Shown: positions 1-51,812 of the stretch, piece by piece | Layout: every line of letters starts with the position of its first letter | Numbering within the stretch: position 1 is the stretch's first letter | Source of the DNA: an uncultured Actinomycetota bacterium | Lineage (GTDB): Bacteria; Actinomycetota; Geothermincolia; Geothermincolales; RBG-13-55-18 | Direction: 5' to 3' | NCBI GenBank assembly: GCA_964529285.1 | Contig: CAZGWK010000004.1 | Span: 25,868-77,679 of the forward strand | Length of the DNA: 51,812 bases | Position numbers and translations under genes: made by a program | The notes under the pieces: generated by a model | What the model was told of the DNA's origin: nothing | The model's database searches: none | Seen by the model: the letters and a program-made list of their open reading frames with translations, nothing else

Positions 1-562
1 CCTGCTGCTCTTCCCCTGCCTGCCGCTCTTCGTCCAGCATATCTATCATGTCCTGCAACACCTCGCCGGGCATGTCTTCCTCCGTGACCTCCGGTGCCGG
101 GAAGAGTTCCTCGAGCCATACCCGCATGCTCTCCGGCAGGTTATCCTTCACCCAGCCCTGATCGGGATAATTATCGCGCACGTAAGCCCAGACGTTACCG
201 CCGCCGTCCATCTCCTCCTGGAGGGTGTTCTGCAAGCCATCCTGCGCTCTCAGGAAATCGGTGCTGTTCTCTCGCATTCTGGCCTCGCTGGTATGTACCA
301 CTATCCAGACTTCTTCCGCACCCTTTACGGCCCGGGCCACGGTAAAAGACCTGCGGTAACCCGGGAGAAGAATGGCCAGGAGCACTATGGCCAGGATGAT
401 CAGGGTAACCACGTTTACCACGATCGCCCCTATCAGGCTTACCTTGCGCCGCTTTTTCTCGACCTCGGGAACCCCGGCGCCCGTAAAGCCCTCTCCTTCT
501 CCTCCCGAGCCCTGCCTGCCGGGCATATCCTCCATCCCCGCCGTGTCGTCCTGTTTGTCCAT
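1..562 (-). CDS. Hypothetical single-pass membrane protein (runs off the window start)
   Basis: Not in the ORF track. ATG at 562 follows a GGAGGTG SD, and the frame is open to the window edge. It reads MDKQDDTAG...KKRRKVSLIGAIVVNVVTLIILAIVLLAILLPGY..., a basic patch, one hydrophobic helix, then an acidic domain. Confidence 0.75.
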   Translation of the reverse strand, partial: MDKQDDTAGMEDMPGRQGSGGEGEGFTGAGVPEVEKKRRKVSLIGAIVVNVVTLIILAIVLLAILLPGYRRSFTVARAVKGAEEVWIVVHTSEARMRENSTDFLRAQDGLQNTLQEEMDGGGNVWAYVRDNYPDQGWVKDNLPESMRVWLEELFPAPEVTEEDMPGEVLQDMIDMLDEERQAGEEQQ

Positions 563-906
563 CTACATCACCTCCATCCAGGAATCCTTCTCCGCACGTC
601 CCTTTAATCCTTGCCTCCGGCCTTGTTGTCCCGGGATCGGCCAGCGCCCGCATAGGGGCGTTTTTCCGCAAGCGCCATACTGTCCCACGCCGCGCTGTTC
701 GCCGTACCGTGCCCGGGCCGGAACCCGCCCGATACCCTGTCCCTGCTATATTATTATGTACAGCAAGCAGGGCACCAGCCACCCATAAGAGTTGCGAAAG
801 GAACTGCGGGTTCCGAAACGCCGTCTGCTAAAGATGAACGTTTGGGGAATAATGGTGCTTGCAAGGAAGCATGCGAACGGTCCGGGAACTTGTACTATGA
901 GCAGAG

Positions 907-2091
907 GTGATGATCATGACCGAGAACTATGAAATGCCGCCGCAACCGCCGCGCATCCCGCCGGAACCGCCTTTTTCCTCCCCCCCACCCGGTTCCCGAG
1001 GGGGAGCCAAGACCGTCGTCATCGCAGTGGTGCTCGCGATCGTGGTGGCGGTCGGCGCCGTTTTTCTCGTGCCCGTTATCTTCGGCGCCAACCCCGTAGA
1101 CGTCCTGAGCGGCAGGGAAAAGGAGACGGTTCAGGAGATCAAGACCGTGGAGGAGCGCGTGGTCAAGGCCGGCCAGGAGGCAGTGGTGGAGGTGTCCCTG
1201 CGCGTCCTGCCCTCGGTAGTGAATATCGAGGTGGAGTTCGGCAGCTTGGCCGCGGGCATCGGGTCGGGTTTCATCTACAGTTCGGACGGGTACATCGTGA
1301 CCAACAATCACGTTGTCGAGGATGCGACCAGGATAAAGGCGTCCCTGCGCGACGGCACCAGCTTCGAAGCCGAGGTCGTCGGGACGGACGCGGATACCGA
1401 TCTGGCCGTGCTCAAGATCGACGACTCCGATCTCCCCGCCGTGGAACTGGGCTCGTCTTCAGACCTGGTGCAGGGAGAGCTGGCGGTCGCCATGGGGAGC
1501 CCGGAGGGCTTCGAGGGCAGCGTCACCGGCGGTATCATCAGCGCACTCAACCGCAACATCTACGTCACCGAAACCCAACCCCTCCTGGACGTGATCCAGA
1601 CGGATGCGGCCATCAACCCGGGAAATTCCGGCGGCCCACTATGCAACAGCGTGGGCCAGGTGATCGGGATCAATACCGCCATTTTTTCGCAGAGCGGGGG
1701 CTACGACGGCCTGGGGTTCGCCATCGCCATCGACAACGCCAAGCCGGTGATCGAAGAGCTCATCGCAAAGGGGTTCGCCACCCACCCCTGGCTTGGCTTC
1801 GTAGGCAGCACCCTTGACCCGGAGACGGCCGAGAGTTTCGATCTGCCGGTGCAGGAAGGGGCCATAGTGCGCAGGGTGGTCGAGGGATCGCCGGCGGACC
1901 TGGCCGGCCTGCAGGCGGGAGATATCATCGTTGCCCTGGACGGGATGCCGGTGGCTTCCATGGACGAGGTGATGCTGGAGATCCGCAAGCGTGAGGTGGG
2001 AGACACGGTTACCATCACCTACTTCCGCAACCGGCAGGAAAGCGAGGCGACCACCGTCCTCGAGGAAAAGCCTTCCGAGCTGCCGCGGTGA
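907..2091 (+). CDS. htrA: HtrA/DegP-family membrane-anchored serine protease with one PDZ domain
   Basis: N-terminal TM helix, catalytic triad motifs TNNHVV, DLAVLK and GNSGGPL, and a C-terminal PDZ (WLGF...GSPADLAGLQAGDII). The real start may be ATG 916. Confidence 0.93.
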   Translation: MMIMTENYEMPPQPPRIPPEPPFSSPPPGSRGGAKTVVIAVVLAIVVAVGAVFLVPVIFGANPVDVLSGREKETVQEIKTVEERVVKAGQEAVVEVSLRVLPSVVNIEVEFGSLAAGIGSGFIYSSDGYIVTNNHVVEDATRIKASLRDGTSFEAEVVGTDADTDLAVLKIDDSDLPAVELGSSSDLVQGELAVAMGSPEGFEGSVTGGIISALNRNIYVTETQPLLDVIQTDAAINPGNSGGPLCNSVGQVIGINTAIFSQSGGYDGLGFAIAIDNAKPVIEELIAKGFATHPWLGFVGSTLDPETAESFDLPVQEGAIVRRVVEGSPADLAGLQAGDIIVALDGMPVASMDEVMLEIRKREVGDTVTITYFRNRQESEATTVLEEKPSELPR

Positions 2092-2316
2092 CCCCTTGCC
2101 CGCACGCATCCCCGTAAAAAGAGGTGGCGGAAGCGGGCGTTACCTCCCGCTTTGCGGTTATAATCTTTTGGGAGCCGCCGGGAACAGGGCCTTGCGGACG
2201 AGCTCGCCGCGCCGCCGGCATCGTCCGGCAGAGTGCCGTCCGCCCTTGCCGGGTCGCGCCGGCACCACAGGGCCTTGCGGCAGCGCCCTGACGCCGGTCG
2301 CGTCGAGGAGGGAACC

Positions 2317-3999
2317 TTGATCGCCAAAGAACTGCGGGAGCTGATCGCCGCCGCCATCAATGGAGCGGCCGACGCCGGAGAGATACCCCCGGCAGCCGCC
2401 CCCGAATTCGTCCTCGAGCGCCCGCGGCTCAAGGCCCATGGAGATTGGGCAACCAATGCGGCCCTGATACTGTCGCAGAGCGCCGGGCGCAGCCCGCGGG
2501 ATATCGCCGACATCCTTGCCAGGCGCCTGCGGGAAAGCCAGCCGGACGGGGAGGGTACGCTGCAGGCGGTGGAGGTCGCCGGTCCCGGCTTCATCAACAT
2601 CACTCTCGGCCGCGACCGCTTGCTCAAGGAACTGGCTCGGGTGGCCGGCGAAGGGGAGGCATACGGGCGCTGGAGCTTCGGCGAAGGCCAGCGCTTCAAC
2701 GTGGAGTTCGTGTCGGCCAACCCCGTAGGCCCCCTGCACGTGGGCCACGGTCGCTGGGCGGCGCTGGGCGATGCCCTGTGCAACCTGCTCGAAGCCGCAG
2801 GTTACGCGGTCGACCGCGAATTCTACCTGAACGACCACGGCACCCAGATGGAGATCTTCGCGGCTTCCGTGGAGGCGCGCTACCTGGAGCTGGCCGGTGA
2901 GGACGTGGAGTTCCCCGCCCAGGGATATCACGGCGCCTACATAGCGGATATAGCCCGCGATCTTTTTGCTGAGGATGGTGGTAGTTCGCTGAACCTGCCG
3001 CCCGGAGAGCGGCGCGACGAACTGGGCGAGAGGGCTTACCGTGCAGCTCTCCGCCACATACAGGACTCCATGGCCTCCTTCGGCGTCGCCTTCGGCACCT
3101 GGTTCAGCGAGCGCGAACTGCAGGAGGCCGGCGCGGTGCAAAAAGAGGTGCGCGGCCTTATCGAGGACGGCCTCGCCTACGAAAAAGACGGCGCGGTTTG
3201 GATGGCTACCTCGCGCTTCGGTGACGACAAGGACAGGGTGCTGGTGCGCAGCAACGGTGCTCCCACCTATTTCGCCGCGGATATCGCCTATCATCTGAAC
3301 AAGCTGGCGCGCGGTTACGATCGTCTCATCAATATCTGGGGCGCCGACCACCACGGTTACGTACGCAGGATGCAAGCCGCCATGGAAGCACGCGGATTCC
3401 CGCAGGTTCTGGAGGTCATCCTGGGTCAACTGGTCAACCTGAAGAGGGGCGGTGAGCCGGTACGCATGTCCAAGCGTACCGGCGAGATGGTCACCTTCGA
3501 CGAACTGGTGGAGGAGGTGGGGCGGGATGCCGCCCGCTACCTCTTCCTCACGCGCAGCCAGGATACCGCACTGGACTTCGACATTCAGCTGGCAGTCGAA
3601 GAAAGCATGGATAACCCCGTTTATTATGTCCAGTACGCACATGCACGCATTTGCAGCATCCTTCGCTACGGCCTGGGGAAGGGGGTAGATCTTTCGGAAG
3701 ACATTCCCGCGCTGGAGACCCTGCGGATGCTGGAATCGGAAGAAGAGGCGGATCTTGCCTTGAAGATCTTCGAGTTCGAGGAGCTGGTGAGGGACGCCGC
3801 CCTGGACCGGACTCCCCACCGCCTCACCCGCTACCTCGAGGAACTGGCGGCCGTATTTCACGTTTTCTACAACCGTCACCGCGTGATAAGCGACGATGCG
3901 GAGCTTACCTCTGCGCGCCTCTTCCTGGTGCGCTGCGCCCGGCAGGTCATCCGCAACGGGCTCGGCATCCTCGGCGTCTCGGCCCCGGAAAGCATGTAA
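2317..3999 (+). CDS. argS: Arginine--tRNA ligase
   Basis: Motifs EFVSANPVGPLHVGH (HIGH), WGADHHGY, RMSKRTG and YVQYAHARICSI. The start is taken as TTG 2317 after a GAGGAGG SD. Confidence 0.97.
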   Translation: MIAKELRELIAAAINGAADAGEIPPAAAPEFVLERPRLKAHGDWATNAALILSQSAGRSPRDIADILARRLRESQPDGEGTLQAVEVAGPGFINITLGRDRLLKELARVAGEGEAYGRWSFGEGQRFNVEFVSANPVGPLHVGHGRWAALGDALCNLLEAAGYAVDREFYLNDHGTQMEIFAASVEARYLELAGEDVEFPAQGYHGAYIADIARDLFAEDGGSSLNLPPGERRDELGERAYRAALRHIQDSMASFGVAFGTWFSERELQEAGAVQKEVRGLIEDGLAYEKDGAVWMATSRFGDDKDRVLVRSNGAPTYFAADIAYHLNKLARGYDRLINIWGADHHGYVRRMQAAMEARGFPQVLEVILGQLVNLKRGGEPVRMSKRTGEMVTFDELVEEVGRDAARYLFLTRSQDTALDFDIQLAVEESMDNPVYYVQYAHARICSILRYGLGKGVDLSEDIPALETLRMLESEEEADLALKIFEFEELVRDAALDRTPHRLTRYLEELAAVFHVFYNRHRVISDDAELTSARLFLVRCARQVIRNGLGILGVSAPESM

Positions 4000-4092
4000 G
4001 GGGTCAGGCCCGGACATGGGACATTTTTCATCGCACATAGCGGATTCTGTAGCAGGGTTAATTGAAAGTGTCCCATGTCCGGGCCTGACCCC
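4000..4092. repeat. Perfect 24-bp inverted repeat (REP/MITE-like) between convergent genes
   Basis: GGGGTCAGGCCCGGACATGGGACA (4000-4023) and its exact reverse complement (4069-4092), with a 45-bp spacer. Confidence 0.85.
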
Positions 4093-4115
4093 ATCTTCTG
4101 GCACCATACTCTAAT

Positions 4116-4898
4116 TTAGAGGAGCGGTTTTAATCTGGCCAGCGTCCAGGCGACCGCCTTGTCCATCGCCTCGGGGTTCAGTCTCAGCTTGTGCCCTCCC
4201 CCCCTTACGATAAAGAGCTCCTTGGGCTCAGCGGCCGCATCGTACAGGCTTTGTGCGTCCCTCACGGGGACCGTTTCGTCCGCGTCCCCGTGTATGATCA
4301 GCAGTGGCGTGGGCGCTACGCGGCCTACGAAGTCTATGGGGTCGTGGGCGATCATATCCTCGTAATATTCATCCCTGGAGGGCGGGAACGAAGGGTCGCG
4401 GATGATGCCGATAGCACGCGCGTGGGCAATGAAACCCTCCATGTCCTCCCTGGTCGTCAAGGGGGAGAAAGCCGCGGGCGCGGAAAGGGCGGCCACTCCG
4501 GCGAACGGCCCGTGCCGGGCGGCACAGATGATGGAGACCGCGCCTCCCCCGCTGAAGCCCATGAGGGCTATGCGCTCGGGATCGCATCCTGCGAAGGCTC
4601 CGCTCCCCCCTCGTGCCGCGCTAAGCAGCGTCTCCAGGTCCCTTGCCCATCCGCCCAGGGAAAAATCGCCTTGCGAAAGCCCGGTGCCGCGGAAGCTGAA
4701 GTAGCATGACGCTGCTCCGCCTTGTACGCATCGCCTGGCCAGTGACTCGTAACCCGTATCGCCGGGAGCGGGAGCGGCACCGCTGGGTATGCCGTGGCAG
4801 AGGACGATCAGCGGCGGCTTCTCCCGCGACGCAGGAAACATCAACGCGCCCTCCAGCCTGACGCCGTTCGAGTCGAGTACCAGCTCCCTTTGCATCAT
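4116..4898 (-). CDS. Alpha/beta-fold hydrolase
   Basis: Motifs LCHG, nucleophile elbow GFSGGG, IIHGDADETVP (Asp) and GGGH (His). Start ATG 4898 is chosen by SD spacing; the ORF extends to 4949. Confidence 0.88.
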   Translation of the reverse strand: MMQRELVLDSNGVRLEGALMFPASREKPPLIVLCHGIPSGAAPAPGDTGYESLARRCVQGGAASCYFSFRGTGLSQGDFSLGGWARDLETLLSAARGGSGAFAGCDPERIALMGFSGGGAVSIICAARHGPFAGVAALSAPAAFSPLTTREDMEGFIAHARAIGIIRDPSFPPSRDEYYEDMIAHDPIDFVGRVAPTPLLIIHGDADETVPVRDAQSLYDAAAEPKELFIVRGGGHKLRLNPEAMDKAVAWTLARLKPLL

Positions 4899-5226
4899 GT
4901 ACATGCCTCCGTGCGAACGAACATCTAAGCGCTTGAGGACCTCTCGCATGCCGAGCCCCGGAGCGTGCCTGTAAGCGTTTGCCGTTTACTCAGAGATGGT
5001 AGCAGAAACCCCCCGGACCTCGACAGGCCCGTGCTACACCATGTTTACCGCGAACAGGCAGCCCCTTGCGCTGTCGCTGCGCCGGAAACTCCCGCATCGA
5101 GCGTTTTTGGGTAGCCTGGTTTAAGCAACCATGGCCATGGGTATACCTTAGCGGGGGTACAAATCTCGGGTCGCGATTGGGGACAGGCCGGAACCTCCCG
5201 TAACACCGGCGGGATCGGGAGGAAAG

Positions 5227-5261
5227 GAAGGGCACCCGCTTCTTGCGGGGCCTTCTTTTTT
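5227..5261 (+). terminator. Imperfect hairpin plus T-tract (intrinsic terminator-like; possibly the 3' end of a small RNA)
   Basis: GAAGGGCACCCGC-TTCTT-GCGGGGCCTTC-TTTTTT, with no protein gene directly upstream on this strand. Confidence 0.4.
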
Positions 5262-5426
5262 ACCGCGCTCCTCGTCCGGTATTAAAGCGGGCCTTCCCGC
5301 AGGTATACCGGATAATGGGTATCACGCTTGCACTCCGCCGGCCGTCATATGTCATTGTCTATAAACATCGCCGTCACTATGCTCGATATATAAATGGTGA
5401 AGGCGAAAGACTCGAGCGGAGGTGCG

Positions 5427-6380
5427 ATGGATCCCGCAGACAGATCACAGGGCCTGGCTGGCCGCGCGCAGGCGCTTGCCGAAAACATACGCCTGGTCAT
5501 CCGGGGCAAGGATCCGCAGGTGGACATGGCGGTTATCGCCCTCATCAGTGGGGGACACCTGCTCGTAGAGGACGTGCCCGGCGTGGGCAAGACCATGCTT
5601 GCGCGCTCTCTCGCCCTTTCCATCTCCGCTTCCTACCGCCGCATACAGTTCACGCCGGACCTTCTTCCCTCGGATATCACCGGTACCGCCATCTACAACC
5701 AGAAGAGCAGCGAGTTCGAGTTCCGACCCGGCCCGGTCTTCGCGAATGTTGTCCTGGCCGACGAGATCAACCGCGCTACCCCCCGCACCCAATCGAGCCT
5801 TCTCGAGGCGATGGAGGAAAGTCAGGTGACGGTGGACGGCACGACGCATGCCCTACCGCAGCCTTTCTTTGTCATCGCCACCCAGAACCCACTGGAATAC
5901 CACGGCACTTACCCGCTGCCCGAGGGTCAGCTCGACCGTTTCTGCATGAGCGTGACCCTGGATTATCCCCAGGAAGATTACGAGAAGGAGATCGTGGAGA
6001 GCCAGCTGCTGGAGCACCCTGTAGCCGGGCTGCGGCAGGTGCTGTCGGCCGAGGAGCTTCCGGTGCTGCAGGAAGCCGCCCGCTCAGTGTGCGTGGATTC
6101 GGACGTACTCGCCTACGCGGTCAGCCTGGTAAGGGCGACGCGTGAAGAGGAGGGCCTTTCCGCGGGGGCCAGCCCGCGCGGCACCATATTCCTGGTACGT
6201 ACCTCCCAGGCCAGGGCTTTTATGTCGGGGCGCGACTTCATCACTCCCGACGACATCAAGGCCATGGCCGCTCCCGTGCTCTCCCACCGGGTCATACCGG
6301 CCTCGCGCTCACAGGGTCTCGGCGAATCGCGCGCGGTCGTATCGCGTATCCTCTCGCGCCTGCCGGTCCCGGTATTGTAG
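5427..6380 (+). CDS. MoxR-family AAA+ ATPase
   Basis: Motifs EDVPGVGKT, RIQFTPDLLPSDITG, LADEINRATPRTQSSLLEAM, ATQNPLE and GTYPLPEGQLDRF. ATG 5427 follows GGAGGTG. Confidence 0.95.
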   Translation: MDPADRSQGLAGRAQALAENIRLVIRGKDPQVDMAVIALISGGHLLVEDVPGVGKTMLARSLALSISASYRRIQFTPDLLPSDITGTAIYNQKSSEFEFRPGPVFANVVLADEINRATPRTQSSLLEAMEESQVTVDGTTHALPQPFFVIATQNPLEYHGTYPLPEGQLDRFCMSVTLDYPQEDYEKEIVESQLLEHPVAGLRQVLSAEELPVLQEAARSVCVDSDVLAYAVSLVRATREEEGLSAGASPRGTIFLVRTSQARAFMSGRDFITPDDIKAMAAPVLSHRVIPASRSQGLGESRAVVSRILSRLPVPVL

Positions 6381-6389
6381 GAGGTCGCA

Positions 6390-7748
6390 TTGCTGTTCTC
6401 GCGGTCACTCATGGTATTCTTTCTCTCCGTCACCATGATCCTTATCGGCATAAACTCCCAGTCTGGATGGATGTTCTGGCTGGCGAGCCTTCTCCTGGCC
6501 GCCCTGGGCGTCTCCTGGTTACTCTCCCTTCTCCAGGTAAGAAAGCTGTCCCTGGACCGCCGCAATCCGCCCGAGATAGACGAGGAGGAGGCGTTGCGGG
6601 TTACCCTTGATATCCACAACCATGGACGCCTCTCCCGCAACCTCATTGCGGTCATCGACGAGGATCCCGCCTGCGGCGCCGCGCGCAAGCGCCCGCGTCT
6701 TAGGGCGAAACACAAGAAGCTGCGCGAACAGTTGAGAGACCCCAGCCCGCCCGAGAAGGAGTCTCCTGCCGAGGCAGGCGGCCGCGCCGCCTTCCTCGTC
6801 ACGCACGTAAAGGGCGGGGGCGATGCCTCCTTCACCTACCGGCGCGGCAGGCTGCGCAGGGGGATATACGAGGACTGGCCGGGCTACTTTTACTCAGAGG
6901 GGATAATCGGTCTTGCCCGCCATACCGGCCGCGCGCACGCCGAGTCGCGCCTGGCGGTACTGCCCCACTTCGAGGAGTTGGGCAGTTTTCCACTGGTTGA
7001 CTCGTTCCTGCACCACCAGAGGACGCCCCAGGAATATTCCTCCCAGAAAGGGGCCGGCATCGATTATTACGGGGTGAGGGAGTTCCGATCCGGCGATCCG
7101 CTGCGCCACGTGCACTGGAAGACCACGGCGCGCCGGGGCGAACTGGTGGTGAGGGAATTCGAGACGGAGACGGGCACCCCGCTGATGGTGCTCATCGACA
7201 ACCGGGCTGAGGCCCATGTCCGCGAGGAGAACGGATTCGTCCTGGACGCGCAGGCGCGTCTGGCGGCGAGCGTGGTGCATTACGCCCATTATGCCGGGCA
7301 TCCCGTTACGCTTGCCTCTTACCGCGGCGAGACCCCGGAGCTCCACGACGTGCGGAGCTTCCATGATGCCTTGAGGTGGCTGGCCGCCCTGGAGCCGGTG
7401 GCGGACGCCGGCCTCGAACGGCAGGCGGAGGGTTTGTGGAACGAGCTGTCGCCGGGATGCTTCTTCTGCTGTATCACTCCGGCCCGCAGCATCGATTGCT
7501 CCCGGCTAGCCGCGGCCCTGCCCCATATGTGCCACGCTGCCCTGGTGTTCGTCGATCCCTTGTCTTACGGCGGAAACGTCTCGGCGCCCCCCGCGGCCCC
7601 GAGCCCCGAGCAAGCCGTATGCGGCCTGGTCCAGGCGCCCTTTCCGGGGCTCTTCAGTATATCCCTGTTTCGTAAGGGGGACGATCTTAAGGCATGCCTG
7701 CAAAAACCATTGATTATCTACGGCGAATCAACGCCCCGCGGGAGATAG
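6390..7748 (+). CDS. DUF58 domain membrane protein (MoxR partner)
   Basis: Two N-terminal TM helices and the DUF58 core GVREFRSGDPLRHVHWKTTARRGELVVREFE. Confidence 0.9.
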   Translation: MLFSRSLMVFFLSVTMILIGINSQSGWMFWLASLLLAALGVSWLLSLLQVRKLSLDRRNPPEIDEEEALRVTLDIHNHGRLSRNLIAVIDEDPACGAARKRPRLRAKHKKLREQLRDPSPPEKESPAEAGGRAAFLVTHVKGGGDASFTYRRGRLRRGIYEDWPGYFYSEGIIGLARHTGRAHAESRLAVLPHFEELGSFPLVDSFLHHQRTPQEYSSQKGAGIDYYGVREFRSGDPLRHVHWKTTARRGELVVREFETETGTPLMVLIDNRAEAHVREENGFVLDAQARLAASVVHYAHYAGHPVTLASYRGETPELHDVRSFHDALRWLAALEPVADAGLERQAEGLWNELSPGCFFCCITPARSIDCSRLAAALPHMCHAALVFVDPLSYGGNVSAPPAAPSPEQAVCGLVQAPFPGLFSISLFRKGDDLKACLQKPLIIYGESTPRGR

Positions 7749-9970
7749 AGGATTCGTGGCGGCTGCGTGCGGCCGTCTGGGCGGCGGTCTCCATCTCCAT
7801 CTTCGCCCTTGCCCTGCAGGGCGTTGTCAGCCTGGGCCTGGGCCTGGCCTCCATAGTCCTGATAAGCGTGGGTTCGCTCATGAGCTGGAGGCGCAGGTAC
7901 AGGCCGAACCTGTCGGTCAAAGTGGTCATCATGGCCTTGACCTTTGCCGCCCTGGTCTCTTTCCTGCGCCAGGTCGTCCTGCAGCCTTACGACCCGCGCA
8001 TACCGCTTGCGGAACTCTTCGTCTGGGTACAGGTGCTGCACAGCTTCGACCTTCCGCGAGGCAAGGACCTGCTGCTGGCGCTGGTTAGCTCTCTCATCCT
8101 GCTCGCCCTGGCGGGTTCCTACGCTCTTTCCGCCTCCTTCGGGCTGATCATCCTGCTCTGGCTCGCGGCAGCCCTGCCGGCGCTCTACTTCATCCAGCGA
8201 TCGCGGCTGCTCGAGCTCTCGGCGGAACCCGAGAGGTCCAGGGAGGCCGGGCAGTCCGCGTGGCAGCTTACTACGGTCATGGTCATCCTGGTGGTCCTGG
8301 TTTCCATGGGCGGCCTCGCCATTGGGGCGTTTATGCCCCGTATAAACACTGCCTACCTGCGCGAACTGCCTTTCTCCATACGCAGGTCCTTCGCCTCCCC
8401 CGAAGGATACGCGTTCTCCAACCCGGCCTATCCCGACCTGCCCCTCGAGCCGCCTGCAAACGCCACGCAGATAAACCCGGAGGGCTATTTCGGTTTCGGG
8501 CCTTACCTGGACCTGCGCACGCGGGGCACGCTCGTCGACCTCCCGGTGATGAAGGTGCGGTCTACGGAACCCGCCTACTGGAGCGGCCTGTCCTTCCGGG
8601 AATACAACGGTTACGCATGGCTGGCACCGGACGAGGAGCCCAGGCGGTTGCGCGAGGCGGTGCAGCCCTTCGAGCTCGAGCACGATCCGTCCCAGGCACA
8701 CCTGGACTCGCGCACGGTCATACAGACCTACTACCTGGAGGCGGAGCAGCCAAACGTCATATTCACCTGCTTCCGGCCTGACCTGCTCTATTATCCCTCC
8801 GATTACATCTATCAGGACGAATCCGGGCTGAAGAGCCCGTTTCCCCTGGACGAAGGCCTCGTCTACAGCGTCGTCTCGCGCGGCATTTCCTCCGAGAGCA
8901 GGCTCTCGAGCTCTACGAGGGAAGTACCGGAAGGCGCCCTTGTCCCCTACCTCGAACTCCCCCCGTTGTCGCAGCGGGTGCAGGACCTCGCGCGCGAGAT
9001 CATCCCGGTGGGCGAGGGGCCTTACGCGCGCGCCCTTGCCGTCGAGGACTTCCTGAAGAGCGAGTACGAATACTCCCTGGACGTGCCCGCCCTGCCCCCC
9101 GGAGAGGATGCCGTCGACGTTTTCCTCTTCGAGCACCGCCGCGGATACTGCGAGCATTTCGCCACCGCCTACGCGGTTCTGTGCCGCATGGCCGGGATAC
9201 CTTCGCGCGTTGTGACCGGATACTCCACCGGTGACTACAACCCCTTTACGGGACTGTACGAGGTGGGGCTGGATGACGCCCACGCCTGGGTCGAGATATA
9301 CATGGAGGGCATAGGCTGGGTGACCCGCGAGCCCACCCCCGGCTTCGAGCTGCCGGAGTCCGACCGAGGTTCGGGTTCCCTGTGGGTCCTGCGGGATTTC
9401 TTCTCCTGGGTCGGCCGCAGCCTCTCGGCGCTTCTGCCCGGCCCCCTGCGCTCGGCACTGAAGGGGGGTCTCGCCGCGGTGGCCTCGGCCGCTGCGGCCC
9501 TCGCGGATGGGTTCCTCTATTCCGTAGGGGAGGCCCCCTGGCTGCTCCTCCTTCTTTTCCTGGTACTTTCGATCGTCCCCCTGGTACGCCTGGTACGGCT
9601 GCTGCGGCGCAGCAAGGGTCAACCCGCTGCGGCGCTGCACGGGCCCCTGCTCGACATGCACGACTTCCTCGCGGCACTGGATTCCCTGGGCTTGCGCCGG
9701 CGATCCAGCCAGACGGCCGGTGAATTCTTGGGGAACCTGGCCGCAATGACTCCCGGGCTGGACCTCTCCCGCGAGCTATTCCTCTTCGAGCGAGCGCGAT
9801 ACGGAGGGTCGCCCCTCGACGAAGAAGAAGCCCACCGCCTGCGGCAGGGCCTCACGGCGGCCCTTGACAGGATCAAAGCGATTGCGGCGCAACGCCCGCG
9901 CCGGCGAAGCGTCCCCGCAAGGCGCACCGGGGCCCGAACCCCTCCGCCGGGAGCGGCGCCAGGCGCCTGA
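7694..9970 (+). CDS. Multi-TM transglutaminase-like (TgpA-type) protein
   Basis: N-terminal multi-pass membrane region, catalytic motifs GYCEHFA, HAWVE and WVTREPT, and a C-terminal FERARYG motif (DUF4129-like). Confidence 0.9.
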   Translation: MPAKTIDYLRRINAPREIEDSWRLRAAVWAAVSISIFALALQGVVSLGLGLASIVLISVGSLMSWRRRYRPNLSVKVVIMALTFAALVSFLRQVVLQPYDPRIPLAELFVWVQVLHSFDLPRGKDLLLALVSSLILLALAGSYALSASFGLIILLWLAAALPALYFIQRSRLLELSAEPERSREAGQSAWQLTTVMVILVVLVSMGGLAIGAFMPRINTAYLRELPFSIRRSFASPEGYAFSNPAYPDLPLEPPANATQINPEGYFGFGPYLDLRTRGTLVDLPVMKVRSTEPAYWSGLSFREYNGYAWLAPDEEPRRLREAVQPFELEHDPSQAHLDSRTVIQTYYLEAEQPNVIFTCFRPDLLYYPSDYIYQDESGLKSPFPLDEGLVYSVVSRGISSESRLSSSTREVPEGALVPYLELPPLSQRVQDLAREIIPVGEGPYARALAVEDFLKSEYEYSLDVPALPPGEDAVDVFLFEHRRGYCEHFATAYAVLCRMAGIPSRVVTGYSTGDYNPFTGLYEVGLDDAHAWVEIYMEGIGWVTREPTPGFELPESDRGSGSLWVLRDFFSWVGRSLSALLPGPLRSALKGGLAAVASAAAALADGFLYSVGEAPWLLLLLFLVLSIVPLVRLVRLLRRSKGQPAAALHGPLLDMHDFLAALDSLGLRRRSSQTAGEFLGNLAAMTPGLDLSRELFLFERARYGGSPLDEEEAHRLRQGLTAALDRIKAIAAQRPRRRSVPARRTGARTPPPGAAPGA

Positions 9971-10041
9971 CCCGCCGTCCGGAGGGTGGTGCCATACTAA
10001 ACGGATAAACGCGCGCTAAGGGGGCTTCTCTTCCCGAAGGC

Positions 10042-11037
10042 CTAGCGCGGGATGTCTTCCTCCAGGTTCAGCTCCATCTCCTGGCTGAGCGGCCTGGGTG
10101 CATACAGGGGGCGTTTAAACAGGTTGCGCATGTCCGTCCAGGGAGAATCACCGTCGGATACCTTGAACACGACCTCGCGGAAACTGTTTACTTTGGCGTC
10201 CAGGTTGTCCACGTGGTGAAGGACTATGGCTTCCAGTGTCTTGGGGCGTTTCGGCGAGCCCCATTCCAGCTCCCCGTGATGGCTGAGCACCGCGTGGCGC
10301 AGGCGCAGCGCCAGTTCCCCGGGGAACCCCGGCAGGGCGGCTATCCGCTCCCTGATCATCTCGTCCGAGAGCATCAGGTGGCCCAGGAACCTGCCGGCAT
10401 CCGTGAAGTCGATCGCCCGATCGTATTCCAGTTCCTGGATCTTGCCGATATCGTGCAGTGCCGCGGCGGTTACAAGGAGGTCGCGGTCTATGTCGGGATA
10501 AAGGTCGCAGATCATGCGGCAAATGCGTACCGTCATGGCGGTGTGTTCCAGCAGTCCCCCCAGATAAGGATGATGGTAATTCTTGGCAGCGGGTGCGGCG
10601 GTGAACCTGCCCATGAATTCCACGTCGTTGAAAAAGGCGAACAACAGGCCTCGCAGGTGCAGGTTACGTACCTCCTCGAGTGCCACGCGCAGCTCTCCCT
10701 CCAGTTCGGCCCGGTCGGTTTCCACCACGCGCAGGAAATCGCATGCGTCCACCTCCTCTTCCCCGCAGCGCCGCAGGGAGCTAACGACGACCTGGAGCTG
10801 GTCGCGGTATTTCTCGGCCCTGCCGCTCACCGCCACGTAGTCCTTCTCCGCAAATGCGTCCTTGTAGCGGCTCGCGCCGTCCCAGAGGCGCGCGTCGACC
10901 TTGCCGCTCTTGTCGACCAGCTCCAGCGCCATGTATGGCGCTCCGGCTCTGGTCTTGCGCAGCTCCTTGCGCGCCACGATGAACGTACTTTTTACGGCCT
11001 CACCCGGCCTCAAATCCTTTATCAGCTGCTTGGGCAA
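10042..11037 (-). CDS. yhaM: OB-fold plus HD domain 3'-5' exoribonuclease (YhaM/CBF1 family)
   Basis: N-terminal OB fold, then APAAKNYHH...GGLLEHT, LHDIGKI, SHHGELEWGSP and DNLDAK. TTG 11037 follows GAGGAGG. Confidence 0.88.
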   Translation of the reverse strand: MPKQLIKDLRPGEAVKSTFIVARKELRKTRAGAPYMALELVDKSGKVDARLWDGASRYKDAFAEKDYVAVSGRAEKYRDQLQVVVSSLRRCGEEEVDACDFLRVVETDRAELEGELRVALEEVRNLHLRGLLFAFFNDVEFMGRFTAAPAAKNYHHPYLGGLLEHTAMTVRICRMICDLYPDIDRDLLVTAAALHDIGKIQELEYDRAIDFTDAGRFLGHLMLSDEMIRERIAALPGFPGELALRLRHAVLSHHGELEWGSPKRPKTLEAIVLHHVDNLDAKVNSFREVVFKVSDGDSPWTDMRNLFKRPLYAPRPLSQEMELNLEEDIPR

Positions 11038-11331
11038 ACCTGCCTCCTCAATCCTCGCCACCCCCTTATTTCTTCTTTCCCGTCCCCTCTTTCTCCTTGA
11101 TGATGGAGACAGCCGGACGAACGGCACCGCCGCTCAGCGCAGTCGGCCACGGGCTGCCTCGAGCGCATGTGATCTCGTCCAGACAGGAATCATTTCTCAC
11201 CCTCGATACCCATACTACCCGCAGGCTGTGACAAAGCGCCGGAGCCGCCGCCATGGTGTATCGCCTCGCCTCTACGCATGCGCTTGAACCCACGGAAGCC
11301 GGGAGAACGGGAGAGCCGCGCCCCCACGCGT

Positions 11332-11361
11332 TTGACACATGCCCGAAGCCCCGGATATTTT
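11332..11361 (+). promoter_or_regulatory. Putative sigma70-type promoter of the polyP operon
   Basis: TTGACA (11332-37)-N18-TATTTT (11356-61), about 100 bp upstream of the SixA-like gene. Confidence 0.45.
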
Positions 11362-11465
11362 ATATGCAGAGCCATAAGCCTTGATGGCAGGAGATATCAG
11401 GAGTTCCGGGGGTCTTGCCTGCAAGGTAGCAGTATCCAGTGTTGCCAGCGGTAGGTGAGGTTCGG

Positions 11466-11978
11466 TTGAAGATCGTTTTTCTGGTCAGACATGCCAAATC
11501 GAGCTGGAAAGACCCTTCTCTGCCCGACAGGGACAGGCCGCTCAAGAAGCGCGGAGCCAGGGACCTTGAGTTGCTGAGGCCGGCCTTGACCGCACAAGAA
11601 CACAGGCCCGAACGCGTGTTCTCCAGCGATGCCAGGAGGGCGGCGGATACCGCCACAACCCTGGCCGGGTTTTACGGCCTGAAGAAGAGCCGCGTCACTT
11701 TCTCGCATGAACTGTATGCCGCTTCCCCGGGGGAGATCCTCGATTTCATCCGCAACCGGGACGCTAAGCTACGCAGCATAATGGTGGTCGGGCACAACCC
11801 CGGGATAAGCGAAGCGGCAGACCTTCTCGGAGTTGAACCCCCGGAGGCTTGGCTGCCTACATCGGCCGTCGTCTGTTTCGGTTTCGCCGCAGATAGATGG
11901 GCCCGGCTGCGAGAGAACACCGGCGATCTGGAGTTCTACGAATATCCAAAGAAGTACAAAGAGGAGATATCGGGATAA
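11466..11978 (+). CDS. sixA: SixA-like histidine phosphatase family protein
   Basis: Motifs LVRHAKSSW, DRDRPL, SSDARRAADT and MVVGHNP. TTG 11466 follows GGTGAGG. Confidence 0.85.
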   Translation: MKIVFLVRHAKSSWKDPSLPDRDRPLKKRGARDLELLRPALTAQEHRPERVFSSDARRAADTATTLAGFYGLKKSRVTFSHELYAASPGEILDFIRNRDAKLRSIMVVGHNPGISEAADLLGVEPPEAWLPTSAVVCFGFAADRWARLRENTGDLEFYEYPKKYKEEISG

Positions 11979-14038
11979 ACAAGTACATCAACCGGGAGTT
12001 GAGCTGGCTCTCCTTCAACGAGAGGGTCCTGCAGGAGGCGGAAGACACCGCCGTACCGCTCCTGGAGAGGCTGCAGTTCCTGGGCATATTCTCATCAAAC
12101 CTGGACGAGTTCTTCAGCGTAAGGGTGGGCACGCTCAAGCGCCTCATCGCCTCGGGACAGAAACCGGCGACGCTTATCGGGGGGACGCCGAAAACGGTGC
12201 TGGAGCAGGTGTTAGAAAGGGCGAGGTGCCTGCGCGACCGCTTCGAGAAAGACCTCGCCACGGTCCTGGACGAACTGGAAAAAGAAAGCATCATCATGGT
12301 GGACGAGAAGGGCTTGAGCGCGGAGCAGGAAGAGTACTTGCAGGATTACTTCTCCGCAAAGGTCCACCCCAGGCTCATCCCCATCATGCTCGATAACGTG
12401 CATGACTTCCCTTATCTGCACAATCTCGTCATCTATCTGGCCGTCGTCATCAAGACGAGGGACAAGGGATCCGGGGAGCAGTATGCTTTGATAGAGGTCC
12501 CGGCTGACGTGCTGCCCAGGTTCAACAGGCTTCCGGGAGGCAGCGATAAAACCTACGTCATAATGCTCGATGATATGATCCGCTACGGCCTCAAGGATAT
12601 ATTTTCCATGTTCGACTCCGAGGACATATCCGCATACACCATCAAGATGACGCGCGATTCCGAGTTGGATATCGAGTCGGACATCACCACCAGCCTGTTC
12701 GAGCAGATATCGCGCTCGATCAAGAACCGCAAGTACGGGAACCCCGTCCGTTTCGTGTACGACCGTGAAATACCCGAAGGCCTCCTGGACTACATCGCCC
12801 GTAAGAACAAGCTCTCCCCCGAGATAATGATCTCCGGCGGCAGGTATCATAACGCGAGGGACATGGCGACCTTTCCGGATCTGGGCAAGCGCTTCAACAG
12901 GCTGAAATACAAACACCCCGAGCCGCTGGAGCATGCGGTATTGCGTGAGTATACCAGTTCTCTGCGGGCCATAGAAGACCAGGACGTCCTGCTTCACTTC
13001 CCCTATCAGTCCTTCCATTACATCATCGACCTGCTGCGCGAAGCCGCCATCGACAAGGACGTCGTCTCCATCAAGATGACGCTGTACCGCGTCGCAGATG
13101 AATCGCAAGTGGTCAACGCCCTGATAAACGCCAGAAGAAACGGCAAGGAAGTCACCGTGGTCGTGGAGCTCCAGGCCCGTTTCGACGAGGAAGCGAACAT
13201 CCAGTGGACTGAGCGCCTGATCGAAGAGGGCGCGAACGTCATCCCGGAAATACCCGGAGTAAAGGTACACTGCAAATTACTGCTGATAACGCGCAAGGAA
13301 AAGAGGGGGTTCAAGCATTATGCGGGTCTCAGCACGGGGAACTTCAACGAATCCACCGCCAGGATATACGCCGACCACGCGCTGCTCACCAGCGACCCCA
13401 GGATCACCTGCGAAGCAGGGAATCTCTTCGAGTTCCTGGAGAACAGCTTCAAATCCTTTAATTACCGCCACCTTCTCGTCTCCCCCTTCAACATGACCAA
13501 GCAGCTGTATAAACACATAAAGAACGAGGTGAAGAACGCCCAGGAGGGGAAAGAAGCCTATATCTACGCCAAGCTCAACAGCTTCTCGCACAAGAAGACC
13601 ATCAACAGGCTCTACCGGGCCAACGATGCCGGGGTCAACATCAAGATGGTCAACCGCGGCATCTGCTGCCTCTTGCCCGGCGTAGAGGGCCTGAGCGAGA
13701 ATATCGAGGTGATCAGCATCGTGGACAAGTATCTGGAGCACTCACGCATCATTGTCTTCTGCAACGACAACGACCCCCTGGTCTTCATAGCCTCCGCCGA
13801 CTGGATGACGAGGAATTTCGAACGCCGCATCGAGGTGGGGGTCCCCATATACGACGCGAAGATAAAAACGGAGCTGATCGACTACCTCAAGATCCAGCTG
13901 AGCGACAACGTGAAAGCGAGGATCATCAACGAGGGCCAGGACAACAGCGAGAGAAACGTGACGGGTAAGAAGAAGCTGAGGGCCCAGGACGCGATATACG
14001 GATACCTGGAGGACAAGCTGCGCAGCGGCAAGGGGTAG
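11975..14038 (+). CDS. ppk1: Polyphosphate kinase 1
   Basis: Motifs INRELSWLSFNERVL, SSNLDEFF, LLHFPYQSF, ELQARFDEEANI, KVHCK (phospho-His) and YLEHSR. The probable start is ATA 11975; the ORF-track ATG 11897 lies inside sixA. Confidence 0.96.
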   Translation: MNKYINRELSWLSFNERVLQEAEDTAVPLLERLQFLGIFSSNLDEFFSVRVGTLKRLIASGQKPATLIGGTPKTVLEQVLERARCLRDRFEKDLATVLDELEKESIIMVDEKGLSAEQEEYLQDYFSAKVHPRLIPIMLDNVHDFPYLHNLVIYLAVVIKTRDKGSGEQYALIEVPADVLPRFNRLPGGSDKTYVIMLDDMIRYGLKDIFSMFDSEDISAYTIKMTRDSELDIESDITTSLFEQISRSIKNRKYGNPVRFVYDREIPEGLLDYIARKNKLSPEIMISGGRYHNARDMATFPDLGKRFNRLKYKHPEPLEHAVLREYTSSLRAIEDQDVLLHFPYQSFHYIIDLLREAAIDKDVVSIKMTLYRVADESQVVNALINARRNGKEVTVVVELQARFDEEANIQWTERLIEEGANVIPEIPGVKVHCKLLLITRKEKRGFKHYAGLSTGNFNESTARIYADHALLTSDPRITCEAGNLFEFLENSFKSFNYRHLLVSPFNMTKQLYKHIKNEVKNAQEGKEAYIYAKLNSFSHKKTINRLYRANDAGVNIKMVNRGICCLLPGVEGLSENIEVISIVDKYLEHSRIIVFCNDNDPLVFIASADWMTRNFERRIEVGVPIYDAKIKTELIDYLKIQLSDNVKARIINEGQDNSERNVTGKKKLRAQDAIYGYLEDKLRSGKG

Positions 14039-14048
14039 TGAACCAGGC

Positions 14049-15554
14049 ATGAAGCCATTCTATTTCCGAACCGATGACGACAGATCACGGGCTTTCGCGC
14101 TGCTGGTCGAGGAGAGGTTCGAGGTGGAGCGAGGTCCTTCCTGTGTGGCGCCGGTCACGCTTTACGACACCTTCGACTGGAGATTGTACAGGAAGGGGTG
14201 TTTTGCTTATGCGGTGAAGGGCTCGTTCAATATCCAGGGGTCGAACGACCAGTCGCCGTTTATCACGTGTGCGCTCGAGAGCGTGCCCAGGTTCTGGTGG
14301 GAGTGCGAGGAGGAACGCCTGCGCGGATTCCTGGAAGACATCACGGGCATAAGGGCTCTCCTGCCGCTGGCAACGTTCGAGCTTCGCGAACAGCAATACC
14401 TGGCGAGAAACGAGGACGTAAAGATCGTGAGCCGGTTCTCGCTCCTGACCCACGCCGCACGCGGCAACGGTTCGCAGTCATACCTGTTCGTGAAACCCCT
14501 CAAGGGCTATCCGGAAGAGCGGGACCTCCTCCTGGCAGCGGCCGGGGAATCGGCCATGCAGGAGCTTCCGCACCCGCTAATGGAAGAGCTAATGCTCGCA
14601 GCCTGGATCCATCCCGGGGATTACAGCTCCAAGCTCGACGTACGCCTGAACAGGGGGCAGACCGTTACCGAAGCAGCCCTGGTCATCCTCAAACACCTTC
14701 TTTCCACCATCAGGTCCAACGTCCCCGGCATCATCAAGGATTACGATACCGAGTTCCTGCACGACTTTCGCGTGGCCACGCGAAGGAGCAGGGCCTGCCT
14801 TTCCCAGGTCAAGGAGGCCTTCCCGCCAGAGGCAAGGAGGAAATACAACGCTGACTTCAAGAGGACAGCCAAGGAGTGCAACCTGCTGAGGGACCTCGAC
14901 GTATATCTCCTCGACAAGCAGCGTTACTACGATATGCTGCCGGAACACCTGCGCGCGGGGCTGGACCGCTATTTCATGCACATACAGCGCAGAAGAAACA
15001 GCCAGCAGAAACGGTTCGCAGGTTTCCTTCGCACGGAGGCTTTCCGTTCGGCCCTGGACGACTGGGAGGCGTTCCTGGAAAACCCGCAGCTGCCGTCAGC
15101 AAGCCCCCCGGCGTTCGAGATCGCAAGGTCGCGCATCAGCGCCAGCTTCGCGAAGATAATAAAACGGGGGCGCAAGATCACGGATGCATCCCCCGATGAA
15201 GGCCTGCACAGGCTGCGCATAGAGTGCAAGAGGCTGCGCTACCTCCTCGAGTTCTTCGCGTCGCTGTTCCCGCGCAAAAAGACGGAGAGCCTTATCGGGC
15301 ATCTCAAGGGTCTCCAGGACGACCTGGGCGAGTTCAACGACCTCACTATGCAGCAGATCAATCTCAATGCCTATCTGGAACGCGCAGAGAGCAGCCTGCA
15401 GAAAAGCCGGCTGGAGGCGGCGGCGATAGGCGGCCTCGTCGCCATGCTCCACGAGCGCCAGGGCGAAGTCAGAGAGGGTTTTTACCGCAGTTTCGCGGAT
15501 TTCGATTCCAAGCAGGTACACGCGATATGCGAGGAGCTTTTCGGGAAAGGGTAA
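14049..15554 (+). CDS. CHAD-domain polyphosphate-binding protein with N-terminal CYTH-like region
   Basis: CHAD motifs LHDFRVATRR, LRDLDV, LHRLRIECKRLRYLLEFF and LQDDLGEFND. The N-terminal LYDTFDWRL resembles the CYTH YxDT motif. Confidence 0.9.
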   Translation: MKPFYFRTDDDRSRAFALLVEERFEVERGPSCVAPVTLYDTFDWRLYRKGCFAYAVKGSFNIQGSNDQSPFITCALESVPRFWWECEEERLRGFLEDITGIRALLPLATFELREQQYLARNEDVKIVSRFSLLTHAARGNGSQSYLFVKPLKGYPEERDLLLAAAGESAMQELPHPLMEELMLAAWIHPGDYSSKLDVRLNRGQTVTEAALVILKHLLSTIRSNVPGIIKDYDTEFLHDFRVATRRSRACLSQVKEAFPPEARRKYNADFKRTAKECNLLRDLDVYLLDKQRYYDMLPEHLRAGLDRYFMHIQRRRNSQQKRFAGFLRTEAFRSALDDWEAFLENPQLPSASPPAFEIARSRISASFAKIIKRGRKITDASPDEGLHRLRIECKRLRYLLEFFASLFPRKKTESLIGHLKGLQDDLGEFNDLTMQQINLNAYLERAESSLQKSRLEAAAIGGLVAMLHERQGEVREGFYRSFADFDSKQVHAICEELFGKG

Positions 15555-15555
15555 A

Positions 15556-16302
15556 GTGCGCGTAATCTCCCTATACAGCATAAAGGGCGGCGTGGGCAAA
15601 ACCACCGCTGCGGTCAATTTTGCATATCTGAACGCCGCGGGAGGAAGGAGAACGCTGCTGTGCGACCTCGACCCCCAGGCGTCGGCGTCGTTCTACTTCC
15701 GCATCAAGCCCCGGGTCGGGCAGAGCGCGAAGATGATGGTTTCCTCGGGCGGCAAGGCCGCAGGATTTATCAGAGCAACCGATTACGAAAACCTCCATCT
15801 TCTGCCTTCGGATATATCCTTTCGCAAGCTGGATATACGGATCGACAGGGCCAAGCACTCCAAGAAAGCCTTGCAGTACGCCCTGCGGCAGTTCGACGAG
15901 GACTATGATACCCTCTTCATCGACTCCCCCCCGAACATCACCATGCTCTCGGAAAACATCTTCCGGGTTTCGGACATACTGCTCGTGCCGGTTATTCCCA
16001 CCACTCTCTCCAGGCGGACCCTGGAGCAGCTGCGCGCTTTCCTCTCGAGACAGGAAATACGCGTCGAACACGTTATCCCCTTCTTCTCGATGGTCGACGC
16101 GAGAAAGAGCCTGCACAGGCAGATGATGGAAGAGCTTTGGAGCGCCCAGCCGGATTTTCTGAAGCATTACATACCCTATCGTTCCGAGATCGAGAGAATG
16201 GGGATCTTCCGGGCTCCACTTCCCGCGGTGCGTCCGGGGAGCGAAAGCGCCAGGGGGATCGCGTTGTTGTGGCAGGAGATATTGGAAAGGGCGCCGGTTT
16301 GA
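15556..16302 (+). CDS. Orphan ParA/MinD-family ATPase
   Basis: Deviant Walker A KGGVGKTT, plus DLDPQ and IDSPP. There is no adjacent parB, and it starts 1 bp after the CHAD stop. Confidence 0.9.
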   Translation: MRVISLYSIKGGVGKTTAAVNFAYLNAAGGRRTLLCDLDPQASASFYFRIKPRVGQSAKMMVSSGGKAAGFIRATDYENLHLLPSDISFRKLDIRIDRAKHSKKALQYALRQFDEDYDTLFIDSPPNITMLSENIFRVSDILLVPVIPTTLSRRTLEQLRAFLSRQEIRVEHVIPFFSMVDARKSLHRQMMEELWSAQPDFLKHYIPYRSEIERMGIFRAPLPAVRPGSESARGIALLWQEILERAPV

Positions 16303-16305
16303 ACC

Positions 16306-17217
16306 ATGGAGATCGAAAAGAAGTTTCTGCTCAAAGAACTGCCGGGAAAGCTGTATGGTTATCCGTCCGTGTTCATAGAACAGGGATACATCGTCATAAC
16401 CGCGAACGAGGAGCTCCGCATAAGAAAAGGGAACGGTGCGCATATATTGACCTTCAAGAAAGGCACGGGAACGACGAGGCACGAGATCGAGATCGGCATA
16501 TCCGAGGAACAGTACGATGAGTTCAAACCGTGCGTCGTCGGTACACCGATATCGAAAACGAGAGTCAAATATCCCTATAGGGAACATACGATAGAGATAG
16601 ACGTCTACAAGGGGGGCCTGGAGGGCTTGATCACGGCCGAGGTGGAGTTCTCCTCGCCGCACGACATGCAGGAGTTCTCCCCGCCCTCCTGGTTCGGAGA
16701 GGACGTCTCGCTTGATGATGATTTTAAAAACAAGAACCTGGCGTTGCAGGGCTTTCCCGCATCCCTTCTCCGCAAGTGGAAAGAAACGGGCAGGCCCCCC
16801 TGGCACTTCAGGCAGTCCGGGGTCGTCCCATACCGCCATGCGGAAGCAGGCTGCGAGGTCCTGCTCGTCACCACGCGAAGATCGGGCAAGTGGGTGATCC
16901 CGAAGGGCATCGTCGAGCCCGACCTCTCGCCAGTGGACTCCGCCAGGAAGGAAGCCCTCGAAGAGGCGGGCGTTCGCGGAACCGTCTGCGAGGAGATAGA
17001 AGAGTCGTATTCCTACGACAAGTGGGGCGGACGATGCGAGGTCGAGATCTTCCCGCTCCGGGTGAGCGAGCAGCTCACAAGCTGGCCAGAAGGCGCTATC
17101 CGCCAGCGGGAATGGGTGCCGCAAGGACATCTAGACGAGTATCTAGAAAACGAGGGGTTGAGGGAGGCGGTTTTACGCATATTGCATCGGCTTCCAGAGA
17201 TCGCAGAACGAAGCTAG
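16306..17217 (+). CDS. CYTH domain-Nudix hydrolase fusion
   Basis: N-terminal MEIEKKFL (ExExK), IEQGY, KTR and AEVEF. C-terminal [18 protein letters not shown]...[10 protein letters not shown] (Nudix box, DIPP/Ddp1-like). Confidence 0.88.
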
Positions 17218-17230
17218 CACAGGAGTTGTT

Positions 17231-18355
17231 ATGTCCAAACTGATCGGAATACTGACCGCTGGCGGCGACACGCCGGGCCTGAACGCGGCGATCCGGGGTA
17301 TCGGTAAGGCCGCGCTCGGCGAATATGGTTTCGAGGTCATCGGCTTCAAAGACGGCTTCCGCGGGATGGTCCATAACAGGTTCATGCGACTGGACAGGGG
17401 CGTTCTCTCCAATATCGTCTCCAGCGGCGGCACCATCCTCGGCACCAGCAGGGACAAGCCGCACAAGATGAACATCGGCGGGAAGATCCTGGATATGACA
17501 GACGTAATAGCAGAGAACTATTACAAGAACCAGCTGGAAGCGCTTATATGCCTGGGGGGAGGAGGGACCCAGAAAAACGCTTATCGCCTGGTGGAGAAGG
17601 GCCTGAACGTCATCACGCTGCCCAAGACCATCGATAACGATGTAGTAAAGACCGACGTTACCATCGGCTTCGATACCGCCATGAGCATCGCCACCGAGGC
17701 CATCGACAGGCTGCATACCACCGCCCACAGCCACCACCGGATAATCGTAGTGGAGACCATGGGGCACAAGGTGGGTTGGCTCGCGCTCGGCGCGGGCATA
17801 TCGGGCGGCGCGGACGTGATACTCATCCCCGAGATCCCTTACGACATCGGCATTGTCGCCGAATCCGTTCTGCGGAGATACAGGACGGGCAAGGGCTTCA
17901 GCATCGTGGTCGTCGCGGAGGGCGCCGTGTCCCGGGAGGAAGCTCTCATGGCCGAAGGACAGCCTCAAACACCGGACGACGACCGTAACGGCAATGAAAC
18001 GGGCAAGACGAAGGAAGAGCTCAGGTACATGCGGGACCGCATGAACGAAAACACCCTTCGCCTCGCGGAGAAGCTCGAGGGGATGACCCAGCTCGAATCA
18101 CGCGTGACCATCCTCGGACATCTCCAGCGTGGCGGAGCGCCCTCGTCCGCGGACAGGCTTCTGGCAAGCAGCCTGGGCACCACGGCCGCTGAACTGGCCG
18201 CGCGCCGGAAATTCGGGGTCATGGTGGCTTCGAGGGCCAGCGAGGCGGTCCCCGTTGCCCTGGAAGAGGTCGCCGGCAAGAGGAAGCTCGTGCCCGCCGA
18301 CCATCCCCTGATAGAATCGGCACGCCACCTGGGTACCTGCTTCGGGGACAAATAA
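17231..18355 (+). CDS. pfkA: 6-phosphofructokinase (PfkA superfamily, group III-like)
   Basis: Motifs [43 protein letters not shown] and LGHLQRGG. Confidence 0.93.
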
Positions 18356-18522
18356 TCGATCGCATCGAGCCCCATCGAGGCAAGGAGGGGCTGCTGGATC
18401 TTCCTGCTCCGCTAAAGGCTGTATGGATGACGGGCCGGAGGGCATATCTAATCGACTCATTGCCTTCTTCATGTTTCCTTGCTCGGCTATCACCTCCATG
18501 AGTCCCGTTGGCGGCACACTAT

Positions 18523-18551
18523 AAAAAGCTCCGGCATGCCGACCGGAGCTT
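18523..18551 (-). terminator. Intrinsic terminator after tRNA-Ile
   Basis: 9-bp stem AAGCTCCGG/CCGGAGCTT followed by a T-run on the minus strand. Confidence 0.8.
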
Positions 18552-18560
18552 GGTGAGGGC

Positions 18561-18637
<77 letters not shown>

Positions 18638-18649
18638 TCGCAAACAATG

Positions 18650-18678
18650 ATTATATTCCCATAGCTTCATCCAGACAA
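18650..18678 (-). promoter_or_regulatory. Sigma70-type promoter of tRNA-Ile
   Basis: TTGTCT-N17-TATAAT on the minus strand, just upstream of the tRNA. Confidence 0.7.
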
Positions 18679-18777
18679 GAAACACACCCGGACCGCCGTC
18701 GCCAGTCGGTTATGCACACTTTCAACAACATATTGTGCATAAAGCTGGTTACAGGGACGACATGTTGTGTTTATGCC

Positions 18778-19353
18778 TTATACCTGCGGCGTAAACCCCT
18801 CGGGCAACCGGAAGTTGGCGTCCGAAACCTGCCCCACTCGCCGGTACTCCCACCTGATCTCCTTCAGGCGCTTGCCCTGTGCTTCCGCGGTCCAGGCGCT
18901 GGGCAGGCATTGCGGCCCCCCCAGGTAAGCCTTTATCGACCTCCCGTCCGCGGTATCCATGCGGAACTCCGTCCCGTTCCAGAACTGCTCGAGGCCGAAA
19001 TATGGCCTCATCACCAGTTCCGGCATGAACCCGGCTTTTAAGACAGCCTCGTCGTAGCTGATGGCCTCGTATGTCTTCGTCGCAAGGCTCAAGAGCCATC
19101 CTTCTTGCGTTTCGCCGTTGTAGATGATCATGCGGGGGGCGTTCTCCTCGACGATACGGAAGGAGCCGCCCGCATAGATGCCGACTCCCCGCGTGTCTCC
19201 GTCCTCGCTTCCCCTTACCTGGTAGCACCCCTCGAAGGTCACCTGCATCGACTTCTGGCGCGGGGACTCCCCTCCCCCCCCTCCACCACAGCCGGACAGC
19301 GCCGCCGCGGCCGCGAAAAGCAGGAACAACGTGAGGGGCAGCGCTTTTCTCAT
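18778..19353 (-). CDS. Lipoprotein of unknown function (possibly LolA-like fold)
   Basis: Signal peptide with lipobox LSGC, a poly-Gly linker and a beta-rich body ending in VSDANFRLPEG. Confidence 0.8.
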   Translation of the reverse strand: MRKALPLTLFLLFAAAAALSGCGGGGGGESPRQKSMQVTFEGCYQVRGSEDGDTRGVGIYAGGSFRIVEENAPRMIIYNGETQEGWLLSLATKTYEAISYDEAVLKAGFMPELVMRPYFGLEQFWNGTEFRMDTADGRSIKAYLGGPQCLPSAWTAEAQGKRLKEIRWEYRRVGQVSDANFRLPEGFTPQV

Positions 19354-19357
19354 GCGA

Positions 19358-20803
19358 TCACCCTTTCAACACCGCCAGCGGCCTCATGCGTGCCACCCTG
19401 CGCGAAAGGCCGGCGCCTTCGCACACCTCCACTATCTCCCTTACGTCTTTGTAGGCTTCGGGGGCTTCCTCCGCGAGGCCCGCGAGGTGGCCGGCGCGAA
19501 CCATTATCCCGCTGTTTTCCAGCCTGTCCCTCAACTCATCGCCGCGCACCTGCTTCTTGGCCGCCTTGCGGCTCATGGTGCGGCCCGCACCGTGGCAGGT
19601 CGAACCGAAACTCTTGTGCAGAGCCTCTGCCGTTCCCACCAGGATGAAAGAGTGGCTGCCCATGTCGCCCGGTATGATCACCGGTTGTCCGGTCTCCGCG
19701 AACCTCTCCGCCACCTCTGGCCGGCTGCCCGGAAAAGCGCGGGTCGCTCCCTTGCGGTGAACCATCAGGGAGACGCTCCTCCCGTCCACCTCGTGCTCCT
19801 CTATCTTGGCCAGGTTATGAGAGACATCGTAGAGCAATTCCATTCCCAGCTTTCTCGCTGCCGACTTGAACGTCCTCTCGAAACATTCGCGCACCCAGTG
19901 GGTGATCGCCTCGCGGTTGCACATGGCGTAGTTCGCCGCGCAGGCCATGGCGGCCAGGTAATCCCGACCTTCGCGAGACCGTATAGGGGCGCAGACCAGC
20001 TGACGGTCCGGAAGCCTGTATCCGTAACGGGAGAGGGCCGCCCCCATCACTTCGATATAGTCGCTACATATCTGGTGCCCCGTTCCACGCGATCCGGAGT
20101 GTATCATCACCACTACCTGGCCCTCGAAGAGCCCCAGTCTTTCCGCGAGCGGGCCAGCCTCTTCCACCGTTTGTATCTCCACGAAATGGTTCCCGGAGCC
20201 AAGCGTTCCCAGCTGTTCCCGGCCCCGGGAAAAGGCCCTGTCGCTGACCTTGCCGGGGTCGGCCCCCGGGTAACATCCGTTTTCCTCCATGGCCCCGAGG
20301 TCTTCCTCCCACCCTATGCCCTTCGCCAGCAACTCTCGGGCACCCCGGGAAACGATGTGTTCCATCTCTTTGCGCTCCAGGCGCAGCCTTCCTTTCGTGC
20401 CCAGCCCTTTCGGCACCCTGGCGTCCAGCAGGTCCGTGACCTCGCGCAGCCCATCCCCCGCCTCGGCACGGGAAAGGGAGGTCATCACCAGGCGCACGCC
20501 GCACGATATATCGTATCCCACCCCTCCAGGCGAGATAACGCCCTCCTCGATATCGGTCGCCGCCACCCCGCCTATGGGGAAACCGTAACCCCAGTGGATA
20601 TCGGGCATGGCCATGGAGGCCTTGACGATCCCCGGCAGGCAGGCCACGTTGACCACCTGCTGCAGTGCGTTGTCCCGATCCGCCCTTTCCAGGAGCTCGC
20701 GGTCCCCGAATACGATTCCGGGCACGAGCATCCCCTCCTGCGCATCCGCGCTTATCTCCCAGGTAAAATTATCCAGCTTCTTGGTGTTGGCGAGAAGGCT
20801 CAT
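19358..20803 (-). CDS. rtcB: RtcB RNA ligase (long, archaeal/eukaryal-like type)
   Basis: Motifs MPDIHWGYGFPIGG, GYDISCGVR, GSGNHFVE, HSGSRG, SHN, HRKGATR, CHGAGR and EEAPEAYK. Confidence 0.96.
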   Translation of the reverse strand: MSLLANTKKLDNFTWEISADAQEGMLVPGIVFGDRELLERADRDNALQQVVNVACLPGIVKASMAMPDIHWGYGFPIGGVAATDIEEGVISPGGVGYDISCGVRLVMTSLSRAEAGDGLREVTDLLDARVPKGLGTKGRLRLERKEMEHIVSRGARELLAKGIGWEEDLGAMEENGCYPGADPGKVSDRAFSRGREQLGTLGSGNHFVEIQTVEEAGPLAERLGLFEGQVVVMIHSGSRGTGHQICSDYIEVMGAALSRYGYRLPDRQLVCAPIRSREGRDYLAAMACAANYAMCNREAITHWVRECFERTFKSAARKLGMELLYDVSHNLAKIEEHEVDGRSVSLMVHRKGATRAFPGSRPEVAERFAETGQPVIIPGDMGSHSFILVGTAEALHKSFGSTCHGAGRTMSRKAAKKQVRGDELRDRLENSGIMVRAGHLAGLAEEAPEAYKDVREIVEVCEGAGLSRRVARMRPLAVLKG

Positions 20804-20843
20804 GGGTACCGGCCCTCCGAGCGCGCCGCGCTCTCTTTATGCG

Positions 20844-21256
20844 TTATACATCGAAGATGACCTGTGCCGTCCAGCGGCCGTCCTCTTCCTCCAATTCTAG
20901 CATGTGATAGGTGGGTGCCTTGATCTCCATCCCGACCGCATGCCTGTCCGGGTCGAGCGGCTCCCCCTCGCCCCATCCCTCTATCTCCGTGCCGGTGAGC
21001 CTCGAAACCTCGAAAGCCCCGAAGGCCCAGCCTTCCGACTCGACCTGGTACAGGATCTCGGAAAGCCATGCCACCAGCAGGGACTGGTGATCCCCGCCGC
21101 GCGCCTCGACCTTGACGCGCCGTTCCGGGCGGACCGCCTGTAGATCCAGCATGATGGACATCATGCCCAGGGCACAGCTCTCGAAGGCTTCGGCTTCGCT
21201 GGAACCATAAGCCCGGATTCCGACATCAGCGGTGTGTTCTACGATCTCGAATTCCT

Positions 21257-21260
<4 letters not shown>
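20844..21260 (-). CDS. Archease (RtcB activator)
   Basis: The frame extends 5' of the ORF-track start and encodes [14 protein letters not shown]; the C-terminus reads EIKAPTYH...VIFDV. The only available start is CTG 21260, overlapping the gyrA TGA. Confidence 0.92.
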
Positions 21261-23746
<2,486 letters not shown>

Positions 23747-23777
23747 TTCTCCTCCTGGCTGTATGTGCAGGTCCGCC

Positions 23778-25751
<1,974 letters not shown>

Positions 25752-25838
25752 TTATATCATCCGGGGGTGTTAAGTTCGCGACTTTTTATGGCTGATTTTG
25801 TGTTTAGCTGCCCGCGTTGTCGCAGCCGGAATGAACCT

Positions 25839-26123
25839 TTACTTCAGGTTTATTTTTCTTATGATTACTTCGCTTATCTCTATTCCTGCGCTTTCTTTTA
25901 TGCCTTTTTTAATATCCTCTATGCGAAAGTGTATTTCCTGGGCCCAGGCGTGTGATTGCACTCCGATAAAGAGCTTTCCTGCTTCCAGCCTGTAGGGCTT
26001 CGTCTCCGCCGACACCTTTTCTCCCACAATGCGTTCCCAGCCTTCCCTTATGAGGAGCAGGTCCTCGAGCGCCCCCATCCCCGACTGGGAAAGAAGTCCG
26101 TGCATCGCCTCTCTTATGTCCAT
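25839..26123 (-). CDS. dciA: DUF721/DciA-family protein
   Basis: WERIVGEKVSAETKP...SHAWAQE, in the canonical position between recF and gyrB. Confidence 0.8.
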   Translation of the reverse strand: MDIREAMHGLLSQSGMGALEDLLLIREGWERIVGEKVSAETKPYRLEAGKLFIGVQSHAWAQEIHFRIEDIKKGIKESAGIEISEVIIRKINLK

Positions 26124-26146
26124 TCCCCCGCCTTCTCGCGTTGGTT

Positions 26147-27205
26147 CTATTCCCCCCCGTCCAGCCATATCTTGTGGGTCCCATCGAGTTCCGGGCTATC
26201 GTCCGTGGTCGTCAGCAGTACCTGTTCCCAGCCAGCGAGTTCGTTCAAAACGATGCATCGGTTTTTATCGTCCAGCTCCGAAAGACAGTCGTCCATCAGC
26301 ATAATCGTCTTTCTGCCCGTGACGACCTCGTTGAGTTTTGCCTGCGTTATCCTCCACATGATGGTAACCAGCTTCTGCTCCCCCTGCGAACATTCCCTCC
26401 TCACGTTCTTTCCCTCCAGAAAAAACAGTAGCTCGTCCCTGTGTGGTCCTACCAGGGTCGTTCCTCTTCTTATCTCCGCTTCCTCCATCCTCTTTATCTT
26501 CTGCATGGTTTTCTCTTCTTCTGTTATATCCTCTCCCATGGAGGTATAATACTTCATCTCCACTTTTTCTTTTCCCCACCTTGCTCCCAGCGCGGCCATC
26601 TCCTCGCTCATGTCAGCGAGGGTCTTTTTTCTCTCCTCCACTATCGACCTTCCCTTGCTATAAAGCAGTGGGTTCCAATTTCTTATAAACTCCCTGTCCT
26701 TAAACCCCCTCCTGACCGCCTTGAGGGCTTCGTTTCTCTGTTTCAATGCGCGCTGATATTCCCTCAATGTCTCCCGGTAACCTGCCTTTGTCTCTACTAT
26801 GACCTCGTCAAGATATCTTCTTCTGGCCTCCGGTCCTCCCTTCACCATCCATATGTCGTCCGGCTGAAAAGAAACGGCCGTTATATCCTTTGGTGGCTTT
26901 TTTCCCTTTACCCCCTCTTCCCTGCTGATGACGTTCCTGACCTTTATGTCCCTTCCCTTGCGGATAGCGGCCTCTATTACGGCTTCTTCTTCGCCGTTCC
27001 TGACCAACTCTCTTTCGTCGCTGGTGCGCATCGATCTTCCCTGCAGCAGAAAAAAAAGGGCTTCGAGAAGATTGCTCTTCCCTCGCCCGTTTCCCGCGAT
27101 AACCACGTTTATACCGGGTTCGAACTCTATCGCACTGCTTTCATAGTTGCGGTAGTCTTTTAATCGTATTCTTCTTATCACGGTCCTTTCTCTGTCCCCC
27201 CTCAC
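26147..27205 (-). CDS. recF: DNA replication/repair protein RecF
   Basis: Motifs YRNY, GNGRGKSNLLEA, GGPEARRRYLD, GPHRD, SQGEQK and DDCLSELD. The start may be GTG 27181. Confidence 0.94.
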   Translation of the reverse strand: MRGDRERTVIRRIRLKDYRNYESSAIEFEPGINVVIAGNGRGKSNLLEALFFLLQGRSMRTSDERELVRNGEEEAVIEAAIRKGRDIKVRNVISREEGVKGKKPPKDITAVSFQPDDIWMVKGGPEARRRYLDEVIVETKAGYRETLREYQRALKQRNEALKAVRRGFKDREFIRNWNPLLYSKGRSIVEERKKTLADMSEEMAALGARWGKEKVEMKYYTSMGEDITEEEKTMQKIKRMEEAEIRRGTTLVGPHRDELLFFLEGKNVRRECSQGEQKLVTIMWRITQAKLNEVVTGRKTIMLMDDCLSELDDKNRCIVLNELAGWEQVLLTTTDDSPELDGTHKIWLDGGE

Positions 27206-28290
27206 AGCCTGATGGGCATAATAATATACATGAAGTCCGTTCCTTCTCTCTCCTTTATTGTTCCTGGCTTCAGGGCCTCCGTTATGCTGATAACCAGCTT
27301 TTCGCCATCGATGGAGATGATACCCTCTTCAAGGAACCTGCTGTTGAAGGCGATTTCCATGTCCTCACCTTCATATACCGCCGCTATTTCCTCTCTCCCC
27401 TCTCCTACTTCCCTGGACTCGCTAACCATGTTCATACCGTTGTTGCCAATTTTAAGCTTTACCGTACTACTTATGAGAGAGGCTCTCTTGAGAGCGCCCA
27501 ACATCTCGTCTTTTTCCACTTCTACAACCTTCTCGAGGCTGTCGGGCATAAACTTCCCGTACTTCGGAAACTTTCCCTCTATAAGCCTTATAATATGGCT
27601 CGTTTCTCCCATCTCGAATCTTACCTGACCTTTGTTCTCGTCTCGGTACAAATTTATTTTTTCCGCCTTCCCCACGATCCTCACCAGATTTACCATCGCC
27701 GAGGCGGGTATTATATATTGCCCTTCCTCCTGCATTTTATAACCGCTTTTTATACTTCGTATTGCCAGGCGGTAGCTGTCCGTACTTACCATCCTTATTT
27801 CTTCTCCCTCTATCTCCAGCAATATCCCTAAAAGGGTCGGCCTTTTTTCGTCCTTCGATGCGGCTCGCGATACCTTCTGTATGGCAGGTGCGATAACCTT
27901 GGTCTCTACGTCCTCGAGTATGGGAATAGAAACGAGTGGAGCATTCGGAAAATCCTCCGCCGGCATGGTAAAGAGTTTGAATTCCGTTTTCTGCCCACTC
28001 AACACCATCTCGTTCCCCACCATCTCCACGTTCGTTTTCTCATCCTTTAAATCTCTGAGAAAATCCATGAGGATCTTCATATTTACTACGCAGGTACCCT
28101 CCTCTTCCACCTTTGCCGAGCAGCCCGTGACGGTATAGGATTCCAGGTCGGTCGCGTGCAATACCAGCCTGTCCCGCTCGCTTTCAATCTTGATACCCGA
28201 GAGAATAGGCATCATCCCCTTCGTGTTTGCCGAATATTGTACAATCTGTACTGCGTTTAAAAAGTCTTCCCTGAGAGCGCTGAATTTCAT
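27202..28290 (-). CDS. dnaN: DNA polymerase III beta clamp
   Basis: Motifs ATDLE, STDSYRLA, RLIEGKFP, IAFNSRFL and C-terminal IMPIRL. Confidence 0.97.
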   Translation of the reverse strand: MKFSALREDFLNAVQIVQYSANTKGMMPILSGIKIESERDRLVLHATDLESYTVTGCSAKVEEEGTCVVNMKILMDFLRDLKDEKTNVEMVGNEMVLSGQKTEFKLFTMPAEDFPNAPLVSIPILEDVETKVIAPAIQKVSRAASKDEKRPTLLGILLEIEGEEIRMVSTDSYRLAIRSIKSGYKMQEEGQYIIPASAMVNLVRIVGKAEKINLYRDENKGQVRFEMGETSHIIRLIEGKFPKYGKFMPDSLEKVVEVEKDEMLGALKRASLISSTVKLKIGNNGMNMVSESREVGEGREEIAAVYEGEDMEIAFNSRFLEEGIISIDGEKLVISITEALKPGTIKEREGTDFMYIIMPIRL

Positions 28291-28543
28291 AATCTCCTTA
28301 CCTCCTTCTACTTCTTATTCTTTATAAATATATCTTAGGAGTAGTAATAATAGGGGGTGTGTAAGATGTTGAAAAGTCCTGTTTTATGAGTGGGGCTGGG
28401 AAAAACGGTTGTAGAAAACGTTGTGAGACAGTCGATGAAAAGATGTTGAAAAAACAAGGTTGTTGACACCCCCGTACCCCCGCGATTTTTTCTGCACGCA
28501 TTCAGGACACATACCCACAGGTTTTAGACAGGATTTTCACCCC
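28291..28543. other. Replication origin oriC (dnaA-dnaN intergenic)
   Basis: On the minus strand: tandem DnaA-box-like 9-mers TTTTCAACA (28367-75) and TCTTACACA (28358-66), then CCCC, the DnaA-trio run CTA TTA TTA CTA CTC CTA (28336-53) and an AT-rich stretch. Further degenerate boxes (TTTTCTACA, TTTTCAACA) lie toward dnaA. Confidence 0.88.
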
Positions 28544-29887
28544 TTACCCCAACTTTATTCTATTGGTGAGTTTCTGCACGGCATTGTAGATCTCTCTTTT
28601 CTCCTCCATAAGAGTCTTTATTTTTTCGACAGAGTGAATAGTAGTGGAATGATGACGGCCCCCAAAAGCATTGCTTATGGCGGGAAGGGACTGGTCGGTC
28701 AGTTCCCTGCACAGATACATACAGACCTGGCGAGCGGTGACAAGTTGTCTGGAGCGGTTAGGGCTCGAGAGTTGTGTAACGGATATGTTGAAATAATCCG
28801 CGGTCACTTCCATTATGCGGTCTATCGTTATGTCCCGGTTCTCTTCCTCGGGCAGTATATCGCGGAGGACGTCCTTGGCCATTGCAAGGGTGATCTCTTC
28901 CTTTGTCAGGCTTGAATAGGCAACAACGCGGATGAGGGCTCCCTCTAATTCCCGTATGTTTGAGTCGAAGCGCGAGGCGATATAGTTTGTGACTTCGTCA
29001 GGCACGTCCTTCTTGTCGAGAGCACACTTCTTTCTCAAGATGGCTATTCTGGTCTCGAGCTCAGGTGGTTGTATGTCGGTTATAAGGCCCCACTCGAACC
29101 TGGACACCAGGCGTTCCTGCAACCCGTCTATCTCTTTTGGAGGACAATCGCTGCTTAGGACTATCTGGCGGTTGTTATTATGAAGGTCGTTGAAGGTATG
29201 AAAAAACTCCTCGACAGTCCTTTCCTTATTGGCCAGGAACTGTATGTCGTCGATGAGGAGCATGTCTATGGAGCGGTATTTTTTCTGGAAGGAAGGAACC
29301 TTGCCGGACTTTACGCAATTGATGAAGTCGTTGAGAAACTGTTCGGAGGACCGGTAAATAACCTTGAAGTTGGGATATAGTCTTTTAGTATAATGCCCGA
29401 TAGAATGGAGGAGGTGGGTTTTTCCCAGACCCACCCCTCCGTAGATATAAAGGGGATTATAGGAAGTAGGGTTCTCGGAGACGGACAGGGCGGCCGCGTG
29501 GGCGAAGCGGTTGCTTGCCCCGATTACGAAGGTATCGAAGGTAAAGCGCGTGATCAGGTCGCTGGAGGCATCGCTGCCCTCGTCTTCAGCGAGGATGTTT
29601 ACGTCAAGATAGACGGGGCCGCGGGACCCCTTTTTGCGACGGTCTTTAAGGACGACCTGCACCTGCTCTACGCCCGGAAACACCTCAGACGCAACCTCCT
29701 GTAGAAGGTTAAGATATCTCTTATCGACCCACTCCTTCGTGAAGCTGTTGTTGGTATAAACGATGAGCGTTGAGCCCTCCACCTTATCGGCGTGCAGGTT
29801 TTTAAACCACATGGAGGAAGAATCGGTAACGCGCTCCTGGATGATGTCCTTGCACTTTTCCCATAAAAGGCTCGTTTTTGGCGACAT
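28544..29887 (-). CDS. dnaA: Chromosomal replication initiator DnaA
   Basis: Motifs YNPLYIYGGVGLGKTHLL, LLIDDIQFL, EEFFHTFN and NIRELEGAL, with a domain IV ending GGRHHSTTIHS. Confidence 0.98.
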   Translation of the reverse strand: MSPKTSLLWEKCKDIIQERVTDSSSMWFKNLHADKVEGSTLIVYTNNSFTKEWVDKRYLNLLQEVASEVFPGVEQVQVVLKDRRKKGSRGPVYLDVNILAEDEGSDASSDLITRFTFDTFVIGASNRFAHAAALSVSENPTSYNPLYIYGGVGLGKTHLLHSIGHYTKRLYPNFKVIYRSSEQFLNDFINCVKSGKVPSFQKKYRSIDMLLIDDIQFLANKERTVEEFFHTFNDLHNNNRQIVLSSDCPPKEIDGLQERLVSRFEWGLITDIQPPELETRIAILRKKCALDKKDVPDEVTNYIASRFDSNIRELEGALIRVVAYSSLTKEEITLAMAKDVLRDILPEEENRDITIDRIMEVTADYFNISVTQLSSPNRSRQLVTARQVCMYLCRELTDQSLPAISNAFGGRHHSTTIHSVEKIKTLMEEKREIYNAVQKLTNRIKLG

Positions 29888-29935
29888 TGGTTCATCCCCC
29901 GGGGAGGCTCGCGGACACGCTACAGCGCTATTCTA

Positions 29936-30682
29936 TTACAGCGACAGAAGGCCCTGCAAGTAGGACCTTCCCAGCTCTGAAAGGAATCTTTTTCCAGTTG
30001 AATCAACGTAAATGAGTCCTATTTCCTGGAGTTTTACCAGGTCACGGTGGGCGGTGCTGACCCCGATGTTCAATTCGGAGGACACACGCGACGGGCCGAG
30101 AGACTCCCCTTCCGAAAGCAGGAAGAGCACGTTATTCTGGCGCTGAGTGAGACGAAAAGCGTCCGAACCCGCCCAGACGGGCGACGAGGGAGACGGGGCG
30201 AGAGAGACCTGGGCGTAAGTCCCCTCGCCGGGCCCGGAATCGATGCGCAACTCCCCGCCGAGAGAGCGCACCTCTTCGCGCGCCAGGAAAAGCCCTATTC
30301 CAACGCCGCGTATGTATGACCTGTGGAAGTCCGTGGCGGTTGAATAGCCCAGCTCGAACGCCAGGTCCATTCGCCGTATGCCCGGTCCGTTATCGGAAAC
30401 AAAAAAAGTTTTGTTGTGAGCGTCGATCACAACCGAGGCGGAACATGGAACGGCGTGAACGAGGTTGTCGATAACCTCCTGCAGGGTGACTAGTGGAACG
30501 GCGGAACCGCTGCCGCTGAGTTCCTGGGCGATAAGGGCGGCCAGGTCCCCGGCATAATCGGGAAAAGAATCACCCCCTACGTCGACGATCCGGAAGGAGC
30601 CATCCTCGCCGAGCACGGCAACGCGGGTGTGCGGCGGCACAAGCGCCTCGGCACCTGACTCCTTTGCGCCCGGGGAAGCCAA
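29936..30682 (-). CDS. GHKL (HATPase_c) ATPase fused to a C-terminal winged helix-turn-helix
   Basis: N box EVIDNLVHA, G1 DNGPGI, GYSTA, G2 RGVGIGL and GGELRIDSGPGEGT; C-terminal LTQRQNNVL...GVSTAHRDLVKLQEIGLI. No HisKA domain. Probable TTG start at 30682; the ORF extends to 30883. Confidence 0.85.
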   Translation of the reverse strand: MASPGAKESGAEALVPPHTRVAVLGEDGSFRIVDVGGDSFPDYAGDLAALIAQELSGSGSAVPLVTLQEVIDNLVHAVPCSASVVIDAHNKTFFVSDNGPGIRRMDLAFELGYSTATDFHRSYIRGVGIGLFLAREEVRSLGGELRIDSGPGEGTYAQVSLAPSPSSPVWAGSDAFRLTQRQNNVLFLLSEGESLGPSRVSSELNIGVSTAHRDLVKLQEIGLIYVDSTGKRFLSELGRSYLQGLLSL

Positions 30683-30874
30683 CTTTTCACCACCTTCTAT
30701 AGCGTGAGGAAAATACCAGGAAAGAGGAGAGGAAAGGCGCGGGAAAGCGGAAAGACCGCGGCGTTTTGCACAAACCGCGTCCCTTTGGCTGATCTGCTGA
30801 AAGGGTAAAAAACGGGATATACGATACCACATGCAGGGGATCGAAAAGGCCGCTGAAGTGGTTAAAAAGGAGGT

Positions 30875-30905
30875 TTTGCACACTTATTTCCACAACTGTT
30901 GATAA
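30875..30905. promoter_or_regulatory. DnaA-box cluster in the promoter region of the GHKL-wHTH/dnaA unit
   Basis: TTTTGCACA, ATTTCCACA and TGTTGATAA (TTATCAACA on the minus strand) are packed within about 30 bp. Confidence 0.75.
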
Positions 30906-31196
30906 CCCCCTCCCGGTTAACGCAGCGATAATACGTATCGAAGGGACATGCGGACAATTCGATATTATAACAATGGCGCGGCGGGCGGTTAAGGGGGATT
31001 TCCGGCAAGGGCGGAAAAGGAGGGCGGAAAAGGAGGGCGGGGGCCACCTTAGTCGTCCCTGAAGCAGAGAGAGCAACCGCCGAAGGCGCTGCACGATGGC
31101 CCGATCGGGCGCGAAGCGGGTGCGGGAGAGAACTGCGAAAAAACGCTTCAACTGCGAGCAAGTGCGCATCAAATGACCGATTAGCAGGAGGTTTAC

Positions 31197-31225
31197 TTGA
31201 CACCCCACAAATGCACGGATATAAT
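31197..31225 (+). promoter_or_regulatory. Consensus sigma70 promoter of the rpmH operon
   Basis: Perfect TTGACA-N17-TATAAT. Confidence 0.9.
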
Positions 31226-31251
31226 TTTCATGTTTTTTTGGAGGTAAAAAC

Positions 31252-31386
31252 ATGAAAAGAACATATCAACCGAATACCAGAAAAAGGAAGAAGAACCACG
31301 GCTTCCGCAAGAGGATGAGCACAAGGTCCGGAAGGGCTATTATAAAGAGGAGGAGGCAAAAGGGCAGGAAGAGGTTGAGTGCCTGA
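31252..31386 (+). CDS. rpmH: 50S ribosomal protein L34
   Basis: Below the ORF-track cutoff. It translates to [44 protein letters not shown] and has a GGAGG SD. Confidence 0.98.
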
Positions 31387-31393
31387 AAGCCCC

Positions 31394-31714
31394 ATGGAAT
31401 CCCTGAAGAAAAGCCGCGACTTCAAGAGGGTTATAGAGAACGGCTACAGGGAAAATATGGAAACACTCGCCATCTACAGGCTCCCCAACCAGGCAGGACA
31501 GACCCGCGTCGGAATCTCCGTTAACAGAAAAGCGGGCGGGAGCGTAACGCGAAACCTCATCAAGAGAAGGATCAGGGAAGCCATCAGAAGGAACGCCATA
31601 TCTTTGCCTGCAGGCGAAGATATGGTCATCGTGGGCAGGCGCGGCATAAAAAACGCGAGCTACGATGATATAGAGCGGGACATAAAAAAGGCGGGCGGGG
31701 GCAACAAACATTGA
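31394..31714 (+). CDS. rnpA: Ribonuclease P protein component
   Basis: [10 protein letters not shown] and [25 protein letters not shown] (RNR-type motif); follows rpmH. Confidence 0.95.
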
Positions 31715-31950
31715 AAACGGCGTTGCTGAAGGTCGCGCAGCAGGCGATAAAGACAGCGGTAAGGGCGTATCAGATACTGATATCCAGCTGGCTGCCGCCG
31801 ACATGCCGTTTTTATCCCAGCTGCTCGCAGTATATGATCCAGGCCGTGGAGAGGTTCGGGCCGGTAAAAGGGTTGTGGATGGGATTGCGAAGGCTGGCGA
31901 GGTGTCACCCCTGGAACGAAGGCGGGTATGACCCTCTACCGGAGGGATAG
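31711..31950 (+). CDS. yidD: Membrane protein insertion efficiency factor YidD
   Basis: Motifs [10 protein letters not shown] and [15 protein letters not shown]. Confidence 0.95.
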
Positions 31951-31955
31951 GCTGC

Positions 31956-32999
31956 ATGAATGTATTTATAGACATATGGAACGGAATAGTGGCGGGGCTG
32001 AACTACCTGCTGCAGGCGTTCTATGGCTTCACGGGAAACTACGGCGTTGCGATCATCCTGTTAACGGTGCTGATAAAAATGGTTTTGCTTCCCCTCACAA
32101 TCAAACAGACGCGCTCCATGATCGCCATGCAGAAGATACAGCCGGAAATAAAAAAACTGCAGGAGAAATACAAGGACGACAAGGAAAAGCTGTCACAGGA
32201 GATGATGAAGTTCTACAAGGAGAACAAGGTCAATCCCCTGGGCGGATGCCTGCCCCTGATCCTGCAGCTCCCGGTGTTCTTCGCCCTTTTCACGGTGTTG
32301 AGAAAATACCTGCTGACGCCGCCGGTCATCATTATTGGTAATACTTTCCAGGTAATTCAGAACCTGCCGCAGGAAACGGCGGCGGCCCTGAACAACATAC
32401 CATTCTTTAAGTCCGCATCATTCTTATGGATAGATAACCTGGCTGACTCCACGCGTATAGCCGACCCCTACTTTATCCTTATAGCCCTGCTGGCCCTGAC
32501 GACATGGTACTCGCAGAAACAAGTCATGACGGATCCCAGGCAGAAGAACATGATGATAATAATGCCGATAATAACGGCGTTCATAAGCTGGAGCCTGCCC
32601 GCGGGTGTCGTATTGTACTGGTTGACCACGAACGCGCTGCAGATAGGACAGCAGTTCGCCATGGAATATTATGATAAGAAGCACCCCAAGGAAGTGCCGA
32701 AAACCAAGGCGGAGAAGAAGGCCGCAGCAGAAAAGGAGAAGACGCCCGTAAAAGGAAAAAGCCAAGCGGCGAAGAGCGGCGCGCCCGCAAAAGGACAGGG
32801 CAAGGCCGGCGCAGGCAAAGCCAAGAAGGAAAGCGATGCGACCCAAAAGGACAAGCCGGCGGGCACGCCTAAGCAAAAAGATACAACTCCAAAAGGAGGA
32901 AAACAGGGGCAACAGGCAAGAAAGCCCAAGGGCCCCCCTCCACAGCAGAAAAAGCCGCAGAAGGGCTCTGGAGGCAAGGGCGGAGCGAGGAAGAGATAG
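31956..32999 (+). CDS. yidC: YidC/Oxa1 membrane protein insertase
   Basis: Motifs YGVAIILLTV, IQPEIKKLQEKYK, NPLGGCLP and LPAGVVLYW, with a long Lys-rich tail. Confidence 0.96.
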   Translation: MNVFIDIWNGIVAGLNYLLQAFYGFTGNYGVAIILLTVLIKMVLLPLTIKQTRSMIAMQKIQPEIKKLQEKYKDDKEKLSQEMMKFYKENKVNPLGGCLPLILQLPVFFALFTVLRKYLLTPPVIIIGNTFQVIQNLPQETAAALNNIPFFKSASFLWIDNLADSTRIADPYFILIALLALTTWYSQKQVMTDPRQKNMMIIMPIITAFISWSLPAGVVLYWLTTNALQIGQQFAMEYYDKKHPKEVPKTKAEKKAAAEKEKTPVKGKSQAAKSGAPAKGQGKAGAGKAKKESDATQKDKPAGTPKQKDTTPKGGKQGQQARKPKGPPPQQKKPQKGSGGKGGARKR

Positions 33000-33016
33000 C
33001 AGAAGGAGAAACCGCG

Positions 33017-33472
33017 ATGGAAACGGTTGAAAGGTCAGTGACCCCCAAGAGCGTGGTGGTGGATATCGTAAACCTCATGAACCTCAGAACGAGGGTAACC
33101 AGCTGGGAGGACGAAGAGGAGATACACGTAGATGTATGGGGCGAGGACTTGGGGATCCTGATAGGAAGGGGCGGGTCGACGCTGCAGGCCTTGCAGGATA
33201 TCGTGACAACGATCGTAAGAAGGAGCCTTCCCGAGGCCAGGAGAATAGTCGTAGACGTGGAGAGATATAGGGAAAGGCGCCGGCAGAAGCTGCGGGAATA
33301 TGCGGAGAGGATGGCGGACAAGGCGCTGGCTACGAGGAAACCCATAAAGCTGGAGCCCATGACACCGCGAGAAAGAAAGATAGTACATGATGCACTGAAG
33401 GATATGGCAGGGGTAGAGAGCAAGAGCGAGGGGGAAGACCCGCAAAGAAGGATCGTGATAACCCCCGCATAG
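33017..33472 (+). CDS. jag: Jag/KhpB RNA-binding protein (KH + R3H, no Jag_N)
   Basis: LIGRGGSTLQALQ (KH) and PMTPRERKIVH (R3H). Confidence 0.93.
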   Translation: METVERSVTPKSVVVDIVNLMNLRTRVTSWEDEEEIHVDVWGEDLGILIGRGGSTLQALQDIVTTIVRRSLPEARRIVVDVERYRERRRQKLREYAERMADKALATRKPIKLEPMTPRERKIVHDALKDMAGVESKSEGEDPQRRIVITPA

Positions 33473-33488
33473 GAAGTATATTGATTAG

Positions 33489-33520
33489 ATTACCTGCGTT
33501 TCACGTGAAACGCAGGTAAT
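33489..33520. promoter_or_regulatory. parS site inside a 32-bp perfect palindrome
   Basis: ATTACCTGC-GTTTCACGTGAAAC-GCAGGTAAT. Confidence 0.9.
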
Positions 33521-34440
33521 TTTTCATAAAGGGTGCACAGCATGATGACCGCATATGATGCGGAAATGCAGCCCTAAACCCTGGCAACCAGGACAATTTG
33601 AGGACGATCTCTCCATTCGGATTAAAAGGCCCCGGTTTTACATAATCCACCCTCAAGGCAGCAATAAGTCTTAAGACAACTCATCTCCTTCGCAAGAAAC
33701 GTAGCGATATCCACACAGTGAGCAATGACTTCACTGATTCGGGCGAGTTTTTTGCGATCATGAGCCTTTTGCATAAACCAACCGTCACGTTGGGGTCGTG
33801 TCTGCGAACCTTGGTTTTGAATACAAAAAAACGCTTATCCTGGCCTTTCGAAAGAACGGGAGATGAAAAAACGGGAGATCGCAGACACTACCCTGTTCCG
33901 ATAACGAACTAGCGAGAAAAGGGGTTTTGTGCGATAGGCTCTCACGCCGCTTTTGCTGCGAAAATTGCGTTTAAAAGAACGGAATGACTGACTTTAAGCA
34001 ATGCGCGATTGTACTCCTGCCAAATGTCATTATGAACGCAATTATCGCAATAAAGCGCAAGGGCGCCCTTAAAGACTCAGCCGTTACTATAGGTACAGGT
34101 TTTGCCATTAGAGAACGAGTGGGTGAATATGGCAGTAAGGCATGAGATATCAAATGGCAATAGGGGCTTTGACGGTTGTATTTATCAAGGATACACATGA
34201 TTCCAATCCACAGGGCGATTTATTCGCAAACACAATCGTGTTCAGGATGGAATAATAAAAACATAGAACAGAAGCAGCATGGTAAAAATCCTTGCATGAG
34301 TTGAGTGAGGATTTGGGTGATGACAAAAAGAATTGCGTAAACTGTGAGGAATCAAGAAAAAGGTTGCAGCGTGAAGGCTTGAGGGAGATCTTAAACGCAA
34401 AGATATTGGAAAAGATGGCGATGTAAAGAATTGCGAAAAG

Positions 34441-34456
34441 TGTTTCACGTGAAACA
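34441..34456. promoter_or_regulatory. parS site
   Basis: TGTTTCACGTGAAACA, exact consensus. Confidence 0.95.
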
Positions 34457-34538
34457 AAAGGGAAGAATTACAGAGGCGATTGATATTAGAAAAAGCAATC
34501 TACACGGAGAAATGCGGTCGAGCTACAGAGAAAGAGTG

Positions 34539-34554
34539 TGTTTCACGTGAAACA
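34539..34554. promoter_or_regulatory. parS site
   Basis: TGTTTCACGTGAAACA, exact consensus. Confidence 0.95.
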
Positions 34555-34683
34555 AAAGCATAGAAACGTGTTGTTTGAGCAGTTCGGGTAAAATAAAAAA
34601 GGAAAGTATGGAAATAGAAAGAAAATTAGAACATAGTTATGAAAAGAAGAATACGTAAAACGATAAGTAGTCGAGGCCAGTGA

Positions 34684-35370
34684 TTGAAAAAAAATAACAT
34701 GAGAGAGAAGATAAAGACGGCCGTCGAGCGCGCAGCGGGAAGGATGGATATAGAGGGCTGGGAGAATAACCTCGAAAAGGCGATTAATTACGTAGAGGAG
34801 CTGCAGAAATGGAATAAGGCCTATAATCTTGTTGGAAGAAGGATAGGGATAGAGGGTATTCTCGATCTGTACGTTGACGCATTAACGCCTTTATCGGTAC
34901 GTGGCCTATTTGATGGAAGAAAGGAGGTGCTTGACGCAGGAAGCGGGGCTGGAATGCCTGGAATACCGCTATATCTCATGGTTGGTCCATTCCCGCTCAC
35001 TTTAGTTGAATCACAAAGAAAAAAAATCACGTTTCTCAGACACGTGTGCCGCGTGCTCGCACTGGATGATGTAGCCGTTTATCCGGGAAGATTAGAGGAA
35101 ATTGCCCGAGATGAAGACCATCTCAGCGCATATGATGTGGGATTAGCCAGGGCCGTCATGGAACCACTGCGCTTGTCGAGAACCATAAAGCCGCTGCTTT
35201 GCAAGGACGGCAGGACGGTTATTTTCGTAGGCAAGAAGGACGCGGAACGGATAAAGAGGTCAAGCTTGGATCTGACAGAAAAGGGTATGCAACTAGAAGC
35301 CATAAGGTCTATGCAGCGCATTGTTGGAAAAGAGAATTACTTGGCGGTATTAAGAAAGACTGGACGCTGA
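34684..35370 (+). CDS. rsmG: 16S rRNA m7G527 methyltransferase
   Basis: Motifs KWNKAYNLV, LDAGSGAGMPGIPL, VESQRKKITFL and ARAV; upstream of parAB. Confidence 0.93.
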   Translation: MKKNNMREKIKTAVERAAGRMDIEGWENNLEKAINYVEELQKWNKAYNLVGRRIGIEGILDLYVDALTPLSVRGLFDGRKEVLDAGSGAGMPGIPLYLMVGPFPLTLVESQRKKITFLRHVCRVLALDDVAVYPGRLEEIARDEDHLSAYDVGLARAVMEPLRLSRTIKPLLCKDGRTVIFVGKKDAERIKRSSLDLTEKGMQLEAIRSMQRIVGKENYLAVLRKTGR

Positions 35371-35434
35371 CTCTGTGGCGAAAACCTGGCGGCATAATAG
35401 CTGCCACGAGAGGCTAGTCGCGAGGTGAGGATCT

Positions 35435-36331
35435 ATGGAAGTTGAGAACAAGGATTTTGAAGAGGGGCTGGAAACGGAGAGCGCATCCACTGCAACGGAA
35501 GAGGCAGGCAGGGGGTTTGTGGATGAAAAATACCGCAGGGACGAGGAAGATGAGCAGGACGCGTCGAATGTGGGGAGGATAGTTGCAATCGCGAACCAGA
35601 AGGGCGGTGTGGGCAAGAGCACGACAGCGATAAACCTTGGTGCGTATCTGGCCGTGGAGGGCAAGCGGGTTCTGGTCGTTGACCTCGATCCGCAGAGCAA
35701 CTCAACAAGCGGTTTGGGTATAAGCCAGCAGGCAGACGGACATCAGATATACGATGTCCTCGTAAACGAAGTTCCCCTAGAGGACATAATAGTCCATACT
35801 TCAACTGAGGGCTTAGACTTGGCGCCTTCGTCGCTCAGGCTGGCGGGAGCTGAAGTCGAGCTGGTGTCGGTCTTCTCGCGAGAGGGGAGGCTCGCCAAGA
35901 GCATCGAGCCTATCAAGGCGGAGTATGAAATAATCCTGGTTGACTGCCCGCCCTCGCTGGGCCTCCTGACCGTTAATGCGCTAGCGGCAGCCGATGAGGT
36001 TCTGATACCTATACAGTGTGAGTACTATGCGTTGGAAGGCCTGGTGCTTCTGCTGAGGACCATAGAGAAGATACGCGTCTATCTCAACCCGAACCTGCGC
36101 ATAGGCGGCATATTATTAACGATGCACGATGCGCGTACAAACATCTCCAAGCAGGTGATGGACGAGGTAAGAAAACAGTATCCCAACGAGACGTTCTTCA
36201 CCGTTATTCCTCGTAACGTGCGCTTGAGCGAGGCGCCGAGCTACGGCCAGCCAATATCGCAATACGATCCGCTCTCGCGTGGCGCGAAGGCATATCAGAG
36301 TTTAGCGAAGGAAGTGATATCAAATGGCTAA
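35435..36331 (+). CDS. parA: Chromosome partition ATPase ParA/Soj
   Basis: Motifs [35 protein letters not shown] and [14 protein letters not shown]. Alternative GTG start at 35569. Confidence 0.96.
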
Positions 36332-37178
36332 GAAGGGTTTGGGTAAGGGGCTTGGCGCCCTCATTACCTCAAGCGCTGCCGCAGAGCAGCCGAGACACGA
36401 GATGATCCCGGTCGACAGCATCTCGCCTAATCCCCTGCAGCCCAGGAGAAGGTTTAACGAAGAGAGCCTCGAAGAGCTGGCCGAATCTATGAAAGAACAT
36501 GGCCTGGTGCAGCCTATAATCGTAAGGCCTGCGGGCACCGGTTATGAGATTCTAGTCGGCGAGCGCAGGTGGAGGGCGGCCCAGATAGCGGGGGCAACGG
36601 CTATACCTGCCGTTATTAGAGATGCAGAGACATCGGAATGTCTTCAGATCGCATTGGTTGAGAACCTCCATCGAGACGATCTCAACGGCATAGAAGAAGC
36701 CACGGCCTTCAGGCAACTCATGGAGGACTTTGGCCTCTCCCAGGACGAAATTTCCCAGAAAGTGGGAAAGAGCCGCTCGGCGGTGGCCAACGCCCTCCGG
36801 TTACTTCAACTTCCAGTAGAGGTTCAGGCAGCGGTCGTGGCCGAGGAGATCACCCCCGGCCACGCCCGCGCCCTTCTCGCCCTGCAAGGCGACCCATATC
36901 AGGCTATACTTCTGCAGCGCATTATCGAGGAGGATCTCTCGGTGCGCCAGGCCGAGGAGATCGCGAGGAGGCGATTGGGCGGGGCTGAAGAGCCGGCTCG
37001 CAAGGAGAAACCACAGTCACTGGGTGAATATGAAGACCTGATATCTGCCGGCCTGCGCGCAAAGGTGCGCGTCATCCAGGGAAAGCGCAAGGGAAAGATC
37101 ATAATCGAGTTCAAGGGGGAGAAAGAGCTGCAGCGGCTCATGTCGGATATGGGAATAGCTGCGCAGGAAGAAGGTTGA
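36324..37178 (+). CDS. parB: Chromosome partition protein ParB/Spo0J
   Basis: Motifs [34 protein letters not shown] and the [17 protein letters not shown]. Confidence 0.97.
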
Positions 37179-37386
37179 TTGGTATGCATTTCCACATTCT
37201 CGTCGGGCAGAAGCTTCCCGGTGGCCAGGGTCGCGCACACTAGGTCTGATCCCCATCTCCTTGCGCAGCCATCTGGCCTCAGGGAGATGCGCCGCGTTGC
37301 CGTATGTACGGCCTCGAGCGGGTGAGAAGCGAAAAACGCCCTCGGCCGCTGAGGTTATCCGCCCCCCGCAAGCGACCGCGAACCGC

Positions 37387-38349
37387 TCAGGCGTATTTCT
37401 CCATGGCAAGACCGACCAGATGCCGCACCAGCTCGTCGAACCCCATCCCCGCCACCTCCGCCGCCATGGGCAGGAGGCTCGTCTCGGTCATGCCCGGGCT
37501 GATGTTCAGCTCCAGGACCTGTGGGGTGATCGACTCGTCGATGATAACATCTACCCGCGATACGTTCAGGCAGCCGAGAGCGCGATGGGTGCGCAGGGCT
37601 ATCTCCGTTACCCGTCCTGATACGTCGGTCTCAAGCCGTGCCGGGCAGTAGTATTCGGTGAGCCCGGGGGTATAGCGCGAATCAAAGTCGAAGAAGCCGC
37701 TGCGCGGGACGGTCTCAACCAGCGGCAGTGCGCGCAGCTCTTCGTTTCCCAGGATGCTTACCGCGACCTCGGTGCCTTTTACATATTTTTCCAGAAGGAC
37801 GCGGTCGTCGTAATGCAGGGCGGTGCGTACGGCTTCCGGGAGTTCATCCTGACTGGCAGCCATCTTGATTCCCAGCGCTGAACCCTGGGCTACCGGCTTG
37901 ACCACCAGGGGAAAACCGAGCTTCTCTCCCACCGCGGCAAGAGCGTGCACGGCACCCATTTCCTGAAACGTTGCTTCGCTCAAGACGAAGAAGGGGGGCG
38001 TGGGAATGCCTTCGCGGCGGAATATCTCCTTGGACAGGGCTTTGTTGAACCCGATAGTGCTGGAGAAGACCCCCGGCCCCGTATAGGGAACGTCGAGTAT
38101 CTCGAGCAGTTCCTGCACCGTTCCATCCTCGCCGAACTTACCGTGCAGCGCGATATAAACCAGGTCGGGCCGCTCGCTTTTAAGGGTGGGAACGAGGTTT
38201 ACGTCCACGTCCAGGTCCAGTACCTCGTGGCCGAGCTCGGCGAGGGCGCGGGAAACCCTGCGGCCGGAACGAAGGGAGACGTCGCGCTCCAGGGACCTCC
38301 CTCCCATCAAAACGCCAATGCGCATACCGTTCAACCCCCTACTGCTCAT
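37387..38349 (-). CDS. ddl: D-alanine--D-alanine ligase
   Basis: Motifs GGRSLERDVSLRSG, LHGKFGEDG, VVKPVAQGSALG and ELNISPGMTETSLLP. Confidence 0.94.
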   Translation of the reverse strand: MSSRGLNGMRIGVLMGGRSLERDVSLRSGRRVSRALAELGHEVLDLDVDVNLVPTLKSERPDLVYIALHGKFGEDGTVQELLEILDVPYTGPGVFSSTIGFNKALSKEIFRREGIPTPPFFVLSEATFQEMGAVHALAAVGEKLGFPLVVKPVAQGSALGIKMAASQDELPEAVRTALHYDDRVLLEKYVKGTEVAVSILGNEELRALPLVETVPRSGFFDFDSRYTPGLTEYYCPARLETDVSGRVTEIALRTHRALGCLNVSRVDVIIDESITPQVLELNISPGMTETSLLPMAAEVAGMGFDELVRHLVGLAMEKYA

Positions 38350-39622
38350 CGTGAGACGGCCCGTCGTCCAGGTCGGGAACCTTGAAGCCCAGCGCCCGGG
38401 CGAGAGAGACCTCCCGCTTTATTACCTTGGAGAGCCTCCTGATGCCCTCTTGGACCGTCTCCACTTCCGAATAACTGAAATTGAGTCGCATGCAGCTCTC
38501 CCCCCCTTCGTAAGGGAAGAAGCCGTTCCCGGGAACATAGGCGACCTTGGCGTCTATGGCTGCTGCCAGCATCTCCGACGTCTTGATAAACGCGGGAAGG
38601 GTCGCCCACACGAAAAGACCGCCCTGGGGGTGCGTCCACTCGGCGATGCCCGAAAGATGCTCCTCCAGGGCGCCGATCATGGCGTCGCGCCTGCCGCGGT
38701 AGTACTCCACGAGCTGCCTGACCTGCCCCCTCCAATCCTCTTGCGTGAAATAGCTTTGAGCGACCATCTGGGTGAAGCTGGAGGTACAGAGGTCCGCCGA
38801 TTGCTTGGCGAGCAGCAGCTTGTCGAGTATGGGATGCGGGGCCGCTATCCACCCGATGCGCATACCCGCGGAGAAGATTTTCGACAGGGTCCCCAGGTAG
38901 ATGACGCGGCTTTCGTCCAGGCTGCGCAAGGTGGGCAAAGGCGCTCCTTCGAAGCGGAGCATCCCGTAGGGATTATCCTCCACCACCAGGCAGTCGTATT
39001 TGTTCGCCAGCTCGAGCAATGCGAAGCGCCGTTCCGCGCACAGGGTTATACCTGCCGGATTCTGGAAATTCGGAATGGTGTAGATGAACTTTGCGCGCCG
39101 GCCTTCGTCGGCCAGCCCCTTTAACGCCTCGTCGAGCCCCTCGATGACGATGCCGTCCTCGTCCATGGGAACGGTATGGACATTCGGCTGATAGCTGAGA
39201 AAGCTGCTGAGGGCGCCTACGTAACTGGGCGCCTCGGTGACGATGTGATCGCCGGGGTTTATAAAGATCTTGGAGATCACCTCCAGGCCCTGTTGCGCGC
39301 CGTGGGTGATTATTATGTCCTCCGGGAAGCAGGGCGTTCCCTCCTCCCGCATTACCTCGCACAGGCTGTGTTTAAGCGGCGCGTAGCCGTCGGTGGGGCC
39401 ATACTGCAGTGCCGCGGCGTGATCCTCCGCAAGCACCCTGTTCACGACCCTCATGATGATCTCGGGGTCGAAGGCCTGGGTATATGGCAGCCCGCCCGCC
39501 AGGGATATGATATCCGGCCGAGCCGTGACCGCGAGCAGATCGCGGATCTCCGAGGAGAGCATGCTCGAGGTGCGTTGTGCGTATTGTTCGCTGAAGGGAT
39601 CAAGGGTAAACCTCGGGGACAT
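38339..39622 (-). CDS. PLP-dependent class I/II aminotransferase
   Basis: Motifs ISLAGGLP, ALQYGPT, PNFQNPAG, EDNPY and GTLSKIFSAGMRIGW (PLP Lys). Confidence 0.93.
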   Translation of the reverse strand: MSPRFTLDPFSEQYAQRTSSMLSSEIRDLLAVTARPDIISLAGGLPYTQAFDPEIIMRVVNRVLAEDHAAALQYGPTDGYAPLKHSLCEVMREEGTPCFPEDIIITHGAQQGLEVISKIFINPGDHIVTEAPSYVGALSSFLSYQPNVHTVPMDEDGIVIEGLDEALKGLADEGRRAKFIYTIPNFQNPAGITLCAERRFALLELANKYDCLVVEDNPYGMLRFEGAPLPTLRSLDESRVIYLGTLSKIFSAGMRIGWIAAPHPILDKLLLAKQSADLCTSSFTQMVAQSYFTQEDWRGQVRQLVEYYRGRRDAMIGALEEHLSGIAEWTHPQGGLFVWATLPAFIKTSEMLAAAIDAKVAYVPGNGFFPYEGGESCMRLNFSYSEVETVQEGIRRLSKVIKREVSLARALGFKVPDLDDGPSHDEQ

Positions 39623-39741
39623 GCCAAAACACCTCTTCGATACGGGAAGCCCCAACTCTTCTATTATATATATGAAAAGTAGTATAAAGCATTGCAGGAA
39701 ACCGGCATAGTTGGGGGAACCCGAAAAGCGGGGGAAGCGGT

Positions 39742-39768
39742 TAAGAAACGCCCTGGCAGGGTCGATAA
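39742..39768 (+). promoter_or_regulatory. Sigma28 (FliA/SigD/WhiG)-like promoter upstream of cheR
   Basis: TAAG-N15-GTCGATAA versus the consensus TAAA-N15/16-GCCGATAA. Confidence 0.5.
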
Positions 39769-39960
39769 CTGCAGTGCGGGAGGCGGGTAACCTTGCATTG
39801 AGGCTTAAGCGTGCCGATGTGGGCGGACAAAGGAATATAGGGACAACAGCGCAGCAAGCCGCGGTGGCCCGGAGGCTGTCCGCGGGATTCTTGTGTTTAG
39901 GGAATCGCGATGAAGGTTCTTCTCCCGCAAGCGCAGGTGAACGGGTAATGAGAATCGCAG

Positions 39961-40830
39961 ATGCGTGGTGAAGAGATGAACGGCAGTGGCCTTCGCGATG
40001 TTTCGGTGGACGGGGGCAGCAGCGAAGTGGGGCTGGACCTGCTTCTGCGCCTGCTGCACGGCGAGATCGGGTTGAACCTTAAGCAGTACAAGCCGAACTA
40101 TCTTAAGAGGCGTATCGGGGTACGCATGAGGGCTACCGGCTGCAACGATTACATGCAGTACCGCGGCTACGTCAAGCAGCACCCGGAAGAAGGCGGGCTC
40201 CTTATAAACGATCTGACCATAAACGTCACCGAGTTCTTTCGCGACCAGGACGTTTACGAGGCGATCCGCAAGCAGGTGATCCCTCAAGTGGTGCAACACA
40301 AGAAGGAGTGCCGCATCAACAGCCTGCGGGCCTGGAGCGCCGGGTGCGCTACCGGAGAGGAGCCCTATTCCCTGGCCATCCTGTTCCTCGATGCGTTGAG
40401 CGGGGAGAGGGAGAAGGACTCGTGGGCGCTGCGCATCACCGCCACCGATCTCGACGACAAGGCCCTCGCAAAAGCCAGGGAGGGCAGGTACGAGACGGTA
40501 AAGGTCATGCCCGGACTGACTCTCGAGGACTTTTTCTTGCGCACGGAAGACGGCTACGAGGTGAGGGAGGAGGTAAAGAGGCCGGTAAGGTTTATGCTCA
40601 TGGATATCATGCAGAACCCGCCCCTGCGCCGCCTGGACCTCATCCTCTGCCGCAACGTGCTTATCTATTTCGAGAGGGAAAAGCAGCACTATATATTGGA
40701 TGTTTTTCAGCGTTGCCTGCGTCCGGGGGGATTCCTGGTGCTGGGCAAGAGCGAGGCGATTATCGGCACGGGCGACGGCGTGCTTGTACCGCACAGCAGA
40801 AGGGAAAGGGTGTATCGCAAGGAAGGGTAG
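39961..40830 (+). CDS. cheR: Chemotaxis methyltransferase CheR
   Basis: Motifs TINVTEFFRD, WSAGCATGEEPYS, ATDLD, LCRNVLIYF and LGKSE. Confidence 0.96.
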   Translation: MRGEEMNGSGLRDVSVDGGSSEVGLDLLLRLLHGEIGLNLKQYKPNYLKRRIGVRMRATGCNDYMQYRGYVKQHPEEGGLLINDLTINVTEFFRDQDVYEAIRKQVIPQVVQHKKECRINSLRAWSAGCATGEEPYSLAILFLDALSGEREKDSWALRITATDLDDKALAKAREGRYETVKVMPGLTLEDFFLRTEDGYEVREEVKRPVRFMLMDIMQNPPLRRLDLILCRNVLIYFEREKQHYILDVFQRCLRPGGFLVLGKSEAIIGTGDGVLVPHSRRERVYRKEG

Positions 40831-41042
40831 TTGTATTGATGAGTCGCCGCGCCGGGCCTGGGGCGGGAACGTGGTGAATGCAGCCCGCTAAGCATGCAAG
40901 GGAGGCGGGGTACGGCAAAGGCCGTTCAGCAGATGAGCGGTGCAGTCGAAACAATAATGGGAGCGCAGCCGTTGTCCGGCTTTTTTCCGGGCCGATTTGC
41001 AGGCGGAATGGCACGGGGGAAGGGAGAACGGCCTGCCGGGGA

Positions 41043-41070
41043 TAAAAATACTATGAAATAGTGCCGAAAA
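41043..41070 (+). promoter_or_regulatory. Sigma28-like promoter upstream of the MCP/che operon
   Basis: TAAA-N16-GCCGAAAA, about 100 bp before the MCP start. Confidence 0.55.
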
Positions 41071-41169
41071 CCTGAAGGAGGCGTTTCCTTGCTCCGGCAA
41101 TACGCACGTAACACACCGGGGACTGCCGCCCCGCGCGGGCGGCGGTTTGGAGAGGTGGAGGGATAAGCT

Positions 41170-42552
41170 ATGAACAAGACCGCTGACGTGAGCGAACAGG
41201 TTCCGGAAAGGAAGCTCAACACGCGCACTCTGGCTTATGCTGCGGCCGCAGTCTTTGTGGTTCTCGTCCTTGCTTCTGGCGTCATCTGCATAGCATTCCT
41301 CGCGGCGGGAGCTTCCAGGACCGGCGACGCCGCGAGGACGACGGATATCCAGGAGCAGAGAGAGCTCATAGATTCCGCGCAAGGCCTGATGAACGGCGCC
41401 CTGATCGCTGCCATTGTCCTGTTCGTCCTGGAAGTGCTGCTGGCGGTCGCAGCGACACTGTCTTTTTTCCACTGGCTCAAAGGCTCCATGAACGAGATGA
41501 CCTGGCAGGTCCAGCAGGTAGCCGCGGGGGACGGCGACCTGACGCGGCAGATCGTGGTCAGCGACCGGCATACGTTCGGAGTTCTCGCTGATTCCATCAA
41601 CGTGATGATAAGCGCCCTGCGTGGCTCTATCGCGGAGATAGGCAAGATAGCGGGCGAGTTGAACAACAGCGCGGAGCAGATGTCGGCGGTCATCCAGCAG
41701 ATGAATGCCTCGAGCCAGGATATCTCGAGCACCATATCCCATATCGCGAAGGGCGGCGAGGAGCAGGCGCGCCGCGTACTGGATACCTCGCACGCCATGG
41801 AGATGATGAGTTCCTCCATGCAGGAGATGGCGGAAAAAGCGGACCTCTCAAACCAGGCCGCGATGGAAGCCATCGAGACCGCCCAGAGGGGGGCCGAGGC
41901 GGCCGTGGATACGGCGAGCGCCATGGACGTGATACGCGGCGCTGCCGAGATGGTGGTGGAGGCGAGCACGGGCCTCGAAGAACGTTTTATGCAGATAGGG
42001 ATCATCGTAGATGTCATCACCAGCGTGGCCGACCAGACCAACCTGCTTGCCCTGAACGCCGCCATAGAGGCGGCACGCGCGGGAGAGCAGGGACGCGGTT
42101 TTGCCGTTGTGGCGGAGGAGGTCAGGAGCCTGGCCGAAAACTCGCGCAAGTCGGCCGAGCAGATATCCAACCTCATCCGCGAGATACAGTCCGGGGTCAA
42201 CAAGATGAGAGGCAGTATAGATTCGGCTATCGACCAGGTGAAGGGCGGCACCGAGGTGGTGGAGAAAGCAGGAAGGGCCCTGCAGGAGATATCCGTCTCC
42301 ATCCAGAGCACGTCTCGCTATGCGAACGAGATAGCGGATACAACCCGGGAGCAGGTCTTGGGGAACGACGAGGCCCTGAAGGCTATTAACGAGATAGCAA
42401 GCATCGCCGACGAAACCGCGGCTTCCTCCGAGGAAGCCTCGGCTACGGTCGAGGAGCAAACGGCCTCAATGCAGGAAATGGCAGCCGCGGCTGCGGAACT
42501 TGCGGCCATGGCTGAAAAGCTGAATCAGCTGGTTAGCGGCTTCAGCGTTTAG
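41170..42552 (+). CDS. Methyl-accepting chemotaxis protein (2 TM, HAMP, signalling domain)
   Basis: Hairpin tip [36 protein letters not shown], a GDLT HAMP, and only about 25 aa between the TM helices. Confidence 0.96.
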   Translation: MNKTADVSEQVPERKLNTRTLAYAAAAVFVVLVLASGVICIAFLAAGASRTGDAARTTDIQEQRELIDSAQGLMNGALIAAIVLFVLEVLLAVAATLSFFHWLKGSMNEMTWQVQQVAAGDGDLTRQIVVSDRHTFGVLADSINVMISALRGSIAEIGKIAGELNNSAEQMSAVIQQMNASSQDISSTISHIAKGGEEQARRVLDTSHAMEMMSSSMQEMAEKADLSNQAAMEAIETAQRGAEAAVDTASAMDVIRGAAEMVVEASTGLEERFMQIGIIVDVITSVADQTNLLALNAAIEAARAGEQGRGFAVVAEEVRSLAENSRKSAEQISNLIREIQSGVNKMRGSIDSAIDQVKGGTEVVEKAGRALQEISVSIQSTSRYANEIADTTREQVLGNDEALKAINEIASIADETAASSEEASATVEEQTASMQEMAAAAAELAAMAEKLNQLVSGFSV

Positions 42553-42565
42553 GCGGGGGGTGTGA

Positions 42566-43852
42566 ATGGAAGACGAGCGATCCAAGGTAAGCGAGGAGAC
42601 ACTGAAGATACTTGCTATAGCCGCGGCGATAGCCTTACCTCTTGGCGTGGGTGGTTGTATCGGGCTGGCCTACGCCGCGAACAGCCTGTCCTGGAGCCCG
42701 GCATTGACGGGGCTGATCTTCGGCGTGGGCCTGGTCACACTGATCGCGTCCGCGGCGGTCTTCTATATTGCGCGCGTCTACCTGTTACCTATCCAGAAAA
42801 TGGAGAACGCCATTAGGAAGATGAACCAGAAGGACTTCACGGCAAGAGTAGATACGCCGTTCAAAGAGGGGATGTTCAAAGACCTGCTGGACGGATTGAA
42901 CACGCTCTCCGATTCCATGCGCGGGATGATCAGCGATCAGGCGGAAACGGCCGACCAGCTCACTTCCGCCAGCGACATGATGTCCAGCGTGTCCCGGGAG
43001 ACTACGGAGACCGCACAGGAGACGGCAAACACCGTATCCCAGTTGGCCCGCGGGTCCGAGGAGCAGGTTCACGCGATCCTGCAGGCGCAGGGAACGGTGA
43101 ACGAGATCGTGGACGAGATCAACCTGGCGGCGGAGAGGAGCCAGGAAGCCAGGCAGTTCAGCTCCCAGGCCCAGGAGACGGTGGAGAAGGGCGTGATCGC
43201 GGTACAGAGAGCGACCGAGAAGATGCAGCAGATAAAGACCACCGTCGATTCGTCCGCTAACGCCGTCAGGCAGCTCGGAGAGCATTCCGCCCAGATCGGG
43301 CTCATAGTGGACGTCATCACTTCCATAGCGGACCAGACCAACCTGCTCGCGCTCAATGCCGCCATCGAGGCGGCTCGCGCGGGGGAGCAGGGGCGGGGCT
43401 TCGCGGTGGTCGCGGGCGAGGTGCGGACCCTGGCGGAGGGTTCGGCAAAGGCCGCGTCGCAGATAGCCAACCTGGTGCGCGAGATCCAGCGGGGTATAGA
43501 AAATACCATAGACGGCATGGAGGGCGGGACCCAGGAGGCGGAAGAGGGCAACCTGGTCGTTTCCGAGGCCCAGTTCATGCTGCGGGAGATCGACGAGGCC
43601 TCCCACAGTATCGCGGAAAGGGTAACGGCGATATACGAGGCGACCCAGCAGGTGTCCGCCAAGAGCGGCAAAGTGGTGGAGGTTATGAGCTCCATCGCCG
43701 GCATATCGCAGGAGTCGGCGGCTTCGACGCAGGAGGTCTCGGCATCCATAGAGGAACAGACCGCGGCCATGCAGGAGGTCACGGCCGCGGCGCAGGAACT
43801 GGACGAGATCGCCAATCGCCTGCGCGAGATACAACGGGAGTTCAGGATATAG
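42566..43852 (+). CDS. Methyl-accepting chemotaxis protein (2 TM, HAMP, signalling domain)
   Basis: Same hairpin-tip motif, with only about 8 aa between the TM helices. Confidence 0.96.
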
Positions 43853-43946
43853 AGCGAGCGCGCACGCTTCGTTGTGAGCGGGTAAGAGTTGGGATATATT
43901 GAGTTTATGGCGGTCGGAAGACGGTCTCGGCTCGGGAGGAAATATT

Positions 43947-44414
43947 ATGGCGGAAGATGTAAAAACGGCAGAGGAGATGCAGCTGGTCGTCTTCAGCCTG
44001 GGCCGTGAGGAATTCGCGGTGGAGGTTACCCAGGTACGCGAGATTATGCGCATGGAGGAGATAACGCGCATGCCGAAAAGCCCCCATTTCGTGGAGGGCA
44101 TCATCAACCTGCGAGGCCAGATCATCGCCGTGGTAGAGCTCGCGAAAAGGTTGAACCTGGAGACGGGGGAGAGAAGCGACGATACCCGCATTATCGTGGT
44201 GGAGGCGGAGGATATCAAGGTAGGCATGATCGTGGATTCGGTCTCCGAAGTGCTGCGCGTCGAGGCGGAAGAGGTCGAGCCGAGCCCGACGCTGGCCACG
44301 GACATCTCTTCCGCTTTCCTGCAGGGTGTAGTGAAAAAGGATAACAGGTTGATCATAATGCTTGATCTCACCAAGGTACTCTCCTTGCAGGAGATGGCGA
44401 GTCTTGGCTTCTAA
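43947..44414 (+). CDS. cheW: Chemotaxis coupling protein CheW
   Basis: Motifs QLVVFSLGREEFAV, GIINLRGQII and GMIVDSVSEV. ATG 43947 follows GGAGG. Confidence 0.96.
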   Translation: MAEDVKTAEEMQLVVFSLGREEFAVEVTQVREIMRMEEITRMPKSPHFVEGIINLRGQIIAVVELAKRLNLETGERSDDTRIIVVEAEDIKVGMIVDSVSEVLRVEAEEVEPSPTLATDISSAFLQGVVKKDNRLIIMLDLTKVLSLQEMASLGF

Positions 44415-44463
44415 TGCGACGTAAGCGGAGCTGTTACAGGGAGGACAAGGAAAGGAGGAAAGG

Positions 44464-44829
44464 ATGGCGCCGACCGTGCTGATCGTCGACGACGCCCTCT
44501 TCATGCGTATGATGATCAGGGACATCCTGTCCAAGGACGGCTTTGAGGTGGTTGGCGAGGCCGAGAACGGCCTTGAAGCGGTGGAACGTTTCAAGGACAT
44601 TAAGCCGGACCTCGTGACCATGGATATCGTTATGCCGGAAATGGACGGCATCGAGGCGGTCAAGCAGATAATGAAGATAGACCCCGATGCCAAGATCCTG
44701 ATGTGTAGTGCGATGGGGCAACAGCCTCTGGTGGTGGAAGCACTGGAGGCAGGGGCGAAGGACTTCATAATCAAGCCTTTCCAGCCCTCGAAGGTAATCG
44801 AGGCGGTAGAGAAAGCCCTCAAGGAATAA
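44464..44829 (+). CDS. cheY: Chemotaxis response regulator CheY
   Basis: Stand-alone receiver: VLIVDDALFMR, VTMDIVMPEMDG, CSAMGQ and FIIKPF (Bacillus/Thermotoga/archaeal type). Confidence 0.94.
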   Translation: MAPTVLIVDDALFMRMMIRDILSKDGFEVVGEAENGLEAVERFKDIKPDLVTMDIVMPEMDGIEAVKQIMKIDPDAKILMCSAMGQQPLVVEALEAGAKDFIIKPFQPSKVIEAVEKALKE

Positions 44830-44856
44830 GCTGGGTCTCCCCCTGGTGGGGAGGAG

Positions 44857-45909
44857 GTGAAGCTGTTGCCCCAAAAAATCCGGGTGCTGATCGTCGATGA
44901 CTCCGCTCTGGTGCGCAAACTCCTCAGGGATGTCATCTCCGGAGATTCCGGCATGGAAGTCGTAGGGACCGCTTCCAACGGCATTGAGGCCATACGCGCG
45001 ATAACGGAGCTCGATCCCGACGTGGTGACCATGGACATCCACATGCCGGAGATGGACGGACTCACTGCGCTCGAGTACATCATGCGCAAGCATCCCCTGC
45101 CCGTGGTAATGCTCAGCGCGCTTGCCCAGAAGGGAGCAAACGCTACCCTGAAAGCGCTCGAGCTGGGGGCCGTTGATTTTATCGCCAAGCCATCTCATTA
45201 CCCGTCGGCAGTAAAAGAAGTGCGCGAGGAAGTGGTTCTGAAGATCAAAACCGCATCGCAGGCACGCGCCCACTTGCTCAAGGCGCAAACGAAAAAGAAG
45301 ACGAAACAGGGGCTCCTTGTCTCCAGAGGCGTAAAGGCCGGAACAAAGCTGGTGGTGATAGGCGCTTCGGCGGGCGGGCCAAAGGCCCTGGCGGAGATAA
45401 TGCCCCGCTTCCCGGAGGACATGCCGGCCGCCATCATCATAGTGCAGCATATGCCCGGGGTCTTTACGCGTTCGTTTGCCGGGAGGCTGAACAACATTTG
45501 TCCGTTAAGCGTTAAGGAGGCCGAGGAGAACGAGGAGTTGCAGCCCGGCAGAGTGTTGCTCGCTCCCGGGGGCAAGGACCTCATCGTGACTTCCGACAAC
45601 CAGGGGTCGGCGAGGGTGGAATTGATGGATTCGCAGAATCGCGTCGGCGCCTCTCCACGCATAGATTCCGCCATGATCACTGCCGCCGAGGCGTACGGGC
45701 CCATGTCCATAGGCGTGATCATGACGGGGATGGGCGCCGACGGCGCGAACGGCATGGAGAAGATCAAGAAGAACAAGGGGAACACGATCGCGCAAGACGG
45801 GGAAACATGCCTGGTATTCGGGATGCCAAGAGTGGCCATAGAAAGGGGCTTCGTGGACCATGTGGTTTCCCTGGACTTGATACCCGACAAGGTCATGGAG
45901 CTGTTGTAA
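44857..45909 (+). CDS. cheB: Chemotaxis methylesterase CheB
   Basis: Receiver domain plus GASAGGP, VQHMP and MTGMGADGA. Confidence 0.96.
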   Translation: MKLLPQKIRVLIVDDSALVRKLLRDVISGDSGMEVVGTASNGIEAIRAITELDPDVVTMDIHMPEMDGLTALEYIMRKHPLPVVMLSALAQKGANATLKALELGAVDFIAKPSHYPSAVKEVREEVVLKIKTASQARAHLLKAQTKKKTKQGLLVSRGVKAGTKLVVIGASAGGPKALAEIMPRFPEDMPAAIIIVQHMPGVFTRSFAGRLNNICPLSVKEAEENEELQPGRVLLAPGGKDLIVTSDNQGSARVELMDSQNRVGASPRIDSAMITAAEAYGPMSIGVIMTGMGADGANGMEKIKKNKGNTIAQDGETCLVFGMPRVAIERGFVDHVVSLDLIPDKVMELL

Positions 45910-45949
45910 GGATTCTGCCCGCTGCAGGACGCGGAGGGAATGCCAGATA

Positions 45950-48031
45950 ATGGATATGGATATTTCTCAATATAAAGAGCTTTTCATAAGCGAAGCCCAG
46001 GAACACCTGGAGGCCTTGAACCAGTCCATGGTAGACCTGGAGAAAGACCCGGGAAACCCGGATGTGCTCACGGAGATCTTCCGCTCCGCTCACACCCTGA
46101 AGGGCATGTCGGCGACCATGGGCTTCGACCAACTCACGGAACTTTCCCACGAGATGGAAAGCGTGTTGGACGGACTGCGCGGCGGCGACATAGAGGTGAG
46201 CACGGACACCGTGGACCTGCTCTTCGGCTGCTTCGACATGCTGGGAGCCATCGTGTCGGACATCTCGCTGGAAAGCGGCAAGGTCCTGGACACGAGGCCG
46301 CTCATCGAGGCCTTGCGGGAGGTATATGTGGGAGAAAAGGGCCCCGCGGCCGGCATGGAGGCACCCGCAAGGCCGCAGAAGAAGGCGAGGTCGAAGAAGA
46401 AGCCCAAGCCACTGCCAGTAGAGGACCAGGAAGAAGAGGTCGTGGTCGCAGAGGCCGCAAGGTCGAAAGAGCTCGAGGTGGCGGCCGCAGGGGGCGTGGA
46501 GATATCAGGAGAGAAGAAGTGGAGGTTGCTGGTAACCCTGGATAAAGACTGCGTGCTCAAGTCGGTCAGGGTTTTTATGATCTTCAAGAGGCTTTCGCAG
46601 ATGGGGAGAGTCGTAAGCTCGCGACCCTCGGTTGAGGACCTGGAAGACGAGAAATTCGACCGCTCTTTCGAGGTGGTAGTGGCCACCGAGGACAGCCTTG
46701 AGTCCGTGCGCGGGGCGCTGCTCACCATCGCCGAGGTATTCGAGGTAGGGGTGGTGCACGCGGAAGGTGCGGAAGCGACGGTGGAGATAGAGACCGCGGG
46801 CGGAGAGGCCGAACGCGAGCCCGAAGCGGAAGAGGCTGCCGAGGAGGAGGTCCAGGAAACCACGGGCATAACCGCCGGTCCGGTGCGTACCCAGAGCGTC
46901 CGCGTGAACATTTCGCGCCTGGACAACCTGATGAACCTCATAGGCGAGCTGGTGATAAACCGCACGAGGCTGCAGGAGATCGCATCTTCCATGAAAGTAT
47001 CGGAATTGAAGGAAGCCTTGGCCCAGACGGCACGCCTGACGGCGGAACTGCAGGACGAGGTGATGAAAACCCGCATGGTGCCGGTGGAACATATCTTCAA
47101 CCGCTTTCCGCGCATGGTCCGGGACCTGGCGAAAAACCGGGGCAAAGAAGTCGACTTCGTAATAGAAGGCAAGGACATCGAACTGGACCGTACCATCCTG
47201 GACGAGATAAGCGATCCCCTGATGCACCTGCTGCGCAATGCGGTGGACCACGGCATAGACACCCCCGAGGAGCGTGAGTCGAGAGGCAAGCCGCGGCGCG
47301 GCAGCATAAGGCTGGTTGCGCGGCGCGACCGCAACTACGTATCAATAGAGATCAATGACGACGGCAAGGGGGTAGACGCGCAAAAGATATTCGACATCGC
47401 CGAAAGCGCCGGCCTTGTATCCGCGGAAGAGAGAAATGCGTTGAGCGAAGGTGACAGCTTGCGCTTTCTGGTCATGCCGGGGTTCTCCTCCGCGGAGGAA
47501 GTGAGCGGCGTCTCGGGAAGGGGCGTCGGCCTGGATGTCGTGAAGAACAAGGTGGAGTCCCTGGGCGGCATGCTCATCATGCAGAGCGTCAGGGACGAGG
47601 GTACCACGTTTGCCTTGAAACTGCCCCTCACCCTGGCTATCATTCAGGCACTGCTGGTCAAGGTCCAGGGAGAGATATACGCAGTGCCGTTGGGGGTGGT
47701 CGCGGAGACCGCCGTGATCTCGTCACACGAGATAAAATATGTCTCCAACCAGGAGGTGATCTTCCTGCGGGACGAGACGTTGCCGCTCATGCGCCTGAGC
47801 GATTATCTCGGACTGGGAGGCGAGAACGGGCAGGGCAGTTTCCCCGTGGTCGTGGTGGAGGTGGGCTTGAAGAGCGTGGCCATAGCCGTTGATGAGCTGA
47901 TGGGGCAACAGGAGATCGTCATCACCAGCCTGGACCGCTTCCTGAAACAGGTCAGAGGCTTTGGAGGTGCGACTATACTGGGGACGGGAGAAGTCGCGCT
48001 TATACTGGACATCCCGACTCTGTTATCCTGA
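45950..48031 (+). CDS. cheA: Chemotaxis histidine kinase CheA
   Basis: HPt FRSAHTLKG, P2 domain, HLLRNAVDHG, SGRGVGLDVV and a C-terminal CheW-like domain. Confidence 0.97.
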   Translation: MDMDISQYKELFISEAQEHLEALNQSMVDLEKDPGNPDVLTEIFRSAHTLKGMSATMGFDQLTELSHEMESVLDGLRGGDIEVSTDTVDLLFGCFDMLGAIVSDISLESGKVLDTRPLIEALREVYVGEKGPAAGMEAPARPQKKARSKKKPKPLPVEDQEEEVVVAEAARSKELEVAAAGGVEISGEKKWRLLVTLDKDCVLKSVRVFMIFKRLSQMGRVVSSRPSVEDLEDEKFDRSFEVVVATEDSLESVRGALLTIAEVFEVGVVHAEGAEATVEIETAGGEAEREPEAEEAAEEEVQETTGITAGPVRTQSVRVNISRLDNLMNLIGELVINRTRLQEIASSMKVSELKEALAQTARLTAELQDEVMKTRMVPVEHIFNRFPRMVRDLAKNRGKEVDFVIEGKDIELDRTILDEISDPLMHLLRNAVDHGIDTPEERESRGKPRRGSIRLVARRDRNYVSIEINDDGKGVDAQKIFDIAESAGLVSAEERNALSEGDSLRFLVMPGFSSAEEVSGVSGRGVGLDVVKNKVESLGGMLIMQSVRDEGTTFALKLPLTLAIIQALLVKVQGEIYAVPLGVVAETAVISSHEIKYVSNQEVIFLRDETLPLMRLSDYLGLGGENGQGSFPVVVVEVGLKSVAIAVDELMGQQEIVITSLDRFLKQVRGFGGATILGTGEVALILDIPTLLS

Positions 48032-48067
48032 TAGGGATTTGATGTCGAGCAATCCCCGAAAGGAGGA

Positions 48068-48682
48068 ATGATGGCAGAGAGGAAAGGGCTTACCCCCTTG
48101 CAGCTCGATGCTCTCAGGGAGGTGGGCAATATAGGCTCAGGAAATGCCGCCGTGGCCCTTTCCACCATGGTGGACAAGAAGGTGCTGTTGAGTGTGCCCA
48201 GGGCTTCACTGGTGCCCCTCGTAAAGGTGTCCGACCTCGTGGGCGGCGCGGAGACGCCCGTGGTCGGCGTATACCTCCATATAAGCGGTGATGCATCGGG
48301 AAGCATGCTGCTCCTGCTCGCGGAGACCAGCGCTAACGAGCTCGCCCAACTGATGGTCTCCAAGGACAACGAAGACGAACTGACGACGGTCGAGCAGTCC
48401 GCCTTGCAGGAGACGGGAAGCATCCTGGCAGGCTCCTATCTGAATGCGCTGTCGCAGATGACCGGCATACTGTTGCGGCCTTCGGTCCCCGGTTTCGCGA
48501 TGGATATGGCGGGGGCGATAATCGACTTCATACTGGTGGAGATAAGCCAGTCCGATGACTACGTCCTGGTGATAGAGACGGAATTTGACATCATGGAACA
48601 AGTGATCAAGGGGCACCTCATTCTATTTCCAGACCTGGGATCCCTGGATATCATACTGGGAAGACTGGGAGTAAGTGATTGA
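48068..48682 (+). CDS. cheC: CheY-P phosphatase CheC
   Basis: Motifs DALREVGNIGSGNAA and SALQETGSILAGSY. Confidence 0.94.
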   Translation: MMAERKGLTPLQLDALREVGNIGSGNAAVALSTMVDKKVLLSVPRASLVPLVKVSDLVGGAETPVVGVYLHISGDASGSMLLLLAETSANELAQLMVSKDNEDELTTVEQSALQETGSILAGSYLNALSQMTGILLRPSVPGFAMDMAGAIIDFILVEISQSDDYVLVIETEFDIMEQVIKGHLILFPDLGSLDIILGRLGVSD

Positions 48683-48816
48683 GGAAAAGAGTGCCCGGTG
48701 ACGGGCGCTTGCGCGGAAAGCTCGATCATATGGAAGCGGATCGAGGGTTTTCCGCTCTGCTCAACGTCAGGGAGGGTCCTGCTCATGACCAGGAGAAAGT
48801 GCGGGGTGAAGGACCT

Positions 48817-49332
48817 GTGTCGCTGGAAGTCGTTAACGTAGGAGTCGCGGAGTATTTCGTGACGCACAATCCACATATCCTGGCAAGCTACGGCCTGGGC
48901 AGCTGCGTCGGAGTGGCCCTATATGACGACAAGCACAAGATCGGAGGCCTGGCCCACATCATGCTTCCCGATTCCAGGTCCATGACCAAGAAGGGCAATG
49001 CGGGAAAATTTGCGGACACGGCTATCATCGCCATGGTCGACGAAATGGAGAGACTGGGCTCAAAGCGATGGGACATAAAAGCCAGGATTGCCGGGGGAGC
49101 GTGCATGTTCAGCATACCGGGCGCTACGAACCCGCGTAACGTCCCCGGCCCTTGCCTCGGCATGCAGATAGGGGAGCGCAACATAGAAGCAGCCAAGGCT
49201 GCACTCGAGGAGCTGAAGATACAATTGATCTGCGAGGATACGGGCGGGAGCTACGGCAGGACGATGCGCTTCGATATCTCCAACGGCAAGGTTACCATAA
49301 GCTCGATCAAACACGGAGCGAAAGAACTGTGA
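48817..49332 (+). CDS. cheD: Chemoreceptor glutamine deamidase CheD
   Basis: Motifs GLGSCVGV, GGLAHIMLP, GGACMF, IGERN and EDTGGSYGR. The start is uncertain (48679, 48799 or 48817). Confidence 0.94.
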   Translation: MSLEVVNVGVAEYFVTHNPHILASYGLGSCVGVALYDDKHKIGGLAHIMLPDSRSMTKKGNAGKFADTAIIAMVDEMERLGSKRWDIKARIAGGACMFSIPGATNPRNVPGPCLGMQIGERNIEAAKAALEELKIQLICEDTGGSYGRTMRFDISNGKVTISSIKHGAKEL

Positions 49333-49688
49333 AGGAAGACTATAAGGGCGAAAGCGTGGAAGTCTCCAGCGAGGCGATCGCGGCCCTGGCGGCCCAGGCC
49401 ACGAGCGGCGTTGAGGGAGCAGAAGTGATCCAGCAGTCCCCGGTCGAGAACCTTACCTCGCGCGTGAAGAGGGAGTTCGTGCACATGGGCGTGAAGGTCA
49501 GCCGGGAAGAGGATTCCTGCCGGCTGACTTTGTACCTGAAGGTCGCTTACGGCACCAGCATTCCGGCCCTGGCGAGGGAGGTAAGGAGCAAGGTCAAGGA
49601 ATACGTGGAAGGCCTCACCGAGACGAAAGTCGAGGAGGTCGAGATAGTGATAGAGGACGTCGAACCCCCCTCCGAACCCTCAGCCTGA
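49329..49688 (+). CDS. Asp23/Gls24-family protein
   Basis: VEVSSEAIAALA, GVKV, VAYGTSIPALAREVRSKVKEYVEGLT and VEEVEIVIEDV. The GTG start overlaps the cheD TGA. Confidence 0.85.
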   Translation: MKEDYKGESVEVSSEAIAALAAQATSGVEGAEVIQQSPVENLTSRVKREFVHMGVKVSREEDSCRLTLYLKVAYGTSIPALAREVRSKVKEYVEGLTETKVEEVEIVIEDVEPPSEPSA

Positions 49689-49731
49689 GCAACCACCTCC
49701 GACAGCCTGAATCGCGTAAGCGACAACGGCA

Positions 49732-49912
49732 CCCGAAGGGTGACGTGACGGTGTCCCAGCGCCTCCACGTTTCCGAACGTGGAGGCCTGGCACGTGTACG
49801 CATCGGTATTGAGCCCGAAGGGTGACGCGACGGTGTCAGGTCTTTTGCGTGAAGCTCGGGTTCGCGTTGCCACTGTGGTTTCTCTGAAGCCTGAGGCCTG
49901 GAACGTGTGCGC
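49732..49912. repeat. Two degenerate tandem repeat units with an internal hairpin (REP-like)
   Basis: CCCGAAGGGTGACG(T/C)GACGGTGTC at 49732 and 49814; GAGGCCTGG(C/A)ACGTGT(A/G)CGC at 49782 and 49893; 11-bp perfect hairpin at 49761-49786. Confidence 0.75.
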
Positions 49913-49925
49913 TCGGAAGCGTGCC

Positions 49926-50912
49926 CTATTCACTCGGAGCAAAGTAGTTGACGATGGACTTTGCTATGGCGGTCGCCAGGTCGCTGCCGGGAGCGGTTCT
50001 GATGCCCGATTCCAGGATAACGCAGGGCATGCGGGTTTCCCGCAGCAGTGGGTAGCTCTTCGCCTGCGGCGGCGGCAACTCGGCGCCGCTCAGCGAAGAT
50101 ATCTCGGCCAGCAGGAGCTCGGCCAGGCGCTTGCCGCGCGGCGAAGTGTAACCCTTGCTTCCGAAGAAATATATGCGCACGGCGCTCGCCGAGGTTGTTC
50201 TTAGACCGAGAACGAGGTCCGCATTGCGGTCGTTGGCGAGACGCGCACGCCGGCTTTCCGGCAGCGGAGCAGAAGTGCCGCCGGTCAGGAGTGATTTCAC
50301 GCCGGCGGACAAAAGCTCTCCGCTGGCGAGGCGCAAGATGCCTTCGGCACCCGCGTCTTCCTCGGCCGCGTCGAGGACCACGCTCCTTCCCTCCAGACCC
50401 CGCGTGGCGAGGTCCTGAAGCGTTTCATGCACTTCCGCAACGCTGGTTTCTTTCAAGGCGTGCTTAAGGCGCTGCAGGCAGGAGATGGTAGAGGAGCCCG
50501 CGATGCCGTCGACGGAAAGCCCCGTGTTGTGCTGAAAGGCGCGGAGCGCGCGATCGGTGTCCTGTCCGAAGATACCGTCCTCGCGGCCGGCGTTAAAGCC
50601 GAGACGGTTGAGGTAACGCTGTACCTCGCGAACATCGTCGCCCCGGAAGGGAGGGACGCGAAGATAAAGAAAGCGGTCGCCCAGGCGGATGGAAGCCTCT
50701 ACCAGTTCCTGCCAGGTGGTTTCGTCGACGCTCCCCTCGACGCGCAGGCCCCGGGCCTCCTGGAACTCGCGCACCGCTCGAGACGTGTTCTCCCCGTAAT
50801 AAGCCTCGCTCATCTCCTTCTCGAAGACGGGCGAGGAGAAACCGAGGTCGTGCAGCCTTTTCTGCACGTCGCTCACTGCCGGGCCGCGGTCGCCGGGAAC
50901 TACGGTCCTCAC
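49926..50912 (-). CDS. CwlM-like protein: two peptidoglycan-binding domains plus a degenerate Amidase_3 domain
   Basis: GDRGPAVSDVQKRL...VREFQ and GDDVREVQRYL...DGIFG...FQ, followed by the amidase-like RARLAN, SPRGKRLA and LLRETRMPCVILE. Confidence 0.85.
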   Translation of the reverse strand: MRTVVPGDRGPAVSDVQKRLHDLGFSSPVFEKEMSEAYYGENTSRAVREFQEARGLRVEGSVDETTWQELVEASIRLGDRFLYLRVPPFRGDDVREVQRYLNRLGFNAGREDGIFGQDTDRALRAFQHNTGLSVDGIAGSSTISCLQRLKHALKETSVAEVHETLQDLATRGLEGRSVVLDAAEEDAGAEGILRLASGELLSAGVKSLLTGGTSAPLPESRRARLANDRNADLVLGLRTTSASAVRIYFFGSKGYTSPRGKRLAELLLAEISSLSGAELPPPQAKSYPLLRETRMPCVILESGIRTAPGSDLATAIAKSIVNYFAPSE

Positions 50913-50914
50913 CG

Positions 50915-51812
50915 TTACTCCCCCCTGCTCGCGGGCAGGGTGAACTTGAAAGAAGAGCCGGCGCCGGCCTCACTCTCCACCCATATACGGCCACCATGAC
51001 CCTCGACGATGCCCTTTGATATTAACAACCCGAGACCCAGGCCTCCCGCGGAGCGGGTGGAATCGGTTTCTATCTGGTAAAACATCGTAAACAGCTTTCT
51101 TTGCTCGCCGGCCGGGATGCCCGGCCCCGTATCCCTTACCTCTATCTCCACCATACCGGGTTCGCTGGCACTGCGCGCCGCTACCTCTATCAGGCCTCCC
51201 TCGGGAGTGAACTTGATGGCGTTGCCGATGAGGTTCTCCATGACCTGGTGTACGCGCCATACGTCCACGCTTACCGGTGGGAGGTTGTCCTCGACGATGC
51301 AGCGGAGCTCCTGGCCGCAGTTCTGGGCACGGCTCTTGTATTCCGACACGGCGTTGATTATAAGCCCTTCAACGGGAGCCGGCCATTTCTCTCCCACCAG
51401 GCGGCCCTCATCCAGGCGCGTGACGTCCAGGAGGTCGTTGATTATCTTGGTCATCTGGTCGGCCCGTGAATTCATGATCTTTATCTTGTCCAACTGGAAA
51501 GTTGACAGCTCTCCCAGCTCGCCGAACTGAAAGGCGTCGGAATATCCTTTTATTATGGAAAGCGGCGTGCGCAGTTCGTGAGATGCAATGGCGATGAAAT
51601 CAGACTTCATCTTGTCCAGAACGGACAGCTCCTCGTAGGCTTTCTCCAGGTCCTGGTGGCTCCGTTCAACCATCGCCTCCAGCCTGCGGCGCTCCCTGAG
51701 GTCGTGTGCAATGCCTACAATGCCCATGAACTTGCCGGCCCTGAAGAGCGGAGCTGAGCTCACCTGCACCGGGAGAGAGGCGCCGTCCCGTCCCTTCAAC
51801 AAGGTCTCGAAG
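50915..51812 (-). CDS. PAS-containing sensor histidine kinase (5' end outside the window)
   Basis: PAC motif, HisKA ASHELRTPL, NLIGNAIKFT, DTGPGIP and GGLGLGL. Confidence 0.95.
   Translation of the reverse strand, partial: FETLLKGRDGASLPVQVSSAPLFRAGKFMGIVGIAHDLRERRRLEAMVERSHQDLEKAYEELSVLDKMKSDFIAIASHELRTPLSIIKGYSDAFQFGELGELSTFQLDKIKIMNSRADQMTKIINDLLDVTRLDEGRLVGEKWPAPVEGLIINAVSEYKSRAQNCGQELRCIVEDNLPPVSVDVWRVHQVMENLIGNAIKFTPEGGLIEVAARSASEPGMVEIEVRDTGPGIPAGEQRKLFTMFYQIETDSTRSAGGLGLGLLISKGIVEGHGGRIWVESEAGAGSSFKFTLPASRGE

Follow-up and report, generated by a model that had tools for sequence, protein, structure and literature searches.

Organization of the gene cluster

The window, by which we mean the whole stretch of 51,812 nucleotides that was analysed, carries on its plus strand a gene cluster which, judged from open reading frames and their translations, has the order sixA-like, ppk1, CHAD, parA-like, CYTH-Nudix and pfk (Table 1). 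The SixA-like ORF lies upstream of ppk1 and overlaps the annotated ATG of that gene; a His_Phos_1 gene also adjoins ppk1 in one metagenome locus (L025). Another contig of this genome bears a further ppk1, 62% identical to the first. The SixA-like, CYTH-Nudix and pfk genes had not been listed in the preliminary description. The phosphofructokinase gene follows the cluster in loci L023 and L001 as well, and is absent from that position in L024.

Table 1. Coordinates of the cluster genes, their parts and other features of the window
Feature	Position	Strand	Evidence or remark
Sigma-70-like promoter match	11332..11361	+	TTGACA-16/18-GATATT/TATTTT, 10/12; consensus match only; upstream of cluster
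SixA-like histidine phosphatase ORF	11439..11978	+	Pfam His_Phos_1 8.8e-9
ppk1, polyphosphate kinase 1	11897..14038	+	TIGR03705 769 bits; all four PPK1 Pfam domains
CHAD protein, 501 aa	14049..15554	+	Pfam CHAD 1.2e-58
CHAD-protein N-domain, residues 1-190	14049..14618	+	Degenerate CYTH/TTM fold; predicted ParA-docking module
Codons of predicted ParA-contact residues of N-domain	14415..14510	+	123-126 = 14415-14426; 151-154 = 14499-14510
CHAD domain, residues 192-498, plus stop	14622..15554	+	PDB 3E0S/6QV7, E 2e-58
ParA-like ATPase, 248 aa	15556..16302	+	AAA_31 1.5e-33; Soj-like fold, CHAD-linked subfamily member
Codons of predicted partner-contact surface of ParA	15697..15798	+	48-53 = 15697-15714; 70-81 = 15763-15798
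CYTH-Nudix fusion, candidate tri/polyphosphate hydrolase	16306..17217	+	Pfam CYTH 7.5e-6, NUDIX 4.7e-11
6-phosphofructokinase, last cluster gene	17231..18355	+	Pfam PFK 3.3e-94; NF002872 377 bits
Terminator-like hairpin after pfk	18526..18551	.	Perfect 10-bp stem
Chromosomal parS sites, rsmG, parA (Soj), parB	33497..37178	+	Genes at 34684-37178

A scan of the region for promoters returned 5 sites where 3.2 were expected, and one for terminators 8 where 7.6 were expected; since these counts are near chance, the limits of the operon are merely suggested. The hairpin downstream of pfk was scored on the minus strand, and its palindrome sits between convergent units. In the window 8.2 kb separate the flanking HD/OB and RtcB genes; in five genomes of the same genus which lack the cluster the distance is 1.1–2.1 kb, and we therefore regard the approximately 7-kb cluster as one indel. 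Its G+C content is below that of its flanks.

The cluster might be read as a defence system of the ParA-effector type, directed against phages or mobile elements, since nucleotides are the substrates of CYTH and Nudix domains and the coupling of ParA genes with variable enzymatic effectors has been described in a 2026 preprint. This we consider extremely improbable. The available text of that preprint contains neither CHAD, CYTH nor granule, and the neighbours of these ParA genes are phosphate-metabolism genes: ppk1 here and pst-phoU-phoB in Paracoccus. PADLOC returned one short match to the ParA P-loop (residues 4–39, 3.7e-7) and no match for the CHAD, CYTH-Nudix or PFK proteins.

The ParA-like ATPase

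The ParA-like ORF begins with GTG and its translation is VRVISLYSIKGGVGKTT. The stop codon of the CHAD gene (15552–15554) and this start (15556) are separated by a single nucleotide (...GGG TAA A GTG...), and the CYTH-Nudix gene starts 3 nt past the ParA stop, which leaves no room there for a parB-like gene. Neither a parB-type gene nor a parS site was found beside the cluster ParA. In the window, matches to the parS consensus occur only at 33497, 34441 and 34539 (two exact, one with 2 mismatches; 0 expected by chance), together with the chromosomal rsmG-parAB genes. The preliminary description of this DNA had reported the 1-nt junction, an intact deviant Walker A motif (KGGVGKTT), the lack of a nearby parB or parS and a complete chromosomal parABS some 20 kb off; translation and junction bear this out, and the chromosomal system proved to be 18 kb away.

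The deviant Walker A motif with its signature lysine, K10-G-G-V-G-K15-T16, is invariant in 45/45 subfamily sequences (alignment A1), as are the Walker A' and Walker B aspartates D37/D39 and D123. The basic patches noted previously are indeed present in the translation: RIKPR (49–53), RIDRAKHSKK (95–104) and DARKSLHR (181–188). A model of the protein (pLDDT 86) has Soj/ParA as its nearest folds (Foldseek, TM 0.87–0.90), nearer than McdA, MinD, BcsQ or FlhG. R183 aligns with the arginine of the D-x-R motif in Soj and 8RAY and is nearly invariant in alignment A1. In Soj this arginine presumably binds DNA, and from its conservation we would suggest that the cluster ParA may do so as well.

No NCBIfam partition model recognizes the protein at the model's own cut-off, and the genome holds only two ParA-like matches at E<=1e-3, the chromosomal one being 25% identical to the cluster ParA. 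Its relatives share a loop, FR[IV]KPKxKGG, specific to them, and a conserved basic stretch, FRIKPKxKxGxK; they amount to 322 cluster representatives at E<=1e-30. In a tree the branch between 42 subfamily rows and 24 generic ParAs has an SH-aLRT of 100. The cluster ParA is a member of a separate Soj-like subfamily which, where the gene neighbourhood is known, is usually encoded right after a CHAD protein, be it in Actinomycetota, on Paracoccus replicons or on metagenome contigs.

The CHAD protein and its N-terminal domain

The CHAD domain is modelled as the helical bundle typical of the family (Foldseek TMt 0.90–0.93). Among its matches are 6QV7 and 6QVA (CHAD with polyP; TMt 0.90–0.91, 37% identity); CtCHAD, which has been solved with polyP bound, is 37% identical at a TMt of 0.91. 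Residues H238, R241, R245, R246, R248, R281, H387, R390, K394 and R397 are invariant in alignment A2. Based upon homology to the solved complex, the domain probably binds polyP.

Residues 1–190 gave no Pfam match even at E<=1, nor did CYTH (PF01928) match the corresponding domain of three other ParA-linked CHAD proteins at that threshold. The AF2 model of this N-domain (pLDDT 92.3) resembles ThTPase, SaTTM and class IV cyclases (Foldseek TMt 0.5–0.64); the CHAD protein as a whole matches full-length YgiF [5A60] over both domains, with 483 columns aligned, and a profile of the N-domain gives weak matches to other CHAD proteins, in their CYTH regions. The first strand of the N-domain reads FYFRT, without what we take to be the ExExK signature of CYTH proteins. 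Across 12 ParA-linked N-domains which are 17–55% identical, the sole invariant residues are K125, G153 and Y154. The loss of the Pfam signature from a CYTH-like partner domain suggests docking rather than catalysis.

The N-domain goes with the ParA. Its profile matches 15/16 of the assessable ParA-linked CHAD proteins versus 1/19 of the unlinked, that one marginally, and by Pfam architecture 5/6 unlinked proteins are CYTH+CHAD while CYTH is found in 0/4 linked ones. Strong matches to the N-domain (E<=1e-20) occur in 11 genomes of the phylum sample, 10 of which are the genomes with CHAD beside ParA; in the eleventh the CHAD gene is split, and no ParA lies close to it.

Linkage to CHAD and polyphosphate genes

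A scan of metagenomes gave 80 loci, 15 at tblastn E<=8e-37 and 65 generic ParAs at E>=9e-30. Eight of the 15 have a CHAD gene immediately upstream, L025 has both CHAD and ppk1, and in L034 ppk1 immediately precedes ParA; CHAD or ppk1 was found at 0/65 of the generic loci. In a sample of 401 genomes of the phylum the subfamily ParA is present in 21, and in 11 of these, from four families, CHAD is directly upstream. All 21 ParA-positive genomes carry a CHAD gene, versus 147/380 of the others; conversely, 147 of the 168 CHAD-bearing genomes are without the subfamily ParA. The ParA orthologue is carried by 4 of 41 close relatives, and ppk1 and CHAD are present in just these 4 and in no others. Within the flanks available, ppk1 is found in the window, L001, L023, L024, L025 and L034, and not in L028 or L126–L130. 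The preliminary description had proposed to look for a clade co-occurring with CHAD/ppk, and the outcome agrees with it: the cluster ParA groups away from the generic ParAs, in a clade linked to CHAD and often to ppk1.

Beyond this phylum, the order CHAD-ParA-CYTH(-Nudix) was found in 5/5 Paracoccus replicons examined, one locus adjoining pstAB-phoU-phoB. No more than 9 nt separate the CHAD stop from the ParA start in 18/20 distinct loci, 9 of which have a 4-nt overlap. Six ParA-CYTH fusion proteins were recognized among 20 long representatives tested, ParA and CYTH are in frame on Paracoccus pKGP1, and one fusion of ParA to an S6PP/HAD phosphatase was found. A protein of 710 aa, P0303, was considered as a CHAD-ParA fusion. 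In it a weak N-domain match is followed by the opening half of a CHAD domain and by ParA; since just that half is covered it could equally be a frameshift chimera, and it is not counted as evidence.

Part of the subfamily lacks a nearby CHAD gene. This is so in 10 genomes of family f12, all ten of which encode CHAD elsewhere (the loci were located in 5/5). The f12 ParAs retain the motif discussed below as a predicted contact, and the CHAD proteins encoded elsewhere in their genomes are CYTH-CHAD. In two f12 loci examined a class-V aminotransferase gene lies upstream of ParA. Open frames of about 700 aa upstream of the f12 ParAs were considered as fusions and rejected: Pfam finds the ParA part alone, and the aminotransferase lies in a different frame. 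Among the metagenome loci, L032, L036 and L037 have no CHAD nearby and an esterase gene downstream of ParA, L034 has ppk1 only, and L039 is also without a nearby CHAD. Further subfamily ParAs with no CHAD close by are on replicons of Halomonas, Pontibacter, Marinobacter, Sphingomonas and Novosphingobium; those of Halomonas and Pontibacter are at or beside the start of the replicon records.

The earlier proposal of a CHAD-ParA unit therefore holds insofar as the pair recurs, but the unit also includes the CYTH/Nudix hydrolase, and part of the subfamily is without a nearby CHAD gene.

These data bear on whether the ParA is simply a DNA-partition ATPase, a remnant or a passenger from the system of some plasmid, island or second chromosome, which has come to lie beside CHAD by chance. 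The indel behaviour of the 7-kb cluster, its lower G+C and the two members at or near the starts of replicon records could be so explained. Neither parB nor parS lies near the gene, however, overlapping or nearly touching CHAD-ParA pairs recur in four Actinomycetota families, in Paracoccus and on 8 metagenome contigs, generic ParA loci have no CHAD (0/65), and the partner bears a linked, specific N-domain. We consider chance association very improbable.

Predicted interface between ParA and the CHAD protein

When two copies of ParA were co-folded with the CHAD protein, a check put forward in the preliminary description, the predicted complex scored 0.66 (runs 0.68, 0.64 and 0.66), versus 0.01 for the best of 3 controls. 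The mark used is reached by 58/80 solved complexes and 2/110 mismatched pairs, counts which apply only roughly here since the alignments were self-made; in the two-ParA arrangement only the CHAD partner was scored. The runs share at least 88% of their contacts, and the pLDDT of the partner is at least 84. In these models ParA residues 48–53 and 70–81 lie against N-domain residues 123–126 and 151–154. The predicted surface of ParA includes the subfamily motif FR[IV]KP, a stretch with low pLDDT (64–69) when ParA is modelled alone, and the contacted residues of the N-domain include the invariant K125, G153 and Y154. The predicted contact of ParA is therefore the degenerate CYTH-fold N-domain and not the CHAD domain itself. 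Gene linkage and co-folding are in favour of the CHAD protein as adaptor, as had been suggested, but the contact would be made by another domain than the one for which the protein is named.

ParB, McdB and MinE typically contact their ParA-type partner through a short basic peptide. Here the predicted partner contact is a folded domain, and no arginine or lysine finger was identified, which speaks against the positioning role considered below. R49 of ParA is present in 28/28 sequences with a partner in cis versus 11/21 without, but this raw covariation rests on few independent events and the counts give no statistical support: a kinship-aware test found 2 independent pairs on supported branches, too few for any power, and the sign test was not significant.

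The same stretch has a bearing on a reading in which polyphosphate and not DNA is the polyanionic matrix of ParA, which would then coat or fission granules and limit their coalescence. The conserved, subfamily-specific basic stretch FRIKPKxKxGxK adjoins the partner contact, and polyP and DNA are, after all, both polyanions. Part of this stretch is, however, predicted to touch the protein partner and so would not be free, and binding of polyP would already be supplied by the CHAD domain. We regard this reading as improbable.

A stronger competitor, although still an unlikely one in our opinion, is that ParA serves as an ATP-dependent switch or scaffold which docks CYTH-fold proteins at the granule. 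These would be the pseudo-CYTH-CHAD protein and, it may be, the active CYTH-Nudix hydrolase; ParA would thereby control the CHAD coat or the turnover of polyP, and nothing would be positioned on the nucleoid. The predicted contact does fall on a CYTH-fold domain, and the six ParA-CYTH fusions and the ParA-HAD phosphatase fusion fit enzyme regulation at least as well as they fit positioning. A gene of the CYTH/Nudix type comes after ParA not just in the window but also in close relatives, in G329 and G333, and in Paracoccus, there as two separate genes. The CYTH-Nudix protein starts with MEIEKKF, which resembles what we take to be the CYTH signature. The f12 ParAs, too, keep the contact motif with CYTH-CHAD encoded elsewhere. 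On the other hand, the fold of the ATPase is nearest to the nucleoid-binding Soj, with the arginine aligned to D-x-R nearly invariant, and the signature-less partner domain points to docking over catalysis. To our knowledge, moreover, the known ParA/MinD relatives work through positioning and not through allosteric control of enzymes.

A possible polyphosphate granule positioning system

Our preferred reading, to which we would give a probability of roughly one in two, is that polyP granules are positioned by ParA, for which the CHAD protein acts as adaptor on the granule. It builds upon the linkage of the genes, the position of the subfamily in a clade of its own, an N-domain that goes with the ParA, the interface predicted by co-folding and a cluster that behaves as one indel. 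The pair at 14049–16302 would constitute a two-protein, ParA-type cargo system for polyP granules, embedded in a polyP cluster of about 7 kb that is gained or lost as one unit. The granule would be bound by the CHAD domain of the upstream protein, and the N-domain, a CYTH fold which has lost the family signature, would dock on the subfamily-specific loop and hairpin of ParA (48–53 and 70–81). ParA, as a Soj-like ATPase with a deviant Walker A motif, would bind the nucleoid non-specifically as an ATP dimer, and contact with the granule-bound adaptor would lead to hydrolysis and release. Granules would end up at intervals along the nucleoid, and each daughter cell would receive a share of them, in the way that McdAB distributes carboxysomes. 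The stimulation of the ATPase, the positioning of granules and their spacing on the nucleoid are inferences.

In a broader and more tentative form, for which we would not quite claim even chances, this reading becomes one of a widespread partition system dedicated to polyP granules and driven by ATP, in which a Soj-like ParA would ride the nucleoid, a dead CYTH domain would be its docking module, and the whole module would pass from genome to genome together; the surface of ParA that docks this domain may in addition attract the active CYTH-Nudix protein and so couple positioning to turnover.

The placement and inheritance of polyP granules in bacteria is an open question for which this ParA subfamily offers a concrete candidate machine, and the ParA and CHAD pair is the best candidate so far for ATP-driven positioning of these granules. 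If true, it would give a function to the CHAD "phosins", about which the literature states that, polyP binding apart, their role is unknown, and would present a pseudo-enzyme domain turned ParA adaptor. The predicted interface names residues which can be mutated (R49 and K51 of ParA; K125, G153 and Y154 of the partner), and since culturable Paracoccus hosts carry the module, the proposal is directly testable.

Comparison with known systems

With Soj/Spo0J the cluster ParA shares the deviant Walker A motif, the A' and B aspartates, the fold (TM 0.87–0.90) and the arginine aligned to D-x-R. It differs from the chromosomal ParABS in its 25% identity to the Soj of its own genome, its separate clade, its own loop FR[IV]KPKxKGG and the lack of ParB and parS.

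CHAD proteins have been reported to localize to polyP granules and to bind polyP (PMC6537752 and PMC9239181, in the portions available). The CHAD protein of the window has the two-domain layout of the E. coli CYTH-CHAD protein YgiF, 5A60 aligning over 483 columns, and its CHAD domain resembles 6QV7/6QVA at a TMt of 0.9. Unlike YgiF-type proteins and the "phosins", its N-domain is not recognized as CYTH by Pfam at E<=1, and the only invariant residues of that domain are predicted ParA contacts.

The preliminary description knew of no characterised system of the CHAD-ParA kind, and we found none in the literature. A conserved Acidithiobacillus cluster, folD-ppk-parA-(CYTH-CHAD), is drawn in two papers (PMC10892726, PMC6416229), where, in the available parts of the text, parA is called a plasmid/chromosome partition protein and no role is proposed for it. 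Like the cluster described here it combines ppk1, parA and CHAD, and its order resembles that of L034, with ppk1 and then ParA. Its CHAD protein is described as CYTH-CHAD in those parts of the text, and our comparison of its ParA is by description only.

AlgP of P. aeruginosa and PhaM/PhaF/PhaH tether storage granules to the nucleoid and affect their spacing, according to the accessible part of a 2025 review (PMC13052382); for polyP granules AlgP alone is listed there, and the ATP dependence of positioning is marked as unknown. Each of these tethers is one DNA-binding protein for which no ATPase is known, whereas here an ATPase would be dedicated to the granule protein. In Synechococcus the spacing of polyP was found in a 2026 study to be independent of McdAB, by a mechanism left undefined.

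A further close parallel is McdA/McdB: a small ParA-type ATPase without parB or parS stands beside a cargo-bound adaptor inside the gene cluster of the cargo, and the same nucleoid mechanism is proposed. McdA [6NON/6NOP] matches our ParA model at a TMq of 0.84, although the cluster ParA is nearer to Soj than to McdA. McdB is small and disordered, whereas the putative adaptor here is a folded protein of 501 aa with two domains, CYTH-like and CHAD. The system described here would carry as its cargo, in place of the carboxysome, a granule of inorganic polymer.

The polyphosphate gene cluster

Six plus-strand genes separated by tiny gaps lie at 11.4–18.4 kb of the window (see table). One nucleotide separates the stop codon of the CHAD gene (TAA, 15552–15554) from the start of the ParA gene (15556), and 3 nt separate the ParA stop from the start of the CYTH-Nudix gene. 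A scan of the window revealed two perfect and one imperfect parS sites at 33.5–34.5 kb. The cluster ParA is only 25% identical to the organism's own chromosomal Soj, and no third ParA-like match was found in this genome. The preliminary description, which had drawn attention to the CHAD-ParA junction, the deviant Walker A motif and the separate chromosomal parAB with parS, was correct in every detail checked.

Features of the polyP cluster and of the chromosomal partition locus (window positions)
Feature	Position	Strand	Basis
Promoter-like site	11332		consensus scan, counts near chance
SixA-like histidine phosphatase	11439–11978	+	ORF
ppk1	11897–14038	+	TIGR03705, 769 bits
CHAD protein, 501 aa	14049–15554	+	CHAD domain
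ParA-like ATPase, 248 aa, GTG start	15556–16302	+	ORF and domain match
CYTH-Nudix fusion	16306–17217	+	domain matches; N-terminus MEIEKKF
Phosphofructokinase (PFK)	17231–18355	+	family match
Perfect hairpin	18526–18551		scan counts near chance
Chromosomal rsmG-parA-parB	34684–37178		

The SixA-like ORF lies directly 5' of ppk1 and overlaps its ATG; in the metagenome locus L025 a His_Phos_1 gene likewise adjoins ppk1. The phosphohistidine of PPK1 may be a substrate of this phosphatase. The cumulative GC skew has its minimum at about 26000–30000, where G+C falls to 0.49–0.50, while gyrA is situated at 21–24 kb and rsmG-parAB with parS at 33–37 kb. Based upon these positions the replication origin probably lies within the window, which would place the polyP cluster roughly 10–15 kb from it.

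Across the 41 relatives compared, the ParA orthologue (72–87% identity), ppk1 and the CHAD gene occur in an identical set of four genomes (G000, the organism's own, G006, G008 and G011). Each of these carries elsewhere a second ppk1 that is 60–62% identical (in G000 on another contig, G000:C36:17395–19509, 62%), and the other 37 gave no match to the cluster ppk1 at E≤1e-30. Three related loci (L023, L024 and L001) share the gene order ppk1-CHAD-ParA-CYTH/Nudix, with PFK following in two of the three; in L001 (7675–8755) the PFK match is broken into two or three pieces (residues 1–38 and 42–374), which suggests a frameshift or sequencing error. The HD/OB and RtcB genes flanking the cluster are 8.2 kb apart in the window versus 1.1–2.1 kb in five same-genus genomes lacking it, and G+C is 0.56–0.59 in the cluster versus 0.60–0.66 in the 6–12 kb upstream of it. 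Distribution, order, spacing and G+C therefore indicate that gain or loss of ParA went along with that of the polyP genes, possibly in a single event, the relatives being kin.

A subfamily of ParA

Protein searches placed the cluster ParA in a tight family of 245–255 residues and about 50% identity, whose named sources include Gammaproteobacteria (Thiorhodococcus, Methylobacter, Methylococcales), KSB1 and Marinimicrobia. Among 1.84 billion representatives 24,288 matched at E≤1e-3 and only 322 at E≤1e-30. The deviant Walker A motif (K10-GGVG-K15-T), D37/D39 and D123 are invariant in 45 aligned members and R183/K184 nearly so; the basic stretch FRIKPKxKxGxK is family-specific. The nearest structures to the AF2 model (pLDDT 86) are Soj/ParA (TM 0.87–0.90), with lower values for McdA (0.84), MinD (about 0.79), BcsQ (0.77) and FlhG (0.76). 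In the alignment R183 falls on the D-x-R arginine of Thermus thermophilus Soj and 8RAY, a residue which we take to contact DNA in Soj.

In a quick IQ-TREE tree of 66 of the 100 available rows, thinned by omitting alternate generic metagenome ParAs and 14 of the 16 Soj sequences from relatives, a branch with SH-aLRT 100 divides 42 subfamily rows from 24 generic ParAs.

Linkage to CHAD

We scored with phmmer the neighbours of ParA in 80 metagenome loci, 15 at E≤8e-37 and 65 generic ones at E≥9e-30. CHAD lies directly upstream in eight of the 15 (L025–L029, L031, L033 and L035), accompanied in L025 by ppk1, which in L034 itself directly precedes ParA. L030 and L038 are on contigs too short for their neighbours to be judged, and the genes next to L039 have no assignment. 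In the remaining three (L032, L036 and L037) ParA is followed by an alpha/beta-hydrolase gene. Neither CHAD nor ppk1 was found in any of the 65 generic loci, and around the cluster ParA there is no parS and no room for a parB; a DNA-partition ParA that merely hitch-hikes with polyP genes is therefore unlikely. The suggestion of a distinct ParA clade linked to CHAD is borne out.

The ParAs of L032 (8716–9474), L036 (9239–9979) and L037 (1484–2230) form a side branch which has lost the FR[IV]KP motif; they are followed by an Esterase or Abhydrolase_2 gene and have no CHAD before them. In L025 (3391–5403) the genes for CYTH, Nudix, CHAD and ParA are preceded by those for a DUF4956 and a phytase-like protein, so that the pair has additional phosphate-related genes beside it.

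The subfamily occurs in 21 of 401 phylum-sample genomes. CHAD is directly upstream in 11 (families f1, f13, f29 and f33); the other ten are members of a single high-G+C family, f12, in which no CHAD was found within 1.5 kb of ParA and both loci inspected (L112 287–1504, L124 6106–7998) have a class-V aminotransferase gene upstream. All five f12 genomes searched have CHAD elsewhere. As the f12 clade is nested inside CHAD-linked branches of the tree, its separation looks secondary. The f12 ParAs retain the contact motif described below, and the CHAD encoded elsewhere is an ordinary CYTH-CHAD. A CHAD gene is present in 21/21 ParA-positive genomes versus 147/380 others, a comparison weak as statistics, with only five families; these totals take in six unpublished genomes (G335, G123, G202, G152, G057 and G262), none of them ParA-positive.

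Plasmid and chromid records gave 11 matches at E≤1e-30, six from Paracoccus. All five Paracoccus records opened show CHAD - AAA ATPase - CYTH (- NUDIX), and in P. marcusii CP157 the CHAD-ParA genes stand just downstream of pstA-pstB-phoU-phoB. No CHAD was found in the flanks read in records from Halomonas, Pontibacter, Marinobacter, Sphingomonas and Novosphingobium. On a Paracoccus liaowanqingii plasmid (L165 5001–5767) a frameshift breaks ParA into two annotated parts, close to an IS256 transposase.

The ParA and CHAD proteins form a pair that is conserved and inherited together, to which, going beyond the preliminary description, the CYTH/Nudix hydrolase also belongs. The two are probably co-translated: with ParA starts extrapolated from the alignment, the distance from CHAD stop to ParA start is at most 9 nt in 18 of 20 distinct loci, nine of which show a 4-nt overlap, and 87–94 nt in the other two.

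The CHAD partner protein

Residues 192–498 form a typical CHAD domain [3E0S/6QV7, 2e-58], which superimposes on Chlorobaculum tepidum CHAD, including the polyP complex 6QVA, with TMt 0.90–0.91 and 37% identity. The N-domain (residues 1–190) matches no Pfam or PDB entry by sequence, even at E≤1. In the confident model of the protein (pLDDT 92.3, pTM 0.87) it adopts the triphosphate-tunnel (CYTH) fold, resembling thiamine triphosphatase, archaeal TTM and class IV cyclases (TMt 0.5–0.64). Based upon this predicted fold and the alignment of full-length YgiF over 483 columns, the model identifies a YgiF-like CYTH-CHAD protein with a degenerate CYTH domain.

This domain is specific to the CHAD proteins encoded beside ParA. 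Its profile matches 15 of 16 assessable linked proteins (a further three are truncated at contig ends) and, marginally, one of 19 away from ParA; Pfam finds CYTH+CHAD in five of six unlinked proteins and CYTH in none of four linked ones. A profile of 12 linked N-domains matched strongly (E≤1e-20) in 11 of the 401 genomes of the phylum sample, in ten of which CHAD adjoins ParA. G333 matched at 4.6e-9, and the other 30 are weak matches to ordinary CYTH domains (the unpublished G123, G335 and G057 appear among the weak only). The degenerate N-domain thus tracks ParA. In the eleventh strong genome, G353, an internal TGA splits the CHAD gene, which has the ParA-type N-domain, into two ORFs (L158 3818–5904), with ParA absent to a distance of 7.2 kb; this gene may be what is left of a pair in decay.

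Predicted contact and fusions

Two ParA copies and the CHAD protein were co-folded in three runs with three controls. The scores were 0.68, 0.64 and 0.66 (median 0.66) against 0.01 for the best control. The tool's mark is reached by 58/80 solved complexes versus 2/110 mismatched pairs, a calibration only rough for own alignments and three chains. Contact agreement was at least 88% and partner pLDDT at least 84. The predicted interface joins ParA residues 48–51, 53, 70–74, 76 and 81, within the family-specific FR[IV]KP / [KR]x[TS]D region (pLDDT 64–69 when ParA is modelled alone), to N-domain residues 123–126 and 151–154. Independently of the co-fold, the only invariant residues among 12 linked N-domains (17–55% identity) are K125, G153 and Y154, which the confident co-fold model places on this ParA surface. 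The proposal that CHAD is the adaptor of ParA finds support as far as sequence analysis reaches, with the amendment that the predicted contact is made through the pseudo-CYTH domain.

R49 is found in 28/28 ParAs with a CHAD neighbour or fused CYTH and in 11/21 without (nine from f12, Halomonas and a S6PP fusion), a contrast with only two independent pairs on supported branches and hence no power.

The top 150 representatives include 27 that exceed 300 aa, of which 20 were scanned for fusions. Six are ParA with a C-terminal CYTH, in agreement with a ParA contact to a CYTH-fold domain, and in Paracoccus pKGP1 (P. marcusii, L171 5001–6263) ParA and CYTH are fused in frame. Twelve have extensions without domain assignment. 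In one, P0303, the first half of a CHAD domain precedes ParA; this may be a chimera. The last, P0249 (561 aa), joins a subfamily ParA to a sucrose-6F-phosphate phosphohydrolase-like HAD domain [S6PP, 9.5e-66], a further putative phosphatase partner for the ATPase.

The main alternative concerns these CYTH-fold proteins: ParA would be an ATP-dependent switch docking them at the granule, among them the active CYTH-Nudix enzyme of the adjoining gene, and would control polyP turnover, not position. We regard this as possible but doubtful, and a variant in which ParA binds polyP directly as improbable.

Proposed positioning of polyP granules

ParA/MinD systems provide the basis of a gradient mechanism. 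By analogy, ParA-ATP dimers would coat the nucleoid and a granule-bound adaptor would release ParA locally. The CHAD domain would anchor the adaptor on the granule surface, judging from published CHAD biochemistry (PMC6537752, PMC9239181), and the resulting ParA gradient would space the granules and share them between daughters. We assign a probability of about 0.5 to ParA and a granule-bound CHAD adaptor positioning polyP granules along the nucleoid. A defence system is unlikely; neither CHAD nor CYTH is mentioned in the available part of a 2026 preprint that deals with immunity roles of ParA.

Comparison with known systems

In the available portions of the literature on ParA with polyphosphate granules, CHAD or ppk1, no ParA is proposed or tested for polyP granules. 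In the parts at hand, a 2025 review gives AlgP alone for these granules, with ATP dependence entered as unknown (PMC13052382); according to a 2026 mBio paper the spacing of polyP in Synechococcus elongatus does not depend on McdAB and has an undefined mechanism (PMC13556221); a 2024 ParA/MinD review does not mention polyphosphate (PMC11407121); and a 2025 review of polyP and chromatin mentions ParA for carboxysomes and ParB only (PMC11894788). Two Acidithiobacillus papers draw a conserved folD-ppk-parA-(CYTH-)CHAD cluster, in which ParA is taken for a partition protein (PMC10892726, PMC6416229). The ParA-CHAD module would represent a ParA-type cargo system and would be directly testable in Paracoccus.
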